Positions 1 through 64,000 of a DNA stretch of 64,000 nt are shown one piece after another. The notes under the pieces were generated by a model. That model was not told the origin of the DNA. It searched no databases and saw only the letters and a list, made by a program, of their open reading frames with translations. Source of the stretch: Candidatus Krumholzibacteriota bacterium (lineage in GTDB: Bacteria > Krumholzibacteriota > Krumholzibacteriia > Krumholzibacteriales > Krumholzibacteriaceae); NCBI GenBank assembly GCA_016932415.1, contig JAFGCX010000031.1, forward strand, positions 3,486-67,485, given 5' to 3'. The first letter of the stretch is position 1, and every line of letters begins with the position of its first letter. Position numbers and translations under genes: made by a program.

Positions 1-1029
1 GATCTCCGGACTGTAGAGGATGTCGCCGAAGCGATCAGATCTCTCAAAGTCCGCGGAGCACCGGCGATAGGGATCACGGCGGCTTATGGAGTGCTTCTTT
101 CCCTTGAATCTGTTCTCATCAGGTCGGATCCAGATCTTCCGCGGTATATTTTCGATCGTGAGAAGGGAAGGACAGTCTCTGTATCCCGATCGGACGATTT
201 TGACGCTCTGCGCAACGAGCTTTTTGGAGCGATAGATCTTCTTGCCGCGACCAGGCCAACCGCCATGAATCTTTTCTACGCTCTTGGGAGGATGAGGAGT
301 ATTGTCGAAAACGCCCCTGATGATATAGAGTCGCTCTGTGACAGGATAGAAAAAGAAGCATTTCTTGTATTCGAAGAGGAGATCGACCGGGAACTGATGA
401 TCGGCGAATATGGTTCTGGTATCATTGAAGACGGAATGAGAGTCCTTACGCACTGCAACGCGGGAGGACTGGCGACGGCGGGGTTCGGCACGGCTCTGGG
501 AGTCATATATTCGGCGGTCTCCAGTGGAAAGAGGATAGAACTCTATGCCGACGAGACAAGGCCTCTTTTTCAGGGGAGCAGGCTGTCGGCATGGGAATCG
601 ATGAAAAAAGGTATCAAAACCACTATCCTGTGCGACAGCGCGGCCGCGTCGCTGATCGCCGCGGGGAAGATTGACGTGGTGATTACCGGAGCCGACAGAA
701 TAGCGATGAATGGAGATACGGCAAACAAGATAGGGACGCTCCCGCTGGCGATAATCTGTTCTAACTATGGAATCCCCTTTTACATAGCGGCACCGGTATC
801 GACATTTGATCCTGAATCTGAAAGTGGAGAGGACATAGTCATCGAATACCGCGATAGTGAAGAATTGACCTCATATCAGGGAATCAGGATCGCTCCGGAG
901 GGGGTAAACGTATATAATCCGGCGTTTGACGTCACCCCGGCTTCGCTGATTACCGCCATAATTACTGAAAAAGGATTGATAAAGAGCCCTTTTGATATTA
1001 ATATAGGCAAAATGAGGTTATCGGAATGA
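1..1029 (+). CDS. mtnA: Methylthioribose-1-phosphate isomerase (eIF-2B alpha/beta/delta family), 5'-truncated by window edge
   Basis: Frame 1 is open from base 1 (DLRTVEDVAEAIRSLKVRGAPAIGITAAYG...) and runs into track ORF 91..1029. Motifs VRGAPAIG, CNAGGLAT and GADRIAMNGDTANKIGT are typical of MtnA. Confidence 0.8.
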   Translation, partial: DLRTVEDVAEAIRSLKVRGAPAIGITAAYGVLLSLESVLIRSDPDLPRYIFDREKGRTVSVSRSDDFDALRNELFGAIDLLAATRPTAMNLFYALGRMRSIVENAPDDIESLCDRIEKEAFLVFEEEIDRELMIGEYGSGIIEDGMRVLTHCNAGGLATAGFGTALGVIYSAVSSGKRIELYADETRPLFQGSRLSAWESMKKGIKTTILCDSAAASLIAAGKIDVVITGADRIAMNGDTANKIGTLPLAIICSNYGIPFYIAAPVSTFDPESESGEDIVIEYRDSEELTSYQGIRIAPEGVNVYNPAFDVTPASLITAIITEKGLIKSPFDINIGKMRLSE

Positions 1030-1098
1030 CAAAAGGCTAGTTTCAAATCCCGCTCTGATCGGCCTGTCTGCCATTTTAAGATAAATAATTAAAGAAAC

Positions 1099-1127
1099 TT
1101 GACATATACAGGTGCCGGGTATATATT
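1099..1127 (+). promoter_or_regulatory. Sigma-70-type promoter candidate for rplM-rpsI (TTGACA-17 nt-TATATT)
   Basis: TTGACA at 1099..1104, an exact 17-nt spacer, and TATATT at 1122..1127. It lies about 45 nt upstream of the rplM ATG, which is preceded by GGAGGA. Confidence 0.5.
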
Positions 1128-1171
1128 TTGATACTTAATTTTCCGGGGATAAGTGTGTTTTTCGGAGGAAT

Positions 1172-1606
1172 ATGATGCAAAAAACTACGGTATTAAAGCC
1201 GGGAGAGTTCGAAAGAAACTGGTATCTGATTGACGCCAATGGTAAAACGCTCGGCAGGCTGGCGTCGCGGATCGCCACGATTCTCAGAGGCAAGAACAAG
1301 CCAGGATATGCTCCTCACATGGATATCGGCGATTTTATCGTCGTTGTCAACGCCTCGAAAGTCAAGGTGACGGGCAACAAGCTTGAAGACAAGAATTACT
1401 GGTCCTACAGCGGGTATTCCGGTGGTCTGAGGTTGACGAGCCTCAAGGTCAAGATGGAAAAGGATCCGGTTTTTCCTCTGACGAACGCGGTCAAAGGCAT
1501 GCTTCCCCATAACAAACTGGGGCGAAGACTGCTCAAAAAGCTTAAAGTTTATGCCGGAGCCCAGCATCCTCACAAGGCCCAGGCACCTGAGGTCCTTGAG
1601 TTTTAG
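1172..1606 (+). CDS. rplM: 50S ribosomal protein L13
   Basis: WYLIDANGKTLGRLASRIATILRGKNKPGYAPHMDIGDFIVVVNA is a canonical L13 N-terminus. An SD (GGAGGA) lies upstream. Confidence 0.95.
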   Translation: MMQKTTVLKPGEFERNWYLIDANGKTLGRLASRIATILRGKNKPGYAPHMDIGDFIVVVNASKVKVTGNKLEDKNYWSYSGYSGGLRLTSLKVKMEKDPVFPLTNAVKGMLPHNKLGRRLLKKLKVYAGAQHPHKAQAPEVLEF

Positions 1607-1646
1607 TACGGACAGGTAAGGCCGGTAAGTCTTATACCTTTTAAAC

Positions 1647-2057
1647 ATGAGGGGAGGTGTTGATTTGTCGAAAGAAGTATTCCATTCGGTCGGAAGAAGG
1701 AAGTCATCTGTAGCGCGTATCTATCTTACAGAAGGAAAGGGTGACATCCTGGTCAACGGCGTATCTCTTCCCGAATACATGAAGAGGGAAAGCCTTACGC
1801 TTCTGGTCCGTCAGCCGTTGAATATTACGAACGCTGAGACCAAGTATGATATAAAGGCTACCGTCAAGGGAGGCGGAACCGCCGGACAGGCGGGAGCAAT
1901 ACGTCTCGGGATCTCAAGAGCTATCATATTGCACGATGAGACGATGAGAGGAGTCCTTAAATCAGGAGGATTTCTTACCAGAGACGCGAGAGAAAAAGAG
2001 CGTAAGAAATATGGCCAGCCAGGAGCGAGGAAGAAGTTCCAGTTCTCGAAGCGCTAG
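1647..2057 (+). CDS. rpsI: 30S ribosomal protein S9
   Basis: GRRKSSVARIYL...GGGTAGQAGAIRLGISRA...TRDAREKERKKYGQPGARKKFQFSKR. Follows rplM as in most bacteria. Confidence 0.95.
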   Translation: MRGGVDLSKEVFHSVGRRKSSVARIYLTEGKGDILVNGVSLPEYMKRESLTLLVRQPLNITNAETKYDIKATVKGGGTAGQAGAIRLGISRAIILHDETMRGVLKSGGFLTRDAREKERKKYGQPGARKKFQFSKR

Positions 2058-2156
2058 AGCCGACAATTCACACATCCCTTTTCGACCCATGGTGTCCCGT
2101 ACGGGGATCGGGCCGGTAGAATGAAGGGGTGGAGGATAAACCAAAAGGAGAAAAAA

Positions 2157-2969
2157 GTGGAAGTCCAGATCAAGGATCTGCTGGAAGCGGGCGTTCATTT
2201 CGGGCACCAGACGCGGCGCTGGAACCCCAAGATGAAACCGTATATTTACAAAGAACAGAACAGCATTTATATCATCGACCTGCGTAAGACTCTCGATAAA
2301 CTTAAAATCGCATATAGCATGCTTCATGAGATCGCCAGCGAGGGTAAGACTGTCCTTTTCGTGGGAACAAAAAGGCAGTCGAAGGAAAGCGTTCGCGATG
2401 ATGCCACCAGATGCGGGATGTACTATATCAACGAACGCTGGCTCGGAGGCACATTAACGAACCACAAGACCATCGGCGCCAGTTTGAGCAAGATCGACGA
2501 TTTTGAAGCAATGGAAAGAGATGGCAGGATCGAACAGTTGTCGAAGAAGGAACGGCTCGATATCGAAAAGAAGAAAGCCAAACTGTTGAAGATCCTTGCC
2601 GGTATTCGCGGCATGAGCAAAATGCCATCATGTGTCATAGTATTTGACACCAATAAAGAATCGATAGCTATAAGGGAAGCGAAAAGGCTGAATATTCCGA
2701 TCATAGGCCTGGTCGACACGAACAGCGACCCTGATGAAGTCGACATCGCTATCCCTGCTAACGATGATGCCATACGTTCGATAAAATTATTCACAAAAAC
2801 TCTGTCAGACGCTGTGATAGAAGGAAGAGCAAAATACCTGAAGAACAAGGATTTTGTCGAATCCAAGGGTAAGAAAAAGGAACAGGCGACAAGAGAGAAT
2901 ATAACGCCCGTCAGCAAAGCTCCCTCGGAGAAAGCTGTGACAGAACCGGAAGAGAAGAAATCAGAATAA
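2157..2969 (+). CDS. rpsB: 30S ribosomal protein S2 (start probably GTG 2157; track ORF begins at ATG 2121)
   Basis: LLEAGVHFGHQTRRWNPKM motif. AAGGAG sits 7 nt before GTG 2157 and gives a normal-length S2 N-terminus. Lys/Glu-rich C-terminal tail. Confidence 0.9.
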   Translation: MEVQIKDLLEAGVHFGHQTRRWNPKMKPYIYKEQNSIYIIDLRKTLDKLKIAYSMLHEIASEGKTVLFVGTKRQSKESVRDDATRCGMYYINERWLGGTLTNHKTIGASLSKIDDFEAMERDGRIEQLSKKERLDIEKKKAKLLKILAGIRGMSKMPSCVIVFDTNKESIAIREAKRLNIPIIGLVDTNSDPDEVDIAIPANDDAIRSIKLFTKTLSDAVIEGRAKYLKNKDFVESKGKKKEQATRENITPVSKAPSEKAVTEPEEKKSE

Positions 2970-2993
2970 AGATCAGCCCGGAGGAATTAATAA

Positions 2994-3590
2994 ATGGAAA
3001 TAACACCGAAATTAGTCAAGGAACTCAGGGACAGGACTAACGTTGGAATGATGGACTGCAAGAAGGCTCTTCAGGAGACCGGAGGAGATATCGAAGCGGC
3101 GATAAAGATCCTGCGCGAGAAAGGACTTTCTTCCGCTGCCAAAAGAGCGCACAGGGAAGCTAAGGAAGGTACGATCTTTTCATATATTCACAGCAATAAC
3201 AAGCTCGGGGTCCTGGTCGAACTGAATTGTGAGACAGATTTTGTGGCAAGGACCGATGATTTCCAGGAACTGGGGAAGAATATCGCTATGCAGATCGCGG
3301 CGGCGAATCCTTCCGTTGTGAGCCGTGATGACGTTTCCGAAGAAGATCTTGAGCGTGAAAGAGAGATATTCAGAAACCAGGCGCTCAAGTCGGGAAAGCC
3401 GGAAAAGATACTTGATAAAATCGTTGAAGGAAAGATTGAAAAGTTCTACAGTGAGAATGTACTTCTTGAGCAGACCTATATAAAAGATGACAAGATCGTC
3501 GTCGGGGATCTGATCAAGGAAGTAATAGGGAAACTTGGAGAAAACATGGTTATTAGACGTTTTGTCCGGTTCCAGCTGGGAGAGGAATAA
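2994..3590 (+). CDS. tsf: Elongation factor Ts (short, about 198-aa form)
   Basis: ITPKLVKELRDRTNVGMMDCKKALQETGGDIEAAIKILREKG is the UBA-like N-terminus. The rpsB-tsf order is conserved. Confidence 0.95.
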   Translation: MEITPKLVKELRDRTNVGMMDCKKALQETGGDIEAAIKILREKGLSSAAKRAHREAKEGTIFSYIHSNNKLGVLVELNCETDFVARTDDFQELGKNIAMQIAAANPSVVSRDDVSEEDLEREREIFRNQALKSGKPEKILDKIVEGKIEKFYSENVLLEQTYIKDDKIVVGDLIKEVIGKLGENMVIRRFVRFQLGEE

Positions 3591-3636
3591 TCCTGAACGG
3601 TGAAACAGGCTAAGTGAGACTGGTATAATAAAGAAA

Positions 3637-3667
3637 GCGTGGGAATATATAATTCCTGCGCTTTTTT
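3637..3667 (+). terminator. Rho-independent terminator after tsf
   Basis: 10-bp stem GCGUGGGAAU / AUUCCUGCGC (two G-U pairs), 5-nt loop AUAUA, followed by T6 (3662..3667). Confidence 0.7.
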
Positions 3668-3683
3668 ATGAAGGGAGATCTCG

Positions 3684-4397
3684 ATGACAGCGCGTCCAGA
3701 GATCAGGAGAGTGCTTCTGAAAGTAAGCGGGGAGGTCTTCGGTGGGGTGGAACAGAGTATAGATCTTGATATGACAGGAGAGTTCGCATCCGATTTAAAA
3801 GAGGCGCTTGAAACGGGAGTCGAGATCGCCGTGGTCGTGGGAGGTGGTAATATACTCAGGGGGTCGATGATCAGCGGAAAGAAGGTCCAGAGGATATCGG
3901 CGGACTATATGGGTATGCTCGGTACGGTCATAAACGCTCTCGCGCTCCAGGGTGTCCTGGAGGAAATGGGCGTGGAAGCAAGGGTGATGACTCCTTTCGG
4001 AGTAGGACAGGTCGCAGAACGGTTTATCAGGAGGGAAGCAGCCGGTCGTCTCCGCGAAGGGATGTTGCTGATTCTTGCCGGAGGAACGGGAAACCCTTAT
4101 TTTACGACGGATACCGCGGCAGCGCTGAGAGCGGCGGAAATCGAGGCTGATATCCTGATAAAAGGGACAAAGGTGCAGGGTATCTATGACAGCGATCCAG
4201 TCAGGGATCCTTCAGCAAAACTGATAGAAGAGTTGAGTTTTTCTGAAGTACTCCGGGACGACCTTAGAGTTATGGATGGTACGGCGGTAGCATTATGCAG
4301 GGATAACGATATTCCGATCATTGTCTTCAATATAATGGAAAAGGGAAATCTCAAGAAGGTATTACAGGGCGAAAAGATAGGATCTATCGTAAGATAA
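3684..4397 (+). CDS. pyrH: UMP kinase
   Basis: RVLLKVSGE...VVVGGGNILRG...GTGNPYFTTDTAAALRAAEI...KGTKVQGIYDSDP. Confidence 0.95.
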   Translation: MTARPEIRRVLLKVSGEVFGGVEQSIDLDMTGEFASDLKEALETGVEIAVVVGGGNILRGSMISGKKVQRISADYMGMLGTVINALALQGVLEEMGVEARVMTPFGVGQVAERFIRREAAGRLREGMLLILAGGTGNPYFTTDTAAALRAAEIEADILIKGTKVQGIYDSDPVRDPSAKLIEELSFSEVLRDDLRVMDGTAVALCRDNDIPIIVFNIMEKGNLKKVLQGEKIGSIVR

Positions 4398-4407
4398 GGA
4401 GGTTAAA

Positions 4408-4971
4408 ATGGATCAGATTGACAAGATATTCTCGGAAACTGAAGATCATATGAAAAAATCGATTGAGATGACAGAGATGGAATTGGCTTCTATAAGGACT
4501 GGAAAAGCATCTCCCACGCTTCTCGACAGTGTAAAGGTCGACTATTACGGGTCTTCAGTACCTCTTAAACAGATCGCAAATATCGCGATCCCCGATGCCA
4601 GACTTATCACTGTTCAGCCCTGGGAAAAACCTATCGTAGGCGAAGTCGTGAAAGCGATACTCGCCTCGAATCTTGGACTGACTCCCCAGAGTGATGGCAC
4701 CTTTATTCGAATACCCCTGCCGCCGCTGACTGAGGAAAGAAGGATCGAACTCGTAAAGTCAGTAAAGCACATAGTGGAGGACGGAAGGATAGCGATCAGA
4801 AATATTCGGCGGGAAGCCAATGACAGGGTGAAAAAACTGGAGAAATCCCATGATATATCAGAGGACGATTCTCATAAATACCAGAAGGAAATACAGGAAA
4901 TGACTGATGAGTCGATCAAGGTACTCGACAATGTCTCTGACGTAAAAGAACAGGAAATAATGGAATTTTAA
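4408..4971 (+). CDS. frr: Ribosome recycling factor
   Basis: ELASIRTGKASPTLLDSVKVDYYGSSVPLKQIANI...LTEERRIELVK...IRNIRREAND. Confidence 0.95.
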   Translation: MDQIDKIFSETEDHMKKSIEMTEMELASIRTGKASPTLLDSVKVDYYGSSVPLKQIANIAIPDARLITVQPWEKPIVGEVVKAILASNLGLTPQSDGTFIRIPLPPLTEERRIELVKSVKHIVEDGRIAIRNIRREANDRVKKLEKSHDISEDDSHKYQKEIQEMTDESIKVLDNVSDVKEQEIMEF

Positions 4972-5762
4972 TGACGAAGTGGTGGGAGGAGACGATCGGG
5001 ACTGAGATGAAAGAAGAAGAAATAGAAAATGAGATAGAAGCCCTTAAAAAGACAAAAGGACTGCCGGAACATATAGCGATAATCATGGATGGAAACGGCA
5101 GGTGGGCCAGGAAAAGGAAATTGCCCCGGATCGCCGGACACAGGTCGGGAAGGGAATCAGTCCGCACGACCGTCCAGACATGCGCCAGGATAGGAATACC
5201 TGTCCTTTCCCTCTACACATTCTCGCTTGAAAACTGGAACAGGCCCGCGGGGGAAGTAAAAGCACTTATGTCGTTTCTAAGGAGAGTCCTTGAATCTGAA
5301 TTCCTTGAACTCGACAAGAACAACATTCAGCTGAGGGCCATGGGAAGGCTCGACCTCCTCCCGAAGTCGACTAAAAAAGTCCTGGACGAGACGATTGAAA
5401 AGCTGTCCCGAAACGATGGAATGATCCTTAATCTATGTCTGAGTTACAGCGGCAGGGCCGAGATCGTCGATTCGGTGAAAGGGATCGCCCGTGATCTGAT
5501 CGAAGGGAAAATCCAGGTCGATTCGATCGATGAGACACTTTTCAGGCAGTACCTTTACTCTCCCGATCTGCCCGATCCGGATCTTCTGATCAGAAGCAGT
5601 GGGGAATTGAGAATAAGCAACTTCCTTCTCTGGCAGATAGCCTATTCCGAAATTTTCGTCACGGATGTCCTCTGGCCCGATTTTCGGGAAGAGCACCTGT
5701 TGAAAGCTATCAATGAGTATCTGTGCCGTGATCGAAGATTCGGGGGTTTAAAAAGCAGGTAA
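4971..5762 (+). CDS. uppS: Undecaprenyl (di-trans,poly-cis) diphosphate synthase
   Basis: HIAIIMDGNGRWARKR...LYTFSLENWNRP...RSSGELRISNFLLWQIAYSE. The start overlaps the frr stop (TAATG). Confidence 0.95.
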   Translation: MTKWWEETIGTEMKEEEIENEIEALKKTKGLPEHIAIIMDGNGRWARKRKLPRIAGHRSGRESVRTTVQTCARIGIPVLSLYTFSLENWNRPAGEVKALMSFLRRVLESEFLELDKNNIQLRAMGRLDLLPKSTKKVLDETIEKLSRNDGMILNLCLSYSGRAEIVDSVKGIARDLIEGKIQVDSIDETLFRQYLYSPDLPDPDLLIRSSGELRISNFLLWQIAYSEIFVTDVLWPDFREEHLLKAINEYLCRDRRFGGLKSR

Positions 5763-5767
5763 TAGGG

Positions 5768-6646
5768 ATGAACGAAGATCATTCGGGCAGAGCCGGGAAG
5801 GCTGAAAAGTCCGGCGGCAAAAAAAGTACGATCCTTGACAGGCTGATAATGTCAGCGATATTCATTCCATGTTTTTTGATCACGGCAAGAAGAGGGGGGA
5901 TCTATTACCTGATCCTGATCGATATGATCATCCTCGTGGGATTGTGGGAATTCTACCGGATGATGGAAGCAAAAGGGTTAAAACCATACAAGATAATAGG
6001 TATCCTGAGTGGAATAGCGCTTCCATGGTATATTTTCTTTCAGCAGGGTGTGTACGCCAACCTCCTTCTGACAGTCATCTTTATAGGAATTATGACGAGT
6101 GAACTCTGGAGAAAGGAAAAAGAAAGGGCTGTCTATCATATCTCCGTCACGATCTTTGGAGTCTTCTATGTCGCGTGGCTGGGAAGTCATTTTATACTCG
6201 TCCGCGAACTGCCGCAGATCCTCGGGCAGGATTATTCTGCTGGTTATTCATATGTCGTAATGATATTCGCTCTGACATGGAGCTATGACACGGGAGCTTA
6301 TACGACAGGAAGGCTCTTTGGCAGGCACAAGTTATTTCCCTCGGTCTCGCCCGGCAAGACTGTCGAGGGCTCTATCGGGGGAGTCTTCTTCTCGATCGGT
6401 GGTATATTCATCGTCAGGGCTATAATGGCTCCTTACATCGGATGGATCGACGCAGTTCTTCTCGCCGTTGTAGCCTCTGTAATAGGACAGATCGGCGACC
6501 TGGTCGAATCGATGCTGAAAAGAGATGTCGATGTAAAGGATTCTTCCGAGACTATTCCCGGACACGGGGGAGTACTTGACAGGTTCGATTCAGTCCTGTT
6601 TACTGCTCCGGTGATATATTATCTGCTCAGATACTATTTGTTCTGA
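5768..6646 (+). CDS. cdsA: Phosphatidate cytidylyltransferase
   Basis: Multi-TM protein with SPGKTVEGSIGG...GDLVESMLKRDVDVKDSSETIPGHGGVLDRFDS, the CTP-transferase-1 signature. Confidence 0.9.
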   Translation: MNEDHSGRAGKAEKSGGKKSTILDRLIMSAIFIPCFLITARRGGIYYLILIDMIILVGLWEFYRMMEAKGLKPYKIIGILSGIALPWYIFFQQGVYANLLLTVIFIGIMTSELWRKEKERAVYHISVTIFGVFYVAWLGSHFILVRELPQILGQDYSAGYSYVVMIFALTWSYDTGAYTTGRLFGRHKLFPSVSPGKTVEGSIGGVFFSIGGIFIVRAIMAPYIGWIDAVLLAVVASVIGQIGDLVESMLKRDVDVKDSSETIPGHGGVLDRFDSVLFTAPVIYYLLRYYLF

Positions 6647-6666
6647 TTACAGAGAAGGTAGCTACT

Positions 6667-7830
6667 TTGAAAAAAGTCGTCATTCTTGGTTCGACCGGAT
6701 CGATAGGTAGAGCCGCGGTAGAGATCATTTCCCAGGCAAGTGATGATTTTGTCATAACGGGCCTGGCCGCGGAAAGCAATATCAATCAGATGCAGGAACA
6801 GCTTGCCGATTTTCCCGACGCATTTTTCTCGCTATACAGCGAGGCGGCTCTGAACAGGTTGATCAAAAAGGATCCTCTTCTTGGAAAAAGGGAGAGGGGG
6901 TCGGGATCGGATGGAGTCCTTGCCCTTGTAGAGGAAGGTGCCGCCGATATTGTGATAAATGCCATGGTAGGGATCTCGGGCCTGTTGCCGACGATCAAAG
7001 CTCTTGAAATGGGTAGCAGCGTAGCTCTGGCAAACAAAGAGGCTCTCGTAACCGGTGGTCATATAATAAACGACCTGATCCAGAATACTGCGGGACGGAT
7101 CATACCGGTCGACAGTGAGCATTTCTCGCTTTCGCGATGCCTGAGGGGCAACAGGGAAGATACTCTGGAGATCATCCTGACCGCTTCAGGAGGACCTTTT
7201 TATAAAAGGGATATGACGGGCCTGTCAGACGTAACGGTAGAAGAAGTGCTCGACCATCCCACATGGAAAATGGGCAAAAAAGTCACCGTCGATTCGGCTC
7301 ATCTTATCAACAAGGGACTTGAAGTAATAGAAGCGCACTGGCTTTTCGATTTCCCGTATGATTCGATAGGCGTGGTAATTCATCCTCAATCGATCGTGCA
7401 TTCCCTTACCAGGATGAAAGATGGTTCGCTTCTGGCTCATCTCGGACCAGCGGATATGCGTCTTCCCATAATCAATGCCCTGTATTATCCCGTCGTAGCT
7501 CAATATCCGTGGGAACCACTGTCGGTAAATGATTTTGGAAGGCTTGATTTCGTCCAGTTTGAGAGGAAGGATTATCCAGGGTTCGATATCGTAATGCAGG
7601 CGGCGAAAGCCGGAGGCACCGCGCCGACCGTTCTAAATGCCGCTGATGAAGTAGCCGTCTCATCTTTTTTATCAGGAAAGACGGGATTTATGACGATTAT
7701 AGATTGGATAAGAGAAGCGCTGGACGCGCATATTCCGTCTGAAGCTTCCTCTCTCGAAGATATTATTGAAGCGGACAGATGGACAAGAAGGTTTTTGAGT
7801 GAAAGACATAAAGATGCTGTTATAACCTGA
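6667..7830 (+). CDS. dxr: 1-deoxy-D-xylulose 5-phosphate reductoisomerase (TTG start)
   Basis: KKVVILGSTGSIG...LANKEALV...PVDSEHFSL...LTASGGPF...HPTWKMGKKVTVDSAHLINKGLEVIEAHWLF. Confidence 0.95.
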   Translation: MKKVVILGSTGSIGRAAVEIISQASDDFVITGLAAESNINQMQEQLADFPDAFFSLYSEAALNRLIKKDPLLGKRERGSGSDGVLALVEEGAADIVINAMVGISGLLPTIKALEMGSSVALANKEALVTGGHIINDLIQNTAGRIIPVDSEHFSLSRCLRGNREDTLEIILTASGGPFYKRDMTGLSDVTVEEVLDHPTWKMGKKVTVDSAHLINKGLEVIEAHWLFDFPYDSIGVVIHPQSIVHSLTRMKDGSLLAHLGPADMRLPIINALYYPVVAQYPWEPLSVNDFGRLDFVQFERKDYPGFDIVMQAAKAGGTAPTVLNAADEVAVSSFLSGKTGFMTIIDWIREALDAHIPSEASSLEDIIEADRWTRRFLSERHKDAVIT

Positions 7831-7840
7831 TGGAGGTTCC

Positions 7841-9181
7841 ATGTTTCTAACAATAATCGCTTTTGTTTTTGTCTTGAGTATTGTTGTCCTGGTTCATGAA
7901 CTGGGTCATTTTCTCGTGGCAAAGTTGAACGGGATTTACGTCATAACTTTTTCAATCGGTTTCGGCCCGAAAATACTCAGGTTCAAGTACGGGGAGACGG
8001 AATATGCGCTTTCAGCGCTTCCATTCGGCGGATACGTAAAATTTGCCGGAGAAAACGAGGGAGAAGAAGACAAGGAAGACGATTTCGAGAAGGATATTCC
8101 GGAAGAGAGACTGTATAAAAGCAAAAAGCCTGTCCAGAGGATGTCTGTTGTCCTCGCGGGACCGGCGATGAACGCGATTCTGGCTATCGTCCTTTACATA
8201 TCGACTATATGGATACAGGGCATCTTCGTGAGGAATCCTGGCGATGTGGTCAGTGGTGTCATTGATGATTCTCCCGCCGCCGTGGCTGGCTTTCAGACGG
8301 GAGACAGGATTATAGAGATCAACTCGAAGATTTTAAAACCCGGCGAGGAGATAAGCGACCTGGTCGATTACACTGAAGGCGCGAGTTCCACATTCCGGTT
8401 TTTAAGAGGGATCGACACTCTTACCGCGCAAGTGACGCCCGAATGGAATGAGGAAGCGGGCCGGCTTACGATAGGGATCTTTTCGAGCAGCAGGCCGATA
8501 ATCGGGGACGTAAAAAAGGACAGTCCGGCTTATAAAGCCGGGATCCGTAGCGGTGCGCTAATCCTGGCCATGAATGATACGACTGTCTATACCTACCTTG
8601 AAATGGCAGAGAAAATCTATTCGCGCAACGGGATCCCGATAGAATTCAAGTGGGAACTCAATGGGGAGATACACAGTTCCGTGATCACTCCCACATCGAT
8701 GGACGCTCCATCAGGAGGAGAAAAACTCGATGTGATCCAGGTCGGCGCGATCGGTGTAGGGGAGTTTTACGAGAAGCAGAGAGTCTCTTTTCCCGTTGCC
8801 GTCAAATACGGGGCGAAGGCTTTCAGCAACCTCTTCGTGTCGATAATGAGTTTTCTCGGCAAACTGGTTACGGGAAAAGCCACACTCAAGGCTGTCGGAG
8901 GGCCGATAAGAGTCGGTGTCATGGCGGGGGATATGATCAGATGGGGATTCAGCTATCTGATTAACTTCCTGGCGTTTTTCTCGATGAACCTGGCGATCTT
9001 CAATCTGTTGCCGATCCTTCCATTTGACGGAGGCCATTTCGTCATTTTTGTGGTCGAGGCTCTGACCGGGTATAAACCCGGACCGAAGGTTCAGAATGTG
9101 ATGGCCCAGACAGGATTTATCATCCTGATAATTCTAATGGTGTTCATACTTTTCCTTGATCTGTTCAATCTTGTGAGGTGA
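7841..9181 (+). CDS. rseP: RIP site-2 zinc metalloprotease RseP (M50)
   Basis: HELGHFLVAK near the N-terminus, PDZ-like middle region, and C-terminal NLLPILPFDGGH motif. Conserved position after dxr/cdsA. Confidence 0.9.
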   Translation: MFLTIIAFVFVLSIVVLVHELGHFLVAKLNGIYVITFSIGFGPKILRFKYGETEYALSALPFGGYVKFAGENEGEEDKEDDFEKDIPEERLYKSKKPVQRMSVVLAGPAMNAILAIVLYISTIWIQGIFVRNPGDVVSGVIDDSPAAVAGFQTGDRIIEINSKILKPGEEISDLVDYTEGASSTFRFLRGIDTLTAQVTPEWNEEAGRLTIGIFSSSRPIIGDVKKDSPAYKAGIRSGALILAMNDTTVYTYLEMAEKIYSRNGIPIEFKWELNGEIHSSVITPTSMDAPSGGEKLDVIQVGAIGVGEFYEKQRVSFPVAVKYGAKAFSNLFVSIMSFLGKLVTGKATLKAVGGPIRVGVMAGDMIRWGFSYLINFLAFFSMNLAIFNLLPILPFDGGHFVIFVVEALTGYKPGPKVQNVMAQTGFIILIILMVFILFLDLFNLVR

Positions 9182-9538
9182 TCACGGCTTTTCACGTTCA
9201 ATGAGTAGTTCGATTCTGCTGAAAACGGCATGCCATCTCTCAGGGTTTTCCTTCAGGCTGTCAATTGTCCTGAGGATCCTTTCCTTATCGACACCTTCTT
9301 TGAGGGTATCCCATTTTTTTAGGCTGTCAGACGGATTATCTTGGAGATTTTTCTCTAATTCGTTTATTTTTACGTAGAGTTGGACAATATACCGTTCATC
9401 GGCTGTCAGAGTAAAATCCTTTTCCGGAGTTTTACCACCCGGGTTATCGCAGCCCGCGTGAAGAACAAGGAAGACCTGAATGACAGGAATGAAGATCAGT
9501 GATCTTATCCTCGAAATATTGCGAAACAAAGAACTCAT
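9182..9538 (-). CDS. Hypothetical small lipoprotein (118 aa)
   Basis: Signal peptide plus lipobox (VLHAGC), then a charged helical region. No recognisable family. Convergent with rseP with no intergenic base. Confidence 0.45.
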   Translation of the reverse strand: MSSLFRNISRIRSLIFIPVIQVFLVLHAGCDNPGGKTPEKDFTLTADERYIVQLYVKINELEKNLQDNPSDSLKKWDTLKEGVDKERILRTIDSLKENPERWHAVFSRIELLIEREKP

Positions 9539-9627
9539 GCTTTATCCGTGGTTGGTAGTTTCAATACAGTCTCACGAGATCCAGAGTAAGACATCATATC
9601 GCCACGTGAAGAACTTAAATATAAAAT

Positions 9628-11571
9628 ATGAAGTTGTCAATTAATATGGTGGCGAGGACAATCAATCAGAATTCTGGAAGAATCGTCATTATACTTTTTC
9701 TTGTAATGCTGATCGCCGGATATTCCTCCGATCTGTTATCAGATGATTTCGGTCTCGATCTCCCTTACGTCAAAAGGATCGTCATACTTGGCAACGTGAC
9801 TTTTGACGACGGTATTCTCAAAAAGAGGATGAGGACCAGGGAAGCACGTTATTATAATATCTTCAACAAGCCACGTTTCAGAAGGGATTTCATCCGAAGG
9901 GACCTTGAAAGCCTGAAGACTTTCTATAGACTTAACGGATTTTTCGAAGTCACCGTTAATCTCGAGTCCATAGACAGGGATAAAAAGGGGAATCACGTCA
10001 CATTACGTATCTTGGTGAATGAAGGTCCGCAATCGATTGTACGCAGTCTGCATTTTTCCGATCAGGATGCAGTCGCTCCGGAAACGCTGATAAAAGGCCT
10101 CAGACTTACAAAAGGTATGCCTTATAACCCGAACCTGGTGGAGACGGACAGGTACACCCTTTTCAGCCATTTTTTCAGAAAGGGATATCTTGGCGCGATG
10201 GTCGCCTGCAATACGAGGGTAGATTCAACGGATATTGATATATCGTGGGAAATTGCTCCAGGATCCCCGGTCAGAGTGGAGAAGATAGACATAAGCGGAA
10301 ACCAGAAGGTCCGGGATGAGCTGATCCGAAGGGAATTAAAGATAGGATCGGGACAGTATTTTCAGCTCCGGAAAATAATCGAAAGCAAACAGAACCTTTA
10401 TGATACGGGATGTTTCAGCTCGGTGGAGATAGAACCCAAAGCGTTGGATGTTGATAGCGGAAAAGTCGATCTTCAGTTACAGGTCAGGGAAAGGAAGATG
10501 GGATATCTCGAATCGGGTCTCGGTGTCGGAAATGTTCACGCTAACAGGGTCTTTGCCGAATGGGGGCAGAGGAATCTTCTGGGACGGGGATACGCGCTGG
10601 ATATCAAAACGGCTTTTGCTTTCAGGATCTTCGAGGATAACAAGTATGCATTATCGGACGTCAAGTTTGAGAATAAATATCAACGGCACGAAGGCGAACT
10701 TAGATTCCCGCACATCCTGTCGACATGGAACACTTTTTCAGTGGGATCTTTTTACGAACGCGACGCCACAGTGGAACCGGTTATTGTCGAAGCGATCAGT
10801 TTTAACGGTACCGTATCGCGCAGGATCTCAAGGCAGACTTCACTTCTTCTTGGATATGTCTATGAAAAAATAAGAAGGCAGGATGCTATCGATGAAAAGG
10901 AAAGGTCACTTCGAAGGTCACTCGATTTTACTTACCACAGAGATACGAGGGATTTCTATTTTAATCCGCGGCGGGGAAGATACATCGCGCTTGAGGCGAG
11001 ATACGCCGGTGGGATCCTCGGGGGAGACGATCATTACTATTCCATAGTACCGTCATTTCAGGATTATCGCCGCCTGTCAGAAGAGACGGTCCTTGCGTAC
11101 AGGGTAAGGGCCGGTTACGCAAAAGCTTTTGGAGATAGCCGGGATACCGGGTTGCCGATCGAAAGCAGGTTTTTCCTCGGAGGAGGTAACTCTGTCAGGG
11201 GTTACCGCGAAAACACACTGGGACCTCTTAACAGCACGGGAACAGCCAGGGGAGGCAACATCATGCTTCTGGCGAATATTGAGATGAGGTTTCCACTGCC
11301 AGTGATCTCAAAATATAACTTCGGAGGAGCATTCTTCCTGGATGGCGGAAATGTCTGGGACTCCGTTTCCGATATAAAATTTGAAGAATTTGTTTTCATG
11401 AAGGAAAGATCCGATATATCGACCGCGGATTTCAGGTACAGTGCCGGTTTTGGATTGAGGTACTACACTCCGGTAGGACCTATCAGAATAGACGCGGGAT
11501 TTCCGATAACCCGGCCCGTAGACATCGATTACGATTACTGGATCCACATCAGCCTCGGACAGATCTTTTAA
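9628..11571 (+). CDS. Omp85-family outer-membrane assembly protein with about 3 POTRA domains (BamA/TamA-like)
   Basis: Signal/TM at the N-terminus, then three POTRA-length repeats of about 80 aa (aa about 48-290). The barrel follows, with RFFLGGGNSVRGY and a C-terminal ...WIHISLGQIF (terminal Phe). Confidence 0.85.
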   Translation: MKLSINMVARTINQNSGRIVIILFLVMLIAGYSSDLLSDDFGLDLPYVKRIVILGNVTFDDGILKKRMRTREARYYNIFNKPRFRRDFIRRDLESLKTFYRLNGFFEVTVNLESIDRDKKGNHVTLRILVNEGPQSIVRSLHFSDQDAVAPETLIKGLRLTKGMPYNPNLVETDRYTLFSHFFRKGYLGAMVACNTRVDSTDIDISWEIAPGSPVRVEKIDISGNQKVRDELIRRELKIGSGQYFQLRKIIESKQNLYDTGCFSSVEIEPKALDVDSGKVDLQLQVRERKMGYLESGLGVGNVHANRVFAEWGQRNLLGRGYALDIKTAFAFRIFEDNKYALSDVKFENKYQRHEGELRFPHILSTWNTFSVGSFYERDATVEPVIVEAISFNGTVSRRISRQTSLLLGYVYEKIRRQDAIDEKERSLRRSLDFTYHRDTRDFYFNPRRGRYIALEARYAGGILGGDDHYYSIVPSFQDYRRLSEETVLAYRVRAGYAKAFGDSRDTGLPIESRFFLGGGNSVRGYRENTLGPLNSTGTARGGNIMLLANIEMRFPLPVISKYNFGGAFFLDGGNVWDSVSDIKFEEFVFMKERSDISTADFRYSAGFGLRYYTPVGPIRIDAGFPITRPVDIDYDYWIHISLGQIF

Positions 11572-11585
11572 CGGAGCCAAGGGAT

Positions 11586-14500
11586 TTGGTTAAAAAAATA
11601 TTAAAATCAAGGATCACGTCATTCGTTTCGCTGATAATAAGCCTTCTGCTGACAATGACGATTGTCGCCGGGATCATCTTTCATACTGATTTCTTCGCGA
11701 AGAGAACGTCAACGATGTTTTCCCGGTATCTTTTCAGAGGGACCGGGTACACGCTGGAATTCAGGGCGATCTCCGGAAATCCGCTGGAGAGGATAAAAAT
11801 CGAAGATCTTCGTATCAGGTACAGGAGCAGTGAGTACGCCTTTGACCTTCTGCGTGTCGAAGAGATCTTCCTTAGCTATGATCTCGCGTCGCTATTCTCA
11901 ACCGAGCCGTCGATAAACGAAATTATTTTCAATAGACCTCATGCGTGGATCAAGCCTGATTCCACGGGGGAGAATATACTGCCATTTAATGGGACTTCCA
12001 CGGGTCGGTCAGGCCAGGTGAGATTCAGGGTGGAAAAATTCGATATCAATAACGGACAGTTAATATACCAGGGGAATCAGAGAGCCGACGCGTTGAAGAA
12101 TCTGAATCTGGAAGGTGCCGTACGTTCCGGGGAAAAAGGGATAATAGCCGATATCGGCTCGGGGAGTGCCGAGGATATAAGGCGAAAACTTCATATCAGG
12201 AATATAAGTGGCAATATAAGAAAGAACTCGGGAAGTCGATCTCCTGTAGACCGGATCGAAGTCAGTGACCTGTTCCTTGAACTGGATGAATCGTCGTTGC
12301 TGATCAACGGGACATTCGATCCCGATTCAACAAGGTTCGGGCTGAATATCGCCGCTGAACCATTTGATGTCGAGGAGATATCAAGGCTTGTAGGTATAGA
12401 ATCGGGACAGTTTGGAGAACTGCAGGGAGTCCTCGCGGTAGAGGGTACGACGGGAGATCTCAAGATACGCGGTATGTTGAACGGTATATTGTCAGGATTC
12501 GCGCTTGATGGGTTCAAACTCGACCTCCGGTACGACACAAGAGCGGTTATGCTGAACAGTGGAGAAGGAAGATTAAATGGCGCCCTTGTGAATGGTAGCG
12601 GTGTTATGCCGGTCAGTGGTGAGCGGATCATCAAACTTGATCTCGACGTCAATGATCTTGACCTCTCTGCCGGTTTCATAAGAAATAATTCGATTCCCGA
12701 CACAAGGTTCAACGGTATGTTGATATTGAGATATGATGTCGATTCGAAAGAATTGTATTTCACGATGGACCTGAAGGAAGGGCATCTCAGAAAAATACCA
12801 TTCAGCACAATGACTGCTTCGGGCTCATACAGGGCTGATACTCTCTTTATGGACCAGATGACAATGGCATATCCGACTCATGATATTTCGACTACAGGTA
12901 CGATATCCAGGGATGGTGGGATAAGGCTGTTCATCGATACCGAATGCGCTAAAGATGACACTTTGTTTTCATATTTCAATATAGACGAATATCGGGCGAA
13001 TCTTAAGTTCAACGGAATATGGGAAGGCAGTTTTGCCCGATGGGACCTCAGGGCCAGCGGATGTTGCACGGACATATTCTACAAAGGAGCGTACGTTCCT
13101 TCCGGAGATATTAAATTTGCTTTAAGCAGGGACGAATCATTTCGTTTCCTTTTTGAGATGCGGGGGGATAGCTGCGATATTGCGCCGTTGTCGTTTTCAG
13201 GGATAGACCTGTCCCTGGAATACAATGACAACATAACAAGTATCAAGAGACTGTACCTGCAGAGGCCGGGCCTGGTCGCCGACATGCGTGGAGATCTGAT
13301 AAAAAACGAAGATATAACCGAGATAGTATTCAATGAAGTCTCAATAGATGCCCTCGAGGAACGCTGGTTGAGCAATGGAAAATTCAGCGTCAACATAAGT
13401 GAATCAAGGATCGAGTTCGATGACCTGCAGCTTCATTCCAGGCTCGGGGCTCTCTATATGGGGTGTGTCGTGGGAAGAGAAGACCGGAGGATCAACGGGA
13501 ACTTTACTTTCGACAGGCTTGGGCTGTCACTTTTTAACGCGGCTGGACTGATCAATAAGCCGGTAACGGGGAAGGGAGCGGGAGTGATAAATTGCCGAGG
13601 AACGATCGACCAGCCCGGTTTTGACCTCGATATGGTTCTTGAGCAGATGATCTATGACAGCCTTTCCGTGGATTCTCTGAAACTTGTCGCGAACTATTCG
13701 GACCGGATATTCGAGATCGATACTTTGTATATCGATTCTCCTGAAGGCATCCTTGAGATGAAAGGCACAGTCTCGGGAACTGATCCAAGAGAACTTTTAA
13801 AAGGGAGGGAAAAGGCGCTGCGCGGAGCCGTTGCCGATTTAGACGCCGTATGCGAGGATCTTTCACTCGTACCGCTTTTTTCACTTTCGGAAAAATCACC
13901 TTTTTCAGGTGGTGATTTTACGGGAATAATATCGGTCAGGGATTCACTGACCCATCCCCTTCTTGGAGTCGAGGGAAAGATCTCAGGGCTTTCAACCGAT
14001 CGGTACAGGATCCCGATGATCGACATTTCAGCCGATATAGACAGACAGTCGCTCAAGCTCGATGGGATAATGGAATTATCACAAGGACAGAGAGGGAGAT
14101 TCAACGGAAATATCAATCTGAATCACGAGAAATGGTTCTATTCGATAGACCAGCATGAACCGATATCGGTCGGATTGAGTATTCCCGACGGGGAGTTGTC
14201 CAGCATCACAGGCATGACCGATATAATCGCCGAGGCCGAAGGAAGGTTTTCAGCCGAATTCACCGTAACCGGTACTGCTTCAGAACCCAAGCTGCGGGGA
14301 AGACTGGATCTTGACCAGGCAGGTTTCAGGCTGGGAGGGATGGAGGAAAGATACAGGGGGATCAGGGCTGTAATAACCCTGGACGATACGCTGGTCACGA
14401 TCAGGGAACTGCACGGGAAGGAAGGTAAGAACGGCAATTTCAATTGCGTGGGCAGCGTATCGCTCAAGGGATGGAGGCCAGAAAGGTATGACATAGATAT

Positions 14501-15479
14501 AGAAGTCGACAAGATTCTCATAGCGAGCATTCCCGATGTAATGGCGATAGTAAGTGGAAACCTTGCAGTCGGAACTACTGAAAGCGGTGGAAAGAAGATT
14601 CCCGTAGTCACGGGCGACCTGAGTGTCAACAGGGCTGAGGTGTATATAGATTTCGGCGATTTCGCCTCTGTGCAGAAAAGTGGATCGCTTGAGCCGCCGG
14701 GATGGATGGCGGAGGTCGACCTGGAAGTGAAGGGAAATACGTGGCTGAAGACACCGGACGCCAACGTCGAGATGGAAGGTGCTGTCACTCTGCATCATGA
14801 TCAGAAGGGGTCATACGTGCGCGGTTCCCTTAATCTTATAAGGGGCTGGTATAATGTCTATAATAACAAGTTCCGGGTATCTTCGGGGAAACTGGAATTC
14901 GTGCACGCCGACAGTTTCAGGCCTGTCATAGACGTTCAAGCCGAGACGAACGATCCCGAAGGCAGAAAGATCTATCTTACCCTTTCCTGGCACCAGGACG
15001 ATATCGAACCGAGGCTTTCCCTGTATCACGAGGACGCTGGATACAGCGAGACTGATATCTGGAAAATGCTCGGAGGAGGAGTCATCGGAACGTCGGAAGG
15101 GGCGGGTGCGAGCTGGGATGCCATGAATACAGCCCAGAACCTGGCGGCCAACTACATAGAACGGATGTTAAACTCCCAGATGCAGGGAGTATTAATAGAA
15201 GTCGAGACGAGTGGAGGAGCAAGCAGCGCTACAGAAGGGTTCGAGCCGGAAGAGACGATTGTGGCGATCGGCAAGTATCTCTCGGAAGGCCTTTATGTCA
15301 AATATAAACAAGGGTTGTCTATCTCAACGGCGCGTCATTTCGAGGTAGAATACAGGTTGAGCCGGCTCTTCCTGATCCGTTCCGAAGTCATAATGTATTC
15401 CGAGAAAGTACTTCAGGGCAGAAGCAAAAGAAACAGCGATGAGATCAACGTGGATTTCAAGGTCCGCTGGGAATTCTGA
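11586..15479 (+). CDS. tamB: Translocation and assembly module protein TamB (AsmA-like, DUF490 C-terminus); TTG start
   Basis: 1297 aa with an N-terminal TM anchor, a long beta-rich body and the C-terminal GKYLSEGLYVKYKQGL...EVEYRLSRLFLIRSEV pattern typical of TamB. Confidence 0.8.
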   Translation: MVKKILKSRITSFVSLIISLLLTMTIVAGIIFHTDFFAKRTSTMFSRYLFRGTGYTLEFRAISGNPLERIKIEDLRIRYRSSEYAFDLLRVEEIFLSYDLASLFSTEPSINEIIFNRPHAWIKPDSTGENILPFNGTSTGRSGQVRFRVEKFDINNGQLIYQGNQRADALKNLNLEGAVRSGEKGIIADIGSGSAEDIRRKLHIRNISGNIRKNSGSRSPVDRIEVSDLFLELDESSLLINGTFDPDSTRFGLNIAAEPFDVEEISRLVGIESGQFGELQGVLAVEGTTGDLKIRGMLNGILSGFALDGFKLDLRYDTRAVMLNSGEGRLNGALVNGSGVMPVSGERIIKLDLDVNDLDLSAGFIRNNSIPDTRFNGMLILRYDVDSKELYFTMDLKEGHLRKIPFSTMTASGSYRADTLFMDQMTMAYPTHDISTTGTISRDGGIRLFIDTECAKDDTLFSYFNIDEYRANLKFNGIWEGSFARWDLRASGCCTDIFYKGAYVPSGDIKFALSRDESFRFLFEMRGDSCDIAPLSFSGIDLSLEYNDNITSIKRLYLQRPGLVADMRGDLIKNEDITEIVFNEVSIDALEERWLSNGKFSVNISESRIEFDDLQLHSRLGALYMGCVVGREDRRINGNFTFDRLGLSLFNAAGLINKPVTGKGAGVINCRGTIDQPGFDLDMVLEQMIYDSLSVDSLKLVANYSDRIFEIDTLYIDSPEGILEMKGTVSGTDPRELLKGREKALRGAVADLDAVCEDLSLVPLFSLSEKSPFSGGDFTGIISVRDSLTHPLLGVEGKISGLSTDRYRIPMIDISADIDRQSLKLDGIMELSQGQRGRFNGNINLNHEKWFYSIDQHEPISVGLSIPDGELSSITGMTDIIAEAEGRFSAEFTVTGTASEPKLRGRLDLDQAGFRLGGMEERYRGIRAVITLDDTLVTIRELHGKEGKNGNFNCVGSVSLKGWRPERYDIDIEVDKILIASIPDVMAIVSGNLAVGTTESGGKKIPVVTGDLSVNRAEVYIDFGDFASVQKSGSLEPPGWMAEVDLEVKGNTWLKTPDANVEMEGAVTLHHDQKGSYVRGSLNLIRGWYNVYNNKFRVSSGKLEFVHADSFRPVIDVQAETNDPEGRKIYLTLSWHQDDIEPRLSLYHEDAGYSETDIWKMLGGGVIGTSEGAGASWDAMNTAQNLAANYIERMLNSQMQGVLIEVETSGGASSATEGFEPEETIVAIGKYLSEGLYVKYKQGLSISTARHFEVEYRLSRLFLIRSEVIMYSEKVLQGRSKRNSDEINVDFKVRWEF

Positions 15480-15555
15480 GAGAAATGCCTTGAAATCAAC
15501 GGAATGGAACGACATCTTTCAAGTGAAGCAGAGATTGAAGATTCGGAGGAGGAAG

Positions 15556-18500
15556 ATGAAGAAAACTGCCGGAATAGTGTTATTTTTTCTGGCCCTTGAT
15601 CTTTTCCTTTTACACCTGCCCCTTTCCAGTGTCAGCGCCCAGGCATGGTGGTTCGGAAAGAACAAGGTACAGTACAAGGATTTCGAATGGCAGATTCTCA
15701 AGACTCCTCATTTTGATATCCATTTCAACCAGGGGTACCGCGATCTCGCCGGCAGGACTGGCGTCGTCCTTGAATACGGTTACGGCAAGCTCTCCGTGGA
15801 CCTGAGGCATCACATATCATGGCGTATACCGGTGATCCTTTACGGCAGCCATTCGGATTTTCAACAGACCAACACGACCTGGCAGCTGCTTCCCGAGGGC
15901 GTACAGGCTTTCGCCGAACCGAGCAGAAGGAGGGTCGTCCTTCATTTCAACGGTTCAAACGTCGATTTCAGTCACACCGCGATACATGAACTTGTCCATA
16001 TTTTTCAATTCGACATTATATACGGAAGCCTTCTCAGATCAGTGTTTTCAAGGAATATGCTTTTTAATATTCCTCTCTGGTTTGCGGAGGGTACTGCGGA
16101 ATATTTCTCTGCCGGAGGAGTCGACGATGAATGCAGGATGTTCATGCGCGACGGTACGATCTTCGATTATCTTCCTTACGATCTGAATTATGCCGGTGGA
16201 TACATGAATTACAAGGCCGGACAGTCAGCAATATCCTATATCGCCGAGACTTATGGTAAGGAAAAGGTCATTGAACTGATGGATCAACTTCGGTTCAACA
16301 GGTCGATGGAGATGTCCCTTCATCGTACTATAGGTATCTCGACAGAGGAGCTTACGAAGAATTGGAAAAACAATCTCAGGCGGGAATACTGGCCCGAGTA
16401 CGCCGATAAGATGGAGGCGGAATCAATCGCCAGAAAAGTCACCGATCATCTTAAGAAGCATAACTATATAAACTCAAAACCCGTATTTTCGCCTGATGGA
16501 GAGTATATCGCCTATTATTCTGACAGGAGCGGTCTTGAAGGTATCTATATAATGGATTCAGTCACAGGCAAGAAGAAGAAAAAACTTCTTGTCGGGTCGA
16601 CATCGAGTCAGTTCGAATACATAAGGACGAGACTTTCAAGCCTGACGTGGAATCCTGAATCGTCGGAGATTGCTTTTGTCGCCAAGTCGGATGGAAGGGA
16701 CAGGTTGTTTCGGATGGGTGTCCCGGGGGGAAATATCATCGAGGAGATAGACCTTCCACTCGATTTCTTTTTCAACCCGGTATGGTCGCCGGACGGAGAA
16801 AAGATCATTGTCGTGGGCACGCTCAGGGGGCAGACAGATCTCTTTTTTTATGACCTTGGAATGAAGAAACTTTTCCAGGTCACCGATGATACATGTGATG
16901 AAAAATATCCCGCCTGGTTCCCCGACGGAAAGAGGATCGTATATACACGTTATCCCGAACCCGTCAAGCAGCCTGTCTTCACGACTGACAGCACCGGAGT
17001 GGACAGGATTGAGAACCTCGACTATGCTGACATGAGTAACGTTCTTTCCGTCAAGGGTGATATCTGGATGATAGATATCCTGAGCGGAGAGAAAAGGCTC
17101 GTTATCTCCACTCCAGGCAACGACGAATCGCCACAGATACTATCCAATGGCCTGGAACTGTTATTTGTCTCGGATGAATCAGGGATAAGCAATCTTTACC
17201 GTGGAAGCTTCGAAATCGGAAGCTACCACCGTTTTACCGACATACTCGGAGGCCTGTTCAATCCTTCCGTCTCAAACGTCAAGGACCGTCTGGTCTTCTC
17301 CGCTTTTAACGCCGCCGGGTATGATCTTTTCATAATGGATAATTTCGAGGAAAAGTCGAGGGTGTCATATTCGACGGGTGGGCCCCTGTTGGCCGGGATC
17401 AAGGAGGAAAAATGGCCTTCGTTCGGAGTGCTTCCGGAGATCGATCCCTATGGAGGTTCCGGGTTGGAAGGTCCTGACCCTGAGGTTGAGCGGATCACTG
17501 TGGAAGAAAAGATGCCAGGGTCGCCCGACGGGAAGGAAGATCAATCGGTCGATACAAGTTCCGGTGCTGGAACCCCCCAGGGAGGAAGGTTTCCCGGCAG
17601 GAGATGGGAAAACGGAGCCGAAGTACCTGACGTGGTTATCAACGAAGATTCAAAAGAGAGGATCGATCCAGATTCGCTCGAGGCCCTGCGCGAATCTTTC
17701 AGAAAACGTGTGGGCACAGTTGAAAAGTACAGAATCAAATTCTCTCCCGACTACATAGGAAACGGAATGGGGGTCTATTTCGCGACCGGACTCGGGTTCG
17801 GACTGTCCAACCAGATCGCGTTCAGCGACCTTCTGGGTGACCATCACCTCTTTCTGGCGTTCAGCCTCTATGGATCGGTAGAAGACAGCGATATGATGCT
17901 GTCATATTACTATGTCAAGAAGAGGATCGATTATTCGCTCGGTATCTTTCAGTTCAAGAACTACCTCAATTCCAGGTTCTCCTCCGTGGGGGAGACATTT
18001 CTGGACTACAGATATTTTACCGAGAGGAACTACGGCCTTTTTGGTAATGCTTCTTTTCCCTTTTCTACTTTTACAAGGGCGGAGATGGAACTCCAGGCGT
18101 ACATGAGTGAGAGGGAGTTTCTTATACTCGATGATGGATCGTATTACGGGTATACCGTTTATGACAGCGATGTATCGGTAAAGAGGATGTTGCAACCATC
18201 TTTTTCCATAGTTCATGACTCGGCTTACTACGGGTCTTTCGGACCAGTGATAGGGTCCAGATGGATGCTCAGTTTTTCAAGGGCCCTGTCGTTCAGTGGA
18301 CGCGACATATCGAGGACGACGGCGTTTCTCGATTATCGCAGGTACAGACCTCTCTTCTACAGGAACTACCTTGCCTTCAGGACAGTGGCAAGCAGCAGCA
18401 ACGGGGAAGATAGGCGGTATTTCTTCCTCGGAGGCCCGACGACGATGCGAGGATACGATTACCTGCAGTTCCAGGGTTCAAGGATGATGCTTTTCAACCT

Positions 18501-18807
18501 CGAGTACAGGTATCCACTCGTTGACGCGATAATATTCGGATGGCCGGGCAGATGGGCCTTGACGAATATCGGAGGGACGTTGTTTTTTGATACGGGATCT
18601 GTTTGGGGTGATGGAAGATATATCGAGAAGCTGCCCGCCGCAATAGACCCGGTGATGATAAACGATCTGGAGTTTTACAGTGATTTCGGGGTTGGATTCT
18701 ATATGAGGATGGGTTTTCTCATATTTAATTTTCAGCTTGCCTGGCCGACTGATTTTTCAAATACCGGTGAACCGGTGTTCCATTTTTATCTGGGTCCGCA
18801 ATTCTGA
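15556..18807 (+). CDS. Fusion protein: Peptidase_MA-like HExxH domain + PD40 (TolB-type) beta-propeller + Omp85-type beta-barrel
   Basis: ATG 15556 follows GGAGGAGGA and starts a signal peptide. HELVH at 15985..15999 with WFAEGTAEY downstream. PD40 blades (SPDGEYIAYYSDRSG, WSPDGEKIIVVG, WFPDGKRIVYTR...). C-terminal FFLGGPTTMRGYDY...FHFYLGPQF. Confidence 0.7.
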   Translation: MKKTAGIVLFFLALDLFLLHLPLSSVSAQAWWFGKNKVQYKDFEWQILKTPHFDIHFNQGYRDLAGRTGVVLEYGYGKLSVDLRHHISWRIPVILYGSHSDFQQTNTTWQLLPEGVQAFAEPSRRRVVLHFNGSNVDFSHTAIHELVHIFQFDIIYGSLLRSVFSRNMLFNIPLWFAEGTAEYFSAGGVDDECRMFMRDGTIFDYLPYDLNYAGGYMNYKAGQSAISYIAETYGKEKVIELMDQLRFNRSMEMSLHRTIGISTEELTKNWKNNLRREYWPEYADKMEAESIARKVTDHLKKHNYINSKPVFSPDGEYIAYYSDRSGLEGIYIMDSVTGKKKKKLLVGSTSSQFEYIRTRLSSLTWNPESSEIAFVAKSDGRDRLFRMGVPGGNIIEEIDLPLDFFFNPVWSPDGEKIIVVGTLRGQTDLFFYDLGMKKLFQVTDDTCDEKYPAWFPDGKRIVYTRYPEPVKQPVFTTDSTGVDRIENLDYADMSNVLSVKGDIWMIDILSGEKRLVISTPGNDESPQILSNGLELLFVSDESGISNLYRGSFEIGSYHRFTDILGGLFNPSVSNVKDRLVFSAFNAAGYDLFIMDNFEEKSRVSYSTGGPLLAGIKEEKWPSFGVLPEIDPYGGSGLEGPDPEVERITVEEKMPGSPDGKEDQSVDTSSGAGTPQGGRFPGRRWENGAEVPDVVINEDSKERIDPDSLEALRESFRKRVGTVEKYRIKFSPDYIGNGMGVYFATGLGFGLSNQIAFSDLLGDHHLFLAFSLYGSVEDSDMMLSYYYVKKRIDYSLGIFQFKNYLNSRFSSVGETFLDYRYFTERNYGLFGNASFPFSTFTRAEMELQAYMSEREFLILDDGSYYGYTVYDSDVSVKRMLQPSFSIVHDSAYYGSFGPVIGSRWMLSFSRALSFSGRDISRTTAFLDYRRYRPLFYRNYLAFRTVASSSNGEDRRYFFLGGPTTMRGYDYLQFQGSRMMLFNLEYRYPLVDAIIFGWPGRWALTNIGGTLFFDTGSVWGDGRYIEKLPAAIDPVMINDLEFYSDFGVGFYMRMGFLIFNFQLAWPTDFSNTGEPVFHFYLGPQF

Positions 18808-18923
18808 TAATCCCGTATTTACCACATGGATCAGTAATGGTATTATATCCGGCACGGTATTTCGCGACTGCCGGTGAGCCGGACGATAGGTTTGCGGGTG
18901 AACAGCAAAAGGAAAAGCGCTTC

Positions 18924-21083
18924 ATGATGAAATTCGATCTTAATCCGCGGCAGAAGGAAGCAGTGCTATCCACTGATGGATACTATCTTATTCTCGCCGG
19001 CGCGGGAAGCGGGAAAACAAGGGTCCTGACTGAAAGGATCGCCTACCTGATAAGAGAAAAAAATGTATCTCCGGAAAGGATCCTCGCCTTCACCTTCACT
19101 AATAAAGCGGCCGGAGAGATGCGAGCCCGCGTTGAAAGATCCCTTTCGCAAAGAAAAATTCCTTTCTGGGTCTCCACGTTCCATTCTACGGGGCTGAAAA
19201 TATTACGGAAAGAGGCGAACAGGATCGGGTTCAGGAACAATTTCGCGATATATGACGAGGATGATTCGATCAGGTTGATCAAGGATATCATCAGGAAGAA
19301 AAACTGGAATCTCGATGAATATCCGCCTTCGATCGTCCGGAACAGGATCTCCGCGTGGAAGAACAGTCTTGTCACTCCCGACGAAGCGGTCGAGACAGCC
19401 ATCGACGGTATTGAAGAGCTTCAGGCAAAGGTCTATCTTGCCTATGACATCGAACTGAAGAGATCCAATTCCTTTGATTTTGACGATCTGATAACCAGGG
19501 TCGTCGAACTCTTTACCGCCCATCCAAAGATAAGGGAAAGGTATGCCAGGCAATTCAAGTACGTCCTCGTTGACGAGTTCCAGGATACCAACACGATCCA
19601 GATGATGATGATCGATATGCTCGCGTCGAAGAACAGGAACCTGTTTGTCGTCGGAGACGACGATCAGGCTATCTATGGATGGCGGGGGGCGACGATCGAG
19701 AATATACTCCAGTTCGACAGGCTGTATGAAGGGACCGTAACGATCCGCCTCGAGGAGAATTATCGCTCTACAAACAATATTCTGTCCGCTTCCAACGCTG
19801 TCATATCGAATAATCTCGATCGCAAAGGGAAGAAGCTCTGGTCAAAAAAGGGTGATGGTGAAAAAGTACGGACAGTCTACGCGTCTGATGACAGGGGAGA
19901 GGCCCTCGCGGTAAGGGAAGCCGTGATGAGATTGATAAGGAACGGATACAGGAGGGATGAGATAGCAGTCCTCTACAGGACTCACGCCCAGTCAAGGGCG
20001 CTCGAAACGGCAATGATAAGGGGAGGGCTCCCATACCAGATAATCGGAGGAGTTAGGTTCTATGAGAGAAAAGAAATAAAAGACCTTCTCGGGTATCTGA
20101 AACTGGTCAACAATCCTGATGACAACCTTAATTTCAAGCGAGTGATAAATGTCCCGAAGAGAGGTATTGGAAACGTTACGATAGAAAGGATAGAGGAAGA
20201 AGCGGGGGACGGGAGTCTTCTGCCGGCAATCATATCGGGTGAGATACTCGACAGGTTTTCCTCATCCCAGAGGAAGCGTATAGAAGAATTTTCAAAACTG
20301 ATTTCAGTAATGCGATTAAGGGCCAAAAACGACACGGCTTATGAAATACTGTCATATCTAATAGAAACAATTGGATACAGAGAATACTTAAAGGAAGATA
20401 TCAAGACTGCGCAGGTGAGGCTGGAGAATGTAGAGGAATTGCTCAACGAGACGAAGAGATTCGCCGCTGTCTCGGATGACCCCTCGCTACCCGCATTTCT
20501 CGAGGAGATAGCTCTGATAAGCAATGTCGATTCGATGAGAGATGAAGACAAAATCGCTCTTATGACCCTTCACAATTCGAAAGGCCTCGAATACAGATCA
20601 GTGATGATCACGGGGCTCGAGGAAGGCCTGTTACCGCATTTCTCGTCTTTTGATGACGAGAGGGAGATGGAAGAGGAAAGAAGGCTTTTTTACGTCGGAA
20701 TGACAAGGGCGAAAGAGGAATTATATCTTTTCTGCGCGGCAAGCAGGATGCAATTCGGCAACTGGAACGACAACCGACCTTCCAGGTTTCTCGAAGAGAT
20801 CCCTGAAAAGTATAAGGAGATAACCGGCGTAAACCGGCAGATCGAAGGAGGGGGCGATATTTTCAGGCAGGTAGATCAGATCGAATCGCTGGAACGCGGT
20901 GAGGACAGGATAAGCAATGACAGCAGGTTCAGAGTAGGGGTCTCGATCTCTCATCCATCATTCGGCGAAGGGACGATAAAGAAGGTGGAAGGGACGGGGA
21001 TGGAGATGAGAGTGACCGTTCACTTCACCGGATTCGGGCAGAAGAAATTCCTGGCTCATTACGCGCCATTCAGGTTCAATTAA
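18924..21083 (+). CDS. uvrD: ATP-dependent DNA helicase, UvrD/PcrA family
   Basis: LNPRQKEAV...ILAGAGSGKTRVLTERIAYL...FTNKAAGEM...VLVDEFQDTN...VVGDDDQAIYGWRGA...YRST...TLHNSKGLEY...LFYVGMTRAKE. Start taken at MMKFDL (18924). Confidence 0.9.
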   Translation: MMKFDLNPRQKEAVLSTDGYYLILAGAGSGKTRVLTERIAYLIREKNVSPERILAFTFTNKAAGEMRARVERSLSQRKIPFWVSTFHSTGLKILRKEANRIGFRNNFAIYDEDDSIRLIKDIIRKKNWNLDEYPPSIVRNRISAWKNSLVTPDEAVETAIDGIEELQAKVYLAYDIELKRSNSFDFDDLITRVVELFTAHPKIRERYARQFKYVLVDEFQDTNTIQMMMIDMLASKNRNLFVVGDDDQAIYGWRGATIENILQFDRLYEGTVTIRLEENYRSTNNILSASNAVISNNLDRKGKKLWSKKGDGEKVRTVYASDDRGEALAVREAVMRLIRNGYRRDEIAVLYRTHAQSRALETAMIRGGLPYQIIGGVRFYERKEIKDLLGYLKLVNNPDDNLNFKRVINVPKRGIGNVTIERIEEEAGDGSLLPAIISGEILDRFSSSQRKRIEEFSKLISVMRLRAKNDTAYEILSYLIETIGYREYLKEDIKTAQVRLENVEELLNETKRFAAVSDDPSLPAFLEEIALISNVDSMRDEDKIALMTLHNSKGLEYRSVMITGLEEGLLPHFSSFDDEREMEEERRLFYVGMTRAKEELYLFCAASRMQFGNWNDNRPSRFLEEIPEKYKEITGVNRQIEGGGDIFRQVDQIESLERGEDRISNDSRFRVGVSISHPSFGEGTIKKVEGTGMEMRVTVHFTGFGQKKFLAHYAPFRFN

Positions 21084-21167
21084 AAGAAGAATAAGGCGAG
21101 AGACCGGGATATGATGATCACTCCGCGCTCTTTTTCCGAAGATGATGCCTCACAGCTCCACGGTCGT

Positions 21168-23192
21168 TTAAAACCGTCTGTCTGGCCGGATTCTTTCCCT
21201 CAGCCGTCTGAATGAATCTTTCGATCTTTGATCAGGCGCGGCTGTTTCCGCTTCTTCCAGCAGCTCGACGGCTTTTTCAGGACTATGTGTTGCCAACAGG
21301 CACCGGGTCATTCCAAGGATAAGAGAATTGTAACTCGAACTCCTCACTACGGGGAAATTGAAAGCGAGTTGATACGAGGCGATAGCCTGCCTGTAATAAC
21401 CGAACGCTTCATAGTTAAGACCGAGATCGAGATAGAAAAGCTCCTCGCTTCCCGTTGCCAGGTCACCGGAAAGACTGAGTAAAGAAGGGAACTCGATCTC
21501 TTTCCTGCGCGAGAATTCCCGATGGTGGCGAGTGCTCCTGAATATCGTCAGAACGGGGCCGCTGGAAGCATCTTCCGCGCTTTTAAATACGATATCATAG
21601 TCTCTGGCCAGAGCAACGTAAAAAGCGTTCTGCTTTGAATATCTGGCCGGATCTTTCATATACCTCGAACAGACAGAACTGCTTGTGATTATTATATCGG
21701 CCATCCTGTAGAGAGAAAGGTCATAAAAACTCTCAGAACGTTCCGACACGGACTGGAACATCGGTATCGGAAGCAGAGCGTAATCGACGCGGCCGCCGAT
21801 CCTTTCGAGGATCATCTTTCTGACCTTTTCCGGCTGGGCCGCGATCACCTGCGGTTTTATAAACTCCGGGCCGTAAGCTTCAGTCACAATAAACGAACCA
21901 CTGGGAATATTCTCTCTGATCCATTCTTTCGCGATCGTTCGGTTATCCGGCCGGTATTTCTGAATATGCTCCGGACAGGAAGCGGCTATCGGAAAGGCGA
22001 TCAGGAAAGAGAGGACAGACAGGGTGGAAAATCTGATCAACCGGGACAGTCTGGCCGTGAATATATACCGGTATGTCCCGGCGATCGCTGCCGAGGCAAA
22101 GATCAGCAGCAGCGGCAGGACGGGAAGGAGATATCTGTCCGCTTTCATCGACCAGGAGGATATTACCAGTAAATAAGGCAACGCGAATGAGGCGAATATT
22201 ATCGAATTTTTATCGCGAATCCTGACCGCAAAGTAAAAGATGGCCGAGATCGAAAGAAAGAGAAGCGGCCATCCGGGCAACAGGCCGGGTAGCGAGCCGG
22301 CGTAGAATCTCAGCGATGACGTACTTTCGAGGCCAAAATGTCCGGATTGCATATGCTGACGCTCAAGGGAGATATCCTTCCAGAACTCCGGCCAGTCGAG
22401 GACGGTATATGGAGAGGTGATTATGAAGACGGCGATGGCTGTTGCCGACACGAGAAGGAGGGACCTGATGATGGAAGAGACGCTTTGATGTTTTGATCCT
22501 ATCGCGGCGCGATCTTCACTCTTGTCAAAAAAAGCCGCGGCATGGACTGCCAGGAGCGGAATAAAAAGAAGCGCCGCCGTGTATTTCGTCGATATCGCCA
22601 GACCGGTAAATATCCCCGTGATTATCCTGACGCGGAAGCTGTCGCTTTTCAACAGTCTCGTCATCAGGATCAGGGACGCCGTGATGAAGAAGGTCAGTGG
22701 AATGTCTACTTCGATCAGCTGTGATTTGGAGATATGGAATGTGTTGAGTGCGAGAAGGATCGCTGAAATGATCCCGGCCGTTCTGCCGGCGAGTATCCGG
22801 CCGGCATGGAAGACCGCCGCTATCGTGGCGACACCGAACAGTGCTCCCACCGCGCGACCGGCATAGTAAAAGAGAGTCTTGTCGATTATATAGGCTGCCT
22901 GGAAATGGGCGGTTGATGAGATGATACCGGAGATCTTCATTGACAGAAAGAGTATCCCCTGGACCGCGAAATGGAGGTAGATCATAAGACCGGGATAATT
23001 AAAGAAATGTGGATTGAGATCAGGCGTCCTTCCGGTTCCCCAGCCCCACATCTCCCACGCTTTGATCAGCGGCGTCGCTTCCTCATATATCTCGGGCAGG
23101 GCCCAGCCCAGCCCCAGGAATCTAAAGACTGTTCCGGAGATCAGGACTATAAAAAGGACAGGGATATTCTTTTCAAGAAATAAGCGTTTCAT
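21168..23192 (-). CDS. GT-C fold membrane glycosyltransferase (ArnT/PMT-like, GT39/83-type) with C-terminal TPR-like region
   Basis: About 12 predicted TM segments with the family-typical N-terminal layout. The soluble C-terminal about 200 aa contains TPR-like helices (YEAFGYYRQAIASYQLAF). Confidence 0.6.
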   Translation of the reverse strand: MKRLFLEKNIPVLFIVLISGTVFRFLGLGWALPEIYEEATPLIKAWEMWGWGTGRTPDLNPHFFNYPGLMIYLHFAVQGILFLSMKISGIISSTAHFQAAYIIDKTLFYYAGRAVGALFGVATIAAVFHAGRILAGRTAGIISAILLALNTFHISKSQLIEVDIPLTFFITASLILMTRLLKSDSFRVRIITGIFTGLAISTKYTAALLFIPLLAVHAAAFFDKSEDRAAIGSKHQSVSSIIRSLLLVSATAIAVFIITSPYTVLDWPEFWKDISLERQHMQSGHFGLESTSSLRFYAGSLPGLLPGWPLLFLSISAIFYFAVRIRDKNSIIFASFALPYLLVISSWSMKADRYLLPVLPLLLIFASAAIAGTYRYIFTARLSRLIRFSTLSVLSFLIAFPIAASCPEHIQKYRPDNRTIAKEWIRENIPSGSFIVTEAYGPEFIKPQVIAAQPEKVRKMILERIGGRVDYALLPIPMFQSVSERSESFYDLSLYRMADIIITSSSVCSRYMKDPARYSKQNAFYVALARDYDIVFKSAEDASSGPVLTIFRSTRHHREFSRRKEIEFPSLLSLSGDLATGSEELFYLDLGLNYEAFGYYRQAIASYQLAFNFPVVRSSSYNSLILGMTRCLLATHSPEKAVELLEEAETAAPDQRSKDSFRRLRERIRPDRRF

Positions 23193-23205
23193 ATTATCCG
23201 CACGC

Positions 23206-24240
23206 TCACGGCCTGAGATCCTCTATAAACGAAGCGTCTATCCAGTATATCCCCGCGGATCCGCCGCCCGGTTCACTTGACATCCTTATCATAAGGTCGC
23301 GCGTCATGCCCCCATCGGGATGTTCGAATTCCTTTTTCATCCTTGCCGACATAAAAAATAAATATTTTCCATCGGGGGATATATACGCGGAATGTTCACG
23401 CCCTCCTGGCGTGTTGACCTTCGCGCCCATATTGACAAGGTCGGACCATGTGTCATCGGGATCGCGGAAACTTATGAAATAATCATCCCCGCCGAGTCCG
23501 TCTTCTCTGCCCGCGACCGGGACGATAATGAAATCCTCATCGGGAGATATGAAAGCGTTATACTGAGCCGAAGTGGAATTGACGTTTTCCGGGAGCTTCT
23601 CCGCTTCGGTATATTTTCCATCAATGAGCCGTGATCTGAAGATGTAGCTCGACCTGCCCTCGTTACGCGTAAAATAGAGCGTACCATCCCTTGTAATCGA
23701 TGGAAAGAATTCAGCCGCTTCAGTCGTGATCGGAGGCCCGGGCGTGTAAGGTTCGCTCCACGAATCGCCGATCCTGTCCATCATCCATATATTCTGGCTT
23801 CCCGCGGCGATCCCGTTCGCCGAGTCAGGTCTGGTGGACAGAAACATGAATCTGCTTCCGTCGGGAGAGATGGCAGGTTCAGCGTCCATATAATCGGGAT
23901 TTCCCGAGAAAGAGGCGACTTCCGGTTTTGTCCAGACTCCGTTGATATTCTTCGTACAGAGGATCTGGGTTATCCTGTAGAACCCGACAATAGCGGTGAA
24001 ATATATCTCTTTTCCGTCCGGAGTCATGGCGATATCCCTCGTGAAGAGCCCTGTCGTCACAAGCCCCGGCGCGAACAGTTCAGGTTCGAGTCCGGGCGTG
24101 TCCTGTCCGAGATACTCGCCCGTAAGAACGGGAAACGTCTGGTCTCCGGACGAACGAGGACCGTCAGAGCAACCAGAAAGCATTATAAAAATGACCGGTA
24201 CGACAGTGAGGGTCGATTTCAGTATCGAGGAAAGACGCAT
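23206..24240 (-). CDS. PD40/TolB-like beta-propeller lipoprotein
   Basis: Start ATG 24240 preceded by GGAGG. Lipobox MLSGC. Repeated PD40 blades (TPDGKEIYFT, SPDGSRFMFLSTRPD, TRDGTLYFTRNEG, SPDGKYLFFMSAR). Confidence 0.7.
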   Translation of the reverse strand: MRLSSILKSTLTVVPVIFIMLSGCSDGPRSSGDQTFPVLTGEYLGQDTPGLEPELFAPGLVTTGLFTRDIAMTPDGKEIYFTAIVGFYRITQILCTKNINGVWTKPEVASFSGNPDYMDAEPAISPDGSRFMFLSTRPDSANGIAAGSQNIWMMDRIGDSWSEPYTPGPPITTEAAEFFPSITRDGTLYFTRNEGRSSYIFRSRLIDGKYTEAEKLPENVNSTSAQYNAFISPDEDFIIVPVAGREDGLGGDDYFISFRDPDDTWSDLVNMGAKVNTPGGREHSAYISPDGKYLFFMSARMKKEFEHPDGGMTRDLMIRMSSEPGGGSAGIYWIDASFIEDLRP

Positions 24241-24348
24241 CAGACATACCTCCGCTAAAAAGAGATGACAGCCAACGGGCAGGCGGGCATGAGAATTATA
24301 CATCAGGCCAGGCGACCGGGCAACAGTGATCTTGAAAGGCCGCCGGGA

Positions 24349-24870
24349 TCAGCTGTCCAGGAACTCGAAATACTCGAGCTCCCTGAAATGGAATAACCGC
24401 GCGAGGATAAGATCAGGAAAACTGCTGATCAGCGTATTGTACCGCATCACTATATCGTTGTAGATCTGCCTGGAGAACCTTATTTTTTCCTCCGTCTCCT
24501 TCAGTTCATCCTGTAGCCTGATAAAATTACCACTGGCTTTGAGTGATGGATACTGTTCCTTCAGGGCGATGAGTGATTTCAATGACTTCGACAGATTATT
24601 TTCCTTTCCAGTCCTCTCTTTCTGCCTGGCGGCGACAGCTTCAGAACGGCTTTTCGTGACTTCATCGAAGACTCTGGCTTCGTGAGCGGCGTATCCCTTC
24701 ACGATCTCGACGATATCAGGGATCAGCTGATGCCTGCGTTTAAGCTGTATATCGATCTGGGATGCGGCGTTTGAGCACCTGTTTCTGTATTTTACAAACC
24801 GGTTAAAGACTATCGCTATCCATACGAAAAGGGACGCGGCGGCAATCGAATAAATATAGATCCGGGTCAT
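24349..24870 (-). CDS. lemA: LemA family protein
   Basis: N-terminal TM, then IDIQLKRRHQLIPDIVEIVKGYAAHEARVFDEVTKSR...LKASGNFIRLQDEL...RQIYNDIVMRYNT, the typical LemA pattern. Confidence 0.85.
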   Translation of the reverse strand: MTRIYIYSIAAASLFVWIAIVFNRFVKYRNRCSNAASQIDIQLKRRHQLIPDIVEIVKGYAAHEARVFDEVTKSRSEAVAARQKERTGKENNLSKSLKSLIALKEQYPSLKASGNFIRLQDELKETEEKIRFSRQIYNDIVMRYNTLISSFPDLILARLFHFRELEYFEFLDS

Positions 24871-24933
24871 AACAGTTCACTTCCTGACTTTATCGATCAG
24901 CTTGCTGTATCCTCGAGCAATATCTCACGAATA

Positions 24934-26895
<1,962 letters not shown>

Positions 26896-27100
26896 GATTC
26901 CTCCAGGTTTATATGTGTATGCTAAAATCCCTATGCCAGGCGATTATCAAATGCCCTACCGAATATCTATACAATATAAGATAGATAATATTCAAGGAAA
27001 TGATACTATCGACCTGCGGAGTTGACATGTGGAGGTCAAACTTGATAGCTTCTGGAAGATCGGCAGAAAAAAGAGGAAGTTCTTCAAGATAGAGGTACAA

Positions 27101-27394
27101 ATGAGCCTGTCGGAAAAAGAACTGGAACACCTTCAGGACCTGGCGAGAATAAAACTTGATCCTGAACTGAGGGAGAAATTCCGGTTTCAGCTTGATTCGA
27201 TAATAAGATTTGTCGACGAACTCGGCAATATCGATCTTTCTCCGCGCGAAGAAGACGGACCTGACGGCATCGATCCGCGCAGCCTTCGAGAGGATATGCC
27301 AGGAGAGAGCCTTAAAAGAAAGACGATCCTTGAGGAAGCTCCCGAGAGTGACGGAAAATATTTCAACGTACCGCCCGTTCTCGACACTGAATAG
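27101..27394 (+). CDS. gatC: Asp/Glu-tRNA amidotransferase subunit C
   Basis: MSLSEKELEHLQDLARIKLDPEL...F..LDSIIRFVDEL. Start taken at ATG 27101, inside track ORF 27029..27394. Confidence 0.85.
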   Translation: MSLSEKELEHLQDLARIKLDPELREKFRFQLDSIIRFVDELGNIDLSPREEDGPDGIDPRSLREDMPGESLKRKTILEEAPESDGKYFNVPPVLDTE

Positions 27395-27415
27395 CGACCA
27401 GTACGAAAGAACAAT

Positions 27416-28876
27416 ATGTCGAATATCACCGATTTAAGTATAAGCGATCTCCAGCGCCTCTGCCGGGACAGGAAAATAGGTCCTGTCGAAGTTGTGAAAG
27501 CATATCTCGAAGAGATAGATTCAAAAGAACCTATCGTCAAAGCTTTTCTGGAAGTCTACCACGAATCGTCGATAAAGCGGGCGAGAGAGCTCGAAGTCGC
27601 GCGACCGGATAATATGCCTCTCTACGGAGTCCCCATAGCCTTGAAAGATAATATATGCATGAAGGACAGGTTGCTTACCTGCGGTTCGAGGATATTACGG
27701 CACTACAGATCTCCCTATAACGCGACGGTCGTAAAGAGGCTGATTGAAGCGGGAGCGGTGATCATTGGTAAAACAAACCTCGATGAATTCGCGATGGGTT
27801 CCTCGACGGAAAATTCCGCTTTCCAGGTCACAAAAAACCCATGGAACGAGGAATGCGCGCCGGGTGGATCAAGCGGGGGATCGGCGGCAGCAGTCGCGTC
27901 GGGAATGGTTCCGGCAGCCCTTGGGTCGGATACCGGTGGTTCGATAAGACAGCCAGCCGCTTTCTGCGGCATCACGGGATTAAAGGGGACGTACGGGAGG
28001 GTCTCAAGATACGGACTGGCAGCTTTTGCAAGTTCGCTCGATCAGATCGGGCCTCTGGCGAGGGATGTAGATGATTGCGCCCTTATAATGGAAGTAATAT
28101 CGGGCCATGATCCGAAAGACGCCAGTACGATCGGTGGACCTTCTCCGGGGCTTATCCATTCCATCGATCAGGGAATCAAAGGTATGAAGATCGCCATACC
28201 AGCCGGGATAGTGAAATGGGAAGTGGAAAAACCGATACTTGATTTCCTCGACGAGGCGGTCCGGATGATGCGGGGAGAAGGCGCTACGATAGATGAGACG
28301 GCACTTCCCGGTATGGAAACGTCGATAGCCTGTTATTATATCCTGGCAACCGCGGAAGCTTCTTCCAATCTTGCCCGGTATGACGGCGTAAAGTACGGGA
28401 TGAGGGTCGAAAGCCAGTCGCTTCAGGAGATGTACGAAAATACGAGGGGAGAAGGCCTCGGTGATGAAGTACAGAGGAGGATATTGCTGGGCACTTATGT
28501 ACTCTCCTCCGGTTATTACGAAGCTTACTACGGAAAAGCTAAGAGGGTGAAGGAGATGATTCGGGCCAGCTACGGAAAACTATTCGAAAAATATGACCTG
28601 ATCGTCATGCCGACGACCCCGTCGACGGCTTTCAGGCTGGGCGAGAAAGTCGACGATCCGGTTTCGATGTATCTCTCGGATATATTTACCGCCTGGGTCA
28701 ATATAGCAGGCCTCCCGGCAGTCTCGATCCCGGCAGGTCTATCTGATGACGGGTTGCCTGTCGGTATCCAGTTGATCGCCCCAACGGGAGAAGAGGTCCA
28801 ATTAATGAAAGCAGCCAAATCGCTCGAAAGATCATTCCGTTTCCGCCAGAGGTTTCTGCCCCGGTCGTTAGTGTGA
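27416..28876 (+). CDS. gatA: Asp/Glu-tRNA amidotransferase subunit A
   Basis: Amidase signature GGSSGGSAAAVASG...GSDTGGSIRQPAAFCG. Sits in gatC-gatA-gatB order. Confidence 0.95.
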   Translation: MSNITDLSISDLQRLCRDRKIGPVEVVKAYLEEIDSKEPIVKAFLEVYHESSIKRARELEVARPDNMPLYGVPIALKDNICMKDRLLTCGSRILRHYRSPYNATVVKRLIEAGAVIIGKTNLDEFAMGSSTENSAFQVTKNPWNEECAPGGSSGGSAAAVASGMVPAALGSDTGGSIRQPAAFCGITGLKGTYGRVSRYGLAAFASSLDQIGPLARDVDDCALIMEVISGHDPKDASTIGGPSPGLIHSIDQGIKGMKIAIPAGIVKWEVEKPILDFLDEAVRMMRGEGATIDETALPGMETSIACYYILATAEASSNLARYDGVKYGMRVESQSLQEMYENTRGEGLGDEVQRRILLGTYVLSSGYYEAYYGKAKRVKEMIRASYGKLFEKYDLIVMPTTPSTAFRLGEKVDDPVSMYLSDIFTAWVNIAGLPAVSIPAGLSDDGLPVGIQLIAPTGEEVQLMKAAKSLERSFRFRQRFLPRSLV

Positions 28877-28888
28877 CGGGAGAAGTAT

Positions 28889-30331
28889 ATGTCCGCTGAA
28901 AAATATGAAGTCGTCATCGGATTGGAAGTCCACGCGCAGCTTAATACGAAGAGTAAAATATTCTGCGACTGCAGGGCCGAATTCGGAGAGAGGCCAAACA
29001 CTCTGACATGCCCGGTGTGTCTGGGGCTTCCCGGCGCCCTGCCGGTGCTGAACAGGGATGCGGTGCTTAAATGTGTCAGGCTCGGTCAGGCGCTCGGGTG
29101 TGACATCTCCCCGGTAAGCGAATTTGCCAGAAAAAACTACTTTTATCCGGATTGCCCGAAGAATTACCAGATCTCGATGTACGATCGTCCATTGTGCAAA
29201 AACGGATCGGTAGTGATCGAAACGGATGGAAATACGAAAAAGATCGGGATAGAGAGGATCCATCTCGAAGAGGACGCGGGAAAACTCGTTCATGGGATAG
29301 ATGGACATAGCGGGATCGATTTCAACCGCTCCGGGATCCCATTGGCAGAGATAGTGACGAGACCGGAGATCAGCTCGGCGCCGGAGGCTGTGGAATTCCT
29401 CCGCCACCTCAGGCAGACAGTGCGATACCTCGATATCTGCGATGGTGACCTGGAGAAAGGATCGCTCAGGTGCGACGTAAACATCTCGATCATGCCGGGC
29501 GGTTCGAAGACACATGGGACCAGAACGGAAATAAAAAACCTTAATTCATTCAGAGCGGTCAAGGCGGGCATAGAGTTCGAGATAGAGAGACAGAAAGATC
29601 TCATAGAGAGTGGGCGGAAGATAACCAAGGTGACCCAGTTATGGGATGAATCGGAAAAAAGACTCATCCAGATGAGGGGAAAGGAAGAAACGAGCGATTA
29701 CAGATATTTCCCTGAACCTGACCTTCCGCCTGTCATGGTGGATGAGTTTTTCATAAGAGAGGCCGAAGCTGAGATGCCTGAACTTCCCGATGAGAAGAAA
29801 AGAAGGTTCATCGAGGATTATCTGCTCTCCGAATATGAAGCCGGGGTTCTTACCGTGGAGAAGGGGTTGGCTGACTATTACGAAGCGCTGGTCGAGGAGA
29901 CCCGCGATCCGAAGACGAGCTGCCACTGGGTGATGAGGGAGATACTCGGCGAATTGAATGAATCTGCGATCGCAATCGAGGAATTTTCCCTGACACCAGT
30001 GATGATCGCCGAACTTATCAGCCTGGCGGAGCGAGGCGTGATAAACGCTCCCGTAGCCCGCGAAGTATTCCTGGAGATGAAGTCGTCGGGAAGATCAGCC
30101 ACCGAGATCGTAAGTGAGAGAAACCTGGAACAGATCAGTTCACCGGACGAACTGGAGGTCATGGTCGATCAGGTGATCGCTGACAATCAGGAGGAAGTCG
30201 AGCGATTCAGAAACGGCAATCCCAGGCTTCTCGGATTTTTTATTGGAGAGGCGATGAATAAGAGCGGAGGAAAAGCCAATCCACGGCTCCTCAATGAGAT
30301 CTTCCTTAAAAAACTCCAGGATCCAGATTGA
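28889..30331 (+). CDS. gatB: Asp/Glu-tRNA amidotransferase subunit B
   Basis: YEVVIGLEVHAQL.TKSKIFC...PGALPVLN...ERIHLEEDAGK...RCDVNISI, with a C-terminal YqeY-like domain. Confidence 0.95.
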   Translation: MSAEKYEVVIGLEVHAQLNTKSKIFCDCRAEFGERPNTLTCPVCLGLPGALPVLNRDAVLKCVRLGQALGCDISPVSEFARKNYFYPDCPKNYQISMYDRPLCKNGSVVIETDGNTKKIGIERIHLEEDAGKLVHGIDGHSGIDFNRSGIPLAEIVTRPEISSAPEAVEFLRHLRQTVRYLDICDGDLEKGSLRCDVNISIMPGGSKTHGTRTEIKNLNSFRAVKAGIEFEIERQKDLIESGRKITKVTQLWDESEKRLIQMRGKEETSDYRYFPEPDLPPVMVDEFFIREAEAEMPELPDEKKRRFIEDYLLSEYEAGVLTVEKGLADYYEALVEETRDPKTSCHWVMREILGELNESAIAIEEFSLTPVMIAELISLAERGVINAPVAREVFLEMKSSGRSATEIVSERNLEQISSPDELEVMVDQVIADNQEEVERFRNGNPRLLGFFIGEAMNKSGGKANPRLLNEIFLKKLQDPD

Positions 30332-30346
30332 AAAAAATGACCGGGA

Positions 30347-30940
30347 TCAATCCTGAAGGATCATCTTCGTCATGCGGAAGAAGACGACAACGATGGTCAG
30401 CGACATGAGGGCGGATATGGAAATTATCAATGTCTGATCCATCTCACCCGATCTCATGACGAGAGAACCGGTATCCTCGATAAATTTTGTGACGGCAGAG
30501 CAATACCGGGCCAATGCCGCTGAAAGGCTTGCCGTAATAGATTCGATCCCGTTACCGGTCAGACGATCGACAAGAGATGCATATTCCGAGGATAGCCGAA
30601 GCAGGACAGATTCTACGTCCCTCCGAAAAATCGATACCGCGGTGGCGGATAAAGCTATAAGAGCAGGCATAAGGAAGGGAAGACGGAAGATTGCCGACAG
30701 GGAAGCTTTTTTCTTTCCGATGTTCAATCGATCAAGCACCGATGATGAAATGACAGAGAGATCGGGCAATTCGCCGCTGAGAGCCTCGAGTGATGATTCG
30801 AGTTCGATATACCGGCCCAGGGCCATCGCGCAGCTCTCGCAGGTCCCGATATGATCTTTCACTGCCTTTGTCTCGGATACTGAAAGGTCTCCATCGATGT
30901 AGCGGGGCAGTATCTCTTCGAATTTCCGGCAATCATCCAT
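30347..30940 (-). CDS. Anti-sigma factor, zf-HC2 type, membrane-spanning
   Basis: MDDCRKFEE...HIGTCESC (H-x3-C-x2-C) and two TM segments. ATG 30940 is preceded by GAAGGAGAG and overlaps the sigma gene stop by 8 nt. Confidence 0.75.
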   Translation of the reverse strand: MDDCRKFEEILPRYIDGDLSVSETKAVKDHIGTCESCAMALGRYIELESSLEALSGELPDLSVISSSVLDRLNIGKKKASLSAIFRLPFLMPALIALSATAVSIFRRDVESVLLRLSSEYASLVDRLTGNGIESITASLSAALARYCSAVTKFIEDTGSLVMRSGEMDQTLIISISALMSLTIVVVFFRMTKMILQD

Positions 30941-31520
30941 TCCGGTCTCTCCTTCGATCATACTCGCTCTGATGTGAAAACATATCCTTCAATTCATTCC
31001 GGGCCCTGTGAAGATATGTCTTAACCGTTCCTATCGGGATCTCCATGATCTCGGATATCTCGATATATGATTTTTCCGCGAGGTACCTCAATTCGATCAC
31101 TTCCCTGTATTTACCATCAAGCCTGGCGATAAGGCCGCGAATCTCGGCAGAATCCTGCCGGGCCAGGAATACCCTGTCGGGGCGCTGATTCGACGGCCCG
31201 GAAAGATCGATGGTATCGACCGGCACTGTCTCGGGCCTTTTTTTTCCCCTGGCGTTGAAAGATTCGTTTCTGGCGATCGTATATATCCAGGTCGATAATC
31301 TCGAGTCTCCACGGAACCGGGAGAGTCCGCGATATATTTTAATGAAAATATCCTGGACGAGATCATCGATGTCGTCGCTGTTTCCGATGACCGATCTGAC
31401 CGCTGAATATACGACCGGGGCATGTTTTTCAATAATCGCACGAAAAGCTCTTTCACTTCCGTTAAGCGATTTTTTGACCAGTTCATTATCATCGGCACCT
31501 TTCAAAACCCGGTTCTCCAT
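30933..31520 (-). CDS. ECF-type RNA polymerase sigma factor (sigma-70 group 4)
   Basis: Region 2 (DDIDDLVQDIFIKIYRGLSRFRGDSRLSTWIYTIARNE) and region 4 (REVIELRYLAEKSYIEISEIMEIPIGTVKTYLHRAR). Confidence 0.9.
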   Translation of the reverse strand: MENRVLKGADDNELVKKSLNGSERAFRAIIEKHAPVVYSAVRSVIGNSDDIDDLVQDIFIKIYRGLSRFRGDSRLSTWIYTIARNESFNARGKKRPETVPVDTIDLSGPSNQRPDRVFLARQDSAEIRGLIARLDGKYREVIELRYLAEKSYIEISEIMEIPIGTVKTYLHRARNELKDMFSHQSEYDRRRDRNG

Positions 31521-31620
31521 AACAGTATGACATTATAAACCCAGGAAATGTTTCATTAATCTAATGATATTCACAATAATGACACAAAAAACAGAAAAAT
31601 CATAAACAATCCGATTATTC

Positions 31621-31646
31621 TGAAACAAATCGGAGGCCTGCCCGTC
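31621..31646 (+). promoter_or_regulatory. ECF-type promoter candidate TGAAAC-N16-CGTC, divergent from the sigma gene
   Basis: TGAAAC at 31621..31626, a 16-nt spacer, and CGTC at 31643..31646. It lies about 65 nt upstream of the 31712 ATG. It matches the AAC/CGT ECF promoter architecture known for SigW/SigM-like factors. Confidence 0.45.
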
Positions 31647-31711
31647 TAACTGGACAGAAAACGACGCAATCAGTCAGTTAAGGGTGGAAACGGTATTGAA
31701 AGGAGTACAAA

Positions 31712-32077
31712 ATGCTTGAATTGAGTCCAGCGGTCGTGGGTATAGCTGTTCCGGTCATGTTTCTCATATGTGCTGTCGCGATCGTGATCACGGCCATTAT
31801 AGTAAACGGAGGGCAGAAGGAACTTCGTCATCGTGAAAGGATACTCGCGATGGAGAAAGGTCTGGATCTGCCGAAAGATCCCCCAAAAAAGAAGCGCCCG
31901 GCATACCTGACGATGCGCGCCTGGGGACTTGTCTTTTCGTTCATCAGTATCGCTCTCCTCGTCGGATTGATACCGGAGGCCGGGTTTCGCCACGGTATGT
32001 GGGGACTTATGCCGGGTGGGCTTGGGGCAGGTCTGCTTATCGCGGCTTATCTCGAACAGAAGGATAAGAGCGAGTAA
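31712..32077 (+). CDS. Small integral membrane protein (about 3 TM), function unknown
   Basis: AAAGGAG SD. A hydrophobic helix, then the charged loop KELRHRERILAMEKGLDLPKDPPKKKRP, then two further helices. Divergent from the ECF sigma gene. Confidence 0.55.
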   Translation: MLELSPAVVGIAVPVMFLICAVAIVITAIIVNGGQKELRHRERILAMEKGLDLPKDPPKKKRPAYLTMRAWGLVFSFISIALLVGLIPEAGFRHGMWGLMPGGLGAGLLIAAYLEQKDKSE

Positions 32078-32104
32078 AAACAGTCTCGCACTCAAAGAGC
32101 ATAA

Positions 32105-32141
32105 AAGGAAAAGCAGGTTTGTCCGGCTTTTCCTTTTTTTT
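32105..32141 (+). terminator. Rho-independent terminator
   Basis: Stem AAGGAAAAGC / GCUUUUCCUU with an 11-nt loop, followed by a T-run ending at 32141. Confidence 0.65.
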
Positions 32142-32181
32142 CCGCGCCCGGGGGACTGGACTCGACAGGGCGATTAAGATT

Positions 32182-32210
32182 TTGACTGCGATAATAAGCC
32201 GTATTATCTT
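32182..32210 (+). promoter_or_regulatory. Sigma-70-like promoter candidate (TTGACT-17 nt-TATCTT) for the WD40 gene
   Basis: The hexamers and spacing were read directly from the sequence. It lies about 37 nt upstream of ATG 32247. Confidence 0.3.
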
Positions 32211-32246
32211 GAGATAGAGCCAGTTCCGGGAATCAAGAGGTGAAGG

Positions 32247-33731
32247 ATGAGATTGTTCGCCCTGGTAGTCTGCCTGTCGACCCTCGTTTCAAGCTGCGCA
32301 TGGATCGGTGATGATATCGATACCGGAGTTCCTCTCGTCAAGCCCGGTCCCGGCTTCAGGATCCCGGCGGATACTCTGTACGGAGCCGCGGGCAGAGTAA
32401 TAGATGTCGAATTCGTTCCGAAGCAGAACAGGCTCGTTTCGCTGGCTGCAACCGGCAGTGAAAGCTCGGTGATCTCATTTTTTCACGCCCCGTCAGGGAA
32501 ACTCGAAAATACGATGGAGAACGACAGGTTTCTTGATCTCGACACGGGATTCAGTAACGATGGCAGAAAATGGGCGATCGGAAGCAGAACGGTTTTTCTA
32601 CTCAACACGGAAGACAAGAGGATCATCAGGGTCTTCGAATCAGATTCATACCAGCATCAGAAACTGCTTGATATAGATATGACCGTAGCCTGGCCGTTCG
32701 GGATCAGGAATTACGAGGTGATGAAGAAATATCATTACGTGACCGCGCTTGCGTTTTCGCGCGACGACAGGTATATGGCCTCGGGGCATGTCAACTGCCA
32801 GGTCAGGGTATGGGAGATCAGATCGGGTAAACTCCTCCTGACTCTATGGCTTTCAAAAATACACGAAGCTGTCTCTGATCTTGAATTCAGTCCTGATGGA
32901 AGGTTTATCGCCGCCACGCAAAATGACAGTAAGATCTACTTCTGGGAATTCCCTTCGGGAAAGGAGAGGCATATCGAGGGACACGGCAAATCGGTCAACG
33001 CTGTATCCTTTGATCCCTCGGGGAGGTGGCTTGCTTCGGGCAGTGATGACAGAACCGTCAGATTGTGGGATACCGGTACCGGTGACCTGCTCAGGGTATT
33101 CACGGGTCACGAAGATGACGTCCTTTCGACCGCTTTCACATCGAACGGGGAGTACATAGCGAGTGCCGGGAGAGATGGAAAAATAAAAATATGGGAAGCG
33201 CGTTCGGGATATGAGATCGTCACCCTGGCCGGTCATTCGGCCCAGGTGAACAGTATCTCATTCAACTCGAATGCGTCTCTGCTCGCGAGCGGCAGTGACG
33301 ATATGACAGTAGTCATATGGGACATCTCCCGGTTTGACCTGGTGCGCGACAGTTCAGCGATCCCCATGGCGGTCTATCCCGCGAGGATAAGGGGGAAGGT
33401 CGAAGTTGATGACGAAAGCGGAGACGGCAGATTTTCACCGATGGAAAAGGGCAGCCTTTCCGTAACGGTGGAGAACACCGGAGAGGAAGCGGCGTACAGG
33501 GTAGTAATGATGATCCTGCCTTCAGGCGATACATCCGATTTTATAACAGGCGATTCGGATGTGATCGAGATGATACTGCCGGGAAAATCGGTGACCTCTG
33601 TTATACCGGTGATCCGAACGGAAAGCCCCGCAAACGGAGATGAAGCTGGATTTGAACTCCGATGCTACGAATTCAACGGTTTCCACCTGCAGGAACCGGT
33701 GAGGTTCTCGATCCCCAGGGCCCGGGAATGA
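32247..33731 (+). CDS. Exported WD40-repeat lipoprotein with C-terminal beta-sandwich-like domain
   Basis: Lipobox LVSSC. Canonical WD repeats (GHGKSVNAVSFDPSGRWLASGSDDRTVRLWD, GHEDDVLSTAF...GKIKIWE, GHSAQVNSISF...SDDMTVVIWD). The C-terminal about 120 aa resembles CARDB/Ig-like modules. Confidence 0.75.
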   Translation: MRLFALVVCLSTLVSSCAWIGDDIDTGVPLVKPGPGFRIPADTLYGAAGRVIDVEFVPKQNRLVSLAATGSESSVISFFHAPSGKLENTMENDRFLDLDTGFSNDGRKWAIGSRTVFLLNTEDKRIIRVFESDSYQHQKLLDIDMTVAWPFGIRNYEVMKKYHYVTALAFSRDDRYMASGHVNCQVRVWEIRSGKLLLTLWLSKIHEAVSDLEFSPDGRFIAATQNDSKIYFWEFPSGKERHIEGHGKSVNAVSFDPSGRWLASGSDDRTVRLWDTGTGDLLRVFTGHEDDVLSTAFTSNGEYIASAGRDGKIKIWEARSGYEIVTLAGHSAQVNSISFNSNASLLASGSDDMTVVIWDISRFDLVRDSSAIPMAVYPARIRGKVEVDDESGDGRFSPMEKGSLSVTVENTGEEAAYRVVMMILPSGDTSDFITGDSDVIEMILPGKSVTSVIPVIRTESPANGDEAGFELRCYEFNGFHLQEPVRFSIPRARE

Positions 33732-33892
33732 CCAAGGAAATAGCCCTGTCGGATATCTTTTCCGGACATTAAAATATCGCTGGCGAAAAATAGCGGAGAA
33801 TGATAATATCTGATCCGTCCGGATGATCCTAAAGCGGCGGATCGTAGAGTTCCGGATACGATGGATGTTTTCCGGGATGTGATGAAGGGAGG

Positions 33893-34540
33893 ATGAAGAT
33901 GGGGAAAATATTCCGTTTCCTTATCCAGGTAACATTTCTAATCATAATTATTCTCGTTACTGCCTCTTCCGCGGGCGCCGAGGTCGTGATAAACGAGATC
34001 ATGGCTGATCCGGCGAGGGACTGGGACGGCGACGGCGAGTACAATTACAGGGACGATGAATGGATCGAGATACTCAACACCGGCTCCTCAGGTGTCGATC
34101 TGTCAGGGTATCTGTTGAGCGACGGGGAAAGCGCGCCTGTCTGGAGATTCGGTTTTTCGGGGATGCTGATGCCGGGATCGGTGATGGTTGTATTTGGAAG
34201 CGATTCGAGGGCCTGGGAAGAATCGAATGACCAGCCGGTCTATGGCCTGAGCCTTAATAACGCGGGCGATCAGGTCTCCCTCTACCGCGTAGCAGATGGC
34301 GACACGATACTCGTCGATCATCTTGTCTTCAGCGACAAGGCAGCGGAGGATGACCGTACGCTTGGACGCTCGTTGGCCGATACCTGGCGCTGGGAACTGT
34401 ACGACGCGTATAATCCCTGTACCGGTACATGCGATCCAGCCGGAAACGGGTGCTTGCCGACTCCCGGCCATTCGAACGGGTGCATAACCGCGGCAGGGGA
34501 AGATACCTGGGGGAGCATCAAACAGAAGTACCAGCAGTAG
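33893..34540 (+). CDS. Secreted lamin-tail-domain (LTD) protein with Cys-rich C-terminus
   Basis: Signal peptide, then VVINEIMADPARDWDGDGEYNYRDDEWIEILNTGSSGVDLSGYLLSDG...SLNNAGDQVSLY, the typical LTD pattern. Tail is NPCTGTCDPAGNGCLPTPGHSNGC. Confidence 0.7.
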   Translation: MKMGKIFRFLIQVTFLIIIILVTASSAGAEVVINEIMADPARDWDGDGEYNYRDDEWIEILNTGSSGVDLSGYLLSDGESAPVWRFGFSGMLMPGSVMVVFGSDSRAWEESNDQPVYGLSLNNAGDQVSLYRVADGDTILVDHLVFSDKAAEDDRTLGRSLADTWRWELYDAYNPCTGTCDPAGNGCLPTPGHSNGCITAAGEDTWGSIKQKYQQ

Positions 34541-34650
34541 AGTAGCGTAGAAAAACAGATCATTACGGACCGCTGAGAAAGAATCTAAAATAATGATCCG
34601 CCGCTTTTTTCTTTACCGCAGAGCCTGGTGTATGATAGCGTTTATCCGTT

Positions 34651-36378
34651 ATGGAATCTGAAAATACAGCAATATCCGAGGACAGGATCAACAGATGCTG
34701 GGAGTTTCTTTCCTGCGGGAGGGAGGACTGTCCCGCTCATGGCAAGACGGGGATCCCCTGCTGGGAGGTCACGGGACACAGGTGCCGCGACAAAGTCTTT
34801 GGCAGGATAGAGGAAAAACTGATACAGTGCTGCTTCAAATGCGATTTTTTCATCCAGCTCAAGGAAAGGATGAAAGGGAGAAGATGGGCCGATATAACAC
34901 TCCTGGAGACTCTCGAGGACGCGCTGATCAGATCTTCCAAATATTCGAGCAAGGTCGAGGAACTCTACATGGAGGTGATCAGGCGCAGCAAGCTGATGAA
35001 TCTGCTCAGCGAGGTCAGCAAGATCATAGCTCATCTGGATAAAGAGGAAGATATCATACTAGCGATCCTCACTGTCATAACTGCAAGGGAGGGGCTCGGA
35101 TTCAACAGGGCGTTCATTTTTCTGAGAGGGAACGAGTATGACCTTCTCAGGGGAAAATATGCCCTTGGCCCGTCGACTCCGGAAGAGGCGGTCAATATCT
35201 GGAAGATCCTGGACAAGGATACGAAAGGTTCGATCGAGAAGTTGGTCGCCAAGGGTAAGAAGCTTCACTATCTCAAAAACAGCCTACTGACAAAACTGAC
35301 AAGCGGGTTGAGTATCCCGACCGAAGGGGACAGCGGGATCATTTTCAGGGGACTCGACGAGATCAGATTCGTTAAAAGAGAAGACCTGACCACAGAAAAC
35401 GACCTTGTAATCGCGGACTCTCTAGGGCTTGAGGATTTCTGCGTATGCCCGATCGCCACTGCCAAGGACAGGCTCGGGCTCGTCATTGTCGACAACAAGT
35501 TCACCGGGAAAGAGGTGACGCCGGAAGACGCGCACCTTTTAGAAATGATCGTAAGCCACGCAACTTCATCGCTTAAGGCGGCGCAGTTAAAGGAGTCTCT
35601 AAGGACTAATGTCGAGAGCCTCAAATCGGCATACAGAAAGTTGAAAGCGAACGAGGAAAGAATGATGAAAGCTGAGCGTCTCGCGATATCTGGCGAGATG
35701 ACCTCTTCGGTCATTCATGAGATAAAAAACCCTCTCGTCTCGATCGGCGGATTCACCAGGAATCTTCTCAAGACCGGAGATTTCAACGAAAAAGACAGGG
35801 AGAAACTCGAAATCATCCTCAACGAGACGATCCGGCTGGAGACCTACCTTGAGAGTCTCAGTTCGAGCGTCAGCGAACTCAATATCGAGGACAGTAATAT
35901 CAACCAGATACTCGAGGATAACTGCAATCTTCTTGAGAATGAATTCGAGGAGAAGAAGGTGAGGCTTTTTAAAAGCTTTGATCCGAATCTTCCTTACGCT
36001 CCTGTCGACCACGTCAAGATACACGAAGTATTCCTCAATATCTTCCAGAACTCCCTTGAGGCGGTCGACATGGAAGGATCGATATGGGTCAGAACGATCT
36101 ATTCCACTGAGTCTAAAAGCGTTATCATAGAGATCTCGGATGACGGTTCGGGCATAGGGCAGGACCAGATGACCAGGATATTCACACCGTTCTTTACGAC
36201 GAAGGAGAAAGGATCTGGACTCGGCCTCGCTTTCGCCCAGAGGATAATCAAGGACCATGGCGGGAATATAGCCGTCTCGAGCGTAAAGGGGCGAAAAACC
36301 TCATTTATCATCACTCTGCCCTCGGTACACTGCCGATTCATTGAAATTCACGAGTCTGCAATTGACAAATCGTCGTAA
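34651..36378 (+). CDS. Cytoplasmic sensor histidine kinase: Cys-rich 'two-CW'-like N-terminus + GAF-like + HisKA + HATPase
   Basis: 8 Cys in aa 16-64 (RCWEFLSCGREDCPAHGKTGIPCWEVTGHRC...CCFKC). H-box SSVIHEIKNPL (His codon 35716..35718). G-boxes DDGSGI and GSGLGLAFAQ. No TM segment. Confidence 0.8.
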   Translation: MESENTAISEDRINRCWEFLSCGREDCPAHGKTGIPCWEVTGHRCRDKVFGRIEEKLIQCCFKCDFFIQLKERMKGRRWADITLLETLEDALIRSSKYSSKVEELYMEVIRRSKLMNLLSEVSKIIAHLDKEEDIILAILTVITAREGLGFNRAFIFLRGNEYDLLRGKYALGPSTPEEAVNIWKILDKDTKGSIEKLVAKGKKLHYLKNSLLTKLTSGLSIPTEGDSGIIFRGLDEIRFVKREDLTTENDLVIADSLGLEDFCVCPIATAKDRLGLVIVDNKFTGKEVTPEDAHLLEMIVSHATSSLKAAQLKESLRTNVESLKSAYRKLKANEERMMKAERLAISGEMTSSVIHEIKNPLVSIGGFTRNLLKTGDFNEKDREKLEIILNETIRLETYLESLSSSVSELNIEDSNINQILEDNCNLLENEFEEKKVRLFKSFDPNLPYAPVDHVKIHEVFLNIFQNSLEAVDMEGSIWVRTIYSTESKSVIIEISDDGSGIGQDQMTRIFTPFFTTKEKGSGLGLAFAQRIIKDHGGNIAVSSVKGRKTSFIITLPSVHCRFIEIHESAIDKSS

Positions 36379-36458
36379 AACGTTTACCCTCCTTAATCTG
36401 TGTTAGGATTGGAGCCGCCTTCAACCGCGGCCGCGATTATTATCTGTGAGATTTTTAT

Positions 36459-36983
36459 ATGGATGGCGAAAAAGGCATAATAATGCTCTTCACCGGAAAC
36501 GGCAAGGGGAAGACTACCGCTTCTCTCGGAGCCGCGATGAGAGCGGCCGGCCATAATTCTCGCGTTTTCATGATCCAGTTCATGAAAGGCAGGCTCTACG
36601 GAGAACTTGCCGCGGCAGAGGCGCTCGACAACCTGACAATCGAACAGCATGGCCGGGACGAATTCGTAGATCCTGAAGACCCGGAACAGATCGATATCGA
36701 TCTGGCCAGGGGCGGTTGGAAAAGAATGCTCGAAGTCGTGGAGGAGGGTCTCTTCGATATGATCATTCTCGATGAGATCAACGTAGCCGTCTCTTTCGGA
36801 TTGATCCCTCTCGAGGAAGTCATTCGATTCCTTGAAAGCAGGCCTGAAGATCTCGACGTCATCCTGACCGGCAGGTACGCTCCCGATGAGTTGGTCGAGC
36901 TTGCCGATACTGTGACAGAGATGCGTGAGATCAAACATCATTACAACCAGGGTGTGCAGATGAGGAAAGGGATCGAGTTTTGA
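36459..36983 (+). CDS. cobO: Cob(I)yrinic acid a,c-diamide / cob(I)alamin adenosyltransferase (CobA/CobO/BtuR type)
   Basis: IIMLFTGNGKGKTTASLGAAMRAAGH...FMKG...ILDEINVAV...VILTGR...ADTVTEMREIKHHY. Confidence 0.85.
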   Translation: MDGEKGIIMLFTGNGKGKTTASLGAAMRAAGHNSRVFMIQFMKGRLYGELAAAEALDNLTIEQHGRDEFVDPEDPEQIDIDLARGGWKRMLEVVEEGLFDMIILDEINVAVSFGLIPLEEVIRFLESRPEDLDVILTGRYAPDELVELADTVTEMREIKHHYNQGVQMRKGIEF

Positions 36984-37059
36984 CAGGAAAAGATATTTCT
37001 CTTTTCCAACGGGACCAGAGTCGGAGTCTCAGTCAGACCACGATCCAGCAAGGTGACAG

Positions 37060-38025
37060 ATGAGGCCAGGATACGACATAGACAAGCTTCTCGAACGATT
37101 CGACGCGGGACAGGTCGCCGCCGCGGCGAGATTGATCACGATCCTCGAAAACGGTGGGGAAGACGCGGAAAAGGTACTTGATGGGATATTCAGCAAAACT
37201 AAAGATGCTTACAGGGTCGGTTTTACAGGTCCTCCCGGAGCGGGAAAGAGCAGCCTTCTTTACAAGGTGACGGAAAAGTTCAGGGAGAAAGGGCGAAAGA
37301 TCGGAATACTGGCTATAGACCCGACAAGCCCCTTCAGCGGGGGAGCCCTTCTTGGCGACAGGATCAGAATGCAGAACCTTTCAGAGTATCCCGACGTATT
37401 CGTCCGGAGCCTTGCAAGCAGGGGAAGCCTCGGCGGTATCTCAAACTGCACCGATGAAGTCACCGACCTGATGGATGCCTTCGGGAAAGACCTCGTGTTG
37501 ATCGAGACAGTCGGAGTAGGGCAGTCCGAGTTGGAGATATCGGAGAAAGCGCATACAGTGGTAGTCATCCTGGTTCCCGAATCGGGCGACGCCATCCAGG
37601 CGATGAAAGCGGGATTGATGGAGATCGGGGATATCTTCGTGATGAACAAATCAGATCATAAGGACGCCGAGATGGCGGCCGGAGAAATAGCCAATTCACT
37701 CAGGCTGAAAGATATTCCCAAGGGGCACTGGGAACCGAAAGTCCTTCTTACCTCGGCTCGCGAGGGGACCGGAATAGATGAACTGGTCGAAACGATAGAG
37801 GAACACAGGGCGTATCTGGTCGAGCACGATCTTATATCCGCGAAAAGGAGGGAGATCCTTTTTTCCAGGGTGCGAAACGCCCTCATGGACAGGATCGAGA
37901 AAAGACTGAGAAACAGCGAGATCGTCAGGGATATCATGAAGAACCGGATGGAAGAGGTATATATGGGAAGACTCACTCCCTATGCCCTGGTCCATGAACT
38001 TGAAAAGACAGTTTCAATAAGGTAG
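37060..38025 (+). CDS. meaB: Methylmalonyl-CoA-mutase-associated G-protein chaperone (MeaB/ArgK family)
   Basis: P-loop GFTGPPGAGKSSL, IETVGVGQSE and NKSD motifs. Immediately upstream of a mutase large subunit. Confidence 0.9.
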   Translation: MRPGYDIDKLLERFDAGQVAAAARLITILENGGEDAEKVLDGIFSKTKDAYRVGFTGPPGAGKSSLLYKVTEKFREKGRKIGILAIDPTSPFSGGALLGDRIRMQNLSEYPDVFVRSLASRGSLGGISNCTDEVTDLMDAFGKDLVLIETVGVGQSELEISEKAHTVVVILVPESGDAIQAMKAGLMEIGDIFVMNKSDHKDAEMAAGEIANSLRLKDIPKGHWEPKVLLTSAREGTGIDELVETIEEHRAYLVEHDLISAKRREILFSRVRNALMDRIEKRLRNSEIVRDIMKNRMEEVYMGRLTPYALVHELEKTVSIR

Positions 38026-38052
38026 CTGCTTCATCGGAGACTGGAGTACAGG

Positions 38053-39711
38053 ATGGATAAAAAAAAGATCTACGAGGAACAGAAGAAAAAATATGAAGAG
38101 GAATATTCAAGCCGTGGTCTTCAGGATATCGAGTTCACTACAGTCTCCGGCGCGCCGGTGAGGAAACTCGCCGTTCCCGAAGATATTGAAGGCATCGATT
38201 ATTCCGATGATCTTGGATTTCCCGGACAATATCCATATACCCGGGGCGTATATCCGACGATGTACCGCGGCCGTTTCTGGACAATGAGGCAGTTTGCCGG
38301 TTTCGGAACGGCATCGGATACCAATCAGAGGTATCACTATCTTCTCGATCATGGACAGACAGGACTTTCCGTAGCTTTTGATATGCCGACGATCATGGGA
38401 TACGATTCGGATCACAAAAGATCGGAAGGTGAAGTCGGAAGATGCGGAGTAGCAATAGATTCACTGCGGGACATGGAGATCCTTTTCGATGGAATAGACC
38501 TTGCCGGAATAACAACATCGATGACGATCAACGCTCCCGCTTCGATTCTGCTCGCTTTCTATCTTTCAGCCGGAGAGAAAAAAGGAACCTCGCTGGGCAG
38601 CATGGGAGGGACGATACAGAATGATATCCTCAAGGAGTATATCGCCCAGAAATCGTGGATATTCCCACCCGGGCCGTCGATGAGGATCATCACCGACATA
38701 CTCGGTTTCTGCAGCGATCACGTTCCCAGGTGGAACACGATCAGCATAAGCGGATATCATATCCGGGAAGCCGGATCGACAGCGGTCCAGGAACTGGCCT
38801 TCACTCTTGCCGACGGTTTCGCCTATGTGGAAGCGGGAATAGCCGCCGGGCTCGATGTCGACAGGTTCGCTCCGAGACTCTCTTTCTTTTTCAACGCCCA
38901 TCTCGATTTCTTCGAGGAGATAGCCAAGTACAGGGCGGCGAGAAGGATCTGGGCAAAGAGAATGAAGGAAAAATACGGAGCAAAAGATGAACGTTCGCTT
39001 CTGCTGAGATTCCATACCCAGACGGCAGGATGTTCCCTTACGGCCCAGCAGCCCGAAAACAACATCGTGCGGACAGCTTTCCAGGGATTATCGGCCGTAC
39101 TTGGCGGTACGCAGTCTCTGCATACCAATTCGATGGATGAGACCCTCGCGCTTCCTTCCGAGAAAGCCGTCAGGATAGCCCTGAGGACGCAGCAGATAAT
39201 CGCCCACGAGACCGGGGTGATCAATACGGCGGATCCCCTTGCGGGAAGTTATTTCATTGAGGCTCTTACCATGGAGATGGAAGAGGAAGCGGAAAAATAT
39301 TTCAAAAAAATAGATGAGTTCGGGGGAGTAGTCAAAGCGATAGAAGAAGGGTTTTTTCAGAAAGAAATCGGAAAGGCGGCGTACGAATATCAGAAAGCGG
39401 TTGAAGCGAAAAGAAAGATCATAGTCGGGCTCAACGAATTCGGACTCGAAGGCGAGACGATAGATATCCCCCTTCTGAAGATCGACCAGAAGGTGGAAGA
39501 ATCACAGCGCAAAGCGGTCGGCAGGGTGAGAGAGGAAAGGGATAACGACAAGGTGGAGAGGGAGCTCGAATCGCTCGAAAAAGCAGCCAGAGGAAATGAC
39601 AACCTGATGCCGCATATCATCCGGTGCGCGAAGTGTTACGCGACAGAAGGTGAGATTATAGAGACCCTGAAAAAAGTTTTTGGCGAGTATCGCGAACCGC
39701 TGTTCTATTGA
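38053..39711 (+). CDS. B12-dependent acyl-CoA mutase large (catalytic) subunit with isobutyryl-CoA-mutase-type signature (Phe/Gln)
   Basis: [10 protein letters not shown] (Phe codon 38293..38295) and [10 protein letters not shown] (Gln codon 38647..38649), at the positions that are Tyr and Arg in methylmalonyl-CoA mutase. Confidence 0.75.
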
Positions 39712-39749
39712 TTCCGCGATACGGCGTGTCTGTAAGGAGGAAAGAAAAG

Positions 39750-40145
39750 ATGTCAAGAAAAGTAAGAGTCCTCGTCGCGAAACCCGGACTGGATGGACAT
39801 GACCGGGGAGCAAAAGTCGTGGCGAACGCTTTGAAAGACGCCGGGATGGAGGTCATATATACCGGTCTTCACCAGACGCCGGAAATGATAGCCGAATCGG
39901 CGATACAGGAAGATGTCGACGTGGTAGGGCTCAGCATCCTGTCAGGAGCGCATATGACGATGTTTCCGAGGGTGATGGAACTTCTAAGGGAGAAGGGTGC
40001 CGAACATATAATCGTTTTCGGAGGCGGTATCGTACCGGTCGAGGACGTCGAAAAGCTTGAAAAGTCCGGAGTTTCGAAGATATTCGGGCCGGGGACTGAC
40101 ACGCGCGACATAATTGATTATATTAATTCGGTATTCGCGGAATGA
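39750..40145 (+). CDS. Acyl-CoA mutase small subunit, B12-binding domain
   Basis: [20 protein letters not shown] (DxHxxG) and GLSILSGAH...GGGIVP. ATG 39750 is preceded by AAGGAGG. Confidence 0.9.
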
Positions 40146-40255
40146 TCTGACCGCGATCGCGTCGGGAAGCGGGGGCAGATATTGCCGGTCCGCGCCGGAC
40201 AGCGGGAAATGGATATTAAAATAGTGTTGAACAACTCAAGAAGGAGGAACGGTAG

Positions 40256-41437
40256 ATGAGCGAAGTAGTGATCGCCGGCGCGGTGAGGACCGCGATGGGT
40301 AAATTCCAGGGAGGATTATCTTCCTTTACCGCGCCCCAGCTCGGGGCAAAGGCGATAGAGGAAGCAGTAAAAAGAGCGGGGATCGAAAAAAGCCTGGTCA
40401 CTGAAGTAATCATGGGCAATGTGGTGGGTGCGGGGCTGGGGCAGAATCCCGCGCGCCAGGCGGCTCTCGGTGCAAAACTGGATTTCGCGGTCTCGGCTCT
40501 TACCGTGAACAAGGTATGCGGTTCAGGGTTGAAAGCGGTTGTACTCGGTACGCAGGCTCTGAAACTCGGTGATGAGGAGATCGTAGTCGCCGGTGGGATG
40601 GAATCGATGAGCAACGCTCCGTATATCCTTCGACAGGCCAGGACGGGGTACCGTCTTGGTGACGGGAAGATAGTGGATACGATGGTGTACGATGGCCTGT
40701 GGGACGCCTATAACGATTTTCATATGGGTAACACGGGGGAGATCACGGCCGAAAGGTATGGCGTATCCCGCAAGGAGATGGACGAATACGCTTATAACAG
40801 CCACCGTAAGGCGGTCGCGGCGATCAAATCGGGAAAGTTCAAGGACGAGATCTTCCCGGTCGAGGTCCCGGTAAGAAAAGGTGATCCTGTCATCTTCGAT
40901 ACCGATGAAGGCCCGAGAGCTGAAGTCAGTATCGAGACAATGGGAAAACTCAAACCTGTCTTCAAGAAAGACGGTGTGATAACCGCCGGTAACGCGTCGC
41001 AGATAAGCGACGGAGCGTCAGCGCTGGTCCTTATGACAGACACGAAAGCTTCCAAGCTTGGCATCGAGCCTGTGGCGAGGGTAACGGGCTACGCGACGGG
41101 GGGTCTCGAACCGGAACTCGTCATGATGGCCCCCACAGTGGCCGTTCCAAAACTTCTGAAAAAGACCGGCATGAAACTCGACGATTTCGACCTCATTGAA
41201 CTGAACGAGGCATTCGCCGTTCAGCCGTGCGCGGTCATGAAAAATCTAGGCATGGATCCGGAAAAGGTCAATATCAATGGTGGAGCCGTGGCGTTGGGAC
41301 ATCCGATAGGTTGCTCCGGCACCAGGATACTGGTCACCCTTATACACGCGCTAATGCATACGGGCGGGAAAAAAGGCCTCGCGACTCTATGTCTCGGTGG
41401 AGGAAACGCGGTCGCTTTAAGTATAGAGATGTTGTAG
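40256..41437 (+). CDS. Acetyl-CoA C-acetyltransferase (thiolase II)
   Basis: [12 protein letters not shown] (active-site Cys), [47 protein letters not shown]. Confidence 0.9.
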
Positions 41438-41492
41438 GAGAGAGAGGCCCGCTCCGGCGCGGGACGTCTTTCGAGTTTTGAAGGAGAGTAAT

Positions 41493-42347
41493 ATGGCAAT
41501 AGAAAAGGTCGCCGTAATAGGCGCTGGGACCATGGGCAATGGCATCGCGCAAGTGTTCGCGGCGCATTCATTCGAGGTCCTGATGATCGACGTGAAGGAA
41601 GAATTCGTCAAGAGAGGGCTCGACGCGATCGATAAAAGCCTGGCAAGGATGGTGAAAAAGGAAAAGATATCGGAAGGGGAAAAGGGCGAGATCCTCGGCA
41701 GGATCACTACTTCGACCGATACCTCCGACGCGGCCTCATGCCAGGTGGTAGTCGAGGCGGTCTTCGAGGATTTTGAGGCGAAAGCGGCGATATTCAGAAA
41801 ACTTGACGATGTTTGCGGGAAAGAGACGATTTTCGCCAGCAATACATCCTCGATCTCGATCACCGCGCTCGGAGCAGCTTCAGGCAGACCGGACAGGTTC
41901 ATCGGAATGCATTTCATGAACCCCGTTCCCTTGATGAAACTCGTCGAGATCATCAGGGGGTTAGCGACAAGCGACGAGACGACAGGCCTGATAACCGGTC
42001 TCAGCGAAAAACTTTCCAAGACTCCGATAGAGGTAAACGATTATCCCGGTTTCATCGCCAACAGGATACTGATGCCGATGATAAACGAGGCTTGCTACTG
42101 TCTGATGGAGGGTGTCGCGACTGCCGAAGCGATAGACGGAGTGATGAAACTCGGTATGGCCCATCCGATGGGGCCTTTGACGCTGGCGGACCTCATAGGT
42201 CTTGATATCTGTCTCAATATTCTCAGGGTCCTCCATGACGGTCTAGGAGACCCGAAATACAGGCCATGTCCCCTGCTTGTCAAAAAAGTTGAGGCGGGAT
42301 ACCTCGGAAGAAAGTCGGGGAAAGGTTTCTACGATTACGTAAGCTGA
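41493..42347 (+). CDS. hbd: 3-hydroxybutyryl-CoA dehydrogenase
   Basis: [19 protein letters not shown]...SNTSSISIT...[16 protein letters not shown]...[16 protein letters not shown]...[11 protein letters not shown]. Confidence 0.9.
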
Positions 42348-42359
42348 CAGATCTGGCGG

Positions 42360-42767
42360 TTATTTCTCCTCCAGTTCGATAAGGACTTTCATAGTCGATC
42401 CTGGATGGAGGAACGCAACCGGGTGTCCTTCGGCTCCGTCGCGGGGCACCCGGTCGATCAATTCTATACCCTCGGAAGACAGTTCATCGAGAATCTTCCT
42501 GATATCATCGACTTCAAACGAAAGGTGATGGATTCCAGGCCCGCGTTTATCGACGAATTTCGTTATCGCGCTCTCCGGTGTTATTCCCTCCAGAAGCTCT
42601 ATCTTCGTGTTGCCGGTCGAAAGAAAAGCGATCTTCAATCCCCTGTCGGGAAGCGTCTTTTCTTCGATAAGTTCAAAACCGAGAATATCGCGATAGAGTC
42701 TTTTAGCCTCATCGATATCTTTCACGGCGATCCCAATATGATCAAGTTTTTTCAGTCTGTCCCGCAT
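42360..42767 (-). CDS. mce: Methylmalonyl-CoA epimerase (VOC/glyoxalase fold)
   Basis: LDHIGIAVKDIDEAKRLYRDILGF...KIELLE...GPGIHHLSFEVDDI...HPVAFLHP. ATG 42767 is preceded by GGAGG. Directly downstream of a mutase gene. Confidence 0.8.
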   Translation of the reverse strand: MRDRLKKLDHIGIAVKDIDEAKRLYRDILGFELIEEKTLPDRGLKIAFLSTGNTKIELLEGITPESAITKFVDKRGPGIHHLSFEVDDIRKILDELSSEGIELIDRVPRDGAEGHPVAFLHPGSTMKVLIELEEK

Positions 42768-42804
42768 CTTTTTACCTCCTGAGGATCTGCCGGCGGCCGG
42801 CCAA

Positions 42805-44484
42805 CTATATTGTCGAGCCAGGCGAGTAACGTCCGAAAACCTTTTCAAGCGACGTAGAGATCTCGCCGAGAGTGCAATTTCCTTTTACCGCTTCTATTAT
42901 CAGAGGCATGAGGTTGCCAGTCCCTCTGCAGCCGTTCTCCACCGCGAGAAGGAGAGAGGCGATCTTATCCTTATCCCTTTTTTCCTTGAAAGCTTTCAAT
43001 CTGGCGACATGCCGTTTCTCGATATCGGGATCTATGATGAATTCCCTCACCCTGGCAGAGTCACCACCTGTATATTTATTAACGCCGACGACTATGATAT
43101 CCTTTGCTTCGACGCTCTTCTGGTATTCATAAGCGCTTCTTTCGATCTCTTTCTGTGGGAACTGTGCTTCTATAGCTCTGGTCATTCCGCCGATCTCTTC
43201 GATACGGCCCATAAGATCGAGAGCCTTTTTCTCGATCTCATCGGTCATCTTCTCTACGTAGTAACTTCCGCCGAGAGGGTCTATCGTCTCGCACGCTCCC
43301 GATTCTTCCGCTATTAGTTGCTGTGTCCTCAGAGCTGTCAGCACTGAATCCTCGGATGGCAGGCTGAGAGCCTCATCCTTGGAATTGGTATGCAGCGACT
43401 GGGTACCGCCAAGCACAGCCGCCAGCGCCTGCATCGCCACCCTTACGACATTGTTCTCGACCTGCTGCGCGGTAAGAGAGCAACCGGCCGTCTGTGAATG
43501 GAATCTAAGAAGACATGATTTGTCCTTTTTCGCTCCGAAGCGTTCCTTCATAATCCTGGCGTAGATCCTTCTTGCCGCCCTGAATTTCGCCACCTCTTCG
43601 AAGACGTTATTATGCACGCAGAAGAAAAACGACAACCTGGGAGCGAATTCATCGACTTCGAGCCCGGCATCGAGGGCAGCCTTTACATATTCGACAGCGT
43701 CGGCCAGGGTGAAAGCGATCTCCTGCACAGCCGATGATCCCGCTTCTCGAATATGGTATCCGCTTATGCTGATAGTATTCCATTTTGGAGCGTTCATCCT
43801 GCACCATGAGAAGATATCGGTGATGATCCTCATCGAGGGAGCGGGAGGATAGATATATGTTCCCCTGGCGTAATATTCCTTAAGGATATCGTTCTGGATC
43901 GTTCCGGCTATCTTGTCAGTCGGTACACCTGTCTCTTCGGCGAGGGCGGCGTACATGGCGAGAAGGATCGAGGCGGTCGCGTTTATTGTCATTGAAGTCG
44001 AGACGCGGTCGAGTGGAATATCCTTCATGAGCCTTCTGAAATCCTCGATCGAGTCGATCGCGACTCCCGTCCTGCCGATCTCCCCTTCAGCCATCCTGTG
44101 ATCGGAATCGTATCCCATCTGTGTCGGGAGGTCGAAAGCTACGGAGAGTCCGGTCTGGCCTCTCTCGAGAAGATACCTGAATCTTTCGTTCGTCTCCTCA
44201 GCCGAACCGAAACCGGCGTACTGTCTCATCGTCCAGAACTTTCCGCGGAACATCGTCGGATAGACGCCGCGGGTGAAGGGGAATGAACCGGGAAATCCGA
44301 GGCGTTTTTCGTAGGTGCTTTCCGGGGCGTCTTCGGGAAGATACAGCGGGCCGATCTCTATGCCGGAAGTCGTGGCGAAGCGCTCCCTGCGTTCATTACC
44401 CTTATCCTTGAAAGGAGTGTAGATGTTTTTCCACCAGTCGTCCTTCGTCACAGCGTTCCTCTTTGCATCTGGCATCGATCTCAT
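42805..44484 (-). CDS. Methylmalonyl-CoA mutase large (catalytic) subunit, Tyr/Arg signature; start may be ATG 44475
   Basis: [10 protein letters not shown] (Tyr codon 44218..44220) and [12 protein letters not shown] (Arg codon 43864..43866). 559 aa with no fused B12 domain. Confidence 0.85.
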
Positions 44485-44495
44485 ACCTCCGGGTC

Positions 44496-46091
44496 CTACA
44501 GGGGGATGTTTCCATGTTTTTTGGGGGGAAGTTGCTGTCTCTTGTTGAGAAGGCTCTCAAGAGCGCTTATCAGCATCGGTCTTGTACTGTCCGGAGAGAT
44601 GACGTCGTCGAGATATCCCAGAGAAGCGGCGATGTAGGGGTTCTCAAACTGCTCCGCATAGTGATCTATCTGTCTCTGCAACTCCTTTTCGGGGTCATCA
44701 GACATCTTGATCTCTTTCCTGTAAAGGATATTGGCCGCTCCCTCGGCGCCCATCACGGCCAACTCGGCTGTCGGCCAGGCGATATTGTAATCAGAGCGGA
44801 TATGCTTGCTCGACATGACGCAATAAGCTCCTCCGTAAGCCTTTCTCGTGACGACAGTCAGTTTCGGCACTGTCGCTTCACAGTAGGCATAGATAAGTTT
44901 AGCGCCGTGCTTTATTATCCCAGCCCATTCCTGGTCGGTGCCGGGAAGGAATCCAGGTACATCCTCGAAGGTTATGAGCGGGATATTGAAAGCGTCGCAG
45001 AAACGGATGAACCTCGCTCCCTTTATCGAAGATTCAATGTCGAGGACTCCGGCAAGATGCTTCGGCTGGTTCGCCACTATCCCGACGACATGACCGTTGA
45101 GGCGAGCGTATCCGACGACGATATTTTTGGCGTACATCTTCTGGACTTCAAGGAATTCGCCGTCATCGACTACAAGGTTGATCACGTCGGTTATGTCATA
45201 TGGGGCGTTAGCGTTTTCCGGTACGATCTCGTTGAGACGCGGGTCCATCCGATTCGGGTCATCGGAAGGTGGAAGATAGGGAGGGTCTTCGAGATTGTTC
45301 TGCGGAAGATATGAGAGAAGGCGATGGATCTGATCGATGCAATCGTCGTCGTCCTCGGCGAGGAAATGGGCGACGCCGCTCTTTGTGTTATGGGTTCTTG
45401 CTCCGCCAAGTTCTTCCTGCGTCACATCCTCGTGGGTGACCTTCTTGATCACGTTGGGGCCGGTGATGAACATATGGCTGGTACCGTCGACCATGAAGAT
45501 GAAATCTGTCAGGGCGGGGGAATATACCGCTCCTCCGGCGCTCGGGCCCATTATCGCCGATATCTGTGGCACCACGCCCGAGGCGAGCGTGTTTCTCAGA
45601 AATATCGAAGCGTAGCCCGCCAGGCTGGCGACGCCCTCCTGAATTCTCGCTCCACCACTGTCGGAGAGCCCTACGACGGGAGCTCCGTTATCCAGGGCGA
45701 TATCCATCAGTCTTATGATCTTGCCGGCGTTCGATTCGCTTAAAGATCCTCCAAAGACCGTAAAGTCCTGCGCGAAAGCGTAGGTCAAACGGCCATTTAC
45801 CAGGCCGTGACCGCATACGACACCGTCTCCCACCATTTTTTTTTCAGCAAGTCCCGGCCAGGTCGATCTATGCGTCACGAATACGCCAAGTTCCTGAAAT
45901 GAGTCCTCGTCAAAAAGCAGATGAATCCTTTCCCGAGCGGTCAGTCTTCCTGATTTGTGTATCTTCTCGATCCGTTCCCTTCCTCCACCGAGAAGCGCCT
46001 GTTTGCGTTTTTTTTCGAGAGTCTCGAATTTCTCTTTTCTTGATTTCAAAACTGATCCTCCCCCGGAGGGTTCCGGAATTCCTTTATACAT
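44496..46091 (-). CDS. Methylmalonyl-CoA carboxyltransferase 12S / propionyl-CoA carboxylase beta subunit family
   Basis: [22 protein letters not shown]...[14 protein letters not shown]...[10 protein letters not shown]...FITGP.VIK...[11 protein letters not shown]. Alternative TTG start at 46049 with GGAGGA. Confidence 0.85.
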
Positions 46092-46260
46092 AAATAATCG
46101 ATATACTTACTCACCTATATTATTTAAAGATCCAGTCGTGGTCAATGGATTATAATGAATTTGATTGTAAAACTCGCCGCTTGGGATTATCATGTCACTT
46201 TCCATTTTGGCTCTTGTGCCGCCTGAAATGTTATTGCATTTTAATAAAAGGAGGTCAGCG

Positions 46261-46830
46261 ATGAACTGGAAATCACTGTTTTTCAGAACAGTCGTACCCG
46301 TCTTATCGCTCGTATTCGTCTTTTCGTGCGCGAAGAAAGAGGAAGCGGCGACGGAAAACAAACCCGAAGGTGGAGAAGAGGTCTTATCTTACGTTTCCGA
46401 CGAGGTCAGTTTCGGGCTTTTTTTCGACAGCGAGGGGACGAGCAGGACGATCAAACTGAAGAAGGACCAGAAGGAATTCACCGGTTATCTGTTCGTCGAT
46501 CTTCCTCCGCAGACTTCGATAGCCGCTGTCCAGTGGAAGCTTGAACTGCCCGAAGGGGTAGAGCTTGTCAATGACAAGTACCGCGATGAGCGGATCATGT
46601 CTATTGGCCAGATAAAGGTAGGGTTGAGCGAAAGATTCAAACCTTGCCTCGAAGGGCCAAAGGTATTGATACATACCCTGACATTCCTGGTTGTCGCCGA
46701 TCTGGAGAATGCCACCTTTTCTATTCTCCCGACCCAGGACAGCAAGACACTCGGAATCGCTTCATGCGAAGAAGGGTTCCCTGAGATCAGAGCTTCCGCG
46801 TACAAGGCGGTCGTAAACCCAGGCAACTGA
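46261..46830 (+). CDS. Hypothetical lipoprotein (beta-rich), co-oriented 14 nt upstream of the M6 protease
   Basis: AAAGGAGG SD. Signal plus lipobox (VFVFSC). No family recognised by eye. Confidence 0.5.
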   Translation: MNWKSLFFRTVVPVLSLVFVFSCAKKEEAATENKPEGGEEVLSYVSDEVSFGLFFDSEGTSRTIKLKKDQKEFTGYLFVDLPPQTSIAAVQWKLELPEGVELVNDKYRDERIMSIGQIKVGLSERFKPCLEGPKVLIHTLTFLVVADLENATFSILPTQDSKTLGIASCEEGFPEIRASAYKAVVNPGN

Positions 46831-46844
46831 TTTCCGGTGTTATT

Positions 46845-49688
46845 TTGAAACTGTTTTTTTCAACGACCAGATTTTTTTGCGGACTTGCCCTGGCTCTGAT
46901 CCTGCTGGGCACGATCCCCGGCGCGGGCCTTTCGAGGCCGGTCTCTCCCCGAGACGGCGGCCCCATGCCCGAGTCCTGTCTGAAGACGCTCAAGGAAGAG
47001 AAAGGCGCTTTCAGGCCTGGGCTAAGGTGGTTGAAAAGCAGAAGGTCTTTTCTTCACGATAAAAATCATTTTATGCCGTTCCCCGATGCCTCTGCCGGAG
47101 GATCGGGAGCGGTCATCAAGGGGAGCACTCTGCCGCCGGTTACCGGTGATTTCGTAATACCTGTGATAACAGGCGCCTTCAGCGATTTCAGCGAGACGCC
47201 GGAGTCTGTGGAAGAACTCCAGAGAATACTCTTCGATGGTCCGGCTTTTCCGGGAACTTTTTCCGAATATTACAGCGAGAACTCTTTCGGGAATCTTGAC
47301 GTCTCAGGAAAAGTATACGGCTGGGCGGAGCTTTCGCAACCAGAGATATATTATACAGGGCCGGTGAATCACGGCCTTACTCCCGGCGTATCGCACACGG
47401 ACGAGATGATCGCCGAGACTGTCGCCGCTCTCGACGGCGTCATCGATTTCGGTCTTTATGACAACGATGGCCCCGACGGTGTGGCAAATTCGGGGGATGA
47501 CGACGGTTATGTCGATCTTCTCGTCATTGTTCATCCCGCAAGGGGAGGAGAATGCGGCGGTCCCGATCATATCTGGTCTCATTCATGGCAGTATTCATCA
47601 TGGAACGAAGAGAGGGAGCCTCTCGAGACGCAGGATATATCCGCCGGTGGAGGCCATATAGTCATCGATGATTATTTTATAGCCCCTGCAGTTTCCTGCG
47701 AAGGCGGTCTGATAGAGATAGGAGTCTTCTGCCACGAGTTCGGCCATTCCCTCGGGCTTCCGGACCTTTATGACTATAACGGCGGAGGAAGAGGGATAGG
47801 TTTCTGGGGACTGATGGGGAGTGGTAACTGGAATACTCCCAAGTCGCCGGCGCACCTGTCCGCGTGGTCGCGCGAACAGCTTGGCTGGATAGATCCTGTA
47901 GAGATCGGCTGGGTCGAAGAGGAGCGCGTTCTTGAATCGATAAACGAGGGTGGAACTGTCCTGAAACTGGTATTGCCATCGAAACGTTTCCGCAGGATGC
48001 CGAATCCGTTCCCAGTGGGCGGAAAAGCGATGATTTGCGCCTATACCGAAGCCGAGGCGTCGGCGAGGGGATGGAACGGAGGAGCGGGGTATGGGAACGG
48101 GTGGAACGAATCGATCTTTCATCCATTTCACACTGATGGAAACGGCAGCTTGATCTTTGAATACAATATCGGCTTGGATGTCGAACCGGAGTACGATAAC
48201 GTCTATCTCTATCTCGACGCCGGTGGTAGTTCGCATCTCGTCGCTCAGTATACGGGAACGGTCTACCCGTTCAGGGAGGAGATAGACCTGGAGCCGTTTC
48301 TTCCCCAGGGTCCGGTGGATTTCATCATGAGGTTTCTCTTCGTCTCGGATTTTAATTTCAGCGACGAGGACAACAGGTACGATTCAATGGAAGGCTGGTC
48401 GCTGAATATCGATAACGTCGGACTTTACGGGGGTGGTAACGAGTATACATGCGATTTCGAGAAAGATGAGGGGGGTTGGCGTTGCGGCTCTGATCCTGCC
48501 GAATATTTTCTCGTCGAGAACCGCCAGCGGGGAGGTTTTGATATGAACCTTCCCGGTTCGGGACTTCTGGTGTGGCACGCCGAAAACAGCATAGCCTTCT
48601 CGGATCTTGGTAACAGTGGGGGATATTCCAATACGCAGGCGCGGGGTCTCGTCCTGCAGGAAGCTGACGGGCAGTTCGATCTGCTTGCGTATCTGGTCCC
48701 GCCCAATACCGGCGACAAGGGCGACCCTTTTCCGGGAAGCACTGGAAATAGTGATTTCGACTCGTACACGGTGCCGTCGAGCAGGGGAAACGACGGGCTT
48801 TCAACCCCTGTTTCGATACGTGGGATCTCCGGAGGATCGGCATTCTTCAGAGCAGGGATGCCCGCCCCCGTGATTTCCTCAGTCGAGCCTGGTTCTGTTG
48901 TCAGGGGAGAGGATCAGACAGTGATCCTTGATATAGCAGGTTCCGGATTCCTCTATGGCTCGACCTGTTTCCTTTCCAACGGCGCGACGATCATTCCAGC
49001 CATGGAGACCGAATGGTTCGGAGAGGGATCGTTAGAGGGATCGTTCGAAGCGGAACAGCTCTACCGCGGCCTGTGGGATCTTACCGTCATAAGCGGAGAC
49101 GCTCAGACATCCTCTCTCCCCGGCGCTCTCGCTGTCGAGTCGGTCTTCGGTCCGTTCAGAGTAGAATCGATGAGAAGTACGATAGATATCTTATGGGATG
49201 TCTACCTTACCGAAGGGCTCACAGGGTGCATGCTTTACAGAAAGTCGGAAGGGACAGGTTTCGTACCGGTAAGGGCGGATACTTTCAGGGAAGGCTCTGG
49301 GGAATTCATCTGGTCGGACAGCGGCGTCATACCGGAGATAGAGTATTCATACAGGATAACCGCCTTTTATCCCGGCAGGTCGGAGGACCTGATCCTTGCC
49401 GGGCCGTGGAGTATCGAGGATGAACCCTTTTCTCTCGATCGTGCCTATCCCAACCCGTTCGCGGAATCGGTATCGGTCGATTTTTTCCTCGACCGGCCTA
49501 TGATGATAGAGATGCTCGTCTATGATGTGTCGGGCCGGCGCATCGATTCGATCGAACGGGCGCCGTACACGAGAGGTGAAAATACGATAGTATGGATCCC
49601 TCGCTCCGGGACATCGGCATCTGTCTATTTTATTATCCTTGATAACGGTACCGCGAAAAAAACCGTCAAAGTCGTATTCCTCCCCTGA
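46845..49688 (+). CDS. Secreted M6 (immune inhibitor A-like) metalloprotease with T9SS-type C-terminal sorting domain; TTG start
   Basis: HEFGHSLGLPDLYD (47733..47747 = HEFGH). Signal peptide. The C-terminal about 80 aa is AYPNPFAESVSVDF...VYDVSGRRI...YFIILDNGTAKKTVKVVFLP, typical of a Por/T9SS CTD. Confidence 0.75.
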   Translation: MKLFFSTTRFFCGLALALILLGTIPGAGLSRPVSPRDGGPMPESCLKTLKEEKGAFRPGLRWLKSRRSFLHDKNHFMPFPDASAGGSGAVIKGSTLPPVTGDFVIPVITGAFSDFSETPESVEELQRILFDGPAFPGTFSEYYSENSFGNLDVSGKVYGWAELSQPEIYYTGPVNHGLTPGVSHTDEMIAETVAALDGVIDFGLYDNDGPDGVANSGDDDGYVDLLVIVHPARGGECGGPDHIWSHSWQYSSWNEEREPLETQDISAGGGHIVIDDYFIAPAVSCEGGLIEIGVFCHEFGHSLGLPDLYDYNGGGRGIGFWGLMGSGNWNTPKSPAHLSAWSREQLGWIDPVEIGWVEEERVLESINEGGTVLKLVLPSKRFRRMPNPFPVGGKAMICAYTEAEASARGWNGGAGYGNGWNESIFHPFHTDGNGSLIFEYNIGLDVEPEYDNVYLYLDAGGSSHLVAQYTGTVYPFREEIDLEPFLPQGPVDFIMRFLFVSDFNFSDEDNRYDSMEGWSLNIDNVGLYGGGNEYTCDFEKDEGGWRCGSDPAEYFLVENRQRGGFDMNLPGSGLLVWHAENSIAFSDLGNSGGYSNTQARGLVLQEADGQFDLLAYLVPPNTGDKGDPFPGSTGNSDFDSYTVPSSRGNDGLSTPVSIRGISGGSAFFRAGMPAPVISSVEPGSVVRGEDQTVILDIAGSGFLYGSTCFLSNGATIIPAMETEWFGEGSLEGSFEAEQLYRGLWDLTVISGDAQTSSLPGALAVESVFGPFRVESMRSTIDILWDVYLTEGLTGCMLYRKSEGTGFVPVRADTFREGSGEFIWSDSGVIPEIEYSYRITAFYPGRSEDLILAGPWSIEDEPFSLDRAYPNPFAESVSVDFFLDRPMMIEMLVYDVSGRRIDSIERAPYTRGENTIVWIPRSGTSASVYFIILDNGTAKKTVKVVFLP

Positions 49689-49704
49689 CCTGTCGATACC
49701 CGTT

Positions 49705-50328
49705 CTAAAACGAGTATGATGCTCCCAGCGAGAAGGTATAATGGACGAACTGGGAGTTTTGCGCCGAGACGCTCTGCCGGTCGAAACGGTAGATAGTATA
49801 CTCGTACGGAGCATAAAGTACGTCGATTCCCGCCTCAACGAGCATCTTCTTCCATACATACCTTCCGAGGTTCAACCCGGTGACCAGGTAAAAGGTCGTC
49901 TGTGATGGTTTGAAGGTGTCGGTGGGGGTGACCGTTATAGGGTTTGCCGATTGAAGCGCGAAGGCCGCTCTTACTCCGGGCCTGAACGGAAGGAAATGGG
50001 ATGAGAAGGCGATCAGGCCTATCTGGCTGTTGAATCCATGAATATTCTCTCCGTTGCCGCTGCAGGCATACGATCCGAGCCTGCTTTCCAGATAAAGATT
50101 GGTATATATCTCGTAACGGAACGCGGCATCGATCCCCGCGGCCTGATCGAGTCCGAAATAATCGGCGTCAAGCGCCGAAAAGGAACCAAGAAGCGCGATG
50201 TTTATCCTGCGGTCGGTCTGAGTCAACGCGGTGGAAGATAAAAGATGAAGGGACAAGAGGCAGATGACCAGTATTATCGCCGATCTGGCAAGAATCTTCG
50301 CGGACAGAGGAACTGAGTTAATCGCCAA
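49705..50328 (-). CDS. Small outer-membrane beta-barrel protein (about 8 strands)
   Basis: Signal peptide, alternating hydrophobic beta pattern, aromatic girdle residues, C-terminal ...LGASYSF. Confidence 0.55.
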   Translation of the reverse strand: MAINSVPLSAKILARSAIILVICLLSLHLLSSTALTQTDRRINIALLGSFSALDADYFGLDQAAGIDAAFRYEIYTNLYLESRLGSYACSGNGENIHGFNSQIGLIAFSSHFLPFRPGVRAAFALQSANPITVTPTDTFKPSQTTFYLVTGLNLGRYVWKKMLVEAGIDVLYAPYEYTIYRFDRQSVSAQNSQFVHYTFSLGASYSF

Positions 50329-50374
50329 TTCGTCTCCTTTCGAGTAGCGCCTTATCTTCCTTTTTCAGTACAAA

Positions 50375-50393
50375 TATAATGATAAATATGATT
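50375..50393. promoter_or_regulatory. Fur-box-like AT-rich operator candidate
   Basis: TATAATGATAAATATGATT matches 14/19 of the GATAATGATAATCATTATC consensus, including a 10/10 core ATAATGATAA. It lies between the OM barrel gene and the dtxR-like/feoB genes. Confidence 0.3.
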
Positions 50394-50413
50394 TAAAGAA
50401 AGAAATATTGAGA

Positions 50414-50442
50414 TTGACAGGAGATAAGGCGATATTTAGACT
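50414..50442 (+). promoter_or_regulatory. Sigma-70-like promoter candidate (TTGACA-17 nt-TAGACT) for the dtxR-like/feoB unit
   Basis: The hexamers and spacing were read directly. It lies about 30 nt upstream of ATG 50472 (SD GGGAGG). Confidence 0.4.
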
Positions 50443-50471
50443 CAGCCATCGTTGGAAGGGAGGTCGGCAGG

Positions 50472-51143
50472 ATGGATAAAAAAATTTGTTTTCATGATCC
50501 TGAAGATGAAGTGCTGGAGGCGGTCTGGGTAATAATGGAACGCGGAAAACCTGTTGATGATGAAGGAATTATCAATAGAGACCACCGGGGGATCATAACG
50601 GCCGAGATGATTCGTTCGCTTGTCGGCAGTGGACTTCTGAAAAAAAAGGGCGAAGGGTATGATTTCACGGTGGAAGGCAGGGCCCGGGGAGAAAAGATCA
50701 TCAGGAGACACAGACTTGCCGAGAGGCTTCTTGCCGATGTCCTGAATGTCAGGAATAATGAATATATTGAGACGAACGCCTGCCGCTTCGAACATTTCCT
50801 TTCTCCCGAAGTGACAGATCATATATGCGTCCTGCTCGGTCATCCCAAGTTATGTCCGCACGGCAACCCGATTCCGCCCGGTGAATGCTGCGAGAGAGCT
50901 CAACGCCAGGTAGAATCGGCGGTGATACCGCTCAGCCGTCTTCGCTCCGGAGAAAAAGGAAGGGTCCTTTACATGACTATGAAAGACCATGACAGGCTCG
51001 ATCGCCTTACTTCCCTGGGATTGTTTCCTGGGCGGCAGATCAAGGTCCACCAGAGAGAGCCATCATTTGTCGTCTTTCTTGACGAGACGCAGCTTGCTCT
51101 CGACAAGAAGATCGTAGAGGATATTTATATTATCAGAAGCTGA
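50472..51143 (+). CDS. DtxR/MntR-family metal-dependent transcriptional regulator with C-terminal FeoA/SH3-like domain
   Basis: RRHRLAERLLADVL...E.FEH.LSPEV.DHIC..LGHP..CPHGNPIP, then VIPLSRLRSGEKGRVLYM...LGLFPGRQIKV. Confidence 0.8.
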   Translation: MDKKICFHDPEDEVLEAVWVIMERGKPVDDEGIINRDHRGIITAEMIRSLVGSGLLKKKGEGYDFTVEGRARGEKIIRRHRLAERLLADVLNVRNNEYIETNACRFEHFLSPEVTDHICVLLGHPKLCPHGNPIPPGECCERAQRQVESAVIPLSRLRSGEKGRVLYMTMKDHDRLDRLTSLGLFPGRQIKVHQREPSFVVFLDETQLALDKKIVEDIYIIRS

Positions 51144-51175
51144 ACGACAGCGAGAATAACGTTACGGATATTTCA

Positions 51176-53269
51176 GTGGAAACAGCCCAAAACAAAAAAA
51201 TTCTCCTCGTAGGAAATCCAAACGTAGGTAAAAGCGTAATATTCAATTATCTCACCGGAAGCTATACCGTTATATCGAACTATCCCGGAACGACAGTCGA
51301 GGTATCATCCGGGGCAATGAGACACAGGCACGACAGGGAAGTGATAGATACTCCCGGTGTCAACTCGCTTTTTCCCGCCAGCGAAGATGAAAAGGTCACC
51401 AGGGACATCCTTCTTCAGAACACCGATGCCACTGTCATCCAGGTGATAGACGCGAAAAACATATATCGTGGTCTTATCCTCACCACTCAGATCGCCGAAA
51501 CAGGTTGCAGGATGATAGTCGTCCTGAACATGATGGATGAGGCGAGACAGAGGGGGGTCGAGATCGATGTCGAACTTCTTTCATCGGTCCTCGGAGTCGA
51601 TGTGATCGAGACGGTAGCTGTCGAAAAGCGCGGTCTTTCAAGGCTCGTGTCGGTCATCAATTCAGACAGCGCCGTAACGTGCGGGATCAGCGTCGAATAT
51701 CCTCCTGTCATCGCCAGAGCGGTATCGGAAGCGAAAGAGCGCGTCAATGGCCTGGCTAAATACGATCTGTTCAGCCTGTTGACTCTGATCTCTGGCGACA
51801 TCGATATCTTCGAGGACGATCTGGAAGTGGACGGGAAAAAACTTGGTGGCATCACGGCGTTGATGAAACAGAAGGAAGAGGAGATGCCCGAGCCGGTCTC
51901 TTACCAGATAATCTCGGCGAGAAAAAAGGAAGTCGATAAGATCATCGATAAAGCGGTGATCAGAAAAGAGGCGGGGAGATCGGCAGGCGGCAGGGGATTC
52001 TTCAATTTTATACCGGCGCTTTCGATAGCCGGCGTATGGCTGGTCCTGATCCTGTTTTTCGGGAGAGCGAATCTCATGGATTGGGGCCTCTGTCCGACCC
52101 TTCCGGTCCTCTTTCTCATGGTGCTGGGCATTTCGATCGCCGGCGCCGAGCGGATGGACCGTTTCACCCTTCACCCGGTCACGGGGTATCTGATGCTCGC
52201 CGCCGTGATATTTCTTATCTACGAACTGGTCGGGGTCTTCGCGGCCGGCAGTCTGGTCGATTTCCTCGAAAACGGCCTTTTTCGCAGGTTTGTGATCCCC
52301 TTCGCGGCAAAGTATTCAGGAGATGGTTTCATATCCGACCTTCTTGTCGGTGACTACGGCATCATCAGTATGGGGTTGACATATTCGATATCGATTGTTC
52401 TGCCGATAGTAGTCATGTTCTTTCTCGTCTTCGGGATCCTCGAGGATACCGGGTATTTCCCCAGGCTGACGGTTCTGACTAACAATGGATTCAAGATCCT
52501 GGGTGTAAACGGAAAAGCGACCCTGCCGTTCGTTCTCGGATTCGGGTGCGTGACGATGGCTGTGCTTGCCAGCAGGATCCTTGAATCGAGAAAAGAAAGG
52601 ATCATCGTCGTCACCCTTCTCGCCCTCGCTGTTCCATGTTCAGCGCAACTGGGCGTGATGCTGGCACTGATGTCGGCGATCTCGTTCAGAGCAGTCCTTA
52701 TGATCAGCTTTATAGTCATCGCCGAACTTCTGGTCGCCGGGTTTATCCTCGGGCGCCTGCTCGCCGGAAAGACATCCGATTTCATAATCGAGCTTCCCCC
52801 GCTGCGAGTGCCGAGAGCGGCAAATATAATCCTTAAGACAGGGGCGAGGGCGAAGTGGTTTCTGAAAGAAGCTCTTCCATATTTCATACTTGCCACTTTG
52901 ATCCTTTTCACCCTCGACAAGTCGGGCGGCATGAAGATCGTCTACTGGCTCGTCGAACCGGTGACGTCAAGATTTCTCGGGCTTCCGGTCGAGACGGCCG
53001 CGGTATTCATAGTCGGATTTTTCAGAAGGGATTACGGTGCGGCTGGATTGTACAGTCTCTGGCAGAGCGGCCAGCTGTCGGGAAACCAGATCGTCGTATC
53101 GCTTGTCGTGATGAGTCTCTTTCTTCCGTGCCTTGCGACATTGATAGTCACGGTGAAGGAACTGGGCGTGAAGGTGGCGTCGGCGATATTGCTGCTTGTA
53201 GCGACAGTCTCGATCCTCACGGGAGGTCTTCTGAACTACCTGCTGACACTTCTTCGAGTCAATTTCTGA
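51176..53269 (+). CDS. feoB: Ferrous iron transporter FeoB (GTG start)
   Basis: N-terminal G domain (LVGNPNVGKSVIFNYLTG...DTPG...NMMDEA), then a polytopic membrane domain. Confidence 0.9.
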   Translation: METAQNKKILLVGNPNVGKSVIFNYLTGSYTVISNYPGTTVEVSSGAMRHRHDREVIDTPGVNSLFPASEDEKVTRDILLQNTDATVIQVIDAKNIYRGLILTTQIAETGCRMIVVLNMMDEARQRGVEIDVELLSSVLGVDVIETVAVEKRGLSRLVSVINSDSAVTCGISVEYPPVIARAVSEAKERVNGLAKYDLFSLLTLISGDIDIFEDDLEVDGKKLGGITALMKQKEEEMPEPVSYQIISARKKEVDKIIDKAVIRKEAGRSAGGRGFFNFIPALSIAGVWLVLILFFGRANLMDWGLCPTLPVLFLMVLGISIAGAERMDRFTLHPVTGYLMLAAVIFLIYELVGVFAAGSLVDFLENGLFRRFVIPFAAKYSGDGFISDLLVGDYGIISMGLTYSISIVLPIVVMFFLVFGILEDTGYFPRLTVLTNNGFKILGVNGKATLPFVLGFGCVTMAVLASRILESRKERIIVVTLLALAVPCSAQLGVMLALMSAISFRAVLMISFIVIAELLVAGFILGRLLAGKTSDFIIELPPLRVPRAANIILKTGARAKWFLKEALPYFILATLILFTLDKSGGMKIVYWLVEPVTSRFLGLPVETAAVFIVGFFRRDYGAAGLYSLWQSGQLSGNQIVVSLVVMSLFLPCLATLIVTVKELGVKVASAILLLVATVSILTGGLLNYLLTLLRVNF

Positions 53270-53271
53270 TC

Positions 53272-55983
53272 TTATTTGACGATCAGGACCGAGTTGAAAC
53301 TTCCGAATCCGTCAGGTTCCTGGTTCTCGTTCGCAGGGTCTATGATCTTCAGTTTCTTGTCGATCAGGAATCGATATGTGTACCTGCCGCTGGGAAGGGT
53401 AAGGAGCGCCTGCCAAGTCCCGCGAGCGCTCTTTCTCATCGGGGCGGCATCGGCCGCCCAGTTGTTGAATTCGCCGATGACCGACACTTCGGTGGCATCG
53501 GGATAATTCAGGCTGAAAGTCACGCCGCGCGGCTGGTCGGTAACTTCTCCAGCGATCTGTCCGGTAGTATTTATTCGGTCCGAGGGTGGATCATCCGGCA
53601 TGCTGTATGTCTTGTTGACGAGACCGGCAACCGGCAATCCTGATTCATCGACGATCGTCAGAAGGACCGGCGATGGCTGATCGGTCCAGAAAGAAGAGAT
53701 AAGGAGCGAATTATGTCCTTTTCTCAGGACCGCGGTCCCGGAGTATGCCTGCCCGGTGCTGCTGGCGGATAATATCTCCGTCGAATTGATCCAGAACGAG
53801 ACTGAATTCGGCGTATCGATCGACCATTTTACTTTTTTCCCCGTTGTCAGCTCGACGGCTGTGTAAAGAAGCATCGCCCTTTCCGATCCCGAGCCGTAAA
53901 GACGATCGGGGAGAACGGCCCCGCGCGAATCTATCGCCCCCGGAGCCACATTTCTCCACCTCAGGGTCCTGCCGTCGACAGACATATAAGTGCTGTATAG
54001 ATCGTCCTGGAGCTGGACCGCTTCTTCAAGAGCCCATCTTCGGTTCTTTACCGGGCCGAGGTGCAGCCAGTCGAAGGGCCTGAGGAGTTTCTCTTCGAAG
54101 AGCGCGATTCTCTTTCCGTCAAGTATCACTGACAGGGAAAAGGGGTATACGCCTGGTGAAAGCCCGCCCGCGAGAGAAATTTCAAGAGGCAGCGTGGTGA
54201 TCTCCCTGGAAGGATCGATTATGAATCTTGCCGGGAGTTCCGGAGAACAGCTCATTTTTTCAAGGAATACTCCATCTACGATACCTTGCAGCCGCTGATC
54301 AGGCCTGTACCTGACAGAGATGTTCACAGGTACCGGCCGGCCCTCCGATAACCTTCGGCCGGCGGGGAATTCAAGAGAGAGGTCGTACCCCGTAGTCAGC
54401 GTGACGCTTTCGACCATGTGGATCTCGATCCTCTTCCCTTCATGCATAAAATCAAAAAACAGCGGAAGGGTCACGACTCCCGGTTCGGAAGAGGGTGGAA
54501 GCACAAGCATTCGTTCCCATCTGTTCCGGTCTTCCGGGGCTCCTGGGGCAACTGAGATCCCCTCATCGGCAAGCATCCACCTGTTTCCCGAAATCTGGAT
54601 ATATAGTCTTTTTATTTCAAGGGGCGCCCGGGCGCTTCCGAGAGATATCCCGACCGGGACAGCCTCGCCGGTGCGCACAGCTTTTTCAGGGACGGTCACC
54701 GCCGCTTCGATACCGGTCGTTTCCATCATCATCGCCGAAAGGGCGGCCTTGGCCTCGAGCAGTTCCTCGATCGATTCGACTGATCCTTTCGCCACGATCT
54801 TCCTCGTCCTCGGGGAGAGGCGGTTCCACCTGGTCTCGTCGAGGATCTTCCAGAGTTTGTCTCCCGCGTTGAGTATCGATGAGACCTCACCCACGCTCAT
54901 CAGCAATCTGTTGACGATGGTGATCGACGATATATGATTTTCAAGATCGAGTTCGTTTTTTTCAAGGATTGACGACAGCGCCTCCACGTCGGAATAGAGA
55001 GCGGCGCGATATTTCTCATTAAGAAGCGATTCCCTTTTCAGTATCGATGTGAAATTGACGAGTGACGAAATAATGTCCGAACGGGGAAAAAGCGCGTTGC
55101 TCCTGCCGGGCCGGCTCCAGTATCCGGTCCACTCGTTATCGCCCCGCCGGGAGCCCGTCCCGCCCGTTTTGCTCTTCTGATCGTAAAGCTGAGCGAGCCG
55201 TTCGATCGGGAATTTGTCTATATTCGACAGAAGGCTGAAAACCACCGGTCGCATATCGGGATCATCCCACATCGCCCCATTGATCATTTCACCGCCCTGT
55301 CCCGATGCTGTCTTGTATATCGACCTGTCAGCGACGCTTATCCTCCTGCTCGGACCAAGCATCCTGTCGATCACCATCGGGAGAAGGAATTCCGGCGTAA
55401 AAAGGGTGAGATAGTGCCCTTTTTCCGAGACAGGAAAAAAGGCGTCCATCGAATGATCGAAGAATGTCCGTTCATTCTTCGCGGCAAGCTGTTTCGACCA
55501 GAGGTGAAGTTCCAGGGCTTCTTCATATTTTCCCGCTCCGGCAGCGATCATCGAAAGGGCGTGAAGCTCGATCGCGGCGAGACTGTTGACCGATGGCGAG
55601 AGAGCGATCTTTTCCGTGTCGGTGCGTGCCGGGCTGCCCTTGATAAAACCATGACGGGTGAGCGCGTCATCCTTGAAATTATCAAGGGTGATCCTGCTGA
55701 TGACGGGATAAAAGCGTTCCATCATCGCCGCGTCCCCATTCATCACCAGAAACGATGTCATCGCTGTCAAAGGCGCTTTTGAAAGAGGGTGCAGAAGATG
55801 CGAGGGAGGCAGATCCGATGGTTTCCCTCCCGACTGAAGAAACCCGATTATCTGCTGTCTCATGATACTCTCTACCGACTGCGTATCATTACCGGAGGTC
55901 TCAGCGGCGAGGTTGGCCCGTGTTGTAGAAAATAGCATAACCACCAATAATATAATCAGATATGTCGATTTATCCGATCTCAT
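53272..55983 (-). CDS. Large secreted protein (903 aa) with C-terminal CBM48/AMPK-beta-like glycan-binding domain
   Basis: Signal peptide. The C-terminal 83 aa (53275..53523) is VTFSLNYPDATEVSVIGEFNNW...GTWQALLTLPSGRYTYRFLID, typical of CBM48/E-set. The N-terminal helical region may be (alpha/alpha)6-like, at low confidence. Confidence 0.55.
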   Translation of the reverse strand: MRSDKSTYLIILLVVMLFSTTRANLAAETSGNDTQSVESIMRQQIIGFLQSGGKPSDLPPSHLLHPLSKAPLTAMTSFLVMNGDAAMMERFYPVISRITLDNFKDDALTRHGFIKGSPARTDTEKIALSPSVNSLAAIELHALSMIAAGAGKYEEALELHLWSKQLAAKNERTFFDHSMDAFFPVSEKGHYLTLFTPEFLLPMVIDRMLGPSRRISVADRSIYKTASGQGGEMINGAMWDDPDMRPVVFSLLSNIDKFPIERLAQLYDQKSKTGGTGSRRGDNEWTGYWSRPGRSNALFPRSDIISSLVNFTSILKRESLLNEKYRAALYSDVEALSSILEKNELDLENHISSITIVNRLLMSVGEVSSILNAGDKLWKILDETRWNRLSPRTRKIVAKGSVESIEELLEAKAALSAMMMETTGIEAAVTVPEKAVRTGEAVPVGISLGSARAPLEIKRLYIQISGNRWMLADEGISVAPGAPEDRNRWERMLVLPPSSEPGVVTLPLFFDFMHEGKRIEIHMVESVTLTTGYDLSLEFPAGRRLSEGRPVPVNISVRYRPDQRLQGIVDGVFLEKMSCSPELPARFIIDPSREITTLPLEISLAGGLSPGVYPFSLSVILDGKRIALFEEKLLRPFDWLHLGPVKNRRWALEEAVQLQDDLYSTYMSVDGRTLRWRNVAPGAIDSRGAVLPDRLYGSGSERAMLLYTAVELTTGKKVKWSIDTPNSVSFWINSTEILSASSTGQAYSGTAVLRKGHNSLLISSFWTDQPSPVLLTIVDESGLPVAGLVNKTYSMPDDPPSDRINTTGQIAGEVTDQPRGVTFSLNYPDATEVSVIGEFNNWAADAAPMRKSARGTWQALLTLPSGRYTYRFLIDKKLKIIDPANENQEPDGFGSFNSVLIVK

Positions 55984-56093
55984 ACTTTTATATTCTCCTA
56001 ACCTGCATATTTTTCAATCGTTCATCAGGTAATTTTATATTGACAGCAACGTGTATGCCATCTTTAATGTCTCAGTCAAGAAAGGAGAATTTA

Positions 56094-56876
56094 ATGGGAT
56101 ATCAATGTATCACGGTAGAGAAGAAAGACTGGCTGGCGAGAGTCGCGATCAACAGGCCTGATAAGCTTAACGCCTTGAGTATAAAGACAGTTATGGAATT
56201 AACCGAGGCGTTCACCGGGATAAGATCCGACGATTCGATATCGGTGGTGATCCTCGAGGGCGCAGGAGGAAAGGCTTTCGCCGCCGGAGCTGACCTCAAC
56301 GAGCTTTCCAAGCAGGATATGCTCGACGGGAAGGAATATTCGGCAAGGGGCCACAGGCTTTGCAACCTGATAGAATTCCTTGAGAAACCGGTAATTGCGT
56401 CGATCTGCGGATTCGCGCTCGGAGGCGGATGTGAGATCGCGATGGCGTGCACGCTGAGGATCGCCTCGGAGAAAGCCCGCCTCGGCCAGCCGGAGATAAA
56501 TCTCGGTACTATCCCGGGTTTCGGAGGGACGCAGAGGCTCGCGAGGCTGATCCCCCGGGGGATCGCGATGGAACTCGTGCTGACCGGAAGGGTTTTAAAA
56601 GCTGATGAAGCGCTAGCCCTGGGGCTGCTGAACAGGGTAGTCCCGGACGGGGAACTCGAAAGCGCCGTCCTTGAAATGGCTGATACCCTCGCCGCCAAGC
56701 CTCCATTCGCGCTGAGGGCTAATATGGAAGCTGTGTTGCACGGATCTGAAGTGTCGTTCGAGGAAGGGTGCAGGATAGAGACGAACCTCTTCGCGCTTAC
56801 GTGCGGAACAGAGGATATGAAGGAAGGTACTCTTGCCTTCCTCGAAAAGCGAAAAGCCGAATTTACCGGGCGATAG
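56094..56876 (+). CDS. Enoyl-CoA hydratase (crotonase family)
   Basis: INRPDKLNAL...ILEGAGGKAFAAGADL...KPVIASICGFALGGGCEIAMACTLRIAS..A.LGQPEINLG.IPGFGGTQRL. ATG 56094 follows AAAGGAG. Confidence 0.85.
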   Translation: MGYQCITVEKKDWLARVAINRPDKLNALSIKTVMELTEAFTGIRSDDSISVVILEGAGGKAFAAGADLNELSKQDMLDGKEYSARGHRLCNLIEFLEKPVIASICGFALGGGCEIAMACTLRIASEKARLGQPEINLGTIPGFGGTQRLARLIPRGIAMELVLTGRVLKADEALALGLLNRVVPDGELESAVLEMADTLAAKPPFALRANMEAVLHGSEVSFEEGCRIETNLFALTCGTEDMKEGTLAFLEKRKAEFTGR

Positions 56877-57025
56877 ATCTCCTTGGGCTGGCAGGAGATT
56901 TGCTGTAAAAAGATTGAATAATACGCTGTTACCTATTAGATTAACCGGTGACCGGCTGGGCTGTCGAATCGAATCGAATAAGACGCTGTTTTGAACCAGT
57001 TGGAAAAAAAGAAGATAGGATATAG

Positions 57026-57111
<86 letters not shown>

Positions 57112-57164
57112 GGAGAAAAATTACCAGCCGGAGGAAAAACTGGCCGTTTCAGAGGAAAGGAATC

Positions 57165-58463
57165 ATGGCAGAGAATCTTGAAGATCTCGGTATCAGCGTA
57201 AATATCACCGAAGAGGATGATTGCAGGAAAATACTCAATATAGAGGTCCGATCGGATCTTTTCACCGGAGAGAAAGAGCGGATACTGAAGAATATGATGA
57301 AATCGATCGTTCTCCCGGGATTCCGCAAAGGAAAGGCTCCAAGAGACAGGGTAAAGACCCAGTTTGCCGGCGAGATCCATAACGAGGCGATGAAGGTCGT
57401 ATTGCCTATGGCCTACGAGCATGCTCTTTACAGCGAAAAGGTCCAGCCGATCGGAGAGCCGGTCTTCAGCGAGATAGTAGCCGAAGATGACAAGCCTCTT
57501 ACTTTCAAGGTCGAACTTGAGACGGCGCCCCGGATAGAACTGAAGCAGTACAGGGGGCTTGCTTCGAAGCCCGAAGAGGTCAGTGTCGAAGATAAGGAGA
57601 TCGAGAATGTACTGAAGAATCTTCAGCAGCGCGAGGTCTCCTATAACACCGTCGACCATGAAGCGCGAAGCAACGATATGGTGACGATAGATTATGTCTC
57701 GATAGATGAACAGGGGGAACCTGAAAACGACAGGGGAATGAAGGATTATCCCGTTCAGCTGGGCGAGGGGCAGCTTTTCCCCGAATTCGAGAAGGCGATC
57801 CTTGGGAAAAAAGCCGGCGAAGAGGGCGAAGTGGCGATAGACTATCCCGATGACTACAAGCCTGAAAGGCTTGCGGGACTGAAAGTAAGTTTCCGGTTCA
57901 CAGTCAAGGAAGTGAAGGAAAAGATCCTTCCGGAGATCGACGACCAGTTCGCCGCGAGGATAGACGAGAAGTTCAAGACTGTCGATGACCTGAGGAATGA
58001 CATCAGGGAAAAGCTCCTCGATGAGAAAAGCCGGGAAGCAAGGCGCAAGGTCGAAGAAGAGGCGGTGGACAGGATACTGGAAAAAAACCCGTTCGATGTA
58101 CCCGGAAGCATGATAGAGCGATTCAGGAGCGAACTCGAAAGCGAGGACGAAAGAAGAAGATCGATGAGCGGGATGCCTCCGGAGGAGGATGAAGAGAAGA
58201 AGAAAGAGATGACGGAATTCTTTGACCGGATGGCAAGAAGAAATATCAAGAGGTATTTCCTTCTCGGCCATATCGCCAACCTCGAGAAAGTCGAGATCTC
58301 TGCCGGAGATATGGATAAAGAGATCGAAAGACTTGCCGAAGAAGGCGGTAGAGAGCTTGAAGAGGTCAGGAAGGTCATTGAGAAGGGAAGCGAGAATTAT
58401 AATAATCTGCGCAGCCGCTTGCGTGAAAAGAGGATCTTCGAGATCCTGCTGGAGAAGGAATAA
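57165..58463 (+). CDS. tig: Trigger factor
   Basis: Start at [12 protein letters not shown]... The motif GFRKGKAPR is the ribosome-binding signature. The domain order is PPIase-like middle, then a C-terminal arm. The upstream part of the track ORF overlaps the tRNA. Confidence 0.9.
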
Positions 58464-58497
58464 AACCCTGGTTGAGAAATAGAGAAGGAGATCTGAA

Positions 58498-59115
58498 ATG
58501 GCCGATAAAGTAATAAAAAATATTCCAATCCCGTACGTGATCGAGACGAGGGGGAGGGAAGAACGCACTTACGACATATATTCCCGTCTTTTGAAAGACA
58601 GGATAATCTTTATCGGTACTCAGATCGAAGATAATATGGCGAACGCTGTAATAGCCCAGCTTCTTTTCCTTGAGGCGGAGGATCCGGAGAGGGATATCTT
58701 CATCTATATCAACAGTCCCGGTGGCGTTGTCTCCGCCGGACTGGCGATTTACGACACGATGCAGTATATTTCCTGTGATATCGCGACGATATGCATGGGA
58801 CAGGCGGCAAGCATGGGAGCGGTCCTTCTCTGCGCGGGAAACAAGGGCAAGAGATCGATACTTCCGCACGCGAGGGTCATGATCCATCAGCCATCGGGCG
58901 GTTCCCAGGGACAGGCCAGCACGATCGAGATATACACGAAGGAGATAATCAAGCTCAAGGACAAGCTCAACGGCATAATCGCCCACCACACCGGACAATC
59001 TGTAAAGAAGGTTGCCAAGGACACGGACAGGGACTACTTCATGTCCGCCGAGGAAGCTCTTGAATATGGACTTATAGATAACGTGCTTATATCGAAAAGC
59101 GATAAAAAGCAGTAG
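58498..59115 (+). CDS. clpP: ATP-dependent Clp protease proteolytic subunit
   Basis: [16 protein letters not shown]...INSPGG...[11 protein letters not shown]...MIHQP (Ser-His-Asp context). Confidence 0.95.
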
Positions 59116-59195
59116 AACTTTGTGAACGATTCTCCGCTATTGTTGTATAATATAAGTAGAGGAAGATCTATACAATAAGGAGTGTTGAAAGCCCT

Positions 59196-60446
59196 ATGAA
59201 AAAGAAGACACAATCTCCAAGAGCGATAAAATGTTCATTCTGCGGAAGGGGACAGGATGAAGTCGCCAAGCTTGTATCCGGTCCTTCCGTGTACATATGC
59301 AATGAATGTATAAGATTGTGTAATGACATCCTCGAAGACGAGATGTCGGGGGCTGTCCTGTACGATGAGGAGCATTTTCCAAAACCGGTCGAAATAAAGG
59401 AGAATCTCGACAGTTACGTCGTTGGCCAGGATGAGGCGAAGATCAGCCTTGCCGTCGCGGTCTATAATCACTACAAGAGGATCCGGCACGAAAGAGGGAC
59501 GGATGATATAGAGCTCGAAAAGAGCAACATCCTTCTTGCCGGGCCGACAGGCGTCGGAAAGACCCTTCTCGCGCAGACGCTGGCGCGTTTCCTGAAGGTG
59601 CCTTTCGCGATCGCCGACGCGACGAGCCTTACCGAAGCGGGCTATGTCGGCGAGGACGTCGAGAATATCCTTGTCAGGCTTCTGCAGAAAACAGACTACA
59701 ACCTTGCCGCGACCGAGAGAGGGATAATCTACATAGACGAGATCGACAAGATCGCGCGAAAGAGCGAAAATCCTTCGATAACGAGGGACGTCTCGGGAGA
59801 GGGTGTCCAGCAGGCGCTGCTGAAGATCCTCGAGGGGACTGTCGCCAATGTCCCGCCGCAGGGAGGGCGCAAGCATCCGCAGCAGAAATTCATCGAAGTC
59901 GACACGAGAAATATCCTTTTCATATGCGGAGGAGCGTTCCAGGGACTAGAAGAGATCATCGAGCGCAGGATCGGGCGGAAGGTCGTCGGATTCGAGACAG
60001 ACCGGGGACAGGGATATCGCAAGGAGATCAACGAGATCATGCAGCATATCCAGCCGGAGGACCTCGTTAAATACGGGTTGATCCCCGAGCTGGTCGGCAG
60101 GCTGCCGATAGTAGCGACGCTTCAGGACCTCGATCAGCAGGCGCTGATCGATATAATGATAAAACCGAAGAGCTCATTGCTTAAGCAGTACAAGAAGCTG
60201 TTCTCGATGGAGGATGTGGAACTCGAGTTCACGCCCGGTGCTCTTAAGGCGATAGCGGACCTTGCCGTGCGAAGGAAGACAGGCGCGAGAGGATTGAGAG
60301 CGATCCTCGAAGACACGATGCTTCATATCATGTATGATGTTCCTTCTCGTCCGAATGTGCAGAAAATCCTTATCACCGAGGAAACAATCGTTGACAAGAG
60401 AGAACCGGAACTGTTTCTTGAGAAAGAAAACAAGAAGAGAGCCTGA
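59196..60446 (+). CDS. clpX: ATP-dependent Clp protease ATP-binding subunit ClpX
   Basis: Zinc finger CSFCGR...ICNECI, Walker [29 protein letters not shown]. Confidence 0.95.
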
Positions 60447-60493
60447 GCCCAGGTCTCCAGGAAGCAGATAACAAATACAGATATTGGAGCATC

Positions 60494-62917
60494 ATGAGTA
60501 AGAATGAAAACAGTATAGATACGCACCCCGACCAGATATTTCCGATCGTACCCCTTAGAGATGTAGTAATATTCCCGTCGATGGCGACAGCTATCCTCGT
60601 GGGAAGGCAGCCCTCGGTCAATGCCGTCGAGAGAGCGATCGAATCAGACAAGATACTGCTCGTAATAACCCAGAAGAATCCTTCAGACAACGACCCTTCT
60701 CCGGCCGAGCTGTATTCAGTGGGGACGATAGTGAGGATCGGGCTTTTCTTCAGGCTTCCCGACGGGACTATCAAGCTTATGCTTGAAGGGATCAACAGGG
60801 TCAAGATAAAGAATTACGTGGAAAAGGATAATTATCTCGCCGCCAGGGTCGAGCCTTTCGAGGAGAAGGAACGGATCAGCCGCAAGATCGAGGCTCTCGC
60901 GAGAAAGGTCGAAACGCTCTTTTCCGATTACGTGCGGATGAACCACCGTATCCCCAACGAAGTGATGCTCTCTCTTCAGGGAAGCGACGACCGGGGTAAT
61001 CTCGTCGATACGGTGGCTGCCCATATGATCATCAGGAACGAGATAAAACAGCAGATCCTCGAGACAGAGGACATAGAGGAACGGCTTATGATCCTCAGCC
61101 GGACCCTGGCCGAAGAGATAGAGATACTGAAAGTCGAGAAGGATATAGACGATAAAGTATCAAACCAGGTACAGAAGAGCCAGAAAGAGCTTTTTCTCCA
61201 TGAAAAGATGAGAGCGATCCGCGATGAACTCGGACATGGCGACGAGATGGCCCAGTTCAGGGAGATCAAGAGCAGGATAAAAAAAGCGCGGATGAGCAAG
61301 GAAGCGAGAAAGATCGCTTACAAGGAACTCGACAGGCTCAAGATGATGTCACCGATGACTCCAGAGGCGACCGTGGTGAGAAACTACCTCGACTGGCTGA
61401 CCTCTCTTCCCTGGCAGGAAAGGACGAAAGACAATCTCGACATCGAGGATGTGAGGAAGAAGCTCGACGCCGATCATTACGGACTGGCGAAGGTGAAGGA
61501 AAGAATACTCGAATTCCTTTCGGTGATGAAGCTGGTCAATAATCTCAAGGGACCGATCCTCTGTTTCGTCGGCCCTCCAGGCGTCGGCAAGACATCGCTT
61601 GGAAAATCGATAGCCGACGCGATCGGAAGAAAGTTCGTGCGGGTATCGCTGGGCGGTACGAGAGACGAGGCCGAGATCAGGGGACACAGAAGGACATATA
61701 TCGGATCGATGCCGGGCAGGATAGTGCAGGGCGTGAGAAAAGCGGGGACGAGGAATCCCGTCTTTCTGCTCGATGAGATCGACAAGCTGAGTTCCGACTT
61801 TCGCGGAGACCCTTCATCGGCCCTGCTCGAGGTCCTCGATCCGGAACAGAACAGCAACTTCAGCGACAACTATCTCGAAGTCGAGTTCGATGTCAGTGAA
61901 GTGATGTTCATAACGACGGCAAACGTGATCTATTCGATCCCGCCGGCCCTGCTCGACAGGATGGAGATCATAAGGCTTCCGGGATACCTTCTGCTGGAAA
62001 AGATAAAGATCGCCCAGAAGTTCCTGCTGCCGAAGCAGCTCAAGGCGCATGGGATACGCCCCGAGCAGCTGAAGATATCCGAAGCGACGATGAAAGAGAT
62101 AATACAGAAGTATACGAGGGAATCGGGAGTCAGGAACCTCGAGCGCGAACTTGCCGCGATATGCAGGAAAGTCGCGAAGAAGCTGGCGATGGATGAGAAT
62201 GCCGGCAAGATAAGGCTGACGAAGAAGAATGTCGAAACGTACCTCGGAATTCCCAAGTTCACCGAGAGCGAGATAGAAAAGAAATCTTCCGTCGGAATCG
62301 CGACAGGGCTCGCGTGGACGGAAGCGGGAGGGGAGATCCTCAACGTCGAAGTGACGCTGATGCCGGGCAAGGGAGAGTTGATCCTTACCGGCCAGCTCGG
62401 CGACGTCATGCAGGAATCGGCAAGGATCGCCCTGAGCTACGCGAGGACAAAGTCGCAGATCCTCAACCTCGGGAATGATTTTTTCTCGACTATTGATGTT
62501 CACATCCATGTTCCCGAAGGAGCCATTCCGAAAGACGGGCCGAGCGCCGGAGTAGTAATGGCGACGGCTCTCATTTCCGCTCTTTTCGATATCCCGGTAA
62601 AGAGAGAGATCGCGATGACCGGCGAGTTGACTCTCAGGGGCAAGGTCCTGCCGATCGGAGGAATAAACGAAAAGTCAGTAGCTGCCCTTCGGGCCGGAGT
62701 CAAGACGCTCCTTCTTCCCAGGGAGAACGAGAAGAACATCAAGGAGCTCCCTGAAGAAGTAAGAAAGAAGATGAAGATCATCACCGTCGAATCGATGGAC
62801 CAGATCCTTAATAACGCCCTTACCAGGAAACTCGACTGGGGAGTCAAGCATCGGCGCAGGCTGGGCGGATTTTTCGGAACAGATATCCCGGCGGATATCT
62901 CGGATTCGACAAACTGA
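60494..62917 (+). CDS. lon: ATP-dependent Lon protease (LonA)
   Basis: N-terminal LON domain (IFPIVPLRDVVIFP), Walker A GPPGVGKTS, and the protease motif PKDGPSAG. Confidence 0.95.
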   Translation: MSKNENSIDTHPDQIFPIVPLRDVVIFPSMATAILVGRQPSVNAVERAIESDKILLVITQKNPSDNDPSPAELYSVGTIVRIGLFFRLPDGTIKLMLEGINRVKIKNYVEKDNYLAARVEPFEEKERISRKIEALARKVETLFSDYVRMNHRIPNEVMLSLQGSDDRGNLVDTVAAHMIIRNEIKQQILETEDIEERLMILSRTLAEEIEILKVEKDIDDKVSNQVQKSQKELFLHEKMRAIRDELGHGDEMAQFREIKSRIKKARMSKEARKIAYKELDRLKMMSPMTPEATVVRNYLDWLTSLPWQERTKDNLDIEDVRKKLDADHYGLAKVKERILEFLSVMKLVNNLKGPILCFVGPPGVGKTSLGKSIADAIGRKFVRVSLGGTRDEAEIRGHRRTYIGSMPGRIVQGVRKAGTRNPVFLLDEIDKLSSDFRGDPSSALLEVLDPEQNSNFSDNYLEVEFDVSEVMFITTANVIYSIPPALLDRMEIIRLPGYLLLEKIKIAQKFLLPKQLKAHGIRPEQLKISEATMKEIIQKYTRESGVRNLERELAAICRKVAKKLAMDENAGKIRLTKKNVETYLGIPKFTESEIEKKSSVGIATGLAWTEAGGEILNVEVTLMPGKGELILTGQLGDVMQESARIALSYARTKSQILNLGNDFFSTIDVHIHVPEGAIPKDGPSAGVVMATALISALFDIPVKREIAMTGELTLRGKVLPIGGINEKSVAALRAGVKTLLLPRENEKNIKELPEEVRKKMKIITVESMDQILNNALTRKLDWGVKHRRRLGGFFGTDIPADISDSTN

Positions 62918-62932
62918 AAAGAAAACAATCAG

Positions 62933-63556
62933 TTGAAGATACGTGAACTCAGCCTCGTCTGCACAGAGCTGGAGCCTTCAAGGTTTCCCAACAGGCCCCT
63001 GCCCGAGATAGCCGTGTCCGGCAGGTCGAATGTCGGCAAGTCCTCTCTTCTCAACAAGCTTCTTGGCAGGAAGAATATCGCCAGAGTCAGCAAGGAACCG
63101 GGCAAGACAAGGACTATAAATTTCTACCTTATAAATGAGAAACTCTTCCTGGTCGACCTTCCCGGATATGGATACGCAAAGGTCTCCAAGACGATGCGGG
63201 GAGGGTGGCAGAAGGTGCTCTATTCGTATATCGAAAAGAGAGAGAACCTCAAGGGTGTGATCCAGCTCGTCGATTCGAGGCACGCTCCGACGAAAGACGA
63301 CCTTGTCATGATACAGCGGCTTGTCGACGCGGAAAGAGATTTTGTCACGGTCTTTACCAAGTCGGACAAGATCGGGCGCAACGAACGGGTAAAGACGCTG
63401 AACAGGTACCGTTCATTCTTCGAGGATTTTACCGTAAGGGAATTCGGGAAGAGTACGGGAAAGGGCGAAGATACAGATATTCCCGTGATCTTTACCTCCT
63501 CAAAGACCGGTGAGGGCAAGGATGATCTCTGGAAATGGATCGAATCATTGATATAG
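62933..63556 (+). CDS. engB: Ribosome-biogenesis GTPase YsxC/YihA (EngB); TTG start
   Basis: PEIAVSGRSNVGKSSLLNKL...DLPGYGYAKVSK...TKSDK. Follows lon, as in many bacteria. Confidence 0.85.
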   Translation: MKIRELSLVCTELEPSRFPNRPLPEIAVSGRSNVGKSSLLNKLLGRKNIARVSKEPGKTRTINFYLINEKLFLVDLPGYGYAKVSKTMRGGWQKVLYSYIEKRENLKGVIQLVDSRHAPTKDDLVMIQRLVDAERDFVTVFTKSDKIGRNERVKTLNRYRSFFEDFTVREFGKSTGKGEDTDIPVIFTSSKTGEGKDDLWKWIESLI

Positions 63557-63559
63557 GGG

Positions 63560-64000
63560 ATGATCGATTTGAATGCCGACGACACGATCCTCATGACCCC
63601 GGGCCCCGTCCACATCCAACGTTCCAGCTGGGACGGTCTCGAAAATCTTCATCACAGGACAGGCCGGTTCAGAGAGATAGTGCTTGAGATCGAAGCGGGC
63701 CTTCGCAAGCTCGCCGGAACCTCGTCGCCGGCATACCTGCTGACCGCTTCTGGTACAGGAGCTATGGAGTCGGCGATAGTAAACCTCACCGTTCCCGGTT
63801 CGAAGGTCCTCGTCGTCTCCGGCGGAAAATTCGGAGACAGATGGAAGGAACTCGCCGATTCGAACAGGTGCAGCACCGACATATTGAAGTTTGAACCTGG
63901 CAGGGCGATCGATATTGAAATGGTAAGGGATAGGATTGCAGCCACCAGGCCCGAATTTCTCGCCGTTACGCACGTGGAATCCACTTCCGGGCTGCTTCTC
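63560..64000 (+). CDS. Class V pyridoxal-phosphate aminotransferase (serine-pyruvate/alanine-glyoxylate type), 3'-truncated; not in ORF track
   Basis: My own translation from ATG 63560 is open to the window end: MIDLNADDTILMTPGPVHIQ...LLTASGTGAMESAIVNL..PGSKVLVVSGGKFGDRW...AVTHVESTSG. TPGP and ETSTG-like motifs are typical. Confidence 0.7.
   Translation, partial: MIDLNADDTILMTPGPVHIQRSSWDGLENLHHRTGRFREIVLEIEAGLRKLAGTSSPAYLLTASGTGAMESAIVNLTVPGSKVLVVSGGKFGDRWKELADSNRCSTDILKFEPGRAIDIEMVRDRIAATRPEFLAVTHVESTSGLLL

Follow-up and report, generated by a model that had tools for sequence, protein, structure and literature searches.

A WD40-Omp85-type protein with a predicted zinc-peptidase domain, encoded next to Omp85 and tamB genes

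The locus and its reading frame

The window (the whole 64,000-nucleotide stretch of DNA analysed here) carries a gene for a protein of 1083 amino acids directly after a gene pair that encodes an Omp85 protein with three POTRA domains and TamB (Table 1). This placement, on the same strand, had been noted in a preliminary description made from the sequence alone and holds for both neighbours. The three-POTRA Omp85 gene itself comes after rpsB-tsf-pyrH-frr-uppS-cdsA-dxr-rseP. The gaps in the order Omp85-tamB-gene-pcrA are 14, 76 and 29 nt, terminator-like sites are no commoner in the window than in shuffled sequence, and in the source lineage the gene probably shares a transcript with those for the three-POTRA Omp85 and TamB. 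Between rseP and the Omp85 gene, a small minus-strand open reading frame (9182..9538) is not homologous to the one at the same position in locus L085, and no skp was found there in the window or in locus L076.

Table 1. Genes and protein features at the locus, with residue numbers of the 1083-residue protein
Feature	Position	Strand	Evidence
BamA/TamA-family Omp85, three POTRA	9628..11571	+	Pfam Omp85 and three POTRA matches; TIGR03303 (BamA) 335 bits against a cutoff of 297
TamB, stop codon 76 nt before the WD40-Omp85-type gene	11586..15479	+	Pfam TamB, 119.6 bits
Whole gene, WD40-Omp85-type protein, 1083 aa	15556..18807, including stop codon	+	ORF and translation, RBS, full-length homologues
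Predicted signal peptide, residues 1-28 (...SSVSA, then QA), type I, no lipobox	15556..15639	+	Read from sequence; modelled helix 2-23
Conserved N-terminal motif FGKNKVQYKDFEW, residues 33-45	15652..15690	+	Conservation among 253 relatives
Gluzincin (clan MA) zinc-peptidase domain, residues 45-282	15688..16401	+	Pfam, domain model, Foldseek
HELVH zinc-binding/catalytic motif (H144, E145, H148), residues 144-148	15985..15999	+	Conservation, exact coordinates
WFAEGTAEY, with E178 (16087..16089) the likely third zinc ligand and E182 also invariant	16078..16104	+	Conservation
Six-bladed TolB/PD40-type beta-propeller, residues ~300-600	16453..17355	+	PD40 HMM, TolB PDB sequence matches, model, Foldseek
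Disordered G/E/P-rich linker, residues 608-690, ~80 aa	17377..17625	+	pLDDT below 50, composition
16-stranded Omp85 beta-barrel, residues ~721-1083, terminal Phe	17716..18804	+	AlphaFold2 strands, Foldseek, hhalign, F1083
Loop-6 motif FFLGGPTTMRGYDY, residues 956-969, Omp85 hallmark	18421..18462	+	Conservation, hhalign
Extended conserved periplasmic turn between strands 12 and 13, PLVDAIIFGWPGRWALTN, family signature	18514..18567	+	hhalign, conservation
FFDTG, FxDxG motif of strand 13, residues 1010-1014	18583..18597	+	Conservation, hhalign
PcrA/UvrD helicase, 29 nt downstream, functionally unrelated	18837..21083	+	Pfam and NCBIfam

The frame runs through 1083 codons and a stop without interruption. 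Its longest form begins upstream, at 15439. We prefer the ATG at 15556 because it is preceded by a ribosome-binding site (GGAGGAGG) and directly followed by a signal-peptide-like sequence, and because homologues align with the query from residue ~1-30 onward. Full-length homologues share 43-77% identity with the protein. The ORF, the profile matches and the structural model all agree with the earlier account of a single frame encoding a signal peptide and three modules.

That account had asked whether an assembly chimera or a frameshift might have joined separate genes. A survey of homologues from independent assemblies, complete MAG chromosomes included, identified more than 250 colinear full-length proteins of 920-1250 amino acids, and nothing in support of such a fusion was found in our analysis. 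The near-invariant active-site residues and conserved Omp85 motifs described below argue against it as well, and we regard an artefact as effectively ruled out.

Peptidase domain

Peptidase_MA_2 (PF13485) matched residues 93-274 with 36.6 bits, above its gathering score of 32.4, as expected from the preliminary description. A search of the PDB with a sequence profile built on the alignment of the N-terminal domain gave no significant match, and a search by fold was therefore needed. Modelled separately (pLDDT 85), the domain matched the peptidase domains of M9 collagenases (E 5e-6, TM 0.55-0.6) and M1 aminopeptidases in Foldseek, with E values from 5e-6 to 1e-3 and TMq of 0.5-0.6 over the two groups of catalytic domains. 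These relatives share HExxH and a downstream Glu in a W-x-x-E-G context at TM 0.5-0.6, but are only 9-17% identical to the domain. It also lacks the GxMEN motif of M1 enzymes and has [AG]F[AT]E on the upstream strand instead, in which E121 is kept in 243 of 253 relatives and the following Pro in only 128. The gluzincin assignment thus draws on HELVH (residues 144-148) with E178 in WFAEG, on a family profile above its curated threshold (PF13485) and on a thermolysin-like fold (the M9 and M1 matches).

Conservation was counted over 253 full-length relatives with 30-100% identity to the query. H144, H148, E178 and E182 are present in all 253 and E145 in 252, and HExxH occurs in nearly all of 146 representatives of 50%-identity clusters. 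The spacer between HExxH and the Glu is 29 residues, and the positions first reported for HELVH and for the Glu codon in WFAEGTAEY proved exact. M1 peptidases have a comparable motif, ‘WLNEGFA’, and on this analogy E178 is presumably a zinc ligand. Near-invariance of the zinc-binding and catalytic residues, together with the conserved RGY of loop 6 and FxDxG, argues for a predicted active protease on a functional Omp85 barrel.

Near the N-terminus, F33, G34, N36, K37 and W45 of the FGKNKVQYKDFEW motif are kept in 240-245 of the 253 relatives, and residues 24-37 have pLDDT below 50 in the AlphaFold2 model.

Propeller and linker

PD40 matched the protein with 75 bits (Pfam), and the AlphaFold2 model has 24 strands in this region. 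These make six blades of the TolB/PD40 type, so the type given in the preliminary description stands and its count of ‘at least five’ becomes six. TolB was the best Foldseek match (E 4.6e-13), and TolB entries in the PDB were also matched by sequence; for residues ~300-600, TolB is the closest protein in both sequence and structure. The resemblance stops there, as the TolB N-terminal domain is replaced by the peptidase, the protein would be anchored in the membrane through its barrel, and the TolB equivalog profile (TIGR02800) scored 119 bits against a cutoff of 343 with only propeller positions matching. Orthology with TolB of the Tol-Pal system was rejected because this score is far below the family cutoff. 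The propeller-gated peptidases (tricorn and the S9 family) are alike in having a PD40-type propeller adjoining a catalytic domain, and homologues of the protein carry precomputed Tricorn_N and Tricorn_2nd matches.

The linker was correctly recognized as a G/P/E-rich stretch of low complexity; residues 608-690 contain 19% G, 13% E and 12% P and have pLDDT below 50. Only 9% of its positions match the query across the 253 relatives, and the stretch equivalent to query residues 601-695 varies from 12 to 203 amino acids (median, 87). Between linker and barrel, the AlphaFold2 model contains a single short strand and two short helices, at residues 696-699 and 705-716, and nothing else. Depending on the position counted, some 70-110 of the 253 relatives lack the pre-barrel helix. 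An unconserved linker of such variable length and an often-absent helix fit a tether rather than a pore-spanning segment.

A divergent Omp85 barrel

In the AlphaFold2 model of the protein (pLDDT 80.9, pTM 0.72), 16 strands span residues 730-1081, mostly at pLDDT above 75. Foldseek matched the barrel to BamA (8qn4_A, E 4.7e-9) and Toc75 (7vcf_B), and hhalign gave 94% probability to the C-terminal half-barrel of the window’s own BamA-like protein, loop 6 and FxDxG included. The barrel, the Omp85 hallmark and the terminal Phe that had been read from the sequence are all confirmed. FFLGGPTTMRGYDY aligns with FFLGGGNSVRGY of the neighbouring protein; its MRGY occupies residues 964-967, with R965 in 249 and G966 in 250 of the 253 relatives. 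In BamA, the FxDxG motif of strand 13 is the partner of loop 6. Here it is FFDTG (D1012 in 249/253, G1014 in 240/253), aligned with FLDGG of the BamA-like protein, and the C-terminal F1083 is kept in 230/253. The turn PLVDAIIFGWPGRWALTN (P997 in 243/253) has no counterpart in the BamA-like protein when the two are aligned with hhalign, and was picked as the most conserved pattern in the family. Matches to the query cover 45% of positions in the barrel against 50% in the peptidase domain. A barrel about as conserved as the peptidase domain, with RGY and FxDxG kept, is likely to be more than a passive anchor.

Of the profiles named in the preliminary description, PF13485 and PD40 matched, but Pfam Omp85 (PF01103) gave no match to the protein at E<=0.1. 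The NCBIfam Omp85_fam match was weak (27 bits against a cutoff of 200), and precomputed PF01103 matches are present in many homologues. No POTRA profile matched the protein in Pfam and the model contains no POTRA fold, in agreement with the earlier reading of its N-terminal side. A homologue search with the barrel alone returned solely fragments from the query’s own family and no other Omp85 type. The protein therefore has the 16-stranded barrel, the loop-6 motif of the (V/I)RG(Y/F) type and the FxDxG partner of the Omp85/TpsB superfamily, but neither a significant PF01103 match nor an N-terminal POTRA; POTRA is typical yet is not demanded by the barrel-based definition of Heinz & Lithgow (PMC4104836). 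Judged from its sequence, it is a divergent member of this superfamily. It resembles BamA, TamA and TamL in the 16-stranded barrel, the (V/M)RGY of loop 6, FxDxG and the C-terminal aromatic residue, and differs from them in its lack of POTRA, its long disordered linker, the extended conserved turn between strands 12 and 13 and the non-significant PF01103 score.

A member of the WD40-Omp85 subfamily

The ‘WD40-Omp85’ subfamily of the Omp85/TpsB superfamily was defined by Heinz & Lithgow in 2014, with PF01103 and PD40 repeats in their Table S2 and, in Table S3, best Phyre2 matches to the BamA/TamA barrel, TolB and M1-type aminopeptidases (PMC4104836). In the Phyre2 table, the TolB-like propeller is preceded by an aminopeptidase-like (gluzincin) region, and the listed members include H1XQ58, D0MEQ5 and B0VIY2 (PMC4104836). 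Later papers restate the composition, one of them as ‘WD40 and peptidase domains’ (PMC11358297). Our protein has the Omp85 barrel, a PD40/TolB propeller before it, no POTRA and an N-terminal aminopeptidase-like region, and by its domain profile against Tables S2 and S3 is a member of this subfamily. It has no architectural difference from the published members and adds a new lineage, Krumholzibacteriota-like by the names of its closest homologues.

The preliminary description had called a protease plus a propeller in this position functionally undescribed. The arrangement itself was described in 2014; as to function, we found no functional or experimental study of any WD40-Omp85 member in the literature. 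At E<=1e-30 the family comprises 1163 50%-identity clusters, with hundreds of full-length representatives. The architecture is thus widespread and has been catalogued since 2014, and what is new may be the gene order.

Conserved gene order

Upstream sequence of ~10 kb was available for 49 loci, which belong to Krumholzibacteriota, Latescibacterota and Fibrobacterota, and 47 of them have the order rseP-Omp85(3 POTRA)-tamB-gene-pcrA. The order rseP-Omp85-tamB-gene persists down to 37% identity for the gene and 23% for TamB. Two further representatives keep it, and in one of these the tamB stop overlaps the start of the WD40-Omp85-type gene. Adjacency to tamB, proposed earlier as a matter for survey, therefore holds in three phyla but is missing in six of eight sampled, more distant family members. 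Neither Heinz & Lithgow (PMC4104836) nor the paper on TAM evolution mentions the placement after Omp85-tamB.

The position of pcrA downstream is as conserved as the tamB linkage. As pcrA has no envelope role, the genes may have stayed together because their order is frozen and not because they share a function. TAM assembles autotransporters (cf. PMC11014939), so the linkage would fit equally well if the protein were a client of TamB and not its partner.

Possible functions

We tentatively favour a metalloprotease that is gated by its propeller, faces the periplasm and has its anchor in the outer membrane. It would process envelope proteins or control their quality in the vicinity of BamA/TamB. 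PD40/TolB-type propellers and the N-terminal modules of Omp85 proteins are normally periplasmic. We infer catalysis, periplasmic orientation, gating by the propeller, a class of substrate and a physical link to BamA/TamB as follows. The 16-stranded Omp85 barrel would be embedded in the outer membrane, with a flexible tether of ~80 residues connecting it to the gluzincin domain packed beside the six-bladed TolB-type propeller. The soluble module would face the periplasm, most likely as an active peptidase, and the propeller would let in or bind polypeptide only in an extended, unfolded state, like other propeller-gated peptidases. Near the site of insertion, the enzyme could then trim or degrade proteins of the envelope, for example outer-membrane proteins that are stalled or remain unassembled. 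Its probable co-transcription with Omp85 and TamB would make it an accessory of the three-POTRA Omp85/TamB machinery for outer-membrane biogenesis. Such a BAM/TAM-linked role in periplasmic quality control is plausible; conservation of the tamB linkage across three phyla speaks for it, and the absence of the linkage in most of the distant members sampled and the equal conservation of pcrA speak against it.

The working analogy that we propose is BepA, a periplasmic zinc protease at the assembly machinery for outer-membrane proteins that serves quality control. BepA is an M48 HExxH protease with a TPR domain that is periplasmic and associated with BAM in E. coli. It belongs to M48 rather than having a Peptidase_MA_2 or M9/M1-like fold, carries TPRs rather than a propeller and is a soluble partner with no barrel fusion; the two proteins have no homology beyond the clan level.

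The main rival, in our view unlikely, is that of a surface-exposed, autotransporter-like protease, with the N-terminal protease and propeller as a passenger that the Omp85 barrel itself exports, either through the barrel or alongside it. The enzyme would digest extracellular proteins or peptides, and assembly of the protein by BamA/TamB would explain the position of the gene after bamA-tamB. Self-export of a passenger has been proposed for the type Vd (patatin-Omp85) proteins PlpD and FplA, with PlpD as the precedent (PMC4104836), and these likewise have an N-terminal enzyme domain fused to an Omp85-type barrel of 16 strands. They contain one POTRA and a patatin lipase, however, whereas Pfam gave neither a patatin nor a POTRA match in the 1083-residue protein, which has a metallopeptidase and a propeller and for which export of the module is putative. 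Export would suit the domain order (enzyme first, then a long disordered linker and a POTRA-less Omp85 barrel at the C-terminus), the structural kinship of the peptidase domain, which is closest to secreted M9 collagenases, and the known assembly of autotransporters by TAM. Against this, the motif of the loop-6 lid, which closes Omp85 barrels, shows strict conservation, and no pore-spanning helix is conserved; the one before the barrel is short and missing in many relatives. In addition, six-bladed TolB/PD40 propellers are typically periplasmic, and the locus is a housekeeping block for envelope biogenesis, not for nutrient acquisition.

A non-proteolytic assembly factor is less likely still: insertion of outer-membrane proteins would fall to the barrel and scaffolding of partners to the propeller, and the peptidase-like domain would only bind substrate. 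This develops the suggestion of ‘BamA fused to a BamB-like propeller’ by Heinz & Lithgow (PMC4104836) and agrees with the conserved Omp85 functional motifs. A pseudo-enzyme is not expected, however, to keep four zinc-binding and catalytic residues essentially invariant over 253 relatives; the protein also has no POTRA for receiving substrates, and its propeller has six blades of the TolB/PD40 type rather than the eight of BamB. We consider it very unlikely that the protein is an outer-membrane-anchored analogue of TolB that works in a Tol-Pal/ExbBD-like trans-envelope system and not with BamA/TamB. The N-terminus of TolB binds TolA, and the conserved, unmodelled N-terminal motif of our protein recalls it. 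TolB is also the best propeller match, unlinked paralogues in Chitinivibrionales lie divergent from a TPR-TPR-ExbB-ExbD-ExbD cluster, and in locus L084 an ExbB-ExbD-ExbD-TonB cluster lies ~7 kb downstream. The Exb association is confined to a few loci, however, no Tol or Exb genes were found among the ~44 window ORFs scanned, and the sub-cutoff TIGR02800 score and the peptidase in place of the TolB N-terminal alpha/beta domain also count against it.

Outer-membrane biogenesis centres on Omp85 proteins, of which, to our knowledge, only the POTRA-bearing ones (BamA, TamA and TpsB) and PlpD have been studied so far. The gene belongs to a large subfamily without known function whose predicted protease active site is invariant. 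It sharpens an old open question and reveals no new kind of system. In a bolder version that we think improbable, the protein would be a dedicated third subunit of the Omp85(3-POTRA)-TamB machine in Fibrobacterota, Latescibacterota and Krumholzibacteriota, a second, POTRA-less barrel that delivers a zinc protease gated by a propeller to where outer-membrane proteins and lipids are inserted, or else its barrel would export the protease. The former would fuse proteolysis directly to the outer-membrane assembly apparatus, and the latter would establish type V secretion without POTRA as a new class. Placement after Omp85-tamB in three phyla gives a testable hypothesis, namely an envelope quality-control protease that is bound to the BamA/TamB machinery or is assembled by it; Chitinispirillum alkaliphilum is a cultured organism for such work, and Fibrobacter succinogenes may be another candidate.

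Architecture and relatives of the fusion gene

The gene downstream of tamB in the window (the fusion gene) runs without interruption for 1083 codons by ORF calling and translation. The preliminary description was right to assign it a peptidase, a propeller and a barrel without POTRA domains, an architecture borne out by HMMs, a structural model and Foldseek; its motif positions and its terminal Phe are exact. The arrangement is, however, not undescribed, as had been claimed: of the ten subfamilies into which Heinz and Lithgow divided the Omp85/TpsB superfamily in 2014, one, 'WD40-Omp85', has the same three-part design (PMC4104836). Its members combine PF01103 with one to five PD40 repeats (Table S2), and their best Phyre2 matches are BamA/TamA barrels, TolB and the 'aminopeptidase' structures 1z5h, 4kxd, 4fgm and 4ar1 (Table S3; PMC4104836). 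Later papers repeat this classification, and neither a paper on TAM evolution (PMC4494059) nor a recent TamL study mentions the subfamily in connection with tamB operons. The functional gap noted previously is real: our literature search turned up no experimental study of a member. The fusion protein is thus a member of a known but uncharacterised kind, from a Krumholzibacteriota-like genome, and offers a sound lead, open to testing, on a long-standing question rather than a surprise to the specialist.

Extended to its maximum, the ORF would already begin inside the end of tamB, at 15439; the ATG at 15556 is to be preferred because it is preceded by GGAGGAGG and immediately followed by a signal-peptide-like sequence (MKKTAGIVLFFLALDLFLLHLPLSSVSA/QA), and because homologues align from about this point.

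Features of the fusion gene and its surroundings (residues in fusion-protein numbering; positions in the window)
Feature	Residues	Position	Strand
Omp85 gene with three POTRA domains		9628..11571	+
118-aa ORF, lipoprotein-like signal (LHAGC)		9182..9538	-
Fusion gene		15556..18807	+
Motif FGKNKVQYKDFEW	33-45	15652..15690	+
HELVH	144-148	15985..15999	+
Glu in WFAEGTAEY	178	16087..16089	+
Motif FFLGGPTTMRGYDY	956-969	18421..18462	+
Periplasmic turn PLVDAIIFGWPGRWALTN	987-1004	18514..18567	+
Terminator-like hairpin and T-run		18760..18789	+
365-aa PD40-repeat protein, lipobox-like LSGC		23206..24303	-
LemA		24349..24870	
DUF2207 membrane protein		24934..26895	
ECF sigma factor and zf-HC2 anti-sigma pair		30347..31520	-
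494-aa protein with eukaryote-type WD40 (G-beta) repeats		32247..33731	
Lamin-tail-domain protein		33893..34540	
947-aa M6 immune-inhibitor-A-like metallopeptidase		46845..49688	+

Among the matches listed, a full-length search returned at least 120 relatives at 43-77% identity, mostly from Krumholzibacteriota, Latescibacterota and Chitinivibrionia MAGs and about 1040-1140 aa long, except for two truncated sequences of 940 and 976 aa. Searching 1.84 billion cluster representatives without filters yielded 1163 clusters at E ≤ 1e-30. Of these, the top 150 share 30-62% identity and are mostly 920-1170 aa, the remainder of the 150 being shorter (down to 357 aa) and apparently fragments. In an alignment of 253 full-length family members, to which all residue counts refer, the share of positions equal to the query is 0.50 in the peptidase, 0.45 in the barrel, 0.39 in the propeller and 0.09 in the linker. 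A chimera had been named as a possibility; judging from these colinear full-length relatives, we conclude that the fusion is real and old, and not an artefact.

Peptidase, propeller and barrel

Pfam Peptidase_MA_2 matches residues 93-274 with 36.6 bits (gathering score, 32.4). Modelled separately, residues 30-296 (pLDDT 85, pTM 0.84) adopt a predicted gluzincin fold, matching clostridial and Vibrio M9 collagenases in their peptidase domains (E 5e-6, TMq 0.54-0.61), followed by M1 aminopeptidases that include tricorn-interacting factor F3, PepN, ERAP1 and LTA4 hydrolase. A sequence-profile search of the PDB with this domain gave nothing significant, and kinship to M9 and M1 peptidases is therefore at clan level only. 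H144, H148, E178 and E182 are kept in all 253 members and E145 in 252, a pattern from which the protease site is almost certainly catalytic.

Both PD40 (75 bits, Pfam) and TolB match the propeller by sequence. The full-length model (mean pLDDT 80.9, pTM 0.72) places 24 strands between residues 305 and 595, forming six blades as in TolB, which is also the top Foldseek match (E 4.6e-13). Orthology to TolB itself was ruled out, as the TIGR02800 score of 119 bits falls well short of the cutoff (343) and the TolB N-terminal domain is absent. The linker (residues 608-690), a flexible tether, has pLDDT below 50 and contains 19% Gly, 13% Glu and 12% Pro; across the 253 members, the segment equivalent to residues 601-695 varies from 12 to 203 aa (median, 87). 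Only two short helices (696-699 and 705-716) and one short strand are modelled between linker and barrel.

Measured against the refuting condition named previously, the barrel is a borderline case by HMMs alone: PF01103 does not match the sequence and NCBIfam Omp85_fam reaches only 27 bits. Precomputed PF01103 matches are present in many homologues, and POTRA HMMs gave no match to the protein. Aligned with the BamA-like protein encoded upstream of tamB, the family profile covers its C-terminal half-barrel (94% probability), including FFLGG..RGY and F.D.G. Structure prediction upholds the barrel, with 16 strands over residues 730-1081 and Foldseek matches to Toc75 and, over 436 columns, to the BamA of the BAM-EspP complex (8qn4_A, E 4.7e-9). 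Loop-6 residues R965 (249/253) and G966 (250/253), D1012 (249/253) and the terminal Phe (230/253) are conserved, from which we conclude that the barrel is constrained like a working Omp85 and not like a passive anchor.

Two conserved elements, an N-terminal FGKNKVQY..W and an extended turn between barrel strands 12 and 13, are family signatures, as judged from the alignment. The motif FGKNKVQYKDFEW directly follows the signal peptide and hardly varies among the 253 relatives; AlphaFold gives residues 24-37 a pLDDT below 50. It may act in docking, as a strand, or in autoinhibition, and recalls the disordered, TolA-binding N-terminus of TolB. The turn PLVDAIIFGWPGRWALTN is strongly conserved (P997, 243/253), is longer than that of the BamA-like protein and is a candidate family-specific interaction surface.

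Synteny across genomes

About 10 kb of upstream sequence was present in 49 of 80 sampled loci from GTDB species genomes, and 47 of these 49 have the order rseP, Omp85, tamB, fusion gene, pcrA. This order spans Krumholzibacteriota, Latescibacterota and Fibrobacterota, is kept down to 37% identity for the fusion protein and 23% for TamB, and recurs in two further representatives (42% and 36% identity), in one of which the tamB stop overlaps the fusion gene start. The conserved Omp85-tamB-fusion gene block across three phyla is possibly the new element here. Proximity to tamB does not extend to the whole family: six of eight sampled, more distant members adjoin neither tamB nor an Omp85 gene. One unlinked clade, in Chitinivibrionales and including the cultured Chitinispirillum alkaliphilum, has the gene divergent from a TPR-TPR-ExbB-ExbD-ExbD cluster. 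A Chitinivibrionia MAG (locus L033) also has a tamB-linked copy, and paralogues are therefore probable. The copies beside the conserved cluster lie in homologue loci L081 (1..9520), where an OmpA-like gene is also adjacent, and L089 (1..9490); large TPR proteins flank the unlinked members in L084 and L087.

Possible function

Tentatively, and with a little less than even confidence, we propose that the soluble module is periplasmic, where Omp85 N-termini and PD40 propellers normally sit. The propeller would bind or filter polypeptide in extended form, as happens in tricorn, in S9 peptidases and in TolB-box recognition, and at the outer membrane the enzyme would degrade or trim envelope proteins that are not assembled, a role comparable to that of BepA at BAM. 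The main rival, which we consider unlikely, is a type-V-like, surface-exposed protease assembled by BamA and TamB. TAM has a known role with autotransporters, which together with the precedent of PlpD and with secreted collagenases as the nearest structures speaks for such a protease. The linker, however, is unconserved and variable in length and the pre-barrel helix is often missing, features that favour a tether over a pore-spanning autotransporter linker.

There are two lesser possibilities. A non-catalytic assembly factor resembling BamA-BamB, as suggested by Heinz and Lithgow (PMC4104836), is difficult to reconcile with the invariant active site, and a TolB analogue anchored in the outer membrane and cooperating with ExbBD/Tol-like systems would draw on an association seen in a few loci only. 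Because pcrA is as syntenic with the fusion gene as tamB is, the preserved gene order by itself lends little weight to a shared function.

Genomic context

In the window, the genes of the classical block rpsB-tsf-pyrH-frr-uppS-cdsA-dxr-rseP precede the Omp85 gene, tamB, the fusion gene and pcrA; these last four lie on the + strand, separated by 14, 76 and 29 nt, and the fusion gene is likely in an operon with Omp85-tamB in this lineage. The hairpin within its last ~15 codons, just before the pcrA start, may be coincidental, as terminator-like sites in the region are no commoner than in shuffled sequence. The Omp85 protein scores above the NCBIfam BamA cutoff and its gene occupies the canonical bamA position after rseP, yet the protein contains no more than three POTRA domains and the next gene is tamB, not skp; it may be the only BamA of the genome or a TamA-like paralogue. 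No skp lies between rseP and Omp85 in the window or in homologue locus L076; in Fibrobacter succinogenes, Omp85 adjoins Skp (PMC6851124). The small ORF on the opposite strand between rseP and Omp85 has no Pfam match, and the ORF that occupies its place in locus L085 is not a homologue.

Further downstream, the separate PD40-repeat protein adjoins LemA and the DUF2207 membrane protein, and the sigma/anti-sigma pair is followed by the WD40 protein and then the Lamin-tail protein. The window also encodes a large M6 metallopeptidase.
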